Source: Thermoplasmatota archaeon (lineage in GTDB: Archaea > Thermoplasmatota > Thermoplasmata > UBA10834). Taken from it: DNA of 51,533 nt. Under the pieces are notes generated by a model, which saw only the letters and a list, made by a program, of their open reading frames with translations, was not told where the DNA came from and searched no databases. The DNA lies in contig JAJISI010000002.1 in the NCBI GenBank assembly GCA_022848805.1, positions 1 to 51,533 on the forward strand. Reading direction: 5' to 3'. The position numbers and the translations under genes are program-made. Shown here piece by piece: positions 1-51,533 of the stretch. Numbering within the stretch: position 1 is the first letter of the stretch; each line of letters starts with the position of its first letter.

Positions 1-815
1 ATGCGCGCGAGGCCGGGCTCAAGATATGCTACCATCTGATGCCTGGACTGCCAGGTAGTAGCTACGACGACGATATGCGTTCCTTCGTCTTGATGCTCGA
101 GGACGAACGGTTCAAGCCCGACATGCTGAAGATATATCCTACTCTGGTTGTGGCGGGCACGGAGCTGCACGAGATGTGGAAGAATGGCGAATACATGCCC
201 TTGTCTCTTGAGGCGGCGACCCGACTCGTGGCTGACATGAAGAGAAGTGTTCCTTCATGGATGAGGATCCTAAGGGTGCAGAGGGACATCCCCGTGCAAC
301 TAATCGAGGCAGGGGTGAGGAAGAGTCATCTCCGTGAGCTGGTGGCGGAGGAGTTGTCGGCGGCCGGCGAGTCGTGCAAATGCATTCGATGCAGGGAGGT
401 CGGGCACGCCAGAATCAGCGCTGACGACGCGGAATCGGAAGACACGTCGTTCAACGAACTTTCTTATCGGGCCGCGGGCGGGACGGAGTACTTCGTCAGT
501 TGCACCATATCGGGGACTTCGATTCTTATCGGATATGCGAGGCTCAGATGTCCCGACGGGTCATCGTCCTCCACTGCCACGATTCGTGAGCTCCATGTCT
601 ACGGTCAGATGGTTCCGATAGACGAGCCGGCGAAGGATCGTTGGCAGCACAGGGGCATCGGCGAAGAGCTGATATCGCGCTGTGAGGAGAGGGCGTCCTC
701 CGTTGGGTTATCTTCTATTAGAGCCACGAGCGGTGTGGGCGTCAGGGAGTATTACAGGCGTCTGGGTTACGAACGGACGGGAACGTACATGACGAAACCG
801 CTCCCCGGAGGCTGA
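1..815 (+). CDS. elp3: Elp3-family radical-SAM/GNAT tRNA U34 modification enzyme, C-terminal part (5' end outside window)
   Basis: The frame is open from the window edge (codons from nt 3 read AREAGLKICYHLMPGLPG), so the ATG at 39 is internal. Elp3-like stretch KIYPTLVVAGTELHEMWKNGEY and C-terminal GNAT motif WQHRGIGEELI. Stop at 813-815. Confidence 0.85.
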   Translation, partial: AREAGLKICYHLMPGLPGSSYDDDMRSFVLMLEDERFKPDMLKIYPTLVVAGTELHEMWKNGEYMPLSLEAATRLVADMKRSVPSWMRILRVQRDIPVQLIEAGVRKSHLRELVAEELSAAGESCKCIRCREVGHARISADDAESEDTSFNELSYRAAGGTEYFVSCTISGTSILIGYARLRCPDGSSSSTATIRELHVYGQMVPIDEPAKDRWQHRGIGEELISRCEERASSVGLSSIRATSGVGVREYYRRLGYERTGTYMTKPLPGG

Positions 816-876
816 ACCAGCGACATTATGATTATATCAAATAACCCTTACCAGTTTCGACCGGAGGAGACGCCAG

Positions 877-2757
877 GTGCCATGCCTAAAATGCGAACAA
901 CCCTGTGATGAGAGCGCACTTATCTGTGACGAGTGTGCCGATTCGTGCTTGGGGGAGGCGCGGTTCTTCCTCAGCCCGGTTCTGATTGGTCCAAGCCTCT
1001 ACGCGCGTCTCAGGTCGGAAGGGTCCATCGCCTGCCTGCTCGGCCCCGTATCTGACGGAGAGGCCGTGCTGACAACGTCGACGGATATTCGGAGGATACT
1101 GCAGGAGGCGATTCCGGAGGGCATGTCTGACGACGAAGCTAAGGCATTCCTGGATCTCTGCAACGAGACGCTCGCCCACATGGGCGTTCCGCTGAAGTTC
1201 CATCCCTCCGCGATGCTGTTGACCACGGATGCCGCTGAGACGACGATGGCGGTTCGGATTAAGGCCGAGGCCGTGCTAGCCGGCCATGAAACAGCCGCAG
1301 TCAGTGACCTTAACTTGCGAATGGGCGTTGTGTACTGGAGCGCGCTTCGCGGCGTACTCTTGAGAGCCGCTAGCAAGAAATGGAGGGTGGCTAAGCGGGC
1401 CGAACTGGTATCCAAGGCGAAGGCGTACTTCTCGAAGGTCGACGAACGCGACGACCTGTTCTCCATCGCGTCCTGGAACCTGGGTATGCTGTGCTCTGAA
1501 GTTGGCGAGTGGGAGGTTGCACGGGAGCATCTAGAGCGGACGTTGAAACACTTCCCTAACGACCAGGAAGTCGCAGAGACTCTTGCAATAGCGGACCTGG
1601 AGCTTGGAAATCAGATGGACGCGCTAGCTAGGGTCGACGAGATACTTGTACAGACTCCCTCGCCAGGCCTATGGTCGCTCAAGGGCCGGATCCTTCTTAG
1701 CATGGCCAAAAAGGAGGAGGCGCTCGAGTGCTTCAGCCAGGCGATATCCTCGGACCCGCGCACGATCGATGCGCACAACCAACTGATTGCCACGCTTCGG
1801 TCCATGGGTAGAGATGAGGAGGCCTCGCTTGCTGAGCAGCAGAAGACTCTGTCCAGAAGGCCCGATCTCGAGGAGAAGATTTTCGAGGTCGTGGGTGAAC
1901 TGACGAAGGTCTCTTCCCATTCAGATCCCGGTCGTCCCAGAATCCGTCAGCTTGCGAAGGCCAGGGATGAGGTCGTGGGCGAACCCGCGGAACCCGTCAC
2001 CCAGCTCGACCTTGCACTCGCAGCGCTCGAGACCAAGGATTATGACACGGCTATACAGCGTGCACAGCATATTGTCGACAGCGACCCCGGCTCGCGAGAG
2101 GCGAACCTCGTACTGATCGAAGCGTATGTGGCGAGTGGAGATATCCCGCAGGCATCATCAAGAGTGCATTCCTTCTACGAGCGTCACAGGAGTGACCCGC
2201 ATGCTTGGTACTGGCGAGGAGTGGTCGCCGACAGAGAAGGTAAATGGGGAGCGGCCGTGCAGTATTTCAGCAAGGCGGTGACGCTGGACCCAGAGCTGGC
2301 CGTCGCATGGGCTGCCATGGGTGCTACGCTGCTTGAGAACGACAAGTACAACGGCGCGGACGAGAGCTTCTCACGTGCACTCCAGGTCGACCCCGGTAAT
2401 GAGGAGGCATGGTTAGGAAAGGGCAGGACTATGCGTGCGCTCGGTAGGTGGGGTGCCGCCATTCAGTGCCTGGACAAATACAACTCGCTGGTTCCGAACG
2501 ACAAGGATGCATGGCTTCTCAAGGGGGATATCCTCTTCGACAAGGAGAAGCACAGGCGAGCCATCGACGCTTACAACAAGTACATCGAACTCCATCAAGC
2601 AGATTCGTACGCACTGGGAAAGAAGGGAGTCGCGTTCAACATGCTCGGCATGTTAGATGATGCCATCACGTGCCTCGAGGAGAGCGTCCGCCTCGACCCG
2701 TCGAACAGGGAAGCGGTCAAATGGCTCGACACGTTGCGCGACGGGGGGTCGATCTGA
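877..2757 (+). CDS. TPR-repeat protein with Cys-rich N-terminal zinc-ribbon-like motif
   Basis: GTG start at 877 preceded by GGAGGAG (864-870). N-terminus MPCLKCEQPCDESALICDECADSC. The rest is serial 34-residue TPR-like helices (e.g. AWYWRGVVADREGKWGAAVQYFSKAVTLDPE, AWLGKGRTMRALGRWGAAIQCLDKYNSLVPND). Confidence 0.75.
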   Translation: MPCLKCEQPCDESALICDECADSCLGEARFFLSPVLIGPSLYARLRSEGSIACLLGPVSDGEAVLTTSTDIRRILQEAIPEGMSDDEAKAFLDLCNETLAHMGVPLKFHPSAMLLTTDAAETTMAVRIKAEAVLAGHETAAVSDLNLRMGVVYWSALRGVLLRAASKKWRVAKRAELVSKAKAYFSKVDERDDLFSIASWNLGMLCSEVGEWEVAREHLERTLKHFPNDQEVAETLAIADLELGNQMDALARVDEILVQTPSPGLWSLKGRILLSMAKKEEALECFSQAISSDPRTIDAHNQLIATLRSMGRDEEASLAEQQKTLSRRPDLEEKIFEVVGELTKVSSHSDPGRPRIRQLAKARDEVVGEPAEPVTQLDLALAALETKDYDTAIQRAQHIVDSDPGSREANLVLIEAYVASGDIPQASSRVHSFYERHRSDPHAWYWRGVVADREGKWGAAVQYFSKAVTLDPELAVAWAAMGATLLENDKYNGADESFSRALQVDPGNEEAWLGKGRTMRALGRWGAAIQCLDKYNSLVPNDKDAWLLKGDILFDKEKHRRAIDAYNKYIELHQADSYALGKKGVAFNMLGMLDDAITCLEESVRLDPSNREAVKWLDTLRDGGSI

Positions 2758-5369
2758 TGGTCGAACTCGACAAGATCCTCAGCGAGCGGTCCGATGAGAT
2801 AATACTCTCGGCCCTTCACGCGGTGTCTGAGTACGAATTCAAGACGGCCGTCGAGCGCGTGCTCGGGTGTCTGGGTTTGAAGGTGACTCGAAGCCGTGCG
2901 CGTGCAGATTTCATCATAGCCGACTGCATTCACAGACCCGACGATGCGAAGTACGTCGTCTTTTTCTCGAGGCGCGACGAGGGCGTGTCCAAGCAGTCAC
3001 TAGATAGTCTGATAGGATACATGAAGAGGATAGAGGCCCGGAACGGGCTTGTGCTCTCGACGTCGTCGATACTGCCCGCCGCCGTGAAAGCAGCAGAGGC
3101 CAACAACGTTGGCGTCGCTGACGGGCCGAAGCTCGCAGCACTGATACGCAGATTCGACCTGGACCGCGCCCTCATCCACGAAGCGGACATTGCGAGGGAA
3201 CGTGGCAGGCATGCATCCGTCGTAGGTCTCGATGAAACCGTTGCGAAGATGATGGCTGAAGGACACGACGCCTTATCCAGCAGAGATTATGTGAAGGCCC
3301 TTGAGTGCTTCGATCAGGCGATTCTGCTCCATGACGGATACGATGTTGCCTGGAGGGTGAAGGCCATCGTATTGGATGAGATGGGATTCCACGAACAGGC
3401 CCTCGAGTGCTTCAAGCGCGCTGTCGACATGAATCCCGACAGTGACGAAACGTGGTTCGCCTTGGGCAATTGTCTGTATTCACTGTCGAGTCACGATGAC
3501 GAGCTTAGGTGCTATGACAGGGCGTTGGAGATCAACCCGCTACACCCGAAGGCACTCGTGAACAAGGGATACGCACTTCACAGACTCGGCCGGTACCGGG
3601 AGGCGCTCGACGCGTACGACACGGTGCTGAAGAGGAACTACCGATTGGAGAAGGTGCACAACAACAGAGGAGTGACCCTCCATAAGCTAGGCAGGAGCGA
3701 GGAGGCGCTGGAATCCTATGCCCACGCGATAGCCCTCAGACAGGGGTATTCCGAGGCTTGGCTTAACAAGGGCAACCTCTTGCACGAGCTAGGAAGGGAC
3801 GATGAGGCGTTCGAAGCGTTCATTCACCTGACGGACCTAAGGCCTGACTCCGCGACGGCCTGGTATCTCAAAGGCGTTGTCGCTGCGGCGCTCGGACGAA
3901 AGGCGCTGGCCAAGAGATCTCTGGAGGAGAGCCTGAGACTTGATCCGGACGGTTCGCAGACGAAACAGATGCTGGAGGACATTGAGGGGACCGACGATGA
4001 ACCGATCGTAGAGCCTCCTCGCCTTATGGAGGAGATATTCTCGCCGGAGCCAGAGGTCGAAGCCGAGACGCCCGTCGAAATCGAGCCCCCTTCTCCCCCA
4101 GAGGTCGACGTCGATTCAGTGGTTCCAGAGGAGACCGTTGAGCAGCTGGCCGAGGAACTCTACGGGGATAGGGCGGAGTTCCTACTTCTCCTCGGGAGGC
4201 TCGATGAAGCCTACGACCTGATTGGGAAGTCCTTGCGCCTGGAGGGCGACAATTCGAGGCTCCTCACTGCTGCCGGGAACGTCCTCTTCAAACAGGGCAA
4301 GTTCGAGGCTGCGATTAGAACATACGAGCATGCCTACGCGGTCGACCCAAGACACGCACCAGCCATCTACAATCTGCATATGGCGCTCATGGTGGCGGGT
4401 GAGGTGGACCTTGCGCTCAAGGTGAGTGAGTCGCTTAGGGAATTGGGGAGCGGTTGGCAAGAACGGGCAGCTTCCGCGTTGGAGGCGCAGAAGAGAAAAG
4501 ACTATCGGCAGGCGATTGAGGACATCGAGACTGCCCTGGCATTTGCGAACTTGGCTATGCTAGTCAACTACAAGGGCGTACTTCAGCTCTTATCGCACGA
4601 TACTGACGGTGCTTCGGAGACCTTCGGCAGACTGATATCGTCGACTTTCGACCCGTCGGAGGCACATAACAACCTGGGGGTCGCCAATCTCTGGAAGGGC
4701 AATCTAGGGGACGCCGTCTCCGAGTTCGACAAGGCAATCAGAATGAAGAAGAACAACCCCACCGCATGGAACAACAGAGGATGCATACTGTATAGGGAGG
4801 AACGGTTGCGGGAGGCAGTCGCTTGCTTCGAGGAATCACTCGTTATCAACCCGACTGCGGTAGCCATGACGAACAAGGGATTCAGCCAGCTCTCTCTCGA
4901 CATGCTTGAGGAAGCTACCGTCACATTCGAACAATCCACAAAGATAATGGCGACACCTGAGGCATACAACAACAAAGGGATAGCTCTCAGGAGGCAGGGA
5001 AAGCTCGACGAGGCGATTACCGCGTTCAGAGAGGCCCTTAGGATCGCGCCTCAGTTCGGGGACACGAGTACGAACCTCCGTGAGGCGGTCGCCGCAAGCC
5101 AGTCCGCCACTAAGGAGGTGAAGGTCGAGACCGAAGATGCCGAGATACTTTCGCCCCCTTCGCCGGACACGGACGACGAGGAGGCCAAGAAATCCGACCA
5201 TCTGGAGTTGCTGCGACACGAGACGGAGGGCACGTTGAAGGGACTGAGAAAGGCGGAGCTGGAGGCCATATGCATCGCTGTCAGCATCAGCTCAAAAGGG
5301 ACGAAGAAAGAGCTGACATCAAGGATTCTCAAGGAGAGGCGACGTCTGCTTAGACGGAGAAAGCGTTGA
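2757..5369 (+). CDS. Multidomain TPR protein: restriction-endonuclease-like N-terminal domain, two TPR arrays separated by an acidic Pro/Glu linker, C-terminal SAP/HeH-like motif and basic tail
   Basis: ATG at 2757 overlaps the upstream TGA (ATGA coupling); the longer ORF-track start at 2670 would overlap the upstream gene by 88 nt. N-terminus EFKTAVERVLGCLGLKV..ADFIIAD..YVVFFSRR..GLVLSTSS resembles the Mrr-type nuclease fold layout. Many TPR units follow. C-terminus LKGLRKAELEAICIAVSISSKGTKKELTSRILKERRRLLRRRKR. Confidence 0.7.
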   Translation: MVELDKILSERSDEIILSALHAVSEYEFKTAVERVLGCLGLKVTRSRARADFIIADCIHRPDDAKYVVFFSRRDEGVSKQSLDSLIGYMKRIEARNGLVLSTSSILPAAVKAAEANNVGVADGPKLAALIRRFDLDRALIHEADIARERGRHASVVGLDETVAKMMAEGHDALSSRDYVKALECFDQAILLHDGYDVAWRVKAIVLDEMGFHEQALECFKRAVDMNPDSDETWFALGNCLYSLSSHDDELRCYDRALEINPLHPKALVNKGYALHRLGRYREALDAYDTVLKRNYRLEKVHNNRGVTLHKLGRSEEALESYAHAIALRQGYSEAWLNKGNLLHELGRDDEAFEAFIHLTDLRPDSATAWYLKGVVAAALGRKALAKRSLEESLRLDPDGSQTKQMLEDIEGTDDEPIVEPPRLMEEIFSPEPEVEAETPVEIEPPSPPEVDVDSVVPEETVEQLAEELYGDRAEFLLLLGRLDEAYDLIGKSLRLEGDNSRLLTAAGNVLFKQGKFEAAIRTYEHAYAVDPRHAPAIYNLHMALMVAGEVDLALKVSESLRELGSGWQERAASALEAQKRKDYRQAIEDIETALAFANLAMLVNYKGVLQLLSHDTDGASETFGRLISSTFDPSEAHNNLGVANLWKGNLGDAVSEFDKAIRMKKNNPTAWNNRGCILYREERLREAVACFEESLVINPTAVAMTNKGFSQLSLDMLEEATVTFEQSTKIMATPEAYNNKGIALRRQGKLDEAITAFREALRIAPQFGDTSTNLREAVAASQSATKEVKVETEDAEILSPPSPDTDDEEAKKSDHLELLRHETEGTLKGLRKAELEAICIAVSISSKGTKKELTSRILKERRRLLRRRKR

Positions 5370-5399
5370 TACGCACAATCCCAGGAATCTCTGCCCTGG

Positions 5400-5645
5400 T
5401 TATGCGATGTTCATGACAACGACGTCTCGGACAGCCCTCATTTCGCTGAACGGAAGCACTAGTCTGCCGTCGGAATCGGTCTTGAACAGTCGCGGCTCGA
5501 CCTCCTCAGCCGGGATCACGAGGACGTTCTGAAGCTCACCAGTCTTCGTATCTATGAGGAAATTCTCTATCATGCCGAGTATCTGGCCATCATTGGTCAT
5601 CACGGTCTTGCCCTTCAGCTCGGTAATGAATTTACGCATGGTCAT
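5400..5645 (-). CDS. PRC-barrel domain protein
   Basis: 81-aa ORF (ELKGKTVMTNDGQILGMIENFLIDTKTGELQNVLV) typical of stand-alone archaeal PRC-barrel proteins. GGAGATGG precedes the ATG. It lies 11 nt downstream of cdc48 on the same strand. Confidence 0.75.
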   Translation of the reverse strand: MTMRKFITELKGKTVMTNDGQILGMIENFLIDTKTGELQNVLVIPAEEVEPRLFKTDSDGRLVLPFSEMRAVRDVVVMNIA

Positions 5646-5656
5646 CCCATCTCCAA

Positions 5657-7879
5657 CTACCTGTAGTAGCCAAGGGCGTTATCATCTTTGACCCTCTTAG
5701 ATATTGCGGTTACCATCTCCTTGGCCAGTGATTCATACAGCTTTGCAGTTTCCTGGTCCGTTGAAGCTCTAACGAGCTTCAGCGCCTCCGAGAAGTTGCT
5801 CGAAGTGACCTTGTTCGCTCCCTTCTTGTGTCTGAGCGCGATGAGACCCGCCTCTCGGCAGAGGTTCTCGAGGTCGGCTCCGACGTACCCGTCGGTCTTC
5901 TCGGCGATTGCGTCGAGATCGACTCTTTCGAGCGGCATGTTGCGGGTGTGCACCTCCAGTATCTTCCGCCTGCTTGCAGTATCAGGCAGCGGGATGAGGA
6001 GCAGTTTGTCGAATCTTCCTGGACGCAGCAACGCCTTGTCGAGTATGTCCGGACGGTTGGTCGCCGCTATCACGAACACGTTGTCCAGGGAGTCCATGCC
6101 ATCCATGGAGGTGAGGAGCTGATTGACTATTCTCTCCGTCGCACCAGAGTCGTGATGGCTCCCGCGCTTCGGTGCGATCGCGTCGATCTCGTCTAGGAAG
6201 ACGATCGATGGCGCAACCTGCTTCGCCTTTTTGAATATCATCCTGACGGCCTTCTCGCTCTCCCCGACCCACTTTGACATGATCTCTGGGCCCTTGATGG
6301 AGATGAAGTTGGCTTTGGACTCGTTCGCTATCGCGCGCGCGACGAGCGTCTTCCCCGTTCCTGGCGCTCCGAACAGCAGCGTTCCGCAGGGGGGTTTGAT
6401 TCCGAGCCTGACGAAGGATTCCGGGTCATCCAAAGGCAGCTCGATCGCCTCGTTCATCGCCTTCTTGACCTCATCCAGTCCCCCGACGTCCTGCCAGGTC
6501 GCCTTCGGTATCTCGACGAAGACCTCTCTCAACGCGCTCGGTTCGATCTCCCGCAACGCGTCCTGGAAGTCCTGCGCGGTCACGCGCATCTTCTCGAGTA
6601 TCGCGGTCGGGATGGGCTTTCCGAACTCGATTTCCGGGAGGTATCTCCTCAGGGCGCGCATGGCGCTCTCTCGCGCGAGCGCCGCCAGGTCAGCTCCGAC
6701 GAAGCCGTGCGTGATGTCCGCGATACGGTCCAGCGTCACGTCCTTCTCGAGAGGCATCCCTCTGGTGTGTATCATCAGTATCTCAAGCCTGCCTTCGGAG
6801 GTCGGGGCGCCGATCTCTATCTCTCTGTCGAACCTGCCAGGCCGACGAAGCGCCGGGTCGATAGCCGCTTCCCTGTTGGTCGCCGCGATGACGATGACAT
6901 TTCCTCTGGATGTCAGTCCGTCCATGAGCGTCAGAAGTTGGGCGACCACCCTTCGCTCGACCTCTCCCTGCACCTCGTCTCTCTTCGGTGCGATCGAGTC
7001 CAGTTCGTCAATGAATATCACAGAGGGTGAGTTCTTCTCGGCATCGGAGAATATCTCTCGGAGGCGTTCCTCGCTCTGGCCGTAGAACTTGGACATTATC
7101 TCAGGACCCTGTATCGCGAAGAAGTTCGCTCCAGCCTCGTTGGCCACGGCCCGCGCGATTAATGTCTTACCAGTACCCGGAGGCCCGTAGAGCAAGATCC
7201 CCTTCGGAGGGTCGATCCCAAGTCTGGAGAATATCTCAGGGTGCTTGAGTGGGAGCTCTGTCATCTCCCTTATCCTCTGCAGTACCCCCTCCAGCCCGCC
7301 GACGTCCTCGTAGGTCACAGATGGTCGTGTGAGCTCAGTCGCCTCGATTGGTTCAGTCCTGACGGAGAGATCGGTGAACTCGCTTACCTGGACTATTCCG
7401 TTCGGCGTGGTGGAGGCGACGACGAACGGGAGGAATCCTCCCATAAGCGCGATGTTCGGAATGATGATCTCGTCTCCTTTGACCACCGCACGGTTCAGGA
7501 GGCCCTTCTTGAACAACCCTTCCACCCCCTGGCCGAATCTGACTCTCTTACCATGTGGTATCTTGGGAGCGACGATGATTTTCTTCGCAGGCTGCCCCTC
7601 CGCCTTCTTCACGACTACCTTCTCGCCGATTGAAATGCCAGCGTTTCCTCGGATCATTCCATCGATCCTGATAACGCCCTTGCCCTCATCCTCATGGGCC
7701 GCTCTGAAGACCTTCGCTGCTGTCATCTTCTTGCCCGTGACCTCTATGATATCACCGACATCGATCCTCAGAGTCTTCCTGGTCTCGGAATCGATTCTCG
7801 CCCGCCCAAGACCGACTTCCGATTGATGATGAGCTCTCGCAACTTTCAGTGTGACCGTGTTCGCAGCCTTCTTCGACAT
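5657..7879 (-). CDS. cdc48: CDC48/VCP-like AAA+ ATPase (N-domain plus two AAA modules)
   Basis: Two Walker A motifs (GPPGTGKTLIARAVA, GAPGTGKTLVARAIA), Walker B motifs IIFIDELD and IVFLDEID, and a double-psi-barrel-like N-domain (LKVARAHHQSEVGLGRARID). Confidence 0.95.
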   Translation of the reverse strand: MSKKAANTVTLKVARAHHQSEVGLGRARIDSETRKTLRIDVGDIIEVTGKKMTAAKVFRAAHEDEGKGVIRIDGMIRGNAGISIGEKVVVKKAEGQPAKKIIVAPKIPHGKRVRFGQGVEGLFKKGLLNRAVVKGDEIIIPNIALMGGFLPFVVASTTPNGIVQVSEFTDLSVRTEPIEATELTRPSVTYEDVGGLEGVLQRIREMTELPLKHPEIFSRLGIDPPKGILLYGPPGTGKTLIARAVANEAGANFFAIQGPEIMSKFYGQSEERLREIFSDAEKNSPSVIFIDELDSIAPKRDEVQGEVERRVVAQLLTLMDGLTSRGNVIVIAATNREAAIDPALRRPGRFDREIEIGAPTSEGRLEILMIHTRGMPLEKDVTLDRIADITHGFVGADLAALARESAMRALRRYLPEIEFGKPIPTAILEKMRVTAQDFQDALREIEPSALREVFVEIPKATWQDVGGLDEVKKAMNEAIELPLDDPESFVRLGIKPPCGTLLFGAPGTGKTLVARAIANESKANFISIKGPEIMSKWVGESEKAVRMIFKKAKQVAPSIVFLDEIDAIAPKRGSHHDSGATERIVNQLLTSMDGMDSLDNVFVIAATNRPDILDKALLRPGRFDKLLLIPLPDTASRRKILEVHTRNMPLERVDLDAIAEKTDGYVGADLENLCREAGLIALRHKKGANKVTSSNFSEALKLVRASTDQETAKLYESLAKEMVTAISKRVKDDNALGYYR

Positions 7880-8084
7880 CCGGTGCGTAATCCCCCACGC
7901 TGTCCAAAAAACTTTTGGAGGCCGTGCGGGGTCAGCTGAGTAGCGAGTTGAGGTTCGAAATATCGCGACGGAAAATGCCCGTCATCCGTCGCAGGGGATG
8001 CATATAACAGTACATGCGGACATTGCACAACTCCATGTCCTTCCGCGTGCTGGGCGCCCGGCTTGCTCAGGGTTAGAGAGAAAG

Positions 8085-8093
8085 CCTTAAAAT
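8085..8093 (+). promoter_or_regulatory. TATA-like box upstream of the oxidoreductase operon
   Basis: CCTTAAAAT lies about 36-44 nt upstream of the ATG at 8129 in the divergent cdc48/por intergenic region. Confidence 0.3.
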
Positions 8094-8128
8094 GCCTTCT
8101 CTTATTCGAATAGTAGCGAGGCGTTGGA

Positions 8129-9013
8129 ATGTACGAAGTTCGTTTTCATGGTCGCGGCGGACAGGGGGCGGTGATGGCCGCTCAGGCGCTCGCGAGTGCG
8201 GCGCATGCTGAGGGAGGCTACGCCACTGCTTTTCCGTTCTTTGGGGCTGAGAGAAGAGGCGCTCCCGTGCTTGCGTTCACAAGGATCGATGACAAGAGGA
8301 TCTACAGGAAGACGCAGGTGTACGAGCCCGATTTCGTGGTGGTGCTGGACGAGGGTCTGCTGGAGATAATCAACGTCGTAGAAGGGTTGCGAGACGGTGG
8401 GATCGTCGTGATCAACTCTGCGAAGAAGCCTGAGGAGATCGATGTGGGCATGGATGTGAAGATCGCCACCATTGATGCTACGAGCGTCGCGCTCGAGATA
8501 CTGAAGCGACCAGCCACGAATTCTCCGATACTAGGCGCCTTCTCGAAGGCAACGGACCTTGTCAAGATAGAATCCATCGAAAAAGGTATTATGCAGGTGT
8601 TCGGAGACCGGTTGGGTCCGAAGATCGGTGAGAAGAACGCGAAGGCAGCTCGTGCGGCGTACGAGAAGACCGTTATCGGCACATCCCACGGAAAGCGTCA
8701 GCTGAAAGCAACAGAGAAGTGGTTGCCGGATGTGAATGAGTTGCCCATGGGGGTCGCGTGCGAATCAATCAAGACTGCTGCTGGTCCCGTCGGACCAGGA
8801 TCGTTCGTAGAGAGCAAAACCGGCAGCTGGAAAGTGTTCAGACCGGAGTACGATAAGGAGAAGTGCACCATGTGCAACATCTGCTGGTTCTACTGTCCTG
8901 AGGGATGCATATACCGAAAGGATGATCACATGGACTTCGACATGGACTACTGCAAGGGCTGCGGAATATGTGCGAATGAGTGCCCGGTCGAGGCCATCAG
9001 GATGGTGAGGTGA
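8129..9013 (+). CDS. Pyruvate/2-oxoacid:ferredoxin oxidoreductase, fused gamma-delta subunit
   Basis: N-terminal gamma signature [33 protein letters not shown]. The C-terminal delta part has two 4Fe-4S motifs ([32 protein letters not shown]) in one ORF. Confidence 0.85.
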
Positions 9014-9017
9014 TCCT

Positions 9018-10199
9018 ATGGTGTCGAAGATATGCACAGGTAACTACGCTGCGGCTTACGGTTCGATGCGGTCGAGGGCGAGGGTGGTAGCAGCCTATCC
9101 TATCACGCCTCAGACGTTCATTGTGGAGCACATATCGGAGTTCGTCAACAACGGAGAGATGGACTGCGAATACATCGAGGTGGAGAGCGAGCATTCCGCG
9201 ATGAGCGCCTGCGTGTCCGCAAGCGCCTCAGGCGTACGCACGTTCACTGCGACATCCTCCCAGGGGTTGGCGTTGATGCATGAGATCCTGCCGATTGCGA
9301 GCGGGATGAGGTTGCCCGTCGTCATGGCTGTCGTGAACAGGTCGATAGCTGCCCCGATAAACATCTGGGTGGAGCACAACGACATAATGCCAGAGCGTGA
9401 CTCCGGATGGTTGCAGGTGTTCTGCGATAACAATCAGGAGGTTCAGGACATGATCCTCCAGGCATATCGCATCGCCGAGGACAAGCGCGTGGCTCTTCCT
9501 ATGGCGGTCTGCCTTGACGCATTCATACTCTCGCACACCGTTGAGCCGGTGGATCTTATCGAGCAGGAGGACGCAGATAAGTACGTCCCCGAGTACAGCC
9601 CTCCGAGCCCGATCCTCGACACAGACGATGTCAAGGCGGTCGGCGTGTTCACACCACCGGACTACATGATGGAATGCAGGTGGCAGACCGACGATGCCAT
9701 GAGGCGGTCTGCTGAGGCGATTCGCGAAGCGAATGCAGCATTCGTCAAGCAGTTCGGAAGGGATCATGGCGGACTCATAGACCCTTATATGGTCGACGAC
9801 GCAGACGTCGTTCTTGTGACCATGGGGACGGCAAGCTCTACCGCCCACGAGGTCGTGGACGATATGAGGGGCGAGGGCAAGAAAGTAGGTCTCGTCAAGC
9901 TGAGATTCTGGCGCCCGTACCCAGGGCGCGAGCTCCGGGCGATAGCTGAGAAGGTCCAAGCCGTCGGTGTGTTCGACAGGGCGGTATCGTACGGGATCGG
10001 AGGCCCGTCGTTCATCGAGCTGAGGAACGCCGCATACGGCCTTGATGTGCCGATAATGAATTTCATAGGGGGATTGGGCGGCAGGGACGTCTCCCTTGCA
10101 GACGTCCGCTTCATGTACGAACGTCTACTTGAGACCGCCAAGACGGGCAAGGTCAGGCGTGATGTTACATGGATGGGCACCCGGGGGGTAGAACAGTGA
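9018..10199 (+). CDS. porA: Pyruvate/2-oxoacid:ferredoxin oxidoreductase alpha subunit
   Basis: GNYAAAYG..VVAAYPITPQT..VESEHSAMSAC..TATSSQGLALMHE is the typical PorA/VorA alpha-subunit N-terminus. It starts 4 nt after the upstream stop. Confidence 0.9.
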   Translation: MVSKICTGNYAAAYGSMRSRARVVAAYPITPQTFIVEHISEFVNNGEMDCEYIEVESEHSAMSACVSASASGVRTFTATSSQGLALMHEILPIASGMRLPVVMAVVNRSIAAPINIWVEHNDIMPERDSGWLQVFCDNNQEVQDMILQAYRIAEDKRVALPMAVCLDAFILSHTVEPVDLIEQEDADKYVPEYSPPSPILDTDDVKAVGVFTPPDYMMECRWQTDDAMRRSAEAIREANAAFVKQFGRDHGGLIDPYMVDDADVVLVTMGTASSTAHEVVDDMRGEGKKVGLVKLRFWRPYPGRELRAIAEKVQAVGVFDRAVSYGIGGPSFIELRNAAYGLDVPIMNFIGGLGGRDVSLADVRFMYERLLETAKTGKVRRDVTWMGTRGVEQ

Positions 10200-11086
10200 A
10201 GCTTAAGGAACTACCCGATGAGGAACTGTTCACACGTGGACACACCGCCTGCGCTGGATGCGGTGCAGCTATCGCTGTGAGAAACCTGATAAAGATCCTA
10301 GGAAGAAACACGATGGTCGTCAACCCCGCATGTTGTCTTCTGATTTTCGGCGCGACGTATCCGTACCTCGCGTGGAAAGTGCCGTTCCATCACGTGGCGT
10401 TCGAGAACACCGCTGCCTGCGCGACCGGGATGTCAAGGGCGATGAAGGTCCGTGGCAAGGAGGACACCGTCATCATGGGCATCGCAGGCGACGGTGGCAC
10501 CGCTGACATCGGCATCCAGGCCCTCTCAGGCGCCGCCGAGAGAAACGAGGACATGCTGTACGTCATGTACGACAACGAGGCCTACATGAACACCGGGATC
10601 CAGCGCTCGGGATCGACCCCATTCGGCGCGTGGACGACGACAACGCCAGTGGGCAAGGTGAAGGCGGGAAAGGCCGATTTCAAGAAGGACATGCCTCTCA
10701 TAATGATGGCCCACAACGTGCCCTATGTCGCGACCGCCTCGATAGGCAACATACAGGATTTCATAAACAAGTTCGAGAAGGCCAAGCGAATCAAGGGGTT
10801 CAGGTACATCCAGGTGTTCACGCCATGTCCAACGGGCTGGAGGCACGACACCGCGAAGACGATCGAGATCGCTAAGCTGGCCGTCGAAACCGGTATGTGG
10901 ACGCTGTACGAGTGCGAGAACGGCAAGGTCACCGTGAACCGGAAGCCCAAGCTGACGCCCATCTCCGAATACCTGAAGCTCCAGGGTCGGTTCAGGCACA
11001 TGAGCGAGGACGACGTCGAGAAGCTCCAGAATTGGGTCGTCAAGAAATGGGAAGCCGACGAGAAGTACGCTCAGTGCAGGCAGTGA
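10196..11086 (+). CDS. porB: Pyruvate/2-oxoacid:ferredoxin oxidoreductase beta subunit (TPP-binding)
   Basis: GHTACAGCG Cys motif and TPP motif GIAGDGGTADIGIQALSGAAERNEDMLYVMYDNEAYMNTG. The GTG at 10196 overlaps the porA stop (GTGA) and follows GGGGGGT. An alternative ATG lies at 10169. Confidence 0.9.
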   Translation: MKLKELPDEELFTRGHTACAGCGAAIAVRNLIKILGRNTMVVNPACCLLIFGATYPYLAWKVPFHHVAFENTAACATGMSRAMKVRGKEDTVIMGIAGDGGTADIGIQALSGAAERNEDMLYVMYDNEAYMNTGIQRSGSTPFGAWTTTTPVGKVKAGKADFKKDMPLIMMAHNVPYVATASIGNIQDFINKFEKAKRIKGFRYIQVFTPCPTGWRHDTAKTIEIAKLAVETGMWTLYECENGKVTVNRKPKLTPISEYLKLQGRFRHMSEDDVEKLQNWVVKKWEADEKYAQCRQ

Positions 11087-11111
11087 GTCGCCGTTCCAGA
11101 AACCCCTTTCC

Positions 11112-11954
11112 CTACAACCTCTTTCTCATCTCTGTCTGTTTGAGCGTCACCGCGAAATCGAACAGGTCGAGCATCCTACGGTTGGCGCTGTTGTCATCGA
11201 TGTTGTAGACCGCTATCTTGAATGTACCCAGCTCCCATAGGCGGTTCACGGCGAACTTCGCCAAGCAAGTGCCGACGCCTTCCCGTCTATGCTCTGGGTC
11301 CACGCCGAGGAACGGTATGAATCCCGTGCCTGCGACCCGCCTGAGCAGTGCGAACCCCTCGTCGCTCCTGTACATCTCGCAGGTTCTGGCCGACTCCTCA
11401 AGCGCGAACCGCTTCCGACGCTGCCAGCAGGTTCCGGCGTACGACCGCTCGTGAAGGGCCACGATGTTCTCCAGGTCAGATCTTCTTGGTGGCTGTCCGA
11501 ATCCAGCGAATTGAGTTGCGTTGCCCTCTGCCGAGAGGTAGGTCACTCTTGGGGTGTAGCCTAGTCGTTCATAGAGTCTCTCCGCGGCCAGGTTTCCATC
11601 GATCACCTCTAGGAGCACCTCCTCTGCCCCTTCTTCGTCGGCATATGTCTCCGCAGCCTCCATCAGCTTCGCACCGACGCCCCGGTTCCTCATCCGAGGA
11701 ACGACCCCCAGACCTCCAATCCATGCCTCCGTCCCATCCAAGACTGGGTTGACGTATCCGACGATTTCATCGCCTGAGAGCGCCACGATGATATCTTCCA
11801 GTTTGCCCCCAACCGATCTCATAAACTCTGCGAAGAACTCCCGAGACGATTTAATCGGGATGATGTAATCGGCGAATATCTCGTTCTGGGCATCTATCAG
11901 CGCGTCGAGCTGTTGCGGGGAAAGACGCCTCAGCACCAACTCGTCAGCCCTCAT
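11112..11954 (-). CDS. Tandem-GNAT N-acetyltransferase
   Basis: Two acetyl-CoA motif-A-like segments (PRMRNRGVGAKLMEAAE and PEHRREGVGTCLAKFAV) in one 280-aa ORF. It lies 13 nt downstream of lysS on the same strand. Confidence 0.7.
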   Translation of the reverse strand: MRADELVLRRLSPQQLDALIDAQNEIFADYIIPIKSSREFFAEFMRSVGGKLEDIIVALSGDEIVGYVNPVLDGTEAWIGGLGVVPRMRNRGVGAKLMEAAETYADEEGAEEVLLEVIDGNLAAERLYERLGYTPRVTYLSAEGNATQFAGFGQPPRRSDLENIVALHERSYAGTCWQRRKRFALEESARTCEMYRSDEGFALLRRVAGTGFIPFLGVDPEHRREGVGTCLAKFAVNRLWELGTFKIAVYNIDDNSANRRMLDLFDFAVTLKQTEMRKRL

Positions 11955-11967
11955 TTCCTGCCGCCCT

Positions 11968-13452
11968 TCACACGGACTCCGGTTTCATATGGGGGAAGAG
12001 GATGACCTCTTTGATCGAAGGTGCGTTCGTCAGGATCATGGCGAACCTGTCTATCCCTATTCCCAGCCCTCCTGTGGGGGGCAGGCCATACTCTAGCGCA
12101 CGCACATAGTCGCTGTCGATTGGATGAGCTTCCTCGTCCCCTTCCTGCTTGAGCCTGTCCTGTTCTCTGAACCTGCGCTCCTGCTCCACGGGGTCGTTCA
12201 GCTCGGAGAAGGCATTCGCGAGCTCCCACCCGTTTATGAACAGCTCGAACCTCTCCACGAGGTCAGGTGCGCCTCTCTTCTTCTTCGCGAGCGGTGAGAC
12301 ACCTACGGGGTGATCTATGATGAACACCGGGTCGATTAGGCTCGGTTGGATCTTCTGGTCGAATATCACTGAGATTACCTTGCCCATGTCCTGGCAGTCT
12401 TCTATGTCTCGGACTCCCAGTTGGACCGCTGCGTCCCTTGCGTCGTCGACGGTCTTGAGGGTCGAAACATCGAGACCAGTGTGCTTTCTGATCGCCTCAG
12501 TCATGGTGATTCGCGGCCACGGCTTCGCGAAGTTCAGTACATGGTCTCCATACGGGATCTTCTCTGTCCCTGTGATGTGCATCGCCGTGTCGTACATGAT
12601 CGATTCGGTCAGATCCATTATCGCGAAGTAATCGACGTACGCCTGGTAGAGCTCCAACGATGTGTATTCTGGATAGTGCTGGGCGTCAATGTCTTCGTTC
12701 CTGAAGTTTTTGCCGAACTCGTACACCCTTTCTAAGTTGCCAACGATGCATCTCTTGTGATACAGCTCAGGAGCGATCCTCAGGTAGAGGTCGATGTCCA
12801 GGTAGTTGTGGTGGGTGATGAACGGCCGCGCCAGCGCACCGCCGTACAACGGCTGGAGTATAGGAGTCTCGATTTCGATGAACTCCTTCTCGTTGAGCCA
12901 GTTTCGCATGAAGGCCACCAATCGCCCCCTCTTGATGAATCGATCACGGACATCCTCGTTCATCATCAGGTCGAGGTACCTCTGCCTGTACCTCATCTGG
13001 ACGTCCTGGAGTCCATGGAATTTCTCCGGAAGGGGCGTGAGCGCCTTGCTGAGCACCTTGAATTCAGCAACGGCGACGGTTATCTCCCCCATCTTGGTCC
13101 TGAACACGTTGCCCCCAACCCCGACTACGTCCCCACGGTCCATCACGAGAAAGAGTTCCCATAGGTCCTTGCCGATATCGTTCAGTTTGAAGTAGAGCTG
13201 GACCTTTCCATCTCGGTCCACCAAATCTGCGAAGCCCGCTTTGCCATGGATCCGTTTGGCCATCACACGACCCGCCACGGAAACGACCTTGTCGCTCTTG
13301 TCCTGGCCAATATCCGCGAACTCCTTCCTCACGCCTGCAGAAGTGTGCGTTCGCTCGAAGCTGTAGGTCTCGTACGGATCGAATCCCATCGACTTCATGG
13401 TCTCGAGATTCTTCCTCATCTGGGCCTTAAGGTCGCTCTCCTGTTCTGGCAT
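11968..13452 (-). CDS. lysS: Lysine--tRNA ligase, class II
   Basis: OB-fold N-domain (VSVAGRVMAKRIHGKAGFADLVDRDGKVQLY). Class II core motifs FRNEDIDAQHYPEYTSLELY and PPTGGLGIGIDRFAMILT. Confidence 0.92.
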   Translation of the reverse strand: MPEQESDLKAQMRKNLETMKSMGFDPYETYSFERTHTSAGVRKEFADIGQDKSDKVVSVAGRVMAKRIHGKAGFADLVDRDGKVQLYFKLNDIGKDLWELFLVMDRGDVVGVGGNVFRTKMGEITVAVAEFKVLSKALTPLPEKFHGLQDVQMRYRQRYLDLMMNEDVRDRFIKRGRLVAFMRNWLNEKEFIEIETPILQPLYGGALARPFITHHNYLDIDLYLRIAPELYHKRCIVGNLERVYEFGKNFRNEDIDAQHYPEYTSLELYQAYVDYFAIMDLTESIMYDTAMHITGTEKIPYGDHVLNFAKPWPRITMTEAIRKHTGLDVSTLKTVDDARDAAVQLGVRDIEDCQDMGKVISVIFDQKIQPSLIDPVFIIDHPVGVSPLAKKKRGAPDLVERFELFINGWELANAFSELNDPVEQERRFREQDRLKQEGDEEAHPIDSDYVRALEYGLPPTGGLGIGIDRFAMILTNAPSIKEVILFPHMKPESV

Positions 13453-13576
13453 CAGGCATCTCTCCTGCTGGGTGCGCTCTCATATCCTAAGGGCGTACTT
13501 AAACGTAATCCGCCCATCCTCAATTCCATGATCCGCTCACTATCGCTCGCTCTCATGTTTCTCACCAGAATTCGGT

Positions 13577-13604
13577 CGAAACCCGCCTATCTCGGCAGGT
13601 TTCG
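13577..13604 (-). terminator. Hairpin immediately after the receiver-gene stop codon
   Basis: CGAAACCCGCC-TATCTC-GGC(A)GGTTTCG inverted repeat abutting the TAG at 13605-13607. No clear oligo-T follows, so the terminator role is tentative. Confidence 0.25.
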
Positions 13605-13970
13605 CTAGCTCTTCTTATTAGCCTCTTCAATCGCCGCTAGAAGTTCTTCGATCCTGAACGGTTTTAGGAGAAATCCCTTGGCTCCAGCCGCCATGGCCTC
13701 CTTCTCGATGTGCAGGTCGGCACTGCCGAAGAAGACCGTGGCCGTAGGGTCTATGCGAAGAATTTCCTGTGTGGCGCTCACGCCGTCTCTGACGGGCATC
13801 CTCTGGTCCATGATGATGACCACGGGCTTCTCCTTCATGTCCCTGTATTTGCGAACTGCCTCTTCGCCGTCGGATGCAACTCCGATGACCTCGTGCCCGT
13901 TCGCTTCGAGTATGTCTCGATACAGTTCGACGATGAACTTCTCATCGTCGACAAGGAAGACCGTGACGAT
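13605..13970 (-). CDS. Stand-alone CheY-like response-regulator receiver domain, apparently initiated at a non-canonical ATC codon
   Basis: The first ATG (13838) lies 44 codons inside the domain. Upstream in frame is IVTVFLVDDEKFIVELYRDILEANGHEVIGVASDGEEAVRKYRD, then MKEKPVVIIMDQRMP (phospho-Asp) and GFLLKPF (conserved Lys). The in-frame stop is at 13998-14000. No ATG, GTG or TTG occurs between that stop and the DD pocket. GGAGGT sits 6 nt before the ATC at 13970. Confidence 0.65.
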   Translation of the reverse strand: MVTVFLVDDEKFIVELYRDILEANGHEVIGVASDGEEAVRKYRDMKEKPVVIIMDQRMPVRDGVSATQEILRIDPTATVFFGSADLHIEKEAMAAGAKGFLLKPFRIEELLAAIEEANKKS

Positions 13971-14156
13971 TCTACTACCTCCGAATGAGCCCCTTGCTCA
14001 GCCCGTCCTCGACGCCAGAACTCCGTCCGGCTTCCCGTGTGACTTGCATGGCCAGGTGGGATTGTACTAATTATCCTGTAACTTATATAATGATTTTCCT
14101 AATGTCGCATCCTCTTTTACCCGTCGTCGGCCCGTGCTCGCTGGAATCATAAACAC

Positions 14157-14164
14157 TTATATAG
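14157..14164 (+). promoter_or_regulatory. TATA box for sec61-beta
   Basis: ACTTATATAG about 30 nt upstream of the ATG at 14194. An identical ACTTATATA occurs at 14081-14089. Confidence 0.4.
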
Positions 14165-14193
14165 TGAAACCTGCAATTGAGCATCCGAGATTC

Positions 14194-14361
14194 ATGGCGA
14201 AGAACAAGAAGAACGAGGGTTTCCACTCGGCCGCCGGGCTGATACGGTACTTCGACGCCGAGGACGACAAGGCACTCAAGGTCAGCCCCTGGGCCGTCGT
14301 GGGCTTGTGCATAGCCGTTTCTGCCTTGGTGCTGATTCTCGGTACACTGTATCCGACATGA
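14194..14361 (+). CDS. Preprotein translocase subunit Sec61-beta
   Basis: MAKNKKNEGFHSAAGLIRYFDAEDDKALKVSPWAVVGLCIAVSALVLIL shows the family SAAGL.RYF motif plus a single C-terminal TM helix. The ORF-track GTG at 14134 would add 20 atypical residues. Confidence 0.85.
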   Translation: MAKNKKNEGFHSAAGLIRYFDAEDDKALKVSPWAVVGLCIAVSALVLILGTLYPT

Positions 14362-14635
14362 TCTGGCACGCGGCTCTTTCGGGAAGCGTATAGCACAGGA
14401 CTGTACACTGCGAGTCCGAAATCTGACGAAATCAATAAATATCATCCCCGCTCTCGCTCGTCCGCTCGAGGGATTGAACATGGCTAAATCGTCGACCGTG
14501 TTTGGTAGTCTTCATGCGTGATCTCGCATGGCCCAAACTGATTTCTCGAGACGTTGTTGATTCGTTGCCACTTCCCAGCGGGAGCTATGCCGAGGGATGC
14601 GGCGGCTTCAACATGGAACGATTGGAGGGATTGTA

Positions 14636-15502
14636 TTGACAGTGCTAAGAATAGCAGTTCCGAACAAGGGGAGACTGAATCAGAGCTCGGTACGGCTCAT
14701 GAACCGGATAGGGTTCCCCATCTCGGACTCCAACAGCAGAACGCTGATAGCTGAGTTCGGGAAGGGGCGATACCAGATCCTATTGGCCAGGGCTCAGGAC
14801 ATACCTGAGTTCGTCGAGATGGGCGTTGCGGACCTCGGCATAACTGGCCTCGACCTCGTGCTCGAAACGAACAGGAGCGTCGAGAGAATCAGAACACTCG
14901 ATTATGGGACGTGCCGGCTTGTCGTCGCCGTTCCAGACGAATCAGATGTGACTGACGCCACTCAGATTGAAGACGGGTGCACCGTCGCAACATCCTTCCC
15001 GAACTTAACCCAGGAGTATTTCTCGAACATCGGGAAGAACGTGAAGATCGCTACCGTGACCGGAGCGACCGAGGTGACCCCTCAGATAGGACTCGCGGAC
15101 GTGATCACCGACCTCACAGAGACAGGTTCGACATTGAAGCTCAATCACCTCAAGGAGGTGGGCGTGGTCATGGAGTCCGTCGCTGTGCTGATTGGGAACC
15201 AGGCGTCGCTCGAGGCGAAGGCTGGACGCGTCGAGGAGATTACTAGCGCCATAGATAGCGTGATCGCCGCCTCTAGGAAGAGATACCTGATGGCGAACGT
15301 CCCCAAGGACACCCTAGCTAATCTGGAGAACCTGATTCCAGGAGTCTCCGGACCTACCATAATGAACATCATCGGACGGGAGGACTTGGTTGCCATTCAC
15401 GCTGTCGTCAGCGAGGACGCGGTGAACGGAATAATCGCGGTTCTCAAGGAAATAGGCGGAACGGGAATCCTAATAGTCCCAATCGAAAGGATGGTACTCT
15501 GA
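14636..15502 (+). CDS. hisG: ATP phosphoribosyltransferase, long form with C-terminal regulatory domain
   Basis: LRIAVPNKGRL N-terminus and a HisG_C-like tail (GPTIMNIIGREDLVAIHAVVSEDAVNGIIAVLKEIGGTGILIVPIE). TTG at 14636 lies 6 nt after GGAGGG. An alternative ATG lies at 14597. Confidence 0.9.
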   Translation: MTVLRIAVPNKGRLNQSSVRLMNRIGFPISDSNSRTLIAEFGKGRYQILLARAQDIPEFVEMGVADLGITGLDLVLETNRSVERIRTLDYGTCRLVVAVPDESDVTDATQIEDGCTVATSFPNLTQEYFSNIGKNVKIATVTGATEVTPQIGLADVITDLTETGSTLKLNHLKEVGVVMESVAVLIGNQASLEAKAGRVEEITSAIDSVIAASRKRYLMANVPKDTLANLENLIPGVSGPTIMNIIGREDLVAIHAVVSEDAVNGIIAVLKEIGGTGILIVPIERMVL

Positions 15503-15503
15503 C

Positions 15504-16787
15504 ATGCTGAGATACGATTACAGCTCGATGTCCGCCGACGACATAAGAAATGTGCTTCGGAGAGGTAGCACTTCGTTGGACCGTGCGGTCACGATCGTTC
15601 GCCCCATCGTCGAGGCCGTGCGGCGCGGAGGCGACCGTGCCCTGATGAGATATGCGAAGAAGCTCGATGGATTCAAGGGTGGGTCGTTCCTCGTTTCCAG
15701 AGGGGCTATGGAAGCTGCGATGTCGCGCGTACCCTCCCCGATCCTCGCGTCGCTGAAGCTCAGCAAGAAGAGGATACAGACGTATCACAAGAAGCAGCGT
15801 CTGAACGCCTTCGAGTTCGAGGATTCTTGCGGGATATTCGGTCAGAAAGTCGTACCTCTTGAACGAATCGGCATATACGTACCTGGGGGAACCGCAACCT
15901 ACGCATCCTCCGTTCTGATGACCGCGGTGCCGGCCAAGGTCGCTGGCGTTGAGGAGATTGTGATGTGCACGCCGGCAGGAAACGGCGGGGTCGACGATGC
16001 CGTTCTCGCAGCAGCTTTCATCGCTGGCGTGGACGAGATATACTCCGTTGGCGGAGCCCAGGGGATCGCCGCGATGGCTTACGGGACCGAGAGTATCTCA
16101 ATGGTGTCAAAGATTGTCGGTCCCGGCGGGTCAATCGTCAGCGCCGCCAAGATGATGGTCCGCTCTGACTGCGAGATCGATTCCATTGCTGGCCCGTCGG
16201 AAGTGCTCATAATCGCCGACAGCACCGCAGAGGCTACGCTCGTTGCCAGTGAGATGGTCGCGCAGCTTGAACACGATCCAGCGGCAGTCGCAGTCTTGGT
16301 CTCAACCTCTTCTCGCCTGCTCGACAAGACTCTCCTGACGCTGAAGCAGATGATCGGGCGGGCAGGTCGCAGGGACATCTTGGAGAGATCATCCGATGAA
16401 GGGGCCATCTTCCTCAAGGTGAGAAACAAGTCTCAGGCGGTGGAGTTCTCGAACGCGTACGCTCCAGAGCACCTCCTCGTGGACACCAGGAATCCGCGCG
16501 AGCTTCTCAAATCCATTCGAAACGCCGGCTCGGTATTTCTTGGCCAGAGATCCTCGGTCGCCTTTGGCGACTACTGCTCTGGACCAAACCACGTTCTACC
16601 GACGATGGGGACCGCCCGGTCAAGATCCGCTCTATCTGTGTACGATTTCCTGAAGATAGTTCCTTATCAGCTGTTGAGCGTGCGGGGGGCGGCCACGCTC
16701 GCTCCTGTGGTGGAAACGCTGGCAACGGCCGAAGGCCTGCCAAACCACGCCATAGCCGCGCGCTTGAGAGCCGGGGGTGACCGCTGA
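15504..16787 (+). CDS. hisD: Histidinol dehydrogenase
   Basis: Family motifs IYVPGGTATYASSVLM, GGAQGIAAMAYGTESI, GPSEVLIIAD and GDYCSGPNHVLPT. Confidence 0.95.
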   Translation: MLRYDYSSMSADDIRNVLRRGSTSLDRAVTIVRPIVEAVRRGGDRALMRYAKKLDGFKGGSFLVSRGAMEAAMSRVPSPILASLKLSKKRIQTYHKKQRLNAFEFEDSCGIFGQKVVPLERIGIYVPGGTATYASSVLMTAVPAKVAGVEEIVMCTPAGNGGVDDAVLAAAFIAGVDEIYSVGGAQGIAAMAYGTESISMVSKIVGPGGSIVSAAKMMVRSDCEIDSIAGPSEVLIIADSTAEATLVASEMVAQLEHDPAAVAVLVSTSSRLLDKTLLTLKQMIGRAGRRDILERSSDEGAIFLKVRNKSQAVEFSNAYAPEHLLVDTRNPRELLKSIRNAGSVFLGQRSSVAFGDYCSGPNHVLPTMGTARSRSALSVYDFLKIVPYQLLSVRGAATLAPVVETLATAEGLPNHAIAARLRAGGDR

Positions 16788-17851
16788 TGCCATCAATCGG
16801 AGAATTGAGGAGAAGAGCGCTGGAATCACTGAGCCGTCCATCATATTCCCTCGTCGACGAGAATATAATGGTGTTGAACAACAACGCAAATCTGTTCGGC
16901 ATTAATCCAGCTGTGAAAGAGGTTGCAGAGTCGTTCGACTTCTCGAAACTCTGGGCTTATCCAAGCGAGAACTCGGATGCCCTGAGGCTGCGCCTTGCGT
17001 CGGAATTCGACGTATCCCCGACCGAGATAATCGTCGGAAACGGATCTGACGAGTTGCTGGATATCGTCTGCAAGAGTTTCATCAATCCTGGCGATGTCTT
17101 CTGCCAACCCACACCCACGTTCAGGATGTACAAGTTCTACGCCCAAGTAAACTTCGCATCGGTTGACGAAAAGGAATTGAACGACGATTTCTCCCTTCGA
17201 ACCGATGAAATAATCGTGGCGCGGGCAAAACTCGTCGCACTCTGCCAACCCAACAATCCAACGGCCAACCTTTTTGATCCGAGAGACGTGAGGAGGATCC
17301 TCTCCGAGTCGGAAGGGATAACAATCCTGGACGAGGCCTACTCGGATTTCTGTGATTCCGACATGCTCGCAGATGTGATGAAAAGCGAGAGGGGGATCGA
17401 CATAAGAACATTCTCCAAGGCATACGGACTCGCAGGTCTTCGTGCTGGCTTTGCCATATCCCGTAAGGAGATTGTAGACGAGCTGAGACGGGTCAGGACG
17501 CCGTTCGGTCTCAATTCGTTCACCGAGGCGGTAGCTATCGCTGCGCTCGACAGTAAGGGGTGGGTTACGGAGAAGATTCAGGAGATGAAGGTGGAGCGGG
17601 AGCGTCTGTCAAAGCAGATGCAGTCGCTAGGCTTCCAGGTCTATCCTTCGGACTGTAACTTCCTGCTCTGTAGATCACCAGTTAGCAGCGCCAAACTCGT
17701 CGGAGCCCTCGAGGCGCGAGGAGTGGCAATCAGAGACTTCGGGTCGTATCCTCTTCTTGAGAACCACGTCCGCGTGACGGTTGGACCGAGAGCGTTCATG
17801 GACCGTTTTCTTGAGATTCTGCGTCCGCTTATGGCTGAGGTATCGACATGA
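16787..17851 (+). CDS. hisC: Histidinol-phosphate aminotransferase
   Basis: Class II aminotransferase layout with NPNNPT-type motif (QPNNPTANLF) and PLP lysine context RTFSKAYGLAGLRAGF. ATGA overlap with hisD. Confidence 0.9.
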   Translation: MPSIGELRRRALESLSRPSYSLVDENIMVLNNNANLFGINPAVKEVAESFDFSKLWAYPSENSDALRLRLASEFDVSPTEIIVGNGSDELLDIVCKSFINPGDVFCQPTPTFRMYKFYAQVNFASVDEKELNDDFSLRTDEIIVARAKLVALCQPNNPTANLFDPRDVRRILSESEGITILDEAYSDFCDSDMLADVMKSERGIDIRTFSKAYGLAGLRAGFAISRKEIVDELRRVRTPFGLNSFTEAVAIAALDSKGWVTEKIQEMKVERERLSKQMQSLGFQVYPSDCNFLLCRSPVSSAKLVGALEARGVAIRDFGSYPLLENHVRVTVGPRAFMDRFLEILRPLMAEVST

Positions 17852-18447
17852 AGGTGACCGTTGCGGACTACGGAGTCGGCAACCTTCACAGCATCTCCAA
17901 GGGGCTCGAGAGGGTCGGCGCGGTCGTTGAGGTCTCGTCTGATCCAAGCGAGCTGGCGGACGCTAGGTGCATCGTCTTCCCCGGCGTAGGCGCGTTCGGG
18001 GCTGCCATGGAAGTCCTACGACCCGCGCTAACAGATATACGGACTGCGATACAGTCTGGGGTTCCAACCCTCGGTATCTGTCTGGGTATGCAGATACTAT
18101 TCGAGGGAAGCGGGGAGTCTGTCGGAGAGGGGGTGTCTGTCATCCAGGGGCGCGCAAGGAGGCTTCAAGCACCGAGGGTTCCGCACATGGGTTGGAACGA
18201 GGTGGTTCACTCCGGAGACGGGCTGTTCGAAGCAATCGATTCGGGGGAACAGTTCTACTTTGCCAACTCCTACGTGTGTTTCCCGACCGAAAAAGTCTCA
18301 ATATCGGAGACGGAATACGGTGAGAGGTTTCCATCAGCTGTGAGGAAGGGAACAATCTTCGGGGTGCAGTTCCATCCGGAGAAGAGCAGCGCTCCCGGTC
18401 TCAGGCTGCTCTCGAACTTCGTCAGGATAGCGGAGGAATCAGCATGA
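17848..18447 (+). CDS. hisH: Imidazole glycerol phosphate synthase, glutaminase subunit
   Basis: PGVGAFG, GICLGMQIL (catalytic Cys) and FGVQFHPEKS motifs. 4-nt overlaps on both sides. Confidence 0.93.
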   Translation: MKVTVADYGVGNLHSISKGLERVGAVVEVSSDPSELADARCIVFPGVGAFGAAMEVLRPALTDIRTAIQSGVPTLGICLGMQILFEGSGESVGEGVSVIQGRARRLQAPRVPHMGWNEVVHSGDGLFEAIDSGEQFYFANSYVCFPTEKVSISETEYGERFPSAVRKGTIFGVQFHPEKSSAPGLRLLSNFVRIAEESA

Positions 18448-19154
18448 AAGTCATACCAGCCGTGGATGTAAGGGGGGGAAAGAGCGTCCAGTTGGTCGGT
18501 GGAAAGCCCGGCACGGAACGTGTCGAGATCGAGGATGTCGCCGGTTTGGCCAGGAAGTGGCAGAAGGATGGCGCCGAGATGATACACATCATCGACCTAG
18601 ACTCGGCCATGGACTTGGGAAACAACGAGGAGCTGATTGAGAACGTGATAGGCGGTCTGTCCATTCCCGTTCAAGTCGGTGGCGGCATCAGGACCGCGGA
18701 CAAGGTCCACAGGTTGTTCGAGATCGGCTGCGAGCGGGTCATCATCGGCACCCGCGCGATCCAGGACCGATCCTTCGTCGAAGAGTTGGCCAAGCAATAC
18801 TCCGACGGTATAGTCGTCGCCCTCGATTCCGCTGCAGATCTGGTATTGATAAAAGGCTGGCAGGAGAGCTCTGGAAAAGACATAGTCTCTGTCGCTAAGG
18901 ATTTCGAATCGCTCCCTATCTGGGGCTTCCTCTACACAAACGTGGATGTGGAGGGGAGGTTGCAGGGCATCAACCCGATCCCGATAAGCAGACTCATACG
19001 GGCCACGGGGAAGCCAGTGATCGTTTCAGGCGGGATAACGACCAAGTCTGATTTGGCGCTCCTCCGCGGAATGGGGGCCGATTCGGTCGTCGTAGGGATG
19101 GCTATCTACACGGGAGCGGTGAATTTCAAGAAAGTGGTGAGGGAGTTCAGTTGA
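18444..19154 (+). CDS. hisA: ProFAR isomerase
   Basis: IPAVDVRGGKSVQLVGG, VQVGGGIR and VIVSGGITT (beta-alpha barrel HisA signature). Confidence 0.92.
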   Translation: MKVIPAVDVRGGKSVQLVGGKPGTERVEIEDVAGLARKWQKDGAEMIHIIDLDSAMDLGNNEELIENVIGGLSIPVQVGGGIRTADKVHRLFEIGCERVIIGTRAIQDRSFVEELAKQYSDGIVVALDSAADLVLIKGWQESSGKDIVSVAKDFESLPIWGFLYTNVDVEGRLQGINPIPISRLIRATGKPVIVSGGITTKSDLALLRGMGADSVVVGMAIYTGAVNFKKVVREFS

Positions 19155-19717
19155 ATCCAGATGCAGTTAAGCGCTACGCCCGGGTCGTCCGGGAGACACG
19201 GGAGACCAAGGTGTGCGCAGAGGTGACAGTAGACGGTACAGGCGACGCGAGGTGCGATATCCCGGACGAGTTCCTAAGACACATGGTTGAGACGCTTGGG
19301 AGATACTCCGGAATCGACCTAGTCATTGAGGCTAGAGGTGATATCGATCATCACCTGATTGAGGACGTCGCGATAACCCTTGGACGTGCCTATCGCGAGG
19401 CCATCGCCGAATCACCCGTCAGAAGGATAGCGAACGCCGTCGTACCCATGGACGAGGCCCTCGTGCAGGTCACGGTGGACCTGATTGACCGCCCTTACGT
19501 GCATTTGGAGCTTCCTAACCAGATGTATTCGCATTTCATAAGGTCGTTCGCGATGGAGATGCGGGCAACGATTCATACCGTGGTTGTTAGAGGGGTAGAT
19601 GACCACCACATAGTCGAGGCGACGTTCAAAGCACTCGGCAGGGCCCTAGGAGAGGCGATGTCTCGTACGGAGTCGTCGGTGTCGACCAAGGCCTCCGTCA
19701 AATGGGGTGTCAGCTGA
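19151..19717 (+). CDS. hisB: Imidazoleglycerol-phosphate dehydratase (monofunctional)
   Basis: RETRETKV..HMVETL..IDHHLIEDVAI..GVDDHHIVEATFKALGRAL. TTG start overlaps the hisA stop. No fused phosphatase domain. Confidence 0.92.
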   Translation: MNPDAVKRYARVVRETRETKVCAEVTVDGTGDARCDIPDEFLRHMVETLGRYSGIDLVIEARGDIDHHLIEDVAITLGRAYREAIAESPVRRIANAVVPMDEALVQVTVDLIDRPYVHLELPNQMYSHFIRSFAMEMRATIHTVVVRGVDDHHIVEATFKALGRALGEAMSRTESSVSTKASVKWGVS

Positions 19718-20481
19718 TGCCGTTATCGAAGAGGATCATACCTTGCCTGGACGTCCGCGACGGAGTCGTCGTCAAGGGCATCTGCTTCAAGGGACTGGCG
19801 GAGGTCGGCGACCCGCCGACGCTGGCAGTGAAGTATCAGGAGCAGGGTGCGGACGAGATCGTGTTCCTCGACGTGAAAGCCTCGTTGGCAGGCGTCGAGA
19901 CAATGCGTGCCGCAGTACAGAAGACGGCCGAGCAGCTCTTCGTACCTCTTACGGTAGGTGGAGGGATCAGGACATTCGAAGACGTCAGGCAAATGCTACG
20001 CGTAGGAGCAGACAAGATCTCAATCAATACCGCAGCCGTTGCGGACCCATCTCTGGTTTCCAGATGTGCGGGGGCATTCGGCAGCCAGTGCGTCGTCGTC
20101 GCCGTCGATGCAAAGCGAACTGGCGACAGCTGGGAAGTTTATACTCACTCTGGAACGAGGCCCTCTGGGCGTGACGCCGTCGATTGGACGAGGGAGGTCT
20201 GTGAGTTGGGTGCTGGAGAGATACTGCTGACTAGCATGGACTCCGACGGCATGAAGAACGGGTACGACCTCGAGCTCACCCGGAGGATAGTGCGCGAGGT
20301 GAGCGTGCCAGTTATCGCCTCGGGAGGATGCGGCAACATCGAGCACGTGACCGAGGTCCTTTCGGCCGGCGAGGCGGACGCTGCGCTCGCGGCTTCGATA
20401 TTCCACTACGGACAGCACACGGTACGCGAAGTGAAGGAAGCGCTCGTTGAGAGGGGAATCCCTGTCAGGAGATGCAGCTGA
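19717..20481 (+). CDS. hisF: Imidazole glycerol phosphate synthase, cyclase subunit
   Basis: MPLSKRIIPCLDV..LTVGGGIR..SGGCGNIEH..AASIFH. The ATG at 19717 overlaps the hisB TGA. Confidence 0.95.
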   Translation: MPLSKRIIPCLDVRDGVVVKGICFKGLAEVGDPPTLAVKYQEQGADEIVFLDVKASLAGVETMRAAVQKTAEQLFVPLTVGGGIRTFEDVRQMLRVGADKISINTAAVADPSLVSRCAGAFGSQCVVVAVDAKRTGDSWEVYTHSGTRPSGRDAVDWTREVCELGAGEILLTSMDSDGMKNGYDLELTRRIVREVSVPVIASGGCGNIEHVTEVLSAGEADAALAASIFHYGQHTVREVKEALVERGIPVRRCS

Positions 20482-21056
20482 TGGCTGAGAGCACTCTCAT
20501 CCCGGTCGTAGTTCAGGACGTCAGGAACAACAATGTCTTGATGGTGGCCTTCACGAATGACGAGGCGCTCGAACTCACGAAGAAGACTGGATACATGCAC
20601 TTCTGGAGTCGGTCTAGACAGAGCATATGGAAGAAAGGCGAGACATCAGGCAACGTTCAGAGAGTCGTGGAACTGTTGACCGACTGCGACGAAGACGCAA
20701 TCCTTGCACGCGTGGAACAGACCGGCGTGGCATGCCACACAGGGACATACTCTTGCTTCTTCGACAAACCAATGGGACAGAACGACGTCGTGTCGGAGCT
20801 GTGGAGGGTGTTCGATGAGAGGAAGCAGAGTCATTGTGAGTCCTCCTACACTTGCCGGCTTCTGAGCAATCGGAACTTGCTCCTGAAGAAGATCGCAGAG
20901 GAGAGTTCCGAAGTGTTACTGGCTGCAAAGGACAGGAACAGAGGGGAGGTCGTCTATGAGGCTGCCGATCTGATGTATCATCTGCTCGTGCTTCTGTACG
21001 ACGAAGGCATTACGCTGGCCGATGTCTACAAGGAACTGGAGGGAAGAAGGAAATGA
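20472..21056 (+). CDS. hisIE: Bifunctional phosphoribosyl-AMP cyclohydrolase / phosphoribosyl-ATP pyrophosphatase
   Basis: The HisI part has FWSRSRQSIWKKGETSGNVQ..DCDEDAIL..VACHTG. The HisE part has EESSEVLLAAK..EAADLMYHLLVLL. Confidence 0.92.
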   Translation: MQLMAESTLIPVVVQDVRNNNVLMVAFTNDEALELTKKTGYMHFWSRSRQSIWKKGETSGNVQRVVELLTDCDEDAILARVEQTGVACHTGTYSCFFDKPMGQNDVVSELWRVFDERKQSHCESSYTCRLLSNRNLLLKKIAEESSEVLLAAKDRNRGEVVYEAADLMYHLLVLLYDEGITLADVYKELEGRRK

Positions 21057-21721
21057 GGGCGAAACGTTGCGACTTTCATACGCACACGATATTCAGCGAC
21101 GGCGAACTGATCCCCATGGAGCTCATTCGAAGGGCCGCTGTGGCGGACCACAGAGCGGTTGCGATAACCGACCACGCGTCGTTCTCAAGCATAGATTGGG
21201 TCATCGGGCAGGTGGCAAAGGACTGTGCTAAGGCAGACGCATGGGGGATAGACGCGATCCCTGGCGTAGAGATCACCCACGTGCCGGTCAAGTATCTTGA
21301 CGAATCCATCCGTCTCGCCAAGAAGGCTGGAGCGGAGATCGTTGTCGTGCACGGGGAGACTCCGGTCGAACCCGTTGAGAGCGGGACCAACCACGCTGCA
21401 GTATCGAACCCTGATGTCGACATCCTGGCACACCCTGGAATGATGTCAGAGGATGACGCGCACCTCGCCGCGAAGAACGAAGTGTTTCTGGAGATCTCAT
21501 GTCGGAGGGGTCACTCCCTGTCGAATGGGCATGTCGCGTCGATGGCCTTGAACGCCGGGGCGAGATTGCTCGTCAACACAGACATGCACTCCCCCGAGGA
21601 CCTGAGCTCAATGGCCACCGCAACCGCTGTCGCCAGAGGGGCGGGCCTCGACCCAGACCGAACCAGGGAAGCGCTTGTCACCAACTCCGAGACATTGCTT
21701 CGCAAGCTGGGAAGGCTCTAG
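21053..21721 (+). CDS. PHP-family metal-dependent phosphoesterase, candidate histidinol-phosphatase
   Basis: CDFHTHTIFSDG (HxH), ITDH, HGE and NTDMH metal-ligand pattern of PHP domains. ATGA-coupled to hisIE as the last gene of the his operon. Confidence 0.65.
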   Translation: MRAKRCDFHTHTIFSDGELIPMELIRRAAVADHRAVAITDHASFSSIDWVIGQVAKDCAKADAWGIDAIPGVEITHVPVKYLDESIRLAKKAGAEIVVVHGETPVEPVESGTNHAAVSNPDVDILAHPGMMSEDDAHLAAKNEVFLEISCRRGHSLSNGHVASMALNAGARLLVNTDMHSPEDLSSMATATAVARGAGLDPDRTREALVTNSETLLRKLGRL

Positions 21722-21729
21722 CCTGCGTC

Positions 21730-21758
21730 TTATTAACTTTCGGTGGTTGCCTTAATAA
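21730..21758 (+). promoter_or_regulatory. Inverted repeat TTATTAA-N15-TTAATAA upstream of nikR (candidate operator overlapping the TATA region)
   Basis: The perfect 7-bp arms are at 21730-21736 and 21752-21758. The repeat ends about 25 nt before the nikR start at 21783. Confidence 0.35.
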
Positions 21759-21782
21759 TGCTGAAATACTGACATCACCATA

Positions 21783-22190
21783 GTGGCGATGAAGAAAATG
21801 ATAGTCAGTCTTTCGGTTCCCGAGGCGCTGCTGGATCAGTTCGACGAGGTACGTCGCTCGAAGGGGTTCCGGTCGCGCTCCGACGCAGTGAGAGAGGCCA
21901 TGCGCGCGTTTCTGGATGAGGCCGATTGGGAGAGTTCCGACGGCGAGAACCAGCTGGTCGTGACTACCATCTACGACGAGCACGGCCCTCGCGGCGAGCT
22001 CTCAGCCCTGCAGCACAGACACGAGGAGATACAGATGATGCTCCACCTGCATCTGGAGAAGGGACAGTGCATGGAGTTGTTCATCGCTAGAGGATCTAAC
22101 GCCGTGCTACGCGAGATCCTCGGCAAGTTGCGGCGGATCAAAGGTGTGAGGTCAATCAGATTCATCTCGACCGCGAGCGGCATCCGTTAA
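21783..22190 (+). CDS. nikR: NikR-family nickel-responsive regulator
   Basis: N-terminal ribbon-helix-helix ([38 protein letters not shown]) and a C-terminal ACT-like domain with His/Cys cluster ([23 protein letters not shown]). Confidence 0.8.
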
Positions 22191-22290
22191 TCGCTCAACC
22201 CTTGAAGTCTCCTGGGGTGAGTCCTGTGAGGGGATTCCGTGTAGTTCGGCGGAAACGTTAATATCTCAACCATGGGTACGCCGCACGGAG

Positions 22291-22959
22291 ATGGTTGGCA
22301 TGAGTTGTGATCAAGATTCGACCAGAGGCATACCTCTGCTTGGCGAGAAGTTTCCCGAGATGGAAGTCCAGACGACGCATGGCAAGATGCTGCTGCCCGA
22401 AGCTTTTGCTGGGAAGTGGTTCGTGCTATTCAGCCACCCAGGAGACTTCACACCTGTGTGCACCACGGAGTTCGTGGCGTTCGCAAAGATGCACGAAGAG
22501 TTCAGGAAGGAGAATTGCGAGCTCATAGGGTTGTCAGTAGACCAGGTCTTCTCCCACATCAAGTGGGTCGAGTGGATCAAGGAGAAGCTCGAAGTGGAGG
22601 TGACCTTCCCCGTTATAGCCGACGGCTCAGCAAACGTCGCGAAGACGCTAGGAATGATTCATCCAGGCAAGGGTACAAACACGGTGAGGGCGGTGTTCTT
22701 TGTGGACCCTGAGGGCAAGATCAGGCTTATGATGTACTACCCGCAGGAGATCGGCAGGAACATGCACGAAGTACTCAGAGCCATCAGGGCGCTGAAGATG
22801 TCCGACGAGAACAAGGTCGCCATGCCTGCAAACTGGCCGAAGAACGACTTCCTGGGCGACAAAGTGATAATTCCTCCTGCAACTGACGAGAAGACCGCGA
22901 AGGAACGGCTGTCGAAGTATGACTGCTACGACTGGTGGTTTTGCACGAAGGAGCTGTGA
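22291..22959 (+). CDS. Peroxiredoxin (archaeal Prx6-like/TPx type)
   Basis: [27 protein letters not shown] (peroxidatic Cys)..[19 protein letters not shown] tail. The ATG at 22300 has better GGAG spacing and may be the true start. Confidence 0.9.
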
Positions 22960-23026
22960 CTCGCCGATCTTCCGAGCCGCTTGAGTCCTCCCGCTCCGGG
23001 TGGGGCGTAGCGAAAAAGGTTGGCTA

Positions 23027-23131
23027 TGGTGCTCCCGCCGGGATTTGAACCCGGGTGCCGAGCTTTCTCCGGGCGAGTCAGAACCCGCCCGCGAGAGGCT
23101 CGAATGATTGGCCGGACTACACTACGGGAGC
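23027..23131 (-). tRNA. tRNA-Glu(CUC) with a 27-nt intron at the canonical 37/38 position and encoded CCA
   Basis: Hand fold: acceptor GCTCCCG/CGGGAGC, tRNA-Glu-type D arm GTGTAGTCCGGCCAATCAT, anticodon stem CGAGC/GCTCG, loop CTCTCG^A (anticodon CTC). Intron CGGGCGGGTTCTGACTCGCCCGGAGAA (23065-23091). T arm CCGGG-TTCAAAT-CCCGG, discriminator A, then CCA. The mature length would be 75 nt plus CCA. Confidence 0.85.
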
Positions 23132-23158
23132 CTGGATGAAGCATCCAAACCGGGAGGC

Positions 23159-23168
23159 TTTACATAAA
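23159..23168 (-). promoter_or_regulatory. TATA-like box for tRNA-Glu
   Basis: The minus strand reads TTTATGTAAA, centred about 32 nt upstream of the tRNA 5' end at 23131. Confidence 0.4.
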
Positions 23169-23230
23169 CGTTTGGGGTCACCGCACTCTTTGGAGAACGA
23201 ACCCGTGTTGGAGTCGCTGAAACGCTGCAT

Positions 23231-24049
23231 TCACAGATCCTCGTCGCCTTCTCTCCAATCTAGACCCGGAGTCCTGAGTCCAATCTTCACCACTGCTGGA
23301 ACCTTCCGTTTGTGTGACGACGATCTGACCATCCTGGCGACCATGTCTATCTTATCCTTGGAGACGCCTGTGCGCTCTACTGCAGCATCGCTGTCGAGCG
23401 CGAGTTCTATCGTGAGGAGGACTGAGTCGAGGTTTTCGTAGCTCATGCCTATCTCCTTCTCGTCCGCCTGTCCTGGCCATAAGCCTGCGGAAGGCGCTCT
23501 GTCGATGATTTTCTCAGGAATTTCGAGGACTTCCGCTAATTGGCGTACCTCCGTCTTGTACAGGTCTCCTATAGGCTCTAGGTCCGCTCCACCGTCTCCA
23601 TGCTTCGTGAAGTATCCAATCAGCATCTCGCTCTTGTTGCTCGTTCCGAGAACGAGCCTCTCGTCCTTGCCGGCGAAATGATAGAGGAGAATCATCCTGC
23701 AGCGCGCCTTGATGTTCGCCAACCCCCTCCGGTCGATCTTAGCGCCAACTGCACGTGAGAATGACTCGACAGCATCTGAGATGTCTATGATTCTGTGCTG
23801 GACTCCCTCAAGCTCACACAACATCTTAGCATCCTCAAGATCATCTCTGGGGGAATCCTTCTCTGGCATGATCAGACCGAGCACCTTCTCCTTGCCAACA
23901 GCTCCGACTGCCAATCTGAGGACGACGGCGGAATCGATCCCTCCGCTTACGCCTAGAACATATCCCTTCGCCCCGGTCTTCCTGAGTTTCTCAGCAATGA
24001 AATGCTCGATGACGCTCTCAGTACCGTTCTTGAGGGTGGGTGCCGTCAT
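23231..24049 (-). CDS. nadE: NH3-dependent-type NAD+ synthetase (synthetase domain only)
   Basis: PP-loop GVSGGIDSAV, plus NKSEMLIGYFTKHGDGGADLEPIGDLYKTEV. Confidence 0.9.
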   Translation of the reverse strand: MTAPTLKNGTESVIEHFIAEKLRKTGAKGYVLGVSGGIDSAVVLRLAVGAVGKEKVLGLIMPEKDSPRDDLEDAKMLCELEGVQHRIIDISDAVESFSRAVGAKIDRRGLANIKARCRMILLYHFAGKDERLVLGTSNKSEMLIGYFTKHGDGGADLEPIGDLYKTEVRQLAEVLEIPEKIIDRAPSAGLWPGQADEKEIGMSYENLDSVLLTIELALDSDAAVERTGVSKDKIDMVARMVRSSSHKRKVPAVVKIGLRTPGLDWREGDEDL

Positions 24050-24148
24050 CGGCGTTGTGATGGTTTGGTTCGGATATAGCCGTTATGGTCAGCTGAGAGA
24101 ATGATTCCATCCGAATCATAATCTACCGGCGATGCGGTTCTTCATAGG

Positions 24149-24988
24149 ATGACCAAAGTCGGGGTCGTGCTGGCTCAGGTCAATTGTCCGTTGCATGACA
24201 AAGGCGCCAATCTGAGGAGGATGACCCAGGTAGTTAAACGGGCCAAGGGGGATATTGTCATCTTCCCTGAGTTGAACGTGACGGGCTACATGCCCAGGGA
24301 CGATCTGTTCAAGGTCGCCGAGCCTGCGGATGGGCCGACGGTCAAGACGGTCATGAAGTTGGCGAAGGACTCTCAGAAGGACATCATCTTCGGAATGCCG
24401 ATCCAGGACGAGAGAGACCACGGACATCTCTTCAACTCCGCACTTGTTGCGACAGGGCATGGCCGCCTGTTCAGATATGATAAGATGTACCTGCCGAATT
24501 TCGGTCCGTTTGAGGAGAGGATGTTCTTCACCGGTGGAAGGGGTGCTGTTGTGGCTGAGGGAATGCATGCCAGGATCGGGCTCACCGTGTGCTATGATAT
24601 CTTCTTCCCAGAATTGGTCAAGCTCGAGTCTCTGATGGGTGCGCAGCTGCTAGTGAACCTGTCTGCCTCTCCGACTACATCGCGGCCGAGCTTCGAAAAG
24701 GTACTCCCGGCGCGCGCGGTGGAGAACGGTTTGTTCGTCGCCTTCACTAACATGGTGGGCGTGCACGGCAGTCTGGTGTTCAGCGGTGGAAGCCTGATGT
24801 ACGACCCTCGCGGAGAGCTTCTGGCGAAGGCCGCCGACCTGAAGGAGGATGTGGTGGAGGCAGAGATGGACCTGCATGAAATCGCTCTCACCCGCAGGTT
24901 CAGACCTCTGGCAAGGGATCTTCGCCCCGAGGTACTTGACGAGATCCGCTCACTGCTCCGGGTTCGGTCTGGCGCCGACGCCCTCTAG
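24149..24988 (+). CDS. Carbon-nitrogen hydrolase (nitrilase superfamily) amidase
   Basis: Glu-Lys-Cys triad contexts IVIFPELNVTGY, RYDKMYLPNFG and GLTVCYDIFFPE. Divergent from nadE across 99 nt. Confidence 0.8.
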   Translation: MTKVGVVLAQVNCPLHDKGANLRRMTQVVKRAKGDIVIFPELNVTGYMPRDDLFKVAEPADGPTVKTVMKLAKDSQKDIIFGMPIQDERDHGHLFNSALVATGHGRLFRYDKMYLPNFGPFEERMFFTGGRGAVVAEGMHARIGLTVCYDIFFPELVKLESLMGAQLLVNLSASPTTSRPSFEKVLPARAVENGLFVAFTNMVGVHGSLVFSGGSLMYDPRGELLAKAADLKEDVVEAEMDLHEIALTRRFRPLARDLRPEVLDEIRSLLRVRSGADAL

Positions 24989-25054
24989 CAGAGGGCGGGG
25001 ATTCACGAGACTCAGTCCTCTCGTTCCAGCGTTTCGTGCGTGGGTTCGGATATT

Positions 25055-25063
25055 CTTAAATAT
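25055..25063 (+). promoter_or_regulatory. TATA-like box for tRNA-Ser
   Basis: CTTAAATAT centred about 30 nt upstream of the tRNA 5' end at 25088. Confidence 0.4.
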
Positions 25064-25087
25064 GAACATCATTTTGGAGGTATCCAA

Positions 25088-25193
25088 GCTGAGGTAGCCC
25101 AGCCCGGTAAGGCGCGAGCCTGGAGTCTTGATGATTCAAGTCAGTCAGCTCGTGGCGCTTTGCGCCTCGGGAGTTCGAATCTCCCCCTCAGCG
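25088..25193 (+). tRNA. tRNA-Ser(GGA) with a 21-nt intron at the canonical 37/38 position; CCA not encoded
   Basis: Hand fold: acceptor GCTGAGG/CCTCAGC, D arm GCCCAGCCCGGTAAGGC, anticodon stem CGAGC/GCTCG, loop CTGGAG^A (anticodon GGA). Intron TCTTGATGATTCAAGTCAGTC (25126-25146). Long variable arm TGGCGCTTTGCGCCTC, T arm GGGAG-TTCGAAT-CTCCC, discriminator G followed by CCT. Confidence 0.85.
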
Positions 25194-25255
25194 CCTTGTC
25201 ATATCCTGCGGTCGCCGCGCTCACCATCATGTTCACGATGGAGAAAGTGGGCCGG

Positions 25256-25861
25256 TCAGCGCTGTGAGATGAGGTCCACGACTTCAGCGAGGTCCTCTTG
25301 CGTGTTGACATTGATGAAGCTCTCGAGATGGGGGTCGAGCCGTCTGAGGTCTTCCTCGTCCACTGTTGCCAAATCGAGCAGATGGTATGCGTCTTTCGGT
25401 CTTCTCCGCCCAGAGGCGACGGCCTGCTCGAAAGCACCCAAGCAGATTTTTCGGCGATAGCAGGCGTGGAGTGGTTCCAGATATCCACGAATGCAGGGCA
25501 CCGCTCCATCCTTCCCTTCTCCGTTATCCACAACGGCTCTGCACACACCTGGCCTAAGGAGAGGGGTGTCACACGGGCTGACGACTACATAATCGCCTCC
25601 CGCCGCCCTCATCGCGGTTGTCAACCCATGGAGCGGCCCGATCCCTTCTCTCTCGTCTTCGACTATTATAGTGTCATTTGAGAGGAATCTCGCATATTCC
25701 TCAGCTCGTCCGTCCGCTACGGCCACAACGACTTCGTCTGCCAATATCCGCATCGTCGCCACTACTCTGCTGACCATGGGCTCATCGTTGAGCATGACAA
25801 GCCCTTTCTCCTGGCCGAAACGTGTGCCTGTTCCGCCGGAGAGCACAATCCCCGTCAGCAT
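25256..25861 (-). CDS. mobA: Molybdenum cofactor guanylyltransferase
   Basis: MLTGIVLSGGTGTRFGQEKGLV and SPCDTPLL motifs. The internal ATG at 25861 was chosen because the 46-codon upstream extension (to 25999) is non-homologous and would run across the hypE promoter and start. Confidence 0.8.
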   Translation of the reverse strand: MLTGIVLSGGTGTRFGQEKGLVMLNDEPMVSRVVATMRILADEVVVAVADGRAEEYARFLSNDTIIVEDEREGIGPLHGLTTAMRAAGGDYVVVSPCDTPLLRPGVCRAVVDNGEGKDGAVPCIRGYLEPLHACYRRKICLGAFEQAVASGRRRPKDAYHLLDLATVDEEDLRRLDPHLESFINVNTQEDLAEVVDLISQR

Positions 25862-25940
25862 GTCCACGGGATATCTGGTCGCTCCACATGAACTTTGTCT
25901 GGAGAAGAGGCTGGTTAGTACCTCGGTTTGGCCAAAAAGG

Positions 25941-25948
25941 TTATAATA
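25941..25948 (+). promoter_or_regulatory. TATA box for hypE
   Basis: AAAGGTTATAATAG about 35-40 nt upstream of the ATG at 25983. Confidence 0.4.
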
Positions 25949-25982
25949 GCCAACCATTTTCGAGCACTTGCGGGAGAGCGAG

Positions 25983-27029
25983 ATGTCGAAGATAACCATG
26001 GCTCAGGGAGCTGGCGGGGAAAGGATGCAGGAGTTCATCCGCGAGTTCGTGCTCAAGGAGTTGGAGCACGATTTCGGAGACATACCGCTGGGAGCCTTGG
26101 ATGACGCCGCAGTTGTCGATGGCATCGTGTTCACCACTGATTCTTACACCGTCAAACCGTTGTTCTTCCCTGGAGGCGACATCGGCACGCTGGCCGTGGC
26201 TGGTACTGTCAACGACGTCTCCGTCATGGGTGCGGCGCCCATCGCCCTGTCGTGCGGAATGATACTCGAGGAGGGATTCTCCGAGAGCGACCTTCACCGT
26301 ATCATGAGTAGCCTGAACAGAACCTCGAGATCGGCAGGTGTGAGGATAGTCACGGGCGATACCAAGGTGGTTGAGATAGGCGCGGTCGATGAATTGTTCA
26401 TAAACACGAGCGGGATAGGGCGACGTTCTACCCATCTCGACGCGAATCTGGAGCGTGTCCGCGCGGCGCGGGAATTCTTATGGAATTGGCCGAACGACTC
26501 GGGAGTCGCTGATGGTGACGTTCTCATCGTCTCGGGATCGATAGGCAACCACGGGGTCGCACTGCTGTCATTCCGTGAGGGATACGGGTTTGAAACCGAG
26601 GTCCGTACCGACGCGGCTCCCCTGAACCATCTGACCGAGTCAGCGGTGAAGGTCGGAGGCGTAGTCGCGATGAAGGACCCCACGAGGGGTGGCCTGTCAA
26701 ATCTCCTGAACGAATGGGCCGAGAAGTCCAAGGTGGGTCTAGTCGTGCGAGAAGAAGATATTCCTATCGACGGCCCCGTCATGGCTGCGTGCGAGATGCT
26801 GGGCATCGACCCTCTCGAGGTTGGAAACGAGGGCAAGGTCGTCCTGGCGGTGGTGCCCGATGCGGCTGAGGAAGTCCTGAAGGCGATCAGGAAGACTCCG
26901 GAGGGGTCGAACGCGCGAATCGTTGGCAGAGCCTCGAAGGACGTCGAGGGCGTATTGCTAGAGACGCAGACCGGGGGGAAGCGTTTGGTCGAGCCTCCCG
27001 TGGGAGACCCCGTCCCGAGAATATGCTAG
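25983..27029 (+). CDS. hypE: [NiFe] hydrogenase maturation protein HypE
   Basis: AIR-synthase-like fold (MAQGAGGERMQEF..DAAVV..GDTKVV) and the diagnostic C-terminal PRIC motif. Confidence 0.92.
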   Translation: MSKITMAQGAGGERMQEFIREFVLKELEHDFGDIPLGALDDAAVVDGIVFTTDSYTVKPLFFPGGDIGTLAVAGTVNDVSVMGAAPIALSCGMILEEGFSESDLHRIMSSLNRTSRSAGVRIVTGDTKVVEIGAVDELFINTSGIGRRSTHLDANLERVRAAREFLWNWPNDSGVADGDVLIVSGSIGNHGVALLSFREGYGFETEVRTDAAPLNHLTESAVKVGGVVAMKDPTRGGLSNLLNEWAEKSKVGLVVREEDIPIDGPVMAACEMLGIDPLEVGNEGKVVLAVVPDAAEEVLKAIRKTPEGSNARIVGRASKDVEGVLLETQTGGKRLVEPPVGDPVPRIC

Positions 27030-27043
27030 CGGTCTATGCCGAT

Positions 27044-27532
27044 CTAATCATCTGAGACGAACTCTGATACGATCCTGGTCACTATGGACGGGATGGCGGC
27101 TGCGACCGGAGGGGTCATGCTCTCGCTGACGTTCACGATGTCCTCGGCCTCGATGGCGACGAAGAAGACCTCCTTCGGCATCTTCTCCGGGACGATCTTC
27201 CTTCCCATGGCAAGCGCGGTCGCGATGTTGATGCCGTGAGGCGTCGACCCGTGCACGGTCCTCTCGAACGCACTCTCTTCGAGCACATGGAACTCTCCTG
27301 GTCTCCCCTCGTCCGTCACGATGGCGTCCACGATGACCACTCTGTCGTAGCCCAGAACCATGTCCAACAGCTCCAGACCGCTCGCAGGCAGCTCCTCCAC
27401 ATCCACACTTTCGAGCCCGAGATCCCTGAGCTTCCTCGCTACGTGTATGCCTACACCATCGTCGGAGAGTATTGGGTTGCCGATACCCACAATTAATGTC
27501 CGGGGGCGGTGCAGTTCATCGGAGACGCTCAT
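27044..27532 (-). CDS. [NiFe] hydrogenase maturation endopeptidase
   Basis: LIVGIGNPILSDDGVGIHV..VVIVDA..HG signature of the HycI/HybD/FrhD family. Last gene of the mvh string. Confidence 0.85.
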   Translation of the reverse strand: MSVSDELHRPRTLIVGIGNPILSDDGVGIHVARKLRDLGLESVDVEELPASGLELLDMVLGYDRVVIVDAIVTDEGRPGEFHVLEESAFERTVHGSTPHGINIATALAMGRKIVPEKMPKEVFFVAIEAEDIVNVSESMTPPVAAAIPSIVTRIVSEFVSDD

Positions 27533-27573
27533 GGAGATACCTCATCGCCTAGTATGATGGAAAAACATGTCGT

Positions 27574-27591
27574 CGAGGGGGCTACCCCTCG
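27574..27591 (-). terminator. GC-rich hairpin plus T5 tract between mvhA and the protease gene (possible attenuator or processing site)
   Basis: On the minus strand, CGAGGGG-TAGC-CCCCTCG starts 13 nt after the mvhA stop. TTTTT follows 8 nt later (forward AAAAA at 27561-27565). Confidence 0.3.
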
Positions 27592-27603
27592 TGTGACAAC
27601 ACA

Positions 27604-29118
27604 TCAGAAGTTTCTCACGGTCTTCAGCTTCGACCCGTCGGCGCGTCTCACGTTTATCTCAAGGGCCGGAGAGCCGTTCAGAGCGTGTGTTCCGCAGGAG
27701 TTGCATGGGTCATAGCATCGGAAAGCCATCTCGACCTTGTTCAGCAGTCCTTGGGAGACCTCGCCGTTCTGGATCAACGCCTTCGCCGCCTGCACGACAC
27801 TCGTGTTGATCGCAGCGTTGTTGTTCGTCGTCGCGACGATCATGTTGATCTTCGTGCATAGCCCGTCCTTGTCCGAGGCGTAGTGGTGTATCAGCGTACC
27901 TCTGGGAGCTTCGCATATGCCCACGCCTTCCGTCGGCTCCTTGAACTCGCCCCGTGTGTCATCGCTCGTGATGACGTCGTCAGTGGCCAGCTCGAGCATC
28001 CTCTCCGCAGCGTGCTGCAACTCGATCACCCTAGCCCAATGGAACGCGAGCGTGTGGTGGACGGGGCCTGTCACTCCCAGGTCCTTCACTGTCTTGGCCA
28101 GTACCTCGTACTCCGCCTGTGCGAGGGGAGTCGTGTAGCCCTCGCAGACGTTTATCCTGCCTAGGGGTCCGACCCTGTATATCCCGCTCGACGGGCCTGT
28201 GGTGAAGCCGTTCCAGCCAACGCTCTTCAGATATGGCATCTTCATGTATGACCACGGTTCGACGTGCTCGGCGATGATGTCGAGATACTCGCTCGGCTTG
28301 AACTTGACGACCTCCTTGCCAGCCTGGTCGACGACACGTACGTCCCCGTCGTAGAAGTTGCTCTTGTTGTCCTTGTCGACCATTCCCATGTAGTATGTCT
28401 CGAGGTAGTACGCGTCCTGGTTCAGTATGAGGCCGAGGTAGTCCTGGTTTGCCAGCACGACATCGTGGAACAGCTTGATCGTGAACTTGCCGAACTCGAT
28501 GCACGACCTTGCCATCTCCTCCATCTGAGCGCGCTCCTCCTCACTTATCTGCTTCGAGACGCCGCCTGGCAGGCCGAAGCACGGATGCGTGGCCCTCCCT
28601 CCGACGATCTCCTGCACCTTCTGACCGTACGAGCGGTGCTTGATGACCTCTCCGCCGATCTCGACGCCGACGGCATCCACCACTCCCAAGATATTCCTCT
28701 TGTTGGACGGCGCAGACGGTCCCAGCACGAAGTCGGGCGCTGCAAGCGCGTAGAAGTGTGCTATGTGGCTGTGGACGTACTGACCCATGTAGAATAAATC
28801 TCTCAGTTTTGTCGCCGTCTCTGTCGGGGTGGCGTCGAACACCGCGTCAAGCGTCTTCGTAGACGCTATGTGATGCGCGGCCGGGCAGACGCCACACAGC
28901 CTGTTGGTGATTATGGGCAGCTCCTGCACATGTCTGCCGATGCAGAACCTCTCGAAGCCTCTGAGCTCAGGGACCTGCCAGTAGGCATTGGCCACGTTCC
29001 CCTCGTCGTTCAGGAAGATCTCGATCTTGCCGTGTCCCTCGAGCCTTGTGATCGGGTCGATCGTGAGCTTCTTCTCGGTCGTCTTGGTCGTCGTATCGTT
29101 GATTATCGGTCCGGACAT
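27604..29118 (-). CDS. mvhA: [NiFe] hydrogenase large subunit, Mvh/group-3c-like
   Basis: RLEGHGKI, N-terminal RLCGVCPAAHH and C-terminal DPCNSCGTH Ni-Fe ligands, followed by a 26-residue cleavable extension (ALNGSP...TVRNF). Confidence 0.9.
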   Translation of the reverse strand: MSGPIINDTTTKTTEKKLTIDPITRLEGHGKIEIFLNDEGNVANAYWQVPELRGFERFCIGRHVQELPIITNRLCGVCPAAHHIASTKTLDAVFDATPTETATKLRDLFYMGQYVHSHIAHFYALAAPDFVLGPSAPSNKRNILGVVDAVGVEIGGEVIKHRSYGQKVQEIVGGRATHPCFGLPGGVSKQISEEERAQMEEMARSCIEFGKFTIKLFHDVVLANQDYLGLILNQDAYYLETYYMGMVDKDNKSNFYDGDVRVVDQAGKEVVKFKPSEYLDIIAEHVEPWSYMKMPYLKSVGWNGFTTGPSSGIYRVGPLGRINVCEGYTTPLAQAEYEVLAKTVKDLGVTGPVHHTLAFHWARVIELQHAAERMLELATDDVITSDDTRGEFKEPTEGVGICEAPRGTLIHHYASDKDGLCTKINMIVATTNNNAAINTSVVQAAKALIQNGEVSQGLLNKVEMAFRCYDPCNSCGTHALNGSPALEINVRRADGSKLKTVRNF

Positions 29119-29124
29119 CTTGAA

Positions 29125-30138
29125 TCACCCCTTCCTCTTGCGCTCCTTCACAGTCCTCTTGAGGAGGGACTTGGGGAGCGTGAAGGCGTAGAAAGTCCCG
29201 ATCGGGTCTTTCACCTGCATCATAAGTTCCATTATCTGCTCCTCACTTAACTTTGACTCCGAATCCGTGATGTTGAGGATCGAAGCTAGCGCGCTCAGCA
29301 TGCTACCTCCGTGGTCCATGACGGCCTTCGTCGGGCCCATGCAACCCCTACAGGGCATGTTGGCGACCGGGCACATCGCACCACAGCCCGCGCGCGTCGC
29401 GGGCCCTATGCATATTATGCCCTGGTCCAAGAGGCACTTCTTGGGATCCGCTTTGATCTCATACGCCTGATATATCCTGTCGATGGTTTTGCCCTTCTCG
29501 ACCCTCTCGCGGTCGCACTCGTCGCAGAGCGTCTTGTCAGATGCGATGACAGTGCCCTTCGGCGGCAGAGGCGCCCCCTCCTTCACGTGCTTCAAGAGAG
29601 CACCGACCGCCACCATGATGAGGTCGACCGTGGGCGGACAACCCGGCATGAAGTAATCGACATCCACGACCTCGTCCAGAGTCTTCACGGTGTCGTAGAA
29701 TTCCGGCAGGGTCAACTCTCCCTCCGGCACCATCACACTCGTCTGCGGCGTCACGAAATCGGGATTGTCGGTCGACTCGGTGTCCTTGTAGACTGTCTGG
29801 AAGACCTCCTCCTTGTTCGTCACGTTCGCGAGGCCGGGTGTTCCGCCGAAGCATGCGCACGATCCGAAGCTTATCATTATGACGGATTTCTCCCTCAGCA
29901 CCTTCGCGACGTGCTCGTTCTCGCTGTTCCTTATGGCGCCGTTGTAGAACGCTACCGTGATCGACTTGTCCGGCATCTGCTCCAATTCGTGTAGCTTGCC
30001 GTCGAAACCTATCGGCCAGAACACCACATCGGCTATGGCGTGCAAATCCAGTATCTTTGCGTCTATGTCCAGGAGCGCGACGTCGCATCCCCCGCAACCC
30101 GCGCCCCAGTACTGCGCGATCTTGATCTTATCTGCCAT
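29125..30138 (-). CDS. mvhG: [NiFe] hydrogenase small subunit, Mvh-like
   Basis: MADKIKIAQYWGAGCGGCDVALLDI..GSCACFGG..GCPP..CPVANMPCRGCMGP. The ATG at 30138 follows GGAGGTGA. The 132-codon upstream extension in the ORF track is Arg/Asp/Gly-rich and overlaps the better-supported ORF 30141-30524 in another frame. Confidence 0.88.
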   Translation of the reverse strand: MADKIKIAQYWGAGCGGCDVALLDIDAKILDLHAIADVVFWPIGFDGKLHELEQMPDKSITVAFYNGAIRNSENEHVAKVLREKSVIMISFGSCACFGGTPGLANVTNKEEVFQTVYKDTESTDNPDFVTPQTSVMVPEGELTLPEFYDTVKTLDEVVDVDYFMPGCPPTVDLIMVAVGALLKHVKEGAPLPPKGTVIASDKTLCDECDRERVEKGKTIDRIYQAYEIKADPKKCLLDQGIICIGPATRAGCGAMCPVANMPCRGCMGPTKAVMDHGGSMLSALASILNITDSESKLSEEQIMELMMQVKDPIGTFYAFTLPKSLLKRTVKERKRKG

Positions 30139-30140
30139 GT

Positions 30141-30524
30141 TCAGCTCACCTCCTTGGTCGAAGTGTCGCTCCTCGGGACCGCCTTGTACTGCGGCGACTG
30201 TCCAGTCATGCCGACCTGCTCGATCTGCCTCCATCGCTTGAGGGCGATGACGTGCTTGACTATCTCGGGCTTCGGCAGACCCGTCGCGTCGTGCAGCTCG
30301 TGCACGGTCTGTGGGCCGGCCTCCATCTGCAGCAGGAGCATGTTCCTCTCGAGCTCCACCGAGGCCGCCTTCTCCAGTATGAAGCTGTAGCGGGCGTCGG
30401 TGATCGTCTCGCCGAACACGTTCTCGGATGTCGTCAGCGACTCCTTCTTGCCAAGCAGCCACCGTATCCGCTCTCCCTCGAGCGTCCTGAGCGCCGCATG
30501 TATCTTTACCTCCCTCGGGTTCAT
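30141..30524 (-). CDS. Unassigned 127-aa protein with C-terminal winged-helix-like segment (free-standing copy of the domain fused to MvhD at 34023-34397)
   Basis: Tightly packed between mvhD (2-nt gap) and mvhG (2-nt gap). HTH-like QTVHELHDATGLPKPEIVKHVIALKRWRQIEQV. Hand alignment to the C-terminal half of ORF 34023-34850 gives 23 identities in 92 ungapped positions. Confidence 0.6.
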   Translation of the reverse strand: MNPREVKIHAALRTLEGERIRWLLGKKESLTTSENVFGETITDARYSFILEKAASVELERNMLLLQMEAGPQTVHELHDATGLPKPEIVKHVIALKRWRQIEQVGMTGQSPQYKAVPRSDTSTKEVS

Positions 30525-30526
30525 CC

Positions 30527-30988
30527 TCAGTCACCGCCTCCCATGGGGGATGGGCCGATCTCCTCTATCGTCTTAGTGAAGCTGACCATCGTCTTCTGGA
30601 ACTTCTCGCCCTCTCCGGCGGATATCCACTCGAGGCGCAGTCTGTCCGGATCGAACCCGAACTGCTGGATCAGCATCCTCAGCAACGCGATTCTCCTGCG
30701 CGTTCTGTAGTTGCCGCCTATGTAGTGGCAATCTGCCGGGTGGCAGCCTGCGACTAGGACGCCATCTACTCCCTTCTGGAACGCTCTCAGGACGAACTCA
30801 GGGTCCACTCTGGCCGAGCACATGACCCGTATCACTCTGAAGTGCGGCGGCATCTGTAGCCTGCTGACGCCTGCGAGGTCCGCGCCTGCGTACGAGCACC
30901 AGTTGCAGCAGAAGACGATTATCTTCGGTTCGAAGTCGTCGCCCTCGGCCTTCTCCTGGCTCTGGGCGTTCGGCGTTGCGCTGCTCAT
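30527..30988 (-). CDS. mvhD: MvhD (FlpD-family [2Fe-2S] electron-transfer subunit)
   Basis: [64 protein letters not shown]. Confidence 0.9.
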   Translation of the reverse strand: MSSATPNAQSQEKAEGDDFEPKIIVFCCNWCSYAGADLAGVSRLQMPPHFRVIRVMCSARVDPEFVLRAFQKGVDGVLVAGCHPADCHYIGGNYRTRRRIALLRMLIQQFGFDPDRLRLEWISAGEGEKFQKTMVSFTKTIEEIGPSPMGGGD

Positions 30989-33900
30989 TGCTTCACCTCC
31001 TGCTTGTCCGCGGTCTCCTCTAGCGCCGCATCTATCATCGCTACGATCTGCTCGTCACTGAAGCCCTTCTGGGTCAGCGCGCCTGAGGGGCAGGCGCCGA
31101 TGCACGCCCCGCAACCTTTGCAGAGGCCCACGTTGACATCCACGAGCTTCTTCCCCTCCTCTTTCTCGTTAGGGACGATCTCGAGCGCCTTGTACTCGCA
31201 CGTCGGGACACATAATCCGCAGCCGTCGCAGAACGTCTCGTCGAGGCTCGCTACGATGCCCTCCGCCTCGAGGGTCGTCTTCGACAGCACAGTCATCGCG
31301 CGCGAGACGGTGGCCAGGCCTTGGCCGATGCACTCGTCCAGGAACTTCGGCCCGTGCGCTAGACCTGCGACGTACACTCCCTCCGTGGCGAAGTCGACCG
31401 GCCTGAGTTTCATGTGCGCCTCGAGGAAGAATCCCTCCTTCATGATGGGTACCTTCAGCATCGGCGCGAGTTCCTCGGAGCCGTCACTCGGCCGCGTGCC
31501 CGTGGCGAGCACCAAGTTGTCGGGCGTGAGCACGACCTCCTTGTCAGTGTCCTCATCCGTCACGCGCACCTCTATCTTGCCGCCCTTGTCTTCGACCACC
31601 GGCTTGGCGTCGTCATCGAACCTTATGAAGGTCACGCCCTTCTCGGCAGCCTCCTTGTAGTACTTCTCGCGGAAGCCGTAGGTTCTGATGTCTCTGTAGA
31701 GAACGAATACCTTCGCGTCGGGGTCTTTTTCCTTGATCTTGATCGCCGCGGTCATCGTGCCCGCACAGCACACGCGCGAGCAGTTCGGGTGCCCGTCCTC
31801 TCGCGAGCCGACACATTGGATGAACACGTACGAGTCCCCTTTCGCCTCGCCCCTCTTGAGCTTGGCCTTGAACTCGAGCAGGGTCATCACGCCTGGGTTC
31901 TTGCCGTAGAGGTACTCGCCATCCGGTTTGTACTCCTGCCCTCCGACGGCTAATGTGACCGTGCCGTGCTCTATCTCCTCGCCGGACTCGAGCGTGGTCT
32001 TGAAGTTGCCGACATACCCGTCGATGTCCTTGATCGTCTTACCGATGTAGGTCGTTATATTCGGGTCGGATGTGACCTCCTTCGCGAGTGACTGGACGTA
32101 CTCCATCGGGTCGTCCCCGGACTGGAGGTAGTGCAGCTTGAGCAGGTTGCCGCCCAGCTCCTTCTCCTTCTCGACCAGGTGTACCTTCACACCCTGCTTC
32201 GCCAGCTCGAGAGCCGTCACCATGCCGACCGCGCCGCCACCGACCACTAACGCCTGCTGGTTGACATCGATTGTCAGGTTCTCCAGCGATTCCAGCAACC
32301 GGGACTTCGCGACTGCCATGCGCACGAGGTCTTTCGACTTCTTCGTCGCAGCGGTGGGCTCGTGCATGTGTATCCACGAACATTGGTCCCGTATGTTCGC
32401 CATCTCGAACAGGTACGGGTTGAGCCCAGCCTCCTTGATGGTGTTCTGGAACAGCGGTTCGTGCGTCCTGGGCGTGCAGCTCGCGACGACCACCCTGTTC
32501 AGGTTGTGCTCCTTCACCATCTGCTTGATCTTCTCCTGTGTGTCCTGTGAGCAGGTGTACAGGTTCTCCTCAGTGTACACCACATTCGGAAGGGACTTCG
32601 CGTACTCAGCCACCGACGGCACATTGACCACGCCGCCTATGTTGATCCCGCAGTGACACACGAACACGCCTATCCGTGGCTCCTGCTCCGAGACGTCTGT
32701 CTCGGCGGGATACTCCTTCTTCGTGACGAGCGTGTTCCTGGCCGAGGAGATCTCGGACGCGGCCTTCGCCGCCGCCCCACTCGCCTCCGCGACTGTCATC
32801 GGAATGTCCTTCGGAGACGAGAACGCGCCACTGACGAACACTCCTGGTCGGGATGTGCTGACCGGGGTGAACGCGCCAGTCTCGCAGAAACCGTCGTCGT
32901 TCAGGCTGAAATTCATGACCTTGCTGAGCGCCTCGGCATCCTCCGGAGGCCTCAGACCCACCGCCAGCACGACCAGCCCGAACTCCTCCTCCTTGGGCTC
33001 TCCCTTCTCCACGTAACTGACTATCAGATTCTTCGTTTCCGGGTCCTCGAACACAGACGCAACCCTGGAACGGACGAACTCGATGCCGTACTCGTCCTTG
33101 GCCCTGTTGTAGTACTCCTCGAACTCCTTCCCGAAGGTTCTCATATCCATGAAGAATATCTTGGGTTTGATGTTCCCGCCGTGCTCCTTGGCTATGATGG
33201 CCTCCTTGATGGAGTACATGCAGCAGACGCCGGAACAGTACTCGTTACCGACCTTCTCGTCCCTCGAGCCTACGCATTGAATGAACGCTATCTTCTCGGG
33301 TATGTCTCCGTCCGAAGGTCTCAAGACCGTGCCGAAGTGCGGTCCTGTGGCGCTGAGTATCCTCTCGAGCTCGATGCTCGAGACGACGTTCTGGTACACG
33401 CCGTACCCGTACTCCGCCTTCAACCGCGGGTCGAACTCGTCGAAGCCAGGCGATACGATGATCGAGCCGACCTTGATCTCGAAATCCTTCTCCTTCTGGT
33501 CGTAGTCGACCGCGTCGGCCTTGCACTCCTCCGCGCATATGCCGCACCCGATGCACTTGTCCTGGTCGATCGAGTATACGAGGGGCACTGCCTGCGGGTA
33601 CTTGACGAATATCGCCTTCCGCACCTTCGTGTTCTCGTTGTACTCGTCAGTCGTCTCTATCGGGCACTTCTGGGCGCAGCTGCCACAGCCCGTACACTTC
33701 GAAGCGTCCACTCTGAGCGCCCTCTGCTTGCCGGTCACCGTGAAGTTGCCTTCCTGTCCGTCGACTTTGACGATGTCCGCGTTCGTTATCAGCTCGATGT
33801 TGTGGTGTCTCCCGGTCGCGACGAGCTTCGGGGCCATGATGCACATGGCGCAGTCGTTCGTCGGGAAGGTCTTGTCGAGCTGGGCCATCGCGCCGCCTAT

Positions 33901-34026
33901 GCTCGGCTGCTTCTCGACCAGGTACACCTTGAATCCTGAGTCGGCCAGGTCCAGCGCCGACTGCAGGCCTGAGATGCCCCCTCCGACGACCATGACCGCT
34001 CCGGTCTTGTCACTAGCTGCCATCAC
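30985..34026 (-). CDS. Double-length HdrA-family flavoprotein (1013 aa; two thioredoxin-reductase-like FAD modules in tandem)
   Basis: Half A (res 1-~435): [20 protein letters not shown], inserted ferredoxin (CTGCGSCAQKCP, CIGCGICAEEC), [15 protein letters not shown]. Half B (res ~445-1013): [16 protein letters not shown] Cys domain, [24 protein letters not shown]-terminal 2x[4Fe-4S] (CDGCGLCVPTC, CKGCGACIGACP). Confidence 0.9.
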   Translation of the reverse strand: MMAASDKTGAVMVVGGGISGLQSALDLADSGFKVYLVEKQPSIGGAMAQLDKTFPTNDCAMCIMAPKLVATGRHHNIELITNADIVKVDGQEGNFTVTGKQRALRVDASKCTGCGSCAQKCPIETTDEYNENTKVRKAIFVKYPQAVPLVYSIDQDKCIGCGICAEECKADAVDYDQKEKDFEIKVGSIIVSPGFDEFDPRLKAEYGYGVYQNVVSSIELERILSATGPHFGTVLRPSDGDIPEKIAFIQCVGSRDEKVGNEYCSGVCCMYSIKEAIIAKEHGGNIKPKIFFMDMRTFGKEFEEYYNRAKDEYGIEFVRSRVASVFEDPETKNLIVSYVEKGEPKEEEFGLVVLAVGLRPPEDAEALSKVMNFSLNDDGFCETGAFTPVSTSRPGVFVSGAFSSPKDIPMTVAEASGAAAKAASEISSARNTLVTKKEYPAETDVSEQEPRIGVFVCHCGINIGGVVNVPSVAEYAKSLPNVVYTEENLYTCSQDTQEKIKQMVKEHNLNRVVVASCTPRTHEPLFQNTIKEAGLNPYLFEMANIRDQCSWIHMHEPTAATKKSKDLVRMAVAKSRLLESLENLTIDVNQQALVVGGGAVGMVTALELAKQGVKVHLVEKEKELGGNLLKLHYLQSGDDPMEYVQSLAKEVTSDPNITTYIGKTIKDIDGYVGNFKTTLESGEEIEHGTVTLAVGGQEYKPDGEYLYGKNPGVMTLLEFKAKLKRGEAKGDSYVFIQCVGSREDGHPNCSRVCCAGTMTAAIKIKEKDPDAKVFVLYRDIRTYGFREKYYKEAAEKGVTFIRFDDDAKPVVEDKGGKIEVRVTDEDTDKEVVLTPDNLVLATGTRPSDGSEELAPMLKVPIMKEGFFLEAHMKLRPVDFATEGVYVAGLAHGPKFLDECIGQGLATVSRAMTVLSKTTLEAEGIVASLDETFCDGCGLCVPTCEYKALEIVPNEKEEGKKLVDVNVGLCKGCGACIGACPSGALTQKGFSDEQIVAMIDAALEETADKQEVKQ
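32381..32504 (-). repeat. Near-identical nucleotide tract shared with 42590-42713 (paralogous double-HdrA genes)
   Basis: Hand alignment at a constant offset of 10209 nt gives 115 of 124 positions identical, including perfect runs of 29, 22 and 40 nt. Confidence 0.8.
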
Positions 34027-34850
34027 TGCTCACCCCCGATCTCGATGGTCTTGTAGAGCGGTGTGAACCCCTCCGGATGCTCCATCGCGATCATGCTGTT
34101 CTGTCTGAGTAGGACGATGTGCCTGAGGACCCTGTCCGTGGGCACCTCCATGACCATGCCCAGCTGTTTCACCGACATGGGTCTTATCCGTGCCAGCTCG
34201 AGTATAAGTGCCCTCTCGAACTCCTCCTCCGTGGCGACATCTATGATGCCGGTGAGTTTCTCAGGATCGACCGTGTCACCGTACGCATTCCCCTTGCTCA
34301 GGAGGTTGAACTCCTTCCCGACCAGGGCCTTCAGTCTGAATGTTTCGGAGGCGTCGTCAGCGGCTGCGACCTTCGCCTTCACCATATCATCCGTATGTAC
34401 CTTGCTCGGCCCCAGCTTCTGGATCTCTTCGGTGAATTCCGTCACGACCTTGGAGAACTTCTCTCCCTCGGACGCCGAGACCCATTCGAGCCTCAGCCGG
34501 CCCTCCTCGATCCCCGCTTCTCTGAGCAGCCTCTTCATCAGATTCACGCGCTTCTCCGTGTGGTAATTGCCCGTCATGTAGTGACAGTCGTTCAGGTGGC
34601 ATCCTCCAACGAGGATGCCGTCGGCACCGGCCTCGAGGACGTCGAGTACGATGTGCGGGCTCACCCTCGTGGAGCACATCACCCTGACGAGGCGGATGTT
34701 CGTCGGGTACTGGAACCTGCTGACGCCGCATAGATCGGCGCCTGCGTACGAGCACCAGTTGCACAGGAAGCCGACGATCTTCGGCTCCCATTCCTTGTCG
34801 GCCTCGGCCTCCTTCTTGCCGTGATGAGCGGTGTGATGCTTCTCCGTCAT
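34023..34850 (-). CDS. MvhD domain fused to the unassigned winged-helix-like domain
   Basis: N-terminal [61 protein letters not shown]. The C-terminal ~120 aa is homologous to ORF 30141-30524. The ATG at 34850 follows GGAGGAGGTG. The ORF-track start at 34889 would overlap the upstream gene. Confidence 0.85.
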   Translation of the reverse strand: MTEKHHTAHHGKKEAEADKEWEPKIVGFLCNWCSYAGADLCGVSRFQYPTNIRLVRVMCSTRVSPHIVLDVLEAGADGILVGGCHLNDCHYMTGNYHTEKRVNLMKRLLREAGIEEGRLRLEWVSASEGEKFSKVVTEFTEEIQKLGPSKVHTDDMVKAKVAAADDASETFRLKALVGKEFNLLSKGNAYGDTVDPEKLTGIIDVATEEEFERALILELARIRPMSVKQLGMVMEVPTDRVLRHIVLLRQNSMIAMEHPEGFTPLYKTIEIGGEQ

Positions 34851-34854
34851 GTCC

Positions 34855-36732
34855 TCACACCTCCTCCAAGGCCGCTTTGGCCTCCGCAAGCAGCTGCTGA
34901 TCCGTGTAGTGTGTCATGGTGATGGCATTCTCTGGGCAGGTGGCGCCGCAGCAACCACAGCCCTTGCACGCTGCGGCAATCACCTCGGTGACGCCCTCCT
35001 CGTTCTTCCTCAGGGCGCTGTACGGGCACGCTTCGACGCATGTCCCGCAGCCGCTGCATTTCGCCTCGTCGATTCTTGAAGTGAGCGCCTCGGCCTGGAC
35101 GAACCCGTTCGCAAGAGGTATCACTGCCCTCGAAGCAGCAGCAGCAGCTTGAGAGACGGCCTCCGTGATGTCGGCCGGTCCTCTGCAAGCCCCGCAGACG
35201 TACACTCCATCGGTCGCGAAGTCCACCGGTCTCAGTTTGACATGCGCCTCTTGGAAGAAGCCGTCTTGTCCGAGCGGGACCTTGAGCAGCTGCGATAGCG
35301 TGGCAGCGTCTGGCTGGGCCACGAGCGGAGTCGAGAGTATGACCAAGTCAACGGGCATCGTCCTCTCCATCTTCAGCGTCTCGTGGAAGTATCCGACTTC
35401 GAGCTTCCCGTCCTTGACGGATACCTTCGGAAGGTTGTCCGGCAGGTATCTGATGAACTTGACTCTCTTCTCCCTGGCTTTGTTGAACTCGAGCTCGTGT
35501 TCGACGCCGTACGCCATGACGTCCCTGTTGAACACCGTGACCTCGACACCACTGGACGGAGCAGCTGCCTCCTCACCGCCCTCATCCTCGTCACGCCGGC
35601 CTCTGCCCCGCCTTCTGCGCCTTCTTTCAGACCCCTCTTCCTCAGCCTTCTTCTCGGCGGTGGGTTCTTCCACGACCTCTCCCGTCTCTGCTGCCTTCTC
35701 CTCGGTCACGCCGAGCATGTTATCGCGGTTCTCGGCAATGTTCATCGCGCTCTTGATCGCGACGTTGCAGCAGATTCTGGAGCAGTACGAGACCGTCTGT
35801 CCTCTCGCACCAACGCACTGTATGAAAGCGACGCTTTTCAGCTTGGGCAGCTCCTTCTTGTTGCAGAGTTCCTCGAACTCTGTGGATGTTATGACGTTCG
35901 GGTGTTCCTTGTATCCGAACAGCCCCTCAGGTACCAGCGGCACCGCACCCGTGGCCACGATGATGGTGCCCACCTTGACTTCCTTCGCCTCAGCCCCATC
36001 CCCTCCTATGGAGACATCATAGTTGCCTATGAACCCCTCCACCGATGCGACGTGCGAGTTGAGGTGCTGGGTGATGTTCTTGTGTGCGTTCACCTTGTCG
36101 ATGAGAGGCTTGATCGTCTCGTTGGCGCTCTTGGTGGTCATCATGAGGCCGTGCAGGTTTTTCACGAACCCTCCGAGCTCCTGGTCCTTCTCGACGAGGT
36201 GCACCGGGAATTTCATGTTGGCGAGCGACAGCGCTGCCGTCATCCCGGACACGCCGCCTCCGACGACGAGCGCGGTGGGCGTGACATCGACCTTCGTCTC
36301 CTCCTGGGGTTCGAGGAACCGGGCTCTCGCAATACCCATCCTGACCAGGTCCTTCGCCTTCTGGGTCGCCTTCTCCTTCTCCTTCATGTGGACCCACGAG
36401 CAGTGCTCACGGATGTTGACAAAAGTGAACATGTACTTGTTCACGCCAGCAGCCTCGCATGTCCGCTGGAAGAGAGGTGCGTGTGTCCTGGGCGTGCAGC
36501 TCGACACGACGACTCTGTCGAGGTTGTGCTCCTTGATGCTGTCCTTGATGTTGTTGAGGCCGTCCTCGGCACATGTGTAGAGGTTGTCCGTCGCGTAGGC
36601 AACGTCCGGGAGGGTTGACGCATACTCGGTCACGGCCTTCACATCGACAAAGCCGCCTATGTTGGATCCACAGTGGCAGATGAATACTCCAATCCGTGGC
36701 TTCTCCTTCTCGGTGCTTGTGTTCTCGGGCAT
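34855..36732 (-). CDS. Short HdrA-family flavoprotein (half-B type: Cys domain + FAD module + C-terminal ferredoxin, no inserted ferredoxin) with a charged low-complexity insert
   Basis: PRIGVFICHCGSNIGG, VVGGGVSG, FIQCVGARG..CSRICC, CSGCGTCVEACP, CKGCGCCGATCP. It lacks DKTFPTxDC and the inserted CxxCxxCxxxC pair. The insert is EEKAAETGEVVEEPTAEKKAEEEGSERRRRRRGRGRRDEDEGGEE. Confidence 0.88.
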   Translation of the reverse strand: MPENTSTEKEKPRIGVFICHCGSNIGGFVDVKAVTEYASTLPDVAYATDNLYTCAEDGLNNIKDSIKEHNLDRVVVSSCTPRTHAPLFQRTCEAAGVNKYMFTFVNIREHCSWVHMKEKEKATQKAKDLVRMGIARARFLEPQEETKVDVTPTALVVGGGVSGMTAALSLANMKFPVHLVEKDQELGGFVKNLHGLMMTTKSANETIKPLIDKVNAHKNITQHLNSHVASVEGFIGNYDVSIGGDGAEAKEVKVGTIIVATGAVPLVPEGLFGYKEHPNVITSTEFEELCNKKELPKLKSVAFIQCVGARGQTVSYCSRICCNVAIKSAMNIAENRDNMLGVTEEKAAETGEVVEEPTAEKKAEEEGSERRRRRRGRGRRDEDEGGEEAAAPSSGVEVTVFNRDVMAYGVEHELEFNKAREKRVKFIRYLPDNLPKVSVKDGKLEVGYFHETLKMERTMPVDLVILSTPLVAQPDAATLSQLLKVPLGQDGFFQEAHVKLRPVDFATDGVYVCGACRGPADITEAVSQAAAAASRAVIPLANGFVQAEALTSRIDEAKCSGCGTCVEACPYSALRKNEEGVTEVIAAACKGCGCCGATCPENAITMTHYTDQQLLAEAKAALEEV

Positions 36733-36738
36733 GTCTGT

Positions 36739-39444
36739 TCACTCCCCTCCTGAATTGGCGAGGATCTCCGCTGCCTTGGCAGCCGCGCTCGATCCCTGGG
36801 CAACGGATTCCGGGATGTCGGCCGGTCCTGCGCAATATCCCGCGAGGTAGATTCCGGGCAGGCCACTCTTGCCGAAGCCCAGGATGCTATCGGGAGACTC
36901 GAAGAAGCCGAATTCCGTGAGCTTCAGCCCGAGCTTCTTCGCCAGTTCGACAGTGTCCTCCCTGGGGACGAGCGTCGTCGCGAGCACGACCGCGTCGAAC
37001 TCCTCTGATTGCTGCTTCCCCCCCACGTCGAAGACGACCACTGGATTGTTGGTCTCCGCGTTCTCCTGTACGGTTGCATCCGAGTTGATGTAGCTGACTC
37101 CGTAATCGCTCTTAGCCCTTTCAACGTACTCGTTGAACCCTTTCGCGCAGGCCCTCATGTCCTTGTAGAATATCGTGGAGTTGATGTCTTCGTAGTGTTC
37201 CCTGGCGAGCATAGCCTCTTTCGTGGCATGCATGCAGCACACTGAACAGCAATAGGGATGTCCCACCTGCGGGTTTCTCGATCCGACGCACTGGATGAAC
37301 GCCAGTTTCTTCGGATGCTCCCCATCGGATCGCCTCACGATGTGTCCTCCAGTGGGTCCTGAGGCGTTGATCATACGTTCATATTCCATCGCCGTGTAGA
37401 CGTTTGGGTACTTCTTGTAGCCGTACTCTGAGGCAGATGTCGGGTCCCACATATCGAAGCCAGTGGCGACTATGACCGCCGCCGGATTCAGCGTTACGAC
37501 CTGATCCTTCATGTTGTAGTCGATGGCGTCGGGGCCGCACGCAGTGGCGCACGCCTCGCACTGGGAGCACGGTCCGCAGTTCACGCATCGAGCCGCCTCC
37601 TTGAGCGCCTCCTCCTTGGTGAACACCTTCTCGACCTCCTCGAAAGAGGTCTTGCGCTTATCATCCGGAATGTGTTGCCTGAGGACACGCTCGCTCTTCG
37701 AGATATCTCCATCCATTCTCGCCTTGATGTCTTCGAGCGTGATCACATGCTCATTCTTCTCCTCTGGTTCCGGCTCGATGCTCTCACCGTTCAACGACTT
37801 CTCGATGTATCGAGCGGCTTTATTGCCCGCCGCGAACGCCTCGACAGCCGACGCGGGTCCTGAAACGGCATCTCCGCCTGCGAAGACGCCTGGGATGTTG
37901 GTGCTTAGGTTGCCGGGGTTGACCTCCAGGGTCTTCCACTTCGTGACCGCAAGGTCCTTCGAGCCAAGAGCGTCCAGGTCCGGCGCCTGGCTCACTGCTG
38001 GGATGACCGTGTCGACTTCGACGGTGAATTCCGACCCATCGACAGGCACTGGACGCGGACGGCCTGACTGGTCCGGCTCGCCGAGTTTCATCCTTATGCA
38101 CTCGATGGCCGTAATCTTGCCGTCCTTGCCCTGGATCTTGACCGGTGATGCCAAGAACTCGAACTTGACTCCTTCCTCTTCCGCTCCTTTGATCTCAGCT
38201 GCGATCGCGGGCATCTCGTCCTTCGTCCGGCGGTATATCACAGTCACATCGGAGCCCATGCGCAAGGCCGTTCTCGCGGCGTCCATCGCGGCGTTTCCCC
38301 CGCCTATGACTGCCACCTTCTTGCCGATCTTGACCGTCTCCTTGTCTGCGACCCTGTGAAGGAAGTCCACGCCATGGACAACCCCTTCCAGGTCCTCGCC
38401 CGGGACGCCCAGCTTGAGGCTCTTATGAGCCCCTATGGCCAGGAAGACGGCATCGTACTCTTTCTTCAGGTCCTCGAGCGCCAGATCCTTGCCGACGGTC
38501 TTGCCGTACTCGATCTCGATCCCGTGTGCCAACAGATGGTCCACCTCGGCGGTCAGCACATCCTTGGGAAGACGGTAGTCGGGGATGCCCCACCAGAGCA
38601 TCCCGCCGGGTTTCGATGTGGCCTCGAACATCTTAACCTTGAATCCTTTGAGCGCCAGACGGTAGGCTGCTGCCAGGCCGGCCGGGCCAGCTCCCACAAC
38701 CGCAACCTTCTCCTTCCGCTCCTCCTCGATTGGGGTCGGCACGTCCTCGCCCTGCTCGCGGACGTAGTCCCCGACGAAAGCCTTCAATCCCGCGATGGCT
38801 ACCGGTTCGTCGACGTCCGTTCTGTTGCAGCCCTCCTCGCAGGGGTGGTGGCATATGCGTCCACACACGGAGGGGAGCGGGATGGTCCTTCGTATCAGGT
38901 CCACCGCTTCCTTGAACTTCTCGGCTCGTATGAGTGCGACGTATCCCTGCGCGCTCAGGCCAGCCGGGCATTTGTCGGAACACGGCGCCACTCCTGCCCT
39001 GTCGATCGTTGCAGCTCTTGGCACTGATTGAAGGAACGGCACGTAGATCGCCGGCCTCTCCCTCATGCCCATATCGAATTCGTTCGGAAGGCTTACCGGG
39101 CACACCTTGAAACAGTCGCCACAGCCATTGCACTTCTCCTCGTCGACGAACCTGGCCTTCTTGAGCACATCAACCTTGAAATCACCGGCTTTCCCAGAGA
39201 TGTCCTTCACCTCTGAGTATGTCATCACATTGATACTGGGATGCGCGTAGCAGTCGGCCATCTTCGGCGCCAGGATGCAGATCGAGCAATCGTTCGTCGG
39301 GAAAGTCTTGTCCAACTGTGCCATTCTTCCGCCTATGCTGGGCAGTTTCTCGACAAGATCGACCTCGATCCCCCTCTCGGCTAGGTCCAAAGCAGCCTGT
39401 ATTCCGGCAATTCCGCCTCCGATTACCATTACGGATTTCGTCAA
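36739..39444 (-). CDS. HdrA-family flavoprotein (half-A type) with a nested GltD/NfnB-like NAD(P)H:FAD oxidoreductase module
   Basis: TTG start after GGGGGT. HdrA parts: [32 protein letters not shown] ... [15 protein letters not shown] ... GIYLAGYCAGPADIP. Inserted part (res ~150-620): CPAGLSAQGYVALIRAEKFKEAV..PSVCGRICHHPCEEGC, VAVVGAGPAGLAAA, VAVIGGGNAAMDAA, GVFAGGDA. Confidence 0.88.
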   Translation of the reverse strand: MTKSVMVIGGGIAGIQAALDLAERGIEVDLVEKLPSIGGRMAQLDKTFPTNDCSICILAPKMADCYAHPSINVMTYSEVKDISGKAGDFKVDVLKKARFVDEEKCNGCGDCFKVCPVSLPNEFDMGMRERPAIYVPFLQSVPRAATIDRAGVAPCSDKCPAGLSAQGYVALIRAEKFKEAVDLIRRTIPLPSVCGRICHHPCEEGCNRTDVDEPVAIAGLKAFVGDYVREQGEDVPTPIEEERKEKVAVVGAGPAGLAAAYRLALKGFKVKMFEATSKPGGMLWWGIPDYRLPKDVLTAEVDHLLAHGIEIEYGKTVGKDLALEDLKKEYDAVFLAIGAHKSLKLGVPGEDLEGVVHGVDFLHRVADKETVKIGKKVAVIGGGNAAMDAARTALRMGSDVTVIYRRTKDEMPAIAAEIKGAEEEGVKFEFLASPVKIQGKDGKITAIECIRMKLGEPDQSGRPRPVPVDGSEFTVEVDTVIPAVSQAPDLDALGSKDLAVTKWKTLEVNPGNLSTNIPGVFAGGDAVSGPASAVEAFAAGNKAARYIEKSLNGESIEPEPEEKNEHVITLEDIKARMDGDISKSERVLRQHIPDDKRKTSFEEVEKVFTKEEALKEAARCVNCGPCSQCEACATACGPDAIDYNMKDQVVTLNPAAVIVATGFDMWDPTSASEYGYKKYPNVYTAMEYERMINASGPTGGHIVRRSDGEHPKKLAFIQCVGSRNPQVGHPYCCSVCCMHATKEAMLAREHYEDINSTIFYKDMRACAKGFNEYVERAKSDYGVSYINSDATVQENAETNNPVVVFDVGGKQQSEEFDAVVLATTLVPREDTVELAKKLGLKLTEFGFFESPDSILGFGKSGLPGIYLAGYCAGPADIPESVAQGSSAAAKAAEILANSGGE

Positions 39445-39484
39445 TCAAAAACCCCCTTCAAGTCGCATGTTCATCACCGCGTTG

Positions 39485-39508
39485 CATTGTATGTACTACA
39501 GTACAATG
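39485..39508. promoter_or_regulatory. Near-perfect palindrome in the only sizeable gap inside the hdr block (candidate internal promoter/operator)
   Basis: CATTGTATGTA-C-TACA(G)TACAATG lies 41-64 nt upstream of the TTG start at 39444. That is where a TATA/BRE would be expected for a short SD-containing leader. Confidence 0.35.
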
Positions 39509-39604
39509 AACCCCTCTTGCCACTGCGGTATCGAATCCCCTCTCTTATGTGTTTCGTTGGGATATTGACGAATCTTGTGCGATTCACGCCTCCCGTACGA
39601 ACCA

Positions 39605-41206
39605 TCATTCCAACGCCTCCGCAATCGCAACACTCAGGTCCTTGATCTTAATGTCCACCTGCTCCTTCGGGACTCCCTCGAGTTTGTTGTCTCGTGTGCA
39701 AGCCAGATGGATCAGGCATTTGTAGCAGCCCGTGACCAAACAATCCGCCCCCGTCTTCTTCGCTTCCTTCAGCCTCTCCACCTGTATCTTTCTCGCGGTC
39801 TCGTCGCAGGTCGTCCACGCGCTCACGCCGCAGCAGAGCGCCTTGTCCCTGGTGTTCTCCATCTCGATTATCTCCGTACCCTCTGAGGCTTCGAGTGCGG
39901 CCCTCGGCGGGTCGTATATGTCGAGGTGCCGGCCAAGCCTGCATGAGTCCTGGAAGGTCAGCTTCCTGGCGCTTGGCTTGAGCTTCAACTTCCCCTCCTT
40001 CACCAGGTCGTCCACGAGCTCTGAGACATGCGTCAGCTCGAACTCGAAATCTCCCATGAAGTCCTGGTAGTCCATGTCGAAGGTCCTCATGCACTCGGGG
40101 CACGAGAACACAACCTTCTTCGCGCCAGAGGCCTTGATCAGGTCGACATTCTTCTTCATCAGCTTCTGGAGGCCCGCCTCGTCCCCCGTCCAGTTGAGGT
40201 CGTGCCCGCAGCAGACCTCGTCGTTGCTCACCACCGGGACAATTCCTGCCTTGTTCATTATCTTCACGACCGCCTGGGGTATACCTGACAGGTTGAGTTC
40301 CCTGTCGTTGAACAGCGCGTCGAAGTATGAGACGCAGCCCGTGAAGTAGAACACCTCGCCCTTCTCTGCGACCTTCAGCTCCTGTGTCAGCCACCCGAGC
40401 CTGTCCTGTTTGAAGTCGCCGTATGCTTGGACCCGCATGAGCCCCTGTATGATCCCACCCTGACTGCACGTCGGTGTGCTGTCCATCTTGACGGCCTCGG
40501 CCCGAAGACCCCTGATGAACCCAGAGTAGTCGACCTCGTACGGACACATGGAGTTGCACTGCTCGCATGTGATGCAGGTCCATATGTCCCCGCCCGTCGT
40601 GATCGCCTCCGTCTGCCCCTCCGTCGCCTTGAGGACTATCGTTCTCGGAGCGAAGTCCGGGTCATGCTTCGCGACAGGACACACGGTCGTGCACTTGCCG
40701 CATTCGACGCAGTCGAAGGCGCCGGTGTCCTCGATGAGTTGATCGACCTTCCGTTTCAAGCTGGCCGGATCGATGCTACCAGCTTTGGGCTGCTTCGGGA
40801 TGGGGTTGGGTCCGAGCTTCCTTATCTGCTCGGTAAACTCCTTCATCGTTGCGGCGAACTTCTGGCCTTCGGACGCGGATATCCACTCGAGGCGCATCCT
40901 GTCCCTGCCTATTCCGACGATGTCGAGCAGCTCCTGGGTCGTCTTCATCCGCTTCTCCGCTTCGACGTTGCCCGATATGTAGTGGCAGTCACCGATATGG
41001 CAGCCTGCGACCAGGACGCCGTCGGCTCCCAGCTCGAGCGCTTTGAGTATGAAGTACGGTTCCACCCGGCCGGAGCACATGACGCGTATGATGCGCGCGT
41101 TGGGCGGGTACTGCATCCTGCTGACGCCCGCGAGGTCAGCACCTGCGTACGAGCACCAGTTGCAGCAGAAGGCGACGATGTTCGGCTCGAACTCGTCCCC
41201 GCTCAT
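39605..41206 (-). CDS. MvhD-HdrC-HdrB triple-domain fusion (soluble HdrD-like CCG reductase with N-terminal MvhD)
   Basis: Res 1-~135 MvhD ([48 protein letters not shown]). Then 2x[4Fe-4S] ([24 protein letters not shown]). Then two CCG domains ([17 protein letters not shown] and [17 protein letters not shown]). Confidence 0.88.
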
Positions 41207-44200
41207 GCCTTCGCCTCCCGTTCCTCGTCGTCATCTGCAAGCGCCGCCTCTATCATCGTGATTATCTGGTCGCTCCTGAAATGCTTGGACCGGATGGCCC
41301 TGGAACAACACTCGACCACACACGAACCGCAGCCTTTGCACAGCGCCTCGTTCACCTTCGACTTGAACACTCCGGGGGAGACCTCCTCGAGCCTCGGGGC
41401 GCCGTATTCGCAGAGGTCCACGCATCTCCCACAGCCGATGCATTTTTCCTCGTCGACCACGCTGACGACGCCCTCGCCCTCTATGAACGGCTTGGAGAGG
41501 ACCGTGTTGACCCTCGCGGCCGCGGCCAGCGCCTGCGAGATGCTCTCGTCGATCAGCCGCGGTGAGTGGGCTAGGCCGCAGAGGAATATGCCATCGGTCG
41601 CGAAGTCGACCGGCCTGAGCTTCATGTGCGCCTCGAGGAAGAACCCCTCCTCGTTCTGCGGTACCTTCAATTTCTGGGCTATGTCCTTGTTGTCGGGGTT
41701 AGGATGGACTGCGGCGTTCAGCACGACATAGTCCGGCCTGATCGTGATGGTCTCCTCTATGAACTTCTCGTCGATCTCGACGATTATGCCATCGCCGTCC
41801 GCTCTCACCTTGGGGGGCGATTCAGGGTCGTACCTTAGGAATCTCACCCCCTGACGGGCGGCCTCGTTGTAGTTCTCTTCTGCGAAGCCGAACGTGCGTA
41901 TGTCCCTGAACAGGATGTACACGCTCGTCTCGGGGTGCTCCTCTCGTATCTTGAGCGCGTTGGCCATCGCCGTGGAGCAGCATATCCTCGAGCAGTTCGG
42001 GTGCTCTTCGTTCCTCGAACCGACGCATTGAATTATTGCGACGGCCTTCGCGTCAAGCTCGCCCTTCGCCAGCATATCTCCCAGGTCGGTCTGTTTGATG
42101 ACCTTCGGGTGCTGGCCGCAGAGGTATTCCGTCGGTTCGTACTCCACCGCACCGGAGGCGACGACCACCGCTCCGTGTTTGATCTCTTCGCCGCCTTTCA
42201 GGGTGGTCTCGAAGTTGCCTATGTACCCTTTGACCTCCTCGACGGTCTCTCCGAGGTGTATCGTGACGTTCGTGTTGTCCTGCAAGTCCTTCTTGAGGTT
42301 TGCAAGGGTTTCCTGAGGGTTCACGCCTGCGAGCGTGTGGTGGATCCTCCTCATGTGCCCTCCCAACTCCTTCTCCTTTTCGACTATGTGTACCTCGTAT
42401 CCCGCCTTGGCTATCTCCAGCGCCGCGGTCATACCGCTCAACCCTCCGCCTATCACCAGTGCGGCCGGGGTGACCGGTATCTTCGGCTGAGGGAGCGGTT
42501 CGAGCATGGATGCCTTCGCGACTGCCATGCGCACGAGGTCCTTCGACTTCTCGGTGGCGGCCTCCGGTTCCAACCTGTGGACCCACGAGCATTGGTCCCG
42601 TATGTTCGCCATCTCGAAGAGATACTTGTTGAGCCCCGCCTCTCTGACGGTGTTCTGGAACAGCGGTTCGTGTGTCCTGGGCGTGCAGCTCGCGACGACC
42701 ACCCTGTTCAGGTCGTGCTCGTCGATCATCTCCTTGATCTTCTTCTGCGTGTCCTGAGAACAAGTGTACAGGTTTTCCTCCGCGTATACGACACCAGGGA
42801 GCTTGGAGGCGTACTCCATCACCCCAGGCACGTCTACGACGGATCCTATGTTGATCCCGCAATGGCAGACGAACACCCCTATCCTGGGTTCCTTGTCCGT
42901 CACGTCCTTCTCCTCGGGATACTCCTTCTTCGTGACCAGCTTGCCCCTCTCGTCTGAGAGCAAGGCGGCCGCCTTCCCTGCAGCTCCGCTTGCCTGAGCG
43001 ACAGAATCGGGTATGTCCTTCGGGCCGGAGAACGCCCCGCAGACGTAGATTCCTGGCACCGAAGTATCGACAGGCGCGAGCTCGTCGGTTTCGCAGAAGC
43101 CGAACTTGTTCATATTCATGCCAAGCGATTTCGCGAGCGCTTTCGAGGATTCCGGTGGCGTCGCCCCGGATGCCAGTACGACCATATCGAAAGTCTCATC
43201 TTCGATGTCAGCGCCATCTATGAAGCCGAGTACGAGGTCGCTCGTCCCGGGGTTCTCCTGGACCTTCGCGATCCTGTTGTTCCTGAACATCCTGACGCCG
43301 TACTCATCCTCCGCCCGGTGCAGATACTCCTCGAACTCCTTCCCGAAAGCTCTGGTATCCATGAAGAATATGGTCGTCTTGAGCCCCGGAACATGCTCCT
43401 GGGCGATGACCGCTTGCTTCAAGGCTGCCATACAGCAGTACGAGGAGCAGTAGGTGTTCGGCGTCTGTGCGTCCCTGGAGCCGACGCATTGTATGAACGC
43501 GATATTTTTCGGCACGTCCCCGTCCGAAGGCCTGATCACATGCCCCTCTGTAGGGCCTGACGCGCTCAACATCCTCTCGAACTCGATGTTGCTGAGCACG
43601 TTGGGGAACGTGCCATGACCGTACATCACCTTCTTTGAAGAGTTGTATACGTCGTAGCCTGGCGCGAGGATTATGGCGCCGACGTCTATGGTCTCTTCGA
43701 TATCTGGGTCCATGTCGTATTTGATGGCCTCAGCCTCGCAGAACTTCTCGCAGATGCCGCATCCGATGCACAGCCCTCTGTCGATGGTGTATATCAACGG
43801 GACTGCCTGCGGGAACGGTACATATATCGCCTTCGCGGGCGCCAGCTCCCTGTCGAATGCGCTGGACCACTCAATGGGACAGTGCTCCGCACACACGCCG
43901 CAGCCGGTGCACTTCTCCTCGACGATGTACCGTGAGTACTTGGCGAGTGTTACCTTGAAGTTCCCGGCCTGCCCCTCGACCTTCTTGAGAACGGAATAGG
44001 TGAGCATTGTGACATTCTCATGCCTGCCGGTCGCGACGAGCTTCGGGGACAGTATGCACATCGAGCAGTCGTTCGTCGGGAATGTCTTATCGAGCTGCGA
44101 CATAGTCCCTCCGATGCTCGGCGTCGTCTCCAGAAGATACACCTTGAACCCTGAATCCGCGAGATCCAGTGCGGCCTGCATCCCCGCCGGTCCGCCGCCG

Positions 44201-44238
44201 ATGACCAGGACGGCACCTACCCGCTCGTTCTTTGTCAT
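41203..44238 (-). CDS. Double-length HdrA-family flavoprotein (1011 aa), paralogue of 30985-34026
   Basis: Same half-A/half-B order: [58 protein letters not shown]. Then [61 protein letters not shown]. Confidence 0.9.
42590..42713 (-). repeat. Near-identical nucleotide tract shared with 32381-32504
   Basis: See the 32381-32504 entry. The tract encodes the conserved [26 protein letters not shown] segment of half B. Confidence 0.8.
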
Positions 44239-44240
44239 GT

Positions 44241-44684
44241 CTACGCACCCTCCTGAGCGATCGGTCCTAGCTGCTCGAGGTCAGACACCATTTCCCTGAT
44301 GACTTTGGCGAACTTCTGCCCTTCAGAACCAGCGATCCACTCGATTCTGAAGCGTTCCGGCTCTATGCCCGTCTCCTCTAAGAACTCCTCCAGGAAGTCG
44401 CCTCTCGTCGCGGTCTTCTCGTTGCCGTTGATGTAATGGCAGTCTGAGGGATGGCACCCAGCGACTATCACCCCGTCCGCTCCGAGCGTGAATGCCTTGA
44501 GGACGAACGCAGGGTCCACCCTCCCCGAACACATGACTCTCACGATCCTCACGTTCGGCGGATACTGCATCCTCGTGGTGCCCGCGAGGTCCGCGCCTGC
44601 GTACGAGCACCAGTTGCAGCAGAACGCGACTATTTTGGGCTCGTAGCTCGGCTGGTCCTGCTTGGCTTCTGACTGCTCTGCCAC
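44241..44684 (-). CDS. mvhD: MvhD (FlpD-family) subunit
   Basis: [61 protein letters not shown]. Confidence 0.9.
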   Translation of the reverse strand: MAEQSEAKQDQPSYEPKIVAFCCNWCSYAGADLAGTTRMQYPPNVRIVRVMCSGRVDPAFVLKAFTLGADGVIVAGCHPSDCHYINGNEKTATRGDFLEEFLEETGIEPERFRIEWIAGSEGQKFAKVIREMVSDLEQLGPIAQEGA

Positions 44685-44686
44685 GG

Positions 44687-45604
44687 TCAGACCCCCCTGA
44701 GCTTCCTGAGGAACGAGTGTGCCGACACGTGGTGCGTGTCGAACCCGAGCGATATCGGGTCGATGCCCATCGCCAGCGCCTGGAACTGAGCCACGTGCAT
44801 CACAGGGATGCCGTCCTTGGTGAAAGCCTTCTGGGCGTTGTCGAACTGGAGCAGACAGAAAGGGCAGCCAGTGACGATGCAGTCCGCCTCAGCAGCGACG
44901 ATGTTCCTGCATTTGTCTTCCGTGAGGGAATTGGCCAGCTCCACCACGTGAGACCTGACGCCTCCACCAGCGCCGCAGCAGTCCAGCTTGTCTTCGTAGT
45001 CGACGCTCGTCGCACCGCACGCCTCGATTATCTGGTCGATCTTGACGGGGTCGTTGGGGTCGTCGATGGTCTGGTTCTCGGTCGGTCTAAGATAATGGCA
45101 CCCATAGTGTACCGCCGCTTTGATGTTCTTGAGCGGCCGCGTGGTACGTTTCTGGACCTCTTCGAGACTGATGTCATTCGTCATGACGTCCACATAGTGC
45201 CTGACCTTGACCGGCTCCATTATCCGTCTCCGGCCCTCGGTCTTCCGAGGGGTACCCGTGTATTTCTTTCCTATCTGCGCCAGCATCCGGTTGACCTTTC
45301 CCCTCCTCTTGGAGTCCTCGAGGTACTCCGTCGCCTTGAGAAGTGAGGTGAGACAGCCGTTGCAGACGGTTAGTATCTCCCTGCGCTCCTTCTGCCCCAG
45401 GACGAGGTTGCGGGAGGCCAGCAACAACCATGTGTCTTTGTCCGATGAGTAGAATATTCCTGGCACCGGGCAGCACGAGAACTCCTTGATATCCGCGACA
45501 TCGAGGTCGTACCCTTCCTTGCCACAGACCCACCTGACCGCGTACTCGACGCCCGGGTATCTGTTCGGTATTATGCACCCGAAGAAGTAGGCGTAGCTGG
45601 TCAT
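44687..45604 (-). CDS. hdrB: Heterodisulfide reductase subunit B (two CCG domains)
   Basis: YFFGCIIPNRYPG..SCCPVPG..CNGC and HYGCHYLRP..CCGAGGG..GCPFC. Confidence 0.92.
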   Translation of the reverse strand: MTSYAYFFGCIIPNRYPGVEYAVRWVCGKEGYDLDVADIKEFSCCPVPGIFYSSDKDTWLLLASRNLVLGQKERREILTVCNGCLTSLLKATEYLEDSKRRGKVNRMLAQIGKKYTGTPRKTEGRRRIMEPVKVRHYVDVMTNDISLEEVQKRTTRPLKNIKAAVHYGCHYLRPTENQTIDDPNDPVKIDQIIEACGATSVDYEDKLDCCGAGGGVRSHVVELANSLTEDKCRNIVAAEADCIVTGCPFCLLQFDNAQKAFTKDGIPVMHVAQFQALAMGIDPISLGFDTHHVSAHSFLRKLRGV

Positions 45605-46179
45605 GCCTTCACCTCCTCCTCGATGCCGATGAGCTTGTCGTATCCGACCGCGTGGACGAGCACGTTGATTTCCTTTATCACCTTCGCGTACTCCGCCCCT
45701 CGCGAGGGAACGTCCTCGAGATCTAGCTCCTTCCGGATCTTCTCGACCTCCAGGTCAGGTTTCACGCTCTGGCCGTACTTCACCAGGTTGGCAGCCGCCA
45801 CCTTTATGAACGGCGGTATGACCCCTTCCCTGATAGCGATGTGCCTAAGCGCGATCATGACCTCCGCAGGGTTGATATCGGCTGGACAGTGCTCGTAGCA
45901 TCTGTAGCATGTTGCGCACACCCATTGTGTTCCGAGTGTGAGCGTCTTGAGGCCGAACTGGCAGTACTTGATGATGCTCCTGGTCTTGTAGTCTATCTTG
46001 AGGCTGATCGGGCACACACCTGTACAGTTTCCGCACTGCAGGCATGTCATGACGTCCTTGCCGCCGTACTTGACGATCTCCTTCGCGAAACCAGGCTCCA
46101 ACTGTGACTCGTCTATGACCTTGTCCTCGACCAGCTTCTCGCGCAGGCCGCTCAGGAAGACCTTCTCCACCTCCCCCAT
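45601..46179 (-). CDS. hdrC: Heterodisulfide reductase subunit C
   Basis: CLQCGNCTGVCP and CATCYRCYEHCP ferredoxin motifs in a 192-aa protein. ATGA overlap with hdrB. Confidence 0.92.
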   Translation of the reverse strand: MGEVEKVFLSGLREKLVEDKVIDESQLEPGFAKEIVKYGGKDVMTCLQCGNCTGVCPISLKIDYKTRSIIKYCQFGLKTLTLGTQWVCATCYRCYEHCPADINPAEVMIALRHIAIREGVIPPFIKVAAANLVKYGQSVKPDLEVEKIRKELDLEDVPSRGAEYAKVIKEINVLVHAVGYDKLIGIEEEVKA

Positions 46180-48281
46180 TACGACACCTCCTCCTCGGCA
46201 GCGGGTTTCTTCGCCATTTCCTTCGTCTTGCCTCCGCCGCTCTCCACGTCCTCGAGCGCGGAAACGATCTCAGAGGTGATCTGGTCGTCTGTGAATTGGT
46301 TCGCTACGATCGCTTTCTGCGGGCACGCGGCCACGCATGTTCCACAGCCATGGCACAGCGCCTCGATGACCCTGGCTTTCGTGCCCTTCTCTCCTTCGTA
46401 CAGCTCGGGAGCACGGTACGGGCACATCTCGACGCATAGCCCGCATGCCACGCAGAGATCCTCATCGACCATAGCAGTCAACGGCTCGATTTTGACCTTC
46501 TTACCGGACATGACGCAAGCGGCAGAAGCTGCCGCGGCCTTCGCCTGGGCGATGGAATCGGGGATATCCTTGGGGCCCTGCGCACACCCTGCGAGATATA
46601 TGCCGTCCATGGCCGTGTCGACCGGCCGTAGCTTCGGGTGTGCCTCCATGAAGAATCCGTCCGGGCTCAGTGACAGCGCGAGCGTCTTGCCGATACGCTT
46701 ACTTCCTTCCGACGGAAGGAGTCCCGTCGAGAGCACCACGAGGTCGAACTCCCTCTCGGTTATCTTGTTTAGAAGGGTCTCCTCTGCCCTGATCGTGATT
46801 GACTTGGTCTCGGGGTCCTCGCTCAACTTCGCAGGCCGGCCTCTTATGAACTCTACGCTGTACTCCTCTCTCACGCGATGGTAGAGCTCCTCGAAACCCT
46901 TACCGAACGCCCGGATGTCGTTGTAGTAAACCGATATCTCGGTCTCAGACGCGTGCTCCTTGATGATCTGCGCGTTCTTGATTGCATACATGCAGCACAC
47001 GCGCGAGCAGTAGTTGTTGCCAATCTTCTTGTTCCTTGAGCCGACGCACTGTATGAATGCTATCCTCTCAGGAGCCTCGCCGTCTGATGGACGGATGAGG
47101 TGTCCTCCAGTCGGCCCAGCGGCGTTGATGAGCCGCTCCAATTCCAGGCCGGTTATGACGTTCGGGTACTCCCAGTACTTGTACACTCCCCGCTTCTTCG
47201 GCAGGTAGGTGTCGTAGCCTGTCGCGACGATTATCGTTCCTACCTTGAGGTCGACGAGCTCGTCCTCCATCTCGTGGTCTATCGCATTGTTTTGGCAGGC
47301 CTTGAGACAGGCCTTGCACTTGCCGTTCTTGAAATGTATGCAGTTGTCCTTGTCGATCGTGTATATGAGGGGAACCGCCTGGGGGAACGGCACGTATATG
47401 GCCTTCCTCTTGCCGTATCCAAGGTCGAACTTGTTGTCGACCTTCACCGGGCATACATCCGCGCAGACCCCGCAACCAACGCACTTGTCCTCGATGACGA
47501 ACCTTGATTTCCTTCTGACCTTGATGTCGAAGTTGCCGATGAATCCCTGAACGTCCTCCACCTCGGAGTACGACATCAGGGTGATGTTCGGGTGTCGTGC
47601 GACATCCACCATCTTAGGCGCTAGTATGCATATCGCACAGTCGCCCGTCGGGAAGGTCTTGTCTAGCTGTGCCATCCGGCCACCGATGCTAGGTTCGGAC
47701 TCGACGAGGTAGACTTTGAATCCCATCTGGGCCAGGTCGAGGGCTGCCTGTATTCCTGCCACTCCTCCGCCTATGACCAGTGAGGTCTGCTCCACAGGCA
47801 CCTCACGGGCCTCGAGGGGCACGAGTCTGGAAGCCTTGGCGACTCCCATCCTAACAAGGGCGATTGCCTTCCTCGTGGCCTCTTCCTTCTGCTGGGAGTG
47901 TACCCAGGAACACTGCTCCCGCAGGTTGACCATCTGTAGAAGGTAAGGGTTCAGTCCCGCCTGTTTGATGCAGTTCCTGAAGGTTGGCTCATGCATCCTA
48001 GGCGAGCACGCGGCGACCACCACGCGATTGACGTGGTTCTCCTTGATCGCCTTGATGATCTCATCCTGTCCAAGGTCGGAGCAGGTGTACTTGTTCCCCT
48101 TCGAGACGACGACTCCTGGTAATCTCTCCGCGGATTCCCGGACCTTTTCGACGTCAACCGTACCAGCGATGTTGCTGCCGCAGTGACACACGAAAACGCC
48201 GACCCTAGGCTCTTCGTCCCCGCTCTCCCGTTCGGGCTTCTTCTGAGCGGAGTTCTCTTCGAGTGACTCGGGTGAACTCAT
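46179..48281 (-). CDS. hdrA: Heterodisulfide reductase subunit A, canonical four-domain form
   Basis: [16 protein letters not shown] Cys domain, VIGGGVAG, DKTFPTGDCAIC, inserted ferredoxin (CVGCGVCADVCP ...CKACLKAC), [16 protein letters not shown]-terminal CVACGLCVEMCP and CHGCGTCVAACP. The ATG at 48281 follows AGAGGGA. The upstream ATG at 48353 lacks an SD. TAATG overlap with hdrC. Confidence 0.92.
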   Translation of the reverse strand: MSSPESLEENSAQKKPERESGDEEPRVGVFVCHCGSNIAGTVDVEKVRESAERLPGVVVSKGNKYTCSDLGQDEIIKAIKENHVNRVVVAACSPRMHEPTFRNCIKQAGLNPYLLQMVNLREQCSWVHSQQKEEATRKAIALVRMGVAKASRLVPLEAREVPVEQTSLVIGGGVAGIQAALDLAQMGFKVYLVESEPSIGGRMAQLDKTFPTGDCAICILAPKMVDVARHPNITLMSYSEVEDVQGFIGNFDIKVRRKSRFVIEDKCVGCGVCADVCPVKVDNKFDLGYGKRKAIYVPFPQAVPLIYTIDKDNCIHFKNGKCKACLKACQNNAIDHEMEDELVDLKVGTIIVATGYDTYLPKKRGVYKYWEYPNVITGLELERLINAAGPTGGHLIRPSDGEAPERIAFIQCVGSRNKKIGNNYCSRVCCMYAIKNAQIIKEHASETEISVYYNDIRAFGKGFEELYHRVREEYSVEFIRGRPAKLSEDPETKSITIRAEETLLNKITEREFDLVVLSTGLLPSEGSKRIGKTLALSLSPDGFFMEAHPKLRPVDTAMDGIYLAGCAQGPKDIPDSIAQAKAAAASAACVMSGKKVKIEPLTAMVDEDLCVACGLCVEMCPYRAPELYEGEKGTKARVIEALCHGCGTCVAACPQKAIVANQFTDDQITSEIVSALEDVESGGGKTKEMAKKPAAEEEVS

Positions 48282-48458
48282 GATTTCCCTCTTTGCTCGG
48301 GTAGTCGAATCAAATCCAGGACGAGAGAGACCACGGAAACAAAGCGTCGCCATCTGACGCTTACACTCGACTCTGGCAGTTCTGACGAGGTGTGTGTAAT
48401 AAAGGAGCCCTTAATATAGCTTTCGTTATCCATGTTTCGAAAAACGCAGGGTCCTTAG

Positions 48459-48484
48459 CGATAATCGTTAACATTATCGATAAT
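48459..48484. promoter_or_regulatory. A/T-rich palindrome CGATAAT-CGTTAAC-ATTATCG(ATAAT) in the hyp/hdr intergenic control region
   Basis: 7-bp arms flank a GTTAAC core, with the CGATAAT unit repeated directly at 48478-48484. It lies upstream of TATA-like GCTATATTAAGG / CCTTTATTA (minus strand, about 48397-48420). Confidence 0.3.
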
Positions 48485-48514
48485 GAAGCGCAGATTCTTT
48501 TGCGGATGACTCCC

Positions 48515-48531
48515 TCGAAATTCGAAATTCG
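48515..48531. repeat. Tandem heptamer TCGAAAT-TCGAAAT-TCG containing repeated TTCGAA palindromes
   Basis: Read directly. A third TTCGAA lies within the 8-bp palindrome TTTCGAAA at 48435-48442. Confidence 0.4.
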
Positions 48532-48674
48532 TACAATCGGAGATTCTCGATACCGTCGTTCCTGCGCCCTTCAGAAACGAGAATGAGAAATCGGCGGCCT
48601 GTGACCCGGGCATTGGACTATTGCGCGCCATCGGTCAGACGGTACCAGTGGCTCGTTGTTCAACGTTCGTCAAG

Positions 48675-49757
48675 TCATTTCCGTCCTCTGGTGTACCGAT
48701 GTGAGATGTAGCAGCTCCCCTCACGCGAGACCATACAGGGACCGACGGGTGTGGATGGAGTGCACTGTCGCCCGAACAGGGGGCATTCCTCGCTCGTCAG
48801 AAGTCCGCGGAGCATCTCACCGCATCTGCACCCCTTCGGTTCCTCGTATTCTGCATCTCTTACTGGCGCAAGAATGTCCTCGAACTTTCTGGACGCGTCG
48901 TGTTCCCCGAGGGTGCTCCGGATCGCAAGGCCGCTCTGCGGTATAACCGGGAATCCTCGCCAACGGACATCCGACGTTGTGAAGGCATCCTCCATTGCCT
49001 TGAGGGCCACGGGGTTTCCTTCTTTCTTCACGACGCGCGAGTACTCGTTCTGGACACTAGCGCTGCCGTCAGCTAGCTGTTTGGCCAGCATGTAGACTCC
49101 CATCATTAGATCCAACGGTTCGAATCCTGCGACGACTTGTGGTATGCCGTGATCTCTTGACAGGAATTCGTATGGCTCCGTCCCGATTATGGTGCTCACG
49201 TGGCCCGGCTGTATCATTCCATGGAGTTTGATCTCACCCAGCGATGCGATTGCTCTGAGCGCCGGTGGCACAACTCTATGTAAGCTCAGCACGGAGAAGT
49301 TGTCAGGGGGATTTGCCAGCAACGCGACCGCGGTGGTCGGTGCGGTTGTCTCGAACCCGATGCCGACGAAGACGACCTCGTCTTCAGAGTCTCTTGCCAT
49401 CTCAACCGCGTCGTCGATTCCGAAGACAATCCTGACATCGCCGCCTTCTGCCTTGATATCGTTCAACGATTGCTCTCGGCCAGGGACTCTCATGAGGTCA
49501 CCGAAGACAGCAACGGTGACTCCCTTGCGTGCAAGCTCCAGCGCTTGTTCGATCTCTTCTGGAGGGGTGACACACACAGGACACCCTGGGCCCTGGCGTA
49601 TGTCGATTCCCGCTTTTCTGAACTCCCCATCCAGACCGAACTTGATCAGCGTGTCCTGGTGGGTGCCGCAAACATGCATCAGCGTGATGTCGAGCCCCAT
49701 CTCCTTGAGCTCACCCATCACCTTCTTCGAGATTTCCTTGTCTCTGTATCTAAACAT
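48675..49757 (-). CDS. hypD: [NiFe] hydrogenase maturation protein HypD
   Basis: MFRYRDKE start, CGTHQDT, GPGCPVCVTP, and a C-terminal Cys cluster (CRCGE..CPLFGRQCTP..GPCMVS..GSC). The ATG at 49757 overlaps the hypA end by 8 nt. The ORF-track start is 49790. Confidence 0.92.
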   Translation of the reverse strand: MFRYRDKEISKKVMGELKEMGLDITLMHVCGTHQDTLIKFGLDGEFRKAGIDIRQGPGCPVCVTPPEEIEQALELARKGVTVAVFGDLMRVPGREQSLNDIKAEGGDVRIVFGIDDAVEMARDSEDEVVFVGIGFETTAPTTAVALLANPPDNFSVLSLHRVVPPALRAIASLGEIKLHGMIQPGHVSTIIGTEPYEFLSRDHGIPQVVAGFEPLDLMMGVYMLAKQLADGSASVQNEYSRVVKKEGNPVALKAMEDAFTTSDVRWRGFPVIPQSGLAIRSTLGEHDASRKFEDILAPVRDAEYEEPKGCRCGEMLRGLLTSEECPLFGRQCTPSTPVGPCMVSREGSCYISHRYTRGRK

Positions 49758-50124
49758 CGGGGACCACCATCCTGATATCTCTGATGACACACTCTCTGCC
49801 GCCTACGATGGTCGCCGCCCCTCCGCATTTCGGACACTCGAGGATGAGGGTCGACCCATGAGCGGCATCCTCTGATGGTGACATCGCCCCTCTGTAGCCG
49901 CACGCACACTCTATCTCCCCGTCCGTCCTACGAAACACGACGGCCGCATCTTCCATCATCGTCCCTTTGGCGAGAACCTCGAAGGAGAATCGCATCTGCT
50001 CCTCCCCGAGCATCGTGAACTCTCCTAGCTCGATCGTGACGCCCTCTATCTTCTTTGCCTCTCTCTTCTCGGCCTCTTCCATGATCGCGTCAACGATTTG
50101 ACTCATGACTGAGAATTCGTGCAT
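49750..50124 (-). CDS. hypA: [NiFe] hydrogenase nickel-insertion protein HypA
   Basis: MHEFSVMSQIV N-terminus (Ni site) and zinc Cys pairs CAC...CPKC. Confidence 0.88.
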   Translation of the reverse strand: MHEFSVMSQIVDAIMEEAEKREAKKIEGVTIELGEFTMLGEEQMRFSFEVLAKGTMMEDAAVVFRRTDGEIECACGYRGAMSPSEDAAHGSTLILECPKCGGAATIVGGRECVIRDIRMVVPDV

Positions 50125-50127
50125 GGC

Positions 50128-50358
50128 CTAAGCCCCTGCATCTTCCTGGGCGAGAAGTTCCCTGAACAGTTGGAGGGTCTTCTCCGCCTCCTCCTTGTCG
50201 AGGGTCTCGATCGCGTAGCCTGCATGGACTATCACATATTCGCCGATCTTCGCGTCGACCAATGAAACGTTGACTAATCTCATCACGCCGCCGAAATCAA
50301 CCTTCGCGGTGGTTCCATCGATGGACTTTATCTCGGCTGGGACTGCAAGGCACATCAA
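50128..50358 (-). CDS. hypC: [NiFe] hydrogenase assembly chaperone HypC
   Basis: MCLAVPAEI N-terminus with the essential Cys2. 76 aa, OB-fold size. Confidence 0.9.
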   Translation of the reverse strand: MMCLAVPAEIKSIDGTTAKVDFGGVMRLVNVSLVDAKIGEYVIVHAGYAIETLDKEEAEKTLQLFRELLAQEDAGA

Positions 50359-50390
50359 ACCGGCAGTATGGACGGTTCGTTGATAAAGCT

Positions 50391-51533
50391 TTAGCCGAGC
50401 TTTGCTCCGACTATAGCGTTCTGGCCGACCGATATACCTCCGTCTCCGTTCGGCACTCTTTCATGGGTGAGTAGCTCGAGACCTCTGGCGCGAACGGTTC
50501 GTTCCACCCATGACGCGATAGGGTTGCTGTATGTCACCCCGCCCGTTAGCCCCACATGCCGTATGTCAGCACTCTCCGCTGTGTCGCATGCCCGTTCTGC
50601 GAGCGCTGTAACGAGAGACCTCACAAAGGAGGCTGCGGCGTCCGCCTTCTCAGCATCGGATTCGAGCCGCATGTCGAGAAGCTGTGCGAACATCGGGACT
50701 GTCTTGGCATATTCCACGCCACTCCTCTGCCCGAACTCCACATCGAAGCTCAATTCGGCGTTTCCAGCTGCGAGCCAGCGTTCGAGCTTGATCGCGGGCT
50801 CGCCTTCGTAAGTCCTCTTGCAGCACACGCCTATTATGCAGGATACTGCATCGAGGACCCGGCCCATGCTGGAGGCGGTGACGCTCTTCCCCATCAGCTT
50901 GGAATAGATGTCTGCCTCTCTCTCGTCCGCATGAGTCGTGTCCGTTCCGAGCATGAGCTGGATCGCCGTCACGACACGCCTGGGATCCAGGACCGCCCTG
51001 TCTCCGCCAAGCAGTGGGATGCCTTCGAGGGTGCAAGTCCGCTTGTATCCCGAGAAGTCAGCGAGTAGGGTCTCCCCTCCCCAGGAGGCGCCGTCGTCCC
51101 CGTAACCCGTGCCGTCCCAGACGAGGCATACGATCTGGTCGTGGATCTTGCGGTCGATCATGAGGGACGCGGCATGCGCGTGATAATGTTGTGTCTCAAT
51201 CGCGGGGCAGTCATACTCCTTCGCAAGGCGCTTCGCCATTATCTTCGTGGAGTATCTCGGGTGTTTGTCCATCGCGATCGCGTCGAAATCTTCGGTTCCG
51301 AGCAGCTTCGCCAGATGGTGGATCGCGTCGCCGAGGTAGTGCAGCGTCGGATGCTGTTGCGACTCCCCGATGTATTGGGTGAGGAATATCTCGCGGTTCC
51401 TGGTGATCGAACCCGTGACATCCCATTGCGCCCCGACACCGATCACTGCACGACCATGATTCGCTTCGAGAGGTACCGGAACGAAACCTCTCGACTTCCT
51501 CGTGAAGGCCGGCCTGCCGTCGCGCATCTTGAT
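50391..51533 (-). CDS. hypF: Carbamoyltransferase HypF, C-terminal part (5' end outside window)
   Basis: The frame is open to the window edge. Kae1/YrdC-like C-terminal region with the HYHAHAAS motif and GLTGGVTYSN. Confidence 0.88.
   Translation of the reverse strand: MKMRDGRPAFTRKSRGFVPVPLEANHGRAVIGVGAQWDVTGSITRNREIFLTQYIGESQQHPTLHYLGDAIHHLAKLLGTEDFDAIAMDKHPRYSTKIMAKRLAKEYDCPAIETQHYHAHAASLMIDRKIHDQIVCLVWDGTGYGDDGASWGGETLLADFSGYKRTCTLEGIPLLGGDRAVLDPRRVVTAIQLMLGTDTTHADEREADIYSKLMGKSVTASSMGRVLDAVSCIIGVCCKRTYEGEPAIKLERWLAAGNAELSFDVEFGQRSGVEYAKTVPMFAQLLDMRLESDAEKADAAASFVRSLVTALAERACDTAESADIRHVGLTGGVTYSNPIASWVERTVRARGLELLTHERVPNGDGGISVGQNAIVGAKLG

Follow-up and report, generated by a model that had tools for sequence, protein, structure and literature searches.

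Does the covalent joining of an MvhD domain to a heterodisulfide reductase-type module give an HdrA-based complex a different wiring, and does the joined protein serve a substrate other than CoM-S-S-CoB? Both questions are raised by one gene in a 51,533-nt stretch of DNA (the window) from an uncultured cold-seep Thermoplasmata archaeon. The initial annotation described its product (P0001) as MvhD, HdrC and HdrB in one polypeptide. Electron bifurcation by HdrA-based complexes has a central place in anaerobic energy metabolism, and most Hdr-like complexes of non-methanogens have no assigned high-potential substrate. No name for an MvhD-HdrD or MvhD-HdrBC fusion was found in the literature; reports on MvhD fusions led to HdrA-MvhD fusions only.

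Domains, cluster motifs and gene neighbourhood

The coordinates of the gene, its domains and its neighbours are given in Table 1. All of them lie on the minus strand; the initial annotation had named no strand.

Table 1. Features of the P0001 gene and the adjoining gene string (aa, residues of P0001)
Feature	Position	Strand	Basis
MvhD::HdrD-like fusion protein P0001, whole gene	39605..41206	-	ORF and translation, 533 aa, ATG start
CCG motif 2, C422-x35-C458C459-x34-C494xxC497	39716..39943	-	Pfam CCG 417-501; aligned on HdrB C169/C209/C210/C247/C250
CCG motif 1, C291-x40-C332C333-x35-C369xxC372	40091..40336	-	aligned on HdrB C10/C44/C45/C81/C84
HdrC-like ferredoxin domain, aa 165-226, two CxxCxxCxxxCP	40529..40714	-	Fer4_8/Fer4_17 matches
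Linker and N-terminal helix of HdrC-like part, aa 133-164, fusion point	40715..40810	-	split orthologues, AF2
MvhD/FlpD domain, aa 10-132, presumed [2Fe-2S] site, Cys 14, 15, 18, 44, 69, 74	40811..41179	-	PF02662
Shine-Dalgarno-like GGGAGG	41214..41219	-	7 nt before P0001 ATG, inside double hdrA 3' end; sequence read
Double (type II) HdrA, 1011 aa, presumed P0001 partner	41203..44238	-	NF040770 HdrA2, 998 bits
Stand-alone MvhD	44241..44684	-	same gene string
HdrB	44687..45604	-	TIGR03288, 313 bits (cut-off 345)
HdrC	45601..46179	-	TIGR03290, 120 bits (cut-off 160)

The FlpD profile PF02662 matched the N-terminal part of P0001 over its whole length (profile positions 1–123 of 123, E 1.7e-56; 190 bits with a cut-off of 22.3). 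This part is ~63% identical to solved MvhD chains (E 2.8e-55 for 9sw2_D and 4.7e-54 for 5odc_D), and Foldseek matches to MvhD chains reached TM values of 0.85–0.90 at 57–64% identity. C15, C18, C44, C69 and C74 were invariant across 61 homologues and occurred in all four MvhD copies of the window. One [2Fe-2S] cluster is predicted here.

Two cubane [4Fe-4S] clusters are predicted for the HdrC-like domain, which contains the motifs C166xxC169xxC172xxxC176P and C211xxC214xxC217xxxC221P. All eight of these cysteines were invariant in the 61-sequence alignment. HdrC chains matched the domain at E 1.5e-9, and the local HdrC is 30% identical.

Pfam found two CCG stretches, the last ending at residue 501. 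The CCG-superfamily pattern (HdrB/HdrD/GlpC/LutA/EtfD), Cx(31–40)CCx(34–36)CxxC, occurs twice in P0001. The CCG ligands were aligned with HdrB, a check that the initial annotation had proposed. In a profile–profile comparison (hhalign) of 61 fusion homologues with nine HdrB sequences, the probability was 95.7% over 235 columns, and all ten CCG cysteines were matched to HdrB C10, C44/45, C81/84, C169, C209/210 and C247/250. With HdrB chains, Foldseek gave TM values of 0.62–0.68. In the alignment of the 61 homologues, each cluster cysteine of P0001 was either invariant or conserved to no less than 90%. Pfam and the cysteine map thus agree with the inventory given at the outset (a full MvhD, two ferredoxin motifs and two CCG domains). 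The claim that the window has, next to hdrCB, another complete CCG-type site also held.

The fusion point could be located with split orthologues, in which the stop of mvhD and the start of the hdrD-like gene overlap. MvhD ends there 7–12 residues past LGPNP, and the HdrD-like protein starts 8–12 residues ahead of GAFDC. The AF2 model of P0001 (pLDDT 82.9, pTM 0.87) placed a coil at residues 132–146 and a helix at 147–161, and the linker was modelled fairly confidently. The maximum hydropathy (KD-19, 19-residue window) was 1.34, so that no transmembrane (TM) helix was predicted; P0001 is predicted to be soluble.

The ATG of P0001 overlaps the TGA of the double HdrA in an ATGA (41203–41206), as had been described. 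This HdrA matched NF040770 in three stretches and has two FAD/TrxR-like halves. HdrC and HdrB, which the initial annotation had placed 3.5 kb upstream of the P0001 gene, were found at that distance and form a block with the stand-alone MvhD (44241..46179, minus strand). No Hdr protein of the window attained the NCBIfam CoB-CoM equivalog cut-offs. The gene string ends with mvhG and mvhA, 10 kb downstream. Three HdrA modules lie within 27–48 kb of the window. After each HdrA unit of the locus comes one MvhD, whose C-terminal accessory varies (none, winged HTH or HdrD).

The 51.5-kb window contains no HdrE-like membrane cytochrome b partner, no etf genes, no BamBC tungsten enzyme and no BamGHI NADH/Fd module. 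Many relatives have, directly after the fusion gene, a gene for a small protein with two C-x5-C-x2-C-x4-C repeats; no homologue of this protein was found in the window. In one RNA-labelled cold-seep run, two identical short contigs fell inside the P0001 gene, which is too weak for a claim of expression.

Lineage of the C-terminal half and origin of the fusion

The naming of this half as HdrC plus HdrB was right for the modules (HdrC-like and CCG) but not for the lineage. Judged by sequence, it is an HdrD/EtfD-lineage module and not a local-type HdrC plus HdrB. This assignment was made because the identity to the neighbouring HdrB and HdrC is just 28–30% over short stretches, the HdrB equivalog TIGR03288 gave 24.1 bits (cut-off 345), no PDB HdrB chain was reached from P0001 by phmmer, and the best solved sequence match of residues 194–504 is Mycobacterium smegmatis EtfD (PDB 9ojn, E 1.2e-30). 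EtfD was also the top Foldseek match (E 1.9e-15). The score with the HdrC equivalog TIGR03290 was 48 bits, below the cut-off of 160. Like HdrD, P0001 carries a ferredoxin dicluster and, after it, two CCG domains on a single chain. Recent duplication of the adjacent hdrC-hdrB was considered as the source of this half and ruled out by the same identity values.

The fused architecture was present in all 120 best database matches, in 19 of the 150 best 50%-identity clusters and in thousands of database entries. The initial annotation had named, as evidence that would speak against it, a common architecture with a known non-Hdr function. The architecture is common, but no known non-Hdr function is assigned to it. 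To a specialist, the fusion itself is neither rare nor surprising.

In 19 of 20 contexts, the gene in front of the fused one is of HdrA type. This homologue lies directly upstream in the window and in L001–L012, L015, L018, L019, L085, L086, L087 and L089; the only context without it (L088) is a short contig. Split, overlapping mvhD and hdrD-like genes follow hdrA in the same order in Thermoplasmata (L017, L020, L023 and L030) and in bacteria (L021, WOR-3; L022, Chloroflexota; L014, Bacteroidota). Other combinations were also seen. P0199 joins GltD-like, Fer4, FlpD and CCG parts in one chain with no HdrA core, and in P0134 and P0183 GltD is joined directly to the HdrD family of P0001.

The tree of the HdrD parts required at least eight fusion or fission events. 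The window falls inside an all-fused Thermoplasmata clade (SH-aLRT 96) that adjoins split forms, and the closest named relative is the UBA10834 MAG (88% identity). As read from gene orders and tree, two neighbouring genes, mvhD and hdrD-like, that come after an hdrA-type gene in many anaerobes, were repackaged as a fusion several times. The proposal that the fusion alone implies a different wiring did not survive, because split orthologues keep the same order after hdrA and the fusion arose several times. Fused and split forms together act as a Rosetta stone and are evidence for one functional unit made of a type II (or GltD-bearing) HdrA, MvhD and the HdrD-like protein. This unit is spread over many uncultured archaea and bacteria, and the two genes at 41203–44238 and 39605–41206 make a compact target.

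Proposed function and alternatives

Our preferred reading, held with modest confidence, is that a soluble flavoenzyme built on HdrA has P0001 as its fused Fe-S subunit, with an HdrA-MvhD-HdrD path and a disulfide that is probably not CoM-S-S-CoB. P0001 and the double HdrA encoded just upstream would form a soluble flavin/iron-sulfur complex. The mid-potential donor may be H2 via MvhAG, or NAD(P)H via the neighbouring GltD-bearing HdrA. The MvhD domain would pass electrons on to the HdrA flavin. The HdrD-like module would receive the high-potential electrons for disulfide reduction, and the inserted ferredoxin domain of HdrA would reduce ferredoxin. For this complex, we infer cofactors, assembly, direction of electron flow and substrate.

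Relatives and literature make it probable that the disulfide is not CoM-S-S-CoB. Since the closest named relative belongs to the UBA10834 lineage, which is reported as non-methanogenic, a substrate other than CoM/CoB is plausible. The order UBA10834 was judged to be non-methanogenic and to lack mcr, yet hdrABCD are kept (bioRxiv 10.1101/2020.03.09.984617). In class II benzoyl-CoA reductase (BCRII), electrons enter through the MvhD-like adaptor BamF, and those of high potential go from the fused-dimer HdrA (BamE) to the HdrD-like BamD (bioRxiv 10.64898/2026.04.10.717634). BamEFD is also an example of a type II HdrA with an HdrD-like subunit that need not reduce CoM-S-S-CoB (bioRxiv 10.64898/2026.04.10.717634).

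A rather unlikely, though credible, alternative is that the [2Fe-2S] cluster of MvhD makes electron-transfer contact with the HdrC-like clusters on the same chain. This would put the HdrD-like site on the MvhD (mid-potential) port of HdrA and HdrBC on the high-potential port, and one super-complex would hold two thiol/disulfide-type sites at different ports. An enzyme without HdrBC would act as a ferredoxin:disulfide or NAD(P)H:disulfide oxidoreductase that does not bifurcate. A ~590-aa HdrA and the fusion gene with no hdrBC nearby, as in L004 and L008–L012, are consistent with such an arrangement. All solved HdrA-type complexes put HdrBC or BamD on the TrxR-domain cluster and none on MvhD, and gene adjacency alone could account for the fusion. 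Nevertheless, fusions mostly link electron-transfer neighbours, for example HdrA-MvhD in type Ia HdrA (PMC12054007). The GltD-HdrD joins of P0134 and P0183 and the variable accessories on the MvhD of every HdrA unit of the locus point in the same direction, and the accessory of BamF touches its partner on the MvhD side (bioRxiv 10.64898/2026.04.10.717634). Two further observations also count against the preferred path. The high pTM of the two-domain chain and its fairly confident linker hint at an MvhD docked on the HdrD module, unlike in the classical complexes. Single chains such as P0199, which has no HdrA core, argue that MvhD can feed the HdrD family directly.

More specific, and doubtful in our view, is a version in which MvhD::HdrD is a wiring absent from the solved Hdr complexes. 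The [2Fe-2S] adaptor would exchange electrons directly with the HdrD-like non-cubane site, and the double HdrA would serve two thiol/disulfide sites (HdrBC at the high-potential port and MvhD::HdrD at the adaptor port), with a non-CoM/CoB substrate that is possibly the small Cys-repeat protein. This arrangement, if true, would connect two sulfur redox couples with ferredoxin and with H2 or NAD(P)H in non-methanogenic Thermoplasmata.

It is also fairly improbable that the HdrD-like module is an exit for single electrons to a protein partner (an ETF-like flavoprotein, a small Cys-rich protein or a membrane complex), comparable to BamD with ETF or to EtfD/EMO, rather than a reductase of a small-molecule disulfide. 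EtfD is the best match of the C-terminal half in sequence and fold. Both EtfD, the closest solved protein, and BamD serve the protein partner ETF and not a disulfide, which speaks against the preferred reading. H335, W339 and W464, beside the CCG motifs, are invariant in the fusion family, and the small Cys-rich protein gene that follows the fusion gene in many relatives would offer a partner. This gene is missing from the window, as is any etf gene, and P0001 lacks a membrane segment. Moreover, both five-cysteine sets are complete and invariant in P0001, while most BamD homologues have a degraded distal cluster.

We regard a second CoM-S-S-CoB reductase of a methanogen, i.e. HdrD in the strict sense, as very unlikely. 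Several homologues were named 'heterodisulfide reductase subunit D' by JGI annotators, and some relatives are labelled Methanomassiliicoccales. Nevertheless, UBA10834 is reported without mcr, P0001 has neither a TM segment nor an HdrE-like partner in the window, and the gene pair also occurs in WOR-3, Chloroflexota and Bacteroidota, which have no CoM/CoB methanogenesis. In cultured Methanomassiliicoccales (Borrel et al.), the accession order suggests that mvhD does not lie beside hdrD.

An assembly or frameshift artefact that merged two separate genes was rejected as practically negligible: split forms and a broken copy on a UBA10834 contig (L013) exist, but the junction (nt 40714–40810) is spanned without indels by contigs from three separate cold-seep runs (e.g. 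X3, 39869–41125; X1 and X2, 40688–41119/41176), and the same fused frame occurs in the 120 best database matches from many sources and in the syntenic closed genome L001 (GCA_020347565.1).

Comparison with known systems

P0001 resembles HdrABC-MvhAGD of methanogens (PDB 5ODC, 8RVU, 7BKB and 9SW2) in its MvhD, its HdrC-like dicluster and its ten-cysteine CCG pair; an hdrA gene adjoins, and MvhAG are encoded in the same string. It differs in that three subunits form one chain and the HdrC/B part is of HdrD lineage. Moreover, its HdrA partner is a fused pseudo-dimer, and the substrate is probably different in a host lineage reported as non-methanogenic.

HdrD of HdrDE (Methanosarcina) and the soluble HdrD of Methanomassiliicoccales are likewise fusions of HdrC and HdrB, and carry a ferredoxin dicluster along with two CCG domains. 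P0001 differs from these by its N-terminal MvhD, its coupling to HdrA and the lack of a TM segment and of HdrE in the window. Clusters of hdrA with HdrD are unusual among methanogens (Chadwick et al., PMC9012536). No solved protein matches residues 194–504 better than EtfD/EMO, the ETF:menaquinone oxidoreductase (9ojn). EtfD is membrane-bound and has ETF as its partner, whereas a soluble protein is predicted for P0001, which bears MvhD and has no etf neighbours.

In type Ia HdrA (HdrA-MvhD, e.g. HdrA2 of Methanosarcina acetivorans; PMC5296606, PMC12054007), MvhD is also covalently bound to a neighbour, and the order hdrA-mvhD-hdr(CB/D) is the same. There, MvhD is located on the C-terminus of HdrA; in P0001, it is on the N-terminus of the HdrD-like subunit.

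BamE-BamF-BamD of class II benzoyl-CoA reductase (Geobacter metallireducens; bioRxiv 10.64898/2026.04.10.717634) likewise combines a fused HdrA dimer, an MvhD-like adaptor and an HdrD-like subunit. In P0001, the last two are one polypeptide, and both non-cubane cysteine sets are intact. The genes for BamBC, BamGHI and ETF are missing from the window; the P0001 module would work like BamDEF without being a member of BCRII.

The fused gene and its cluster ligands

P0001 comes from a genuine and conserved gene. It represents a fused form of the HdrA/MvhD/HdrD system that is widespread and biochemically uncharacterised. The 533-aa reading frame of the initial annotation exists and is encoded on the minus strand. 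Its ATG shares an ATGA (41203-41206) with the stop codon of the double HdrA gene, which bears out the proposed coupling, and GGGAGG is located 7 nt 5' of the ATG. HdrC, HdrB and a free MvhD are encoded just upstream of the double HdrA, in line with the claimed upstream hdrBC. The window DNA was present in cold-seep and marine-sediment metagenomes. Contigs from three runs spanned the domain junction (nt 40714-40810) with zero indels; therefore, the fused frame is real.

The MvhD domain, the two ferredoxin-type motifs and the two CCG domains were all recovered. Pfam FlpD/MvhD matched residues 10-132 over its whole profile (E 1.7e-56). This domain is closely related to genuine MvhD: searches against solved MvhD chains gave E 2.8e-55 to 4.7e-54 (~57-64% identity), and the AF2 model aligned to them at TM-scores of 0.85-0.90. 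A Pfam dicluster domain at 165-226 held C166xxCxxCxxxC176P and C211xxCxxCxxxC221P. Two Pfam CCG stretches extended up to residue 501, with the motifs C291-x40-CC-x35-CxxC372 and C422-x35-CC-x34-CxxC497. No hydrophobic segment was found in P0001.

To compare the CCG domains with HdrB, a profile built from 61 fusion homologues was aligned to one built from nine HdrB sequences, taken from the window and related loci. The probability was 95.7% over 235 columns, and 10 of 10 CCG cysteines matched, aligning with the HdrB invariants C10, C44/45, C81/84, C169, C209/210 and C247/250. In the alignment of the 61 homologues, all cluster cysteines were invariant or nearly so.

The C-terminal half differs from the local hdrCB kind, with 28-30% identity over 81-104 residues to the HdrB and HdrC encoded nearby. 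The C-terminal 380 residues have an HdrC+HdrB fold, with Foldseek TM 0.62-0.68 to HdrB chains and E 1e-9 to HdrC chains. Phmmer from this half did not reach the PDB HdrB chains, and the HdrB equivalog model gave 24 bits (cut-off 345). The best solved relative was Mycobacterium smegmatis EtfD (9ojn; sequence E 1.2e-30, fold E 1.9e-15). The top NCBIfam matches were TfrB, LdhH and GlpC, each far under its cut-off; the half is therefore an HdrD-type module outside every characterised subfamily.

Fusion and fission among relatives

The MvhD::HdrD fusion also occurs in other genomes, and the suggested architecture search showed FlpD + Fer4 + CCG to be common. A word-indexed search with P0001 gave 4671 matches. 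All of the best 120 had this architecture (56-92% identity, 530-558 aa); they were labelled 'hydrogenase iron-sulfur subunit' or 'heterodisulfide reductase subunit D' and came from Thermoplasmata, Methanomassiliicoccales and 'Methanobacteriota' MAGs. An exhaustive search over 50%-identity representatives found 1181 proteins at E <= 1e-30; among the best 150 clusters, 19 were fused, 101 HdrD-only (370-400 aa) and 23 MvhD-only. The closest named match in species-representative genomes was the Thermoplasmata MAG UBA10834 (88% identity).

ORFs were called in 22 related loci and compared with the window proteins. The fused gene was found in the Thermoplasmata loci L005-L012, L015, L018 and L019. 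Separate mvhD and hdrD-like genes followed hdrA in the same order in Thermoplasmata (L017, L020, L023, L030) and in bacteria (WOR-3 L021, Chloroflexota L022, Cytophagia L014), and in Glassbacteria (L024) the MvhD domain lay instead at the C-terminus of an HdrL-like protein. In split forms, MvhD ends 7-12 residues past the LGPNP motif and the hdrD-like protein starts 8-12 residues ahead of GAFDC, with stop and start codons usually overlapping; a small frame change therefore suffices for fusion.

The HdrD parts were placed in a maximum-likelihood tree of 129 rows. There the window fell in a clade made up of 14 Thermoplasmata rows, all of them fused (SH-aLRT 96), with the split Thermoplasmata forms as its sister. 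Over the whole tree, the 'fused' label changed at least eight times on well-supported branches, and thus fusion arose, or was undone, several times. A fused relative with 33% identity (L086) lies on a contig with bacterial genes, including a sigma-70 factor and a RelB/ParE toxin-antitoxin.

In the closest named relative, the UBA10834 contig L013, the fusion gene is broken within CCG domain 1, most probably through a frameshift error in the MAG. The in-frame TGA of the L014 mvhD (VLVAT*HFEDCHY vs [13 protein letters not shown] of P0001) probably encodes selenocysteine, which has been reported for MvhD of Desulfobacterium autotrophicum.

Gene neighbourhood

The trio of HdrA, MvhD and HdrD is conserved: immediately 5' of the fused gene there is an HdrA-type gene in the window and 18 other contexts, the sole context without one being a 4.8-kb contig (L088). 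This HdrA is double (~960-1015 aa), shorter (~560-595 aa) or HdrL-like and GltD-bearing (1115-1136 aa). The HdrL-like kind stands between a 2-oxoacid:ferredoxin oxidoreductase operon and the fused gene in L086 and L089, the latter contig also carrying two-component signalling genes.

A closed 1.97-Mb genome (L001) shows synteny with the window over the full 20-kb string, in the order HypF/A/D, HdrA, HdrC, HdrB, MvhD, double HdrA, MvhD::HdrD, HdrL, HdrA, MvhD-wHTH, double HdrA, MvhD, 127-aa protein, MvhG, MvhA, protease. None of the window's Hdr proteins reached the CoB-CoM equivalog cut-offs, and its 'canonical' HdrA, HdrC and HdrB are Hdr-like rather than proven CoM-S-S-CoB reductase subunits. 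The order UBA10834 has been judged non-methanogenic (no mcr), with hdrABCD kept (bioRxiv 10.1101/2020.03.09.984617). The AIRS/AIRS_C protein flanking the string is probably HypE.

In many relatives, a protein of ~90-150 aa is encoded immediately 3' of the fused gene or split pair. It has two repeats RRYxxxELACKERHCDPCTYPDCQRF..FTT, each C-x5-C-x2-C-x4-C, and no Pfam family match, and it could be a partner or a substrate for the HdrD-like module. The gene is absent from the window and L001, where the GltD-bearing HdrA follows instead, 160 nt after the fusion gene. The nearest relatives (L005, L006 and L007; 74-80% identity) have the small gene and a GltD-less HdrA half of 431-432 aa at that position; the NAD(P)H module has therefore been swapped recently in this clade.

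VhuG homology begins only at residue 133 of the longest MvhG frame, and mvhG of L001 was called right after the 127-aa gene, so the true mvhG start lies near 30138.

Coordinates of the features by sequence
Feature	Sequence	Coordinates	Strand	Details
MvhD::HdrD (P0001)	window	39605..41206	minus	ATG start, 533 aa
Double HdrA	window	41203-44238	minus	1011 aa
HdrA/HdrC/HdrB	window	44687-48353	minus	bits/NCBIfam CoB-CoM cut-off 958/1100, 120/160, 313/345
HdrA with GltD insert	window, also in L001	36739-39444		single, 901 aa
MvhD with C-terminal extension	window	34023-34889	minus	288 aa; 334-aa L002 homologue matches HTH_20
Free protein between mvhD and mvhG	window	30141-30524	minus	127 aa, weak HTH matches
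MvhG, longest ORF	window	29125-30534	minus	469 aa, GTG start, overlaps 127-aa gene
Nickel/hydrogenase maturation genes flanking hdr/mvh string	window	21783-22190, 25968-27029, 48675-51527	plus, plus, minus	NikR-like regulator, AIR-synthase-related protein (Pfam AIRS/AIRS_C), HypA, HypD, HypF
HdrA half	L005	8248-9546		
Small Cys-repeat gene	L002	11639-12082		
Small Cys-repeat gene	L003	11648-12100		
Small Cys-repeat gene	L005	~7677-7943		
Small Cys-repeat gene	L013	5036-5290		
Small Cys-repeat gene	L006, L007, L016, L017			
Broken fusion gene	L013	3177-4960		break at ~residue 328/350
Separate mvhD	L014 (Cytophagia MAG)	5980-6440		TGA at P0001 Cys69 position
Oxidoreductase operon to fusion	L086	1461-9596		
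Oxidoreductase operon to fusion	L089	289-8434		

Proposed electron path and known systems

The observation in the initial annotation was confirmed, and its interpretation was supported in part only: the fusion is real, but fusion alone is no proof of a different wiring. We infer the cofactors, complex formation, electron direction and substrate of P0001. On balance, the protein would seem to form a soluble complex with the double HdrA encoded upstream and to provide its Fe-S subunit. In this complex, the MvhD domain would act as a donor-side [2Fe-2S] relay; the candidate donors are H2, through MvhAG, and NAD(P)H, through the GltD-bearing HdrA. High-potential electrons would leave through the HdrD-like module and reduce a disulfide, probably one other than CoM-S-S-CoB, and ferredoxin would be reduced by the inserted ferredoxin domain of HdrA.

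A direct MvhD-to-HdrD wire is rather doubtful in our view. It is the arrangement suggested by a single chain of GltD-like, Fer4, FlpD and CCG parts lacking the HdrA core (P0199), by two GltD + HdrD fusions (P0134 and P0183), by the high pTM (0.87) of the two-domain AF2 model, and by the locus itself, where every HdrA unit precedes a single MvhD whose C-terminal accessory varies. Transfer from the HdrD-like module to a protein partner, like EtfD and BamD, is improbable, as both five-Cys sets of P0001 are intact and no etf gene lies nearby.

We found no paper naming an MvhD-HdrD fusion; the MvhD fusion discussed is only that to the HdrA C-terminus. The double (type II) and GltD-inserted (type III, HdrL) HdrA have already been described, and hdrA clusters occasionally, and unexpectedly, hold HdrD-like genes (PMC12054007, PMC9012536, PMC2702500). 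The HdrA of Methanomassiliicoccales is of the double type and adjoins mvhDGA (PMC4153887).

The closest precedent of known structure for the proposed complex of P0001 with the double HdrA comes from class II benzoyl-CoA reductase. Its BamE is a fused HdrA dimer, its BamF an extended MvhD-like adaptor, and its BamD is HdrD-like with a blocked heterodisulfide pocket, the non-cubane clusters passing the high-potential electron to ETF (bioRxiv 10.64898/2026.04.10.717634). The extension of the 288-aa MvhD and the 127-aa protein recall BamF, in which a winged-HTH extension docks the input module.
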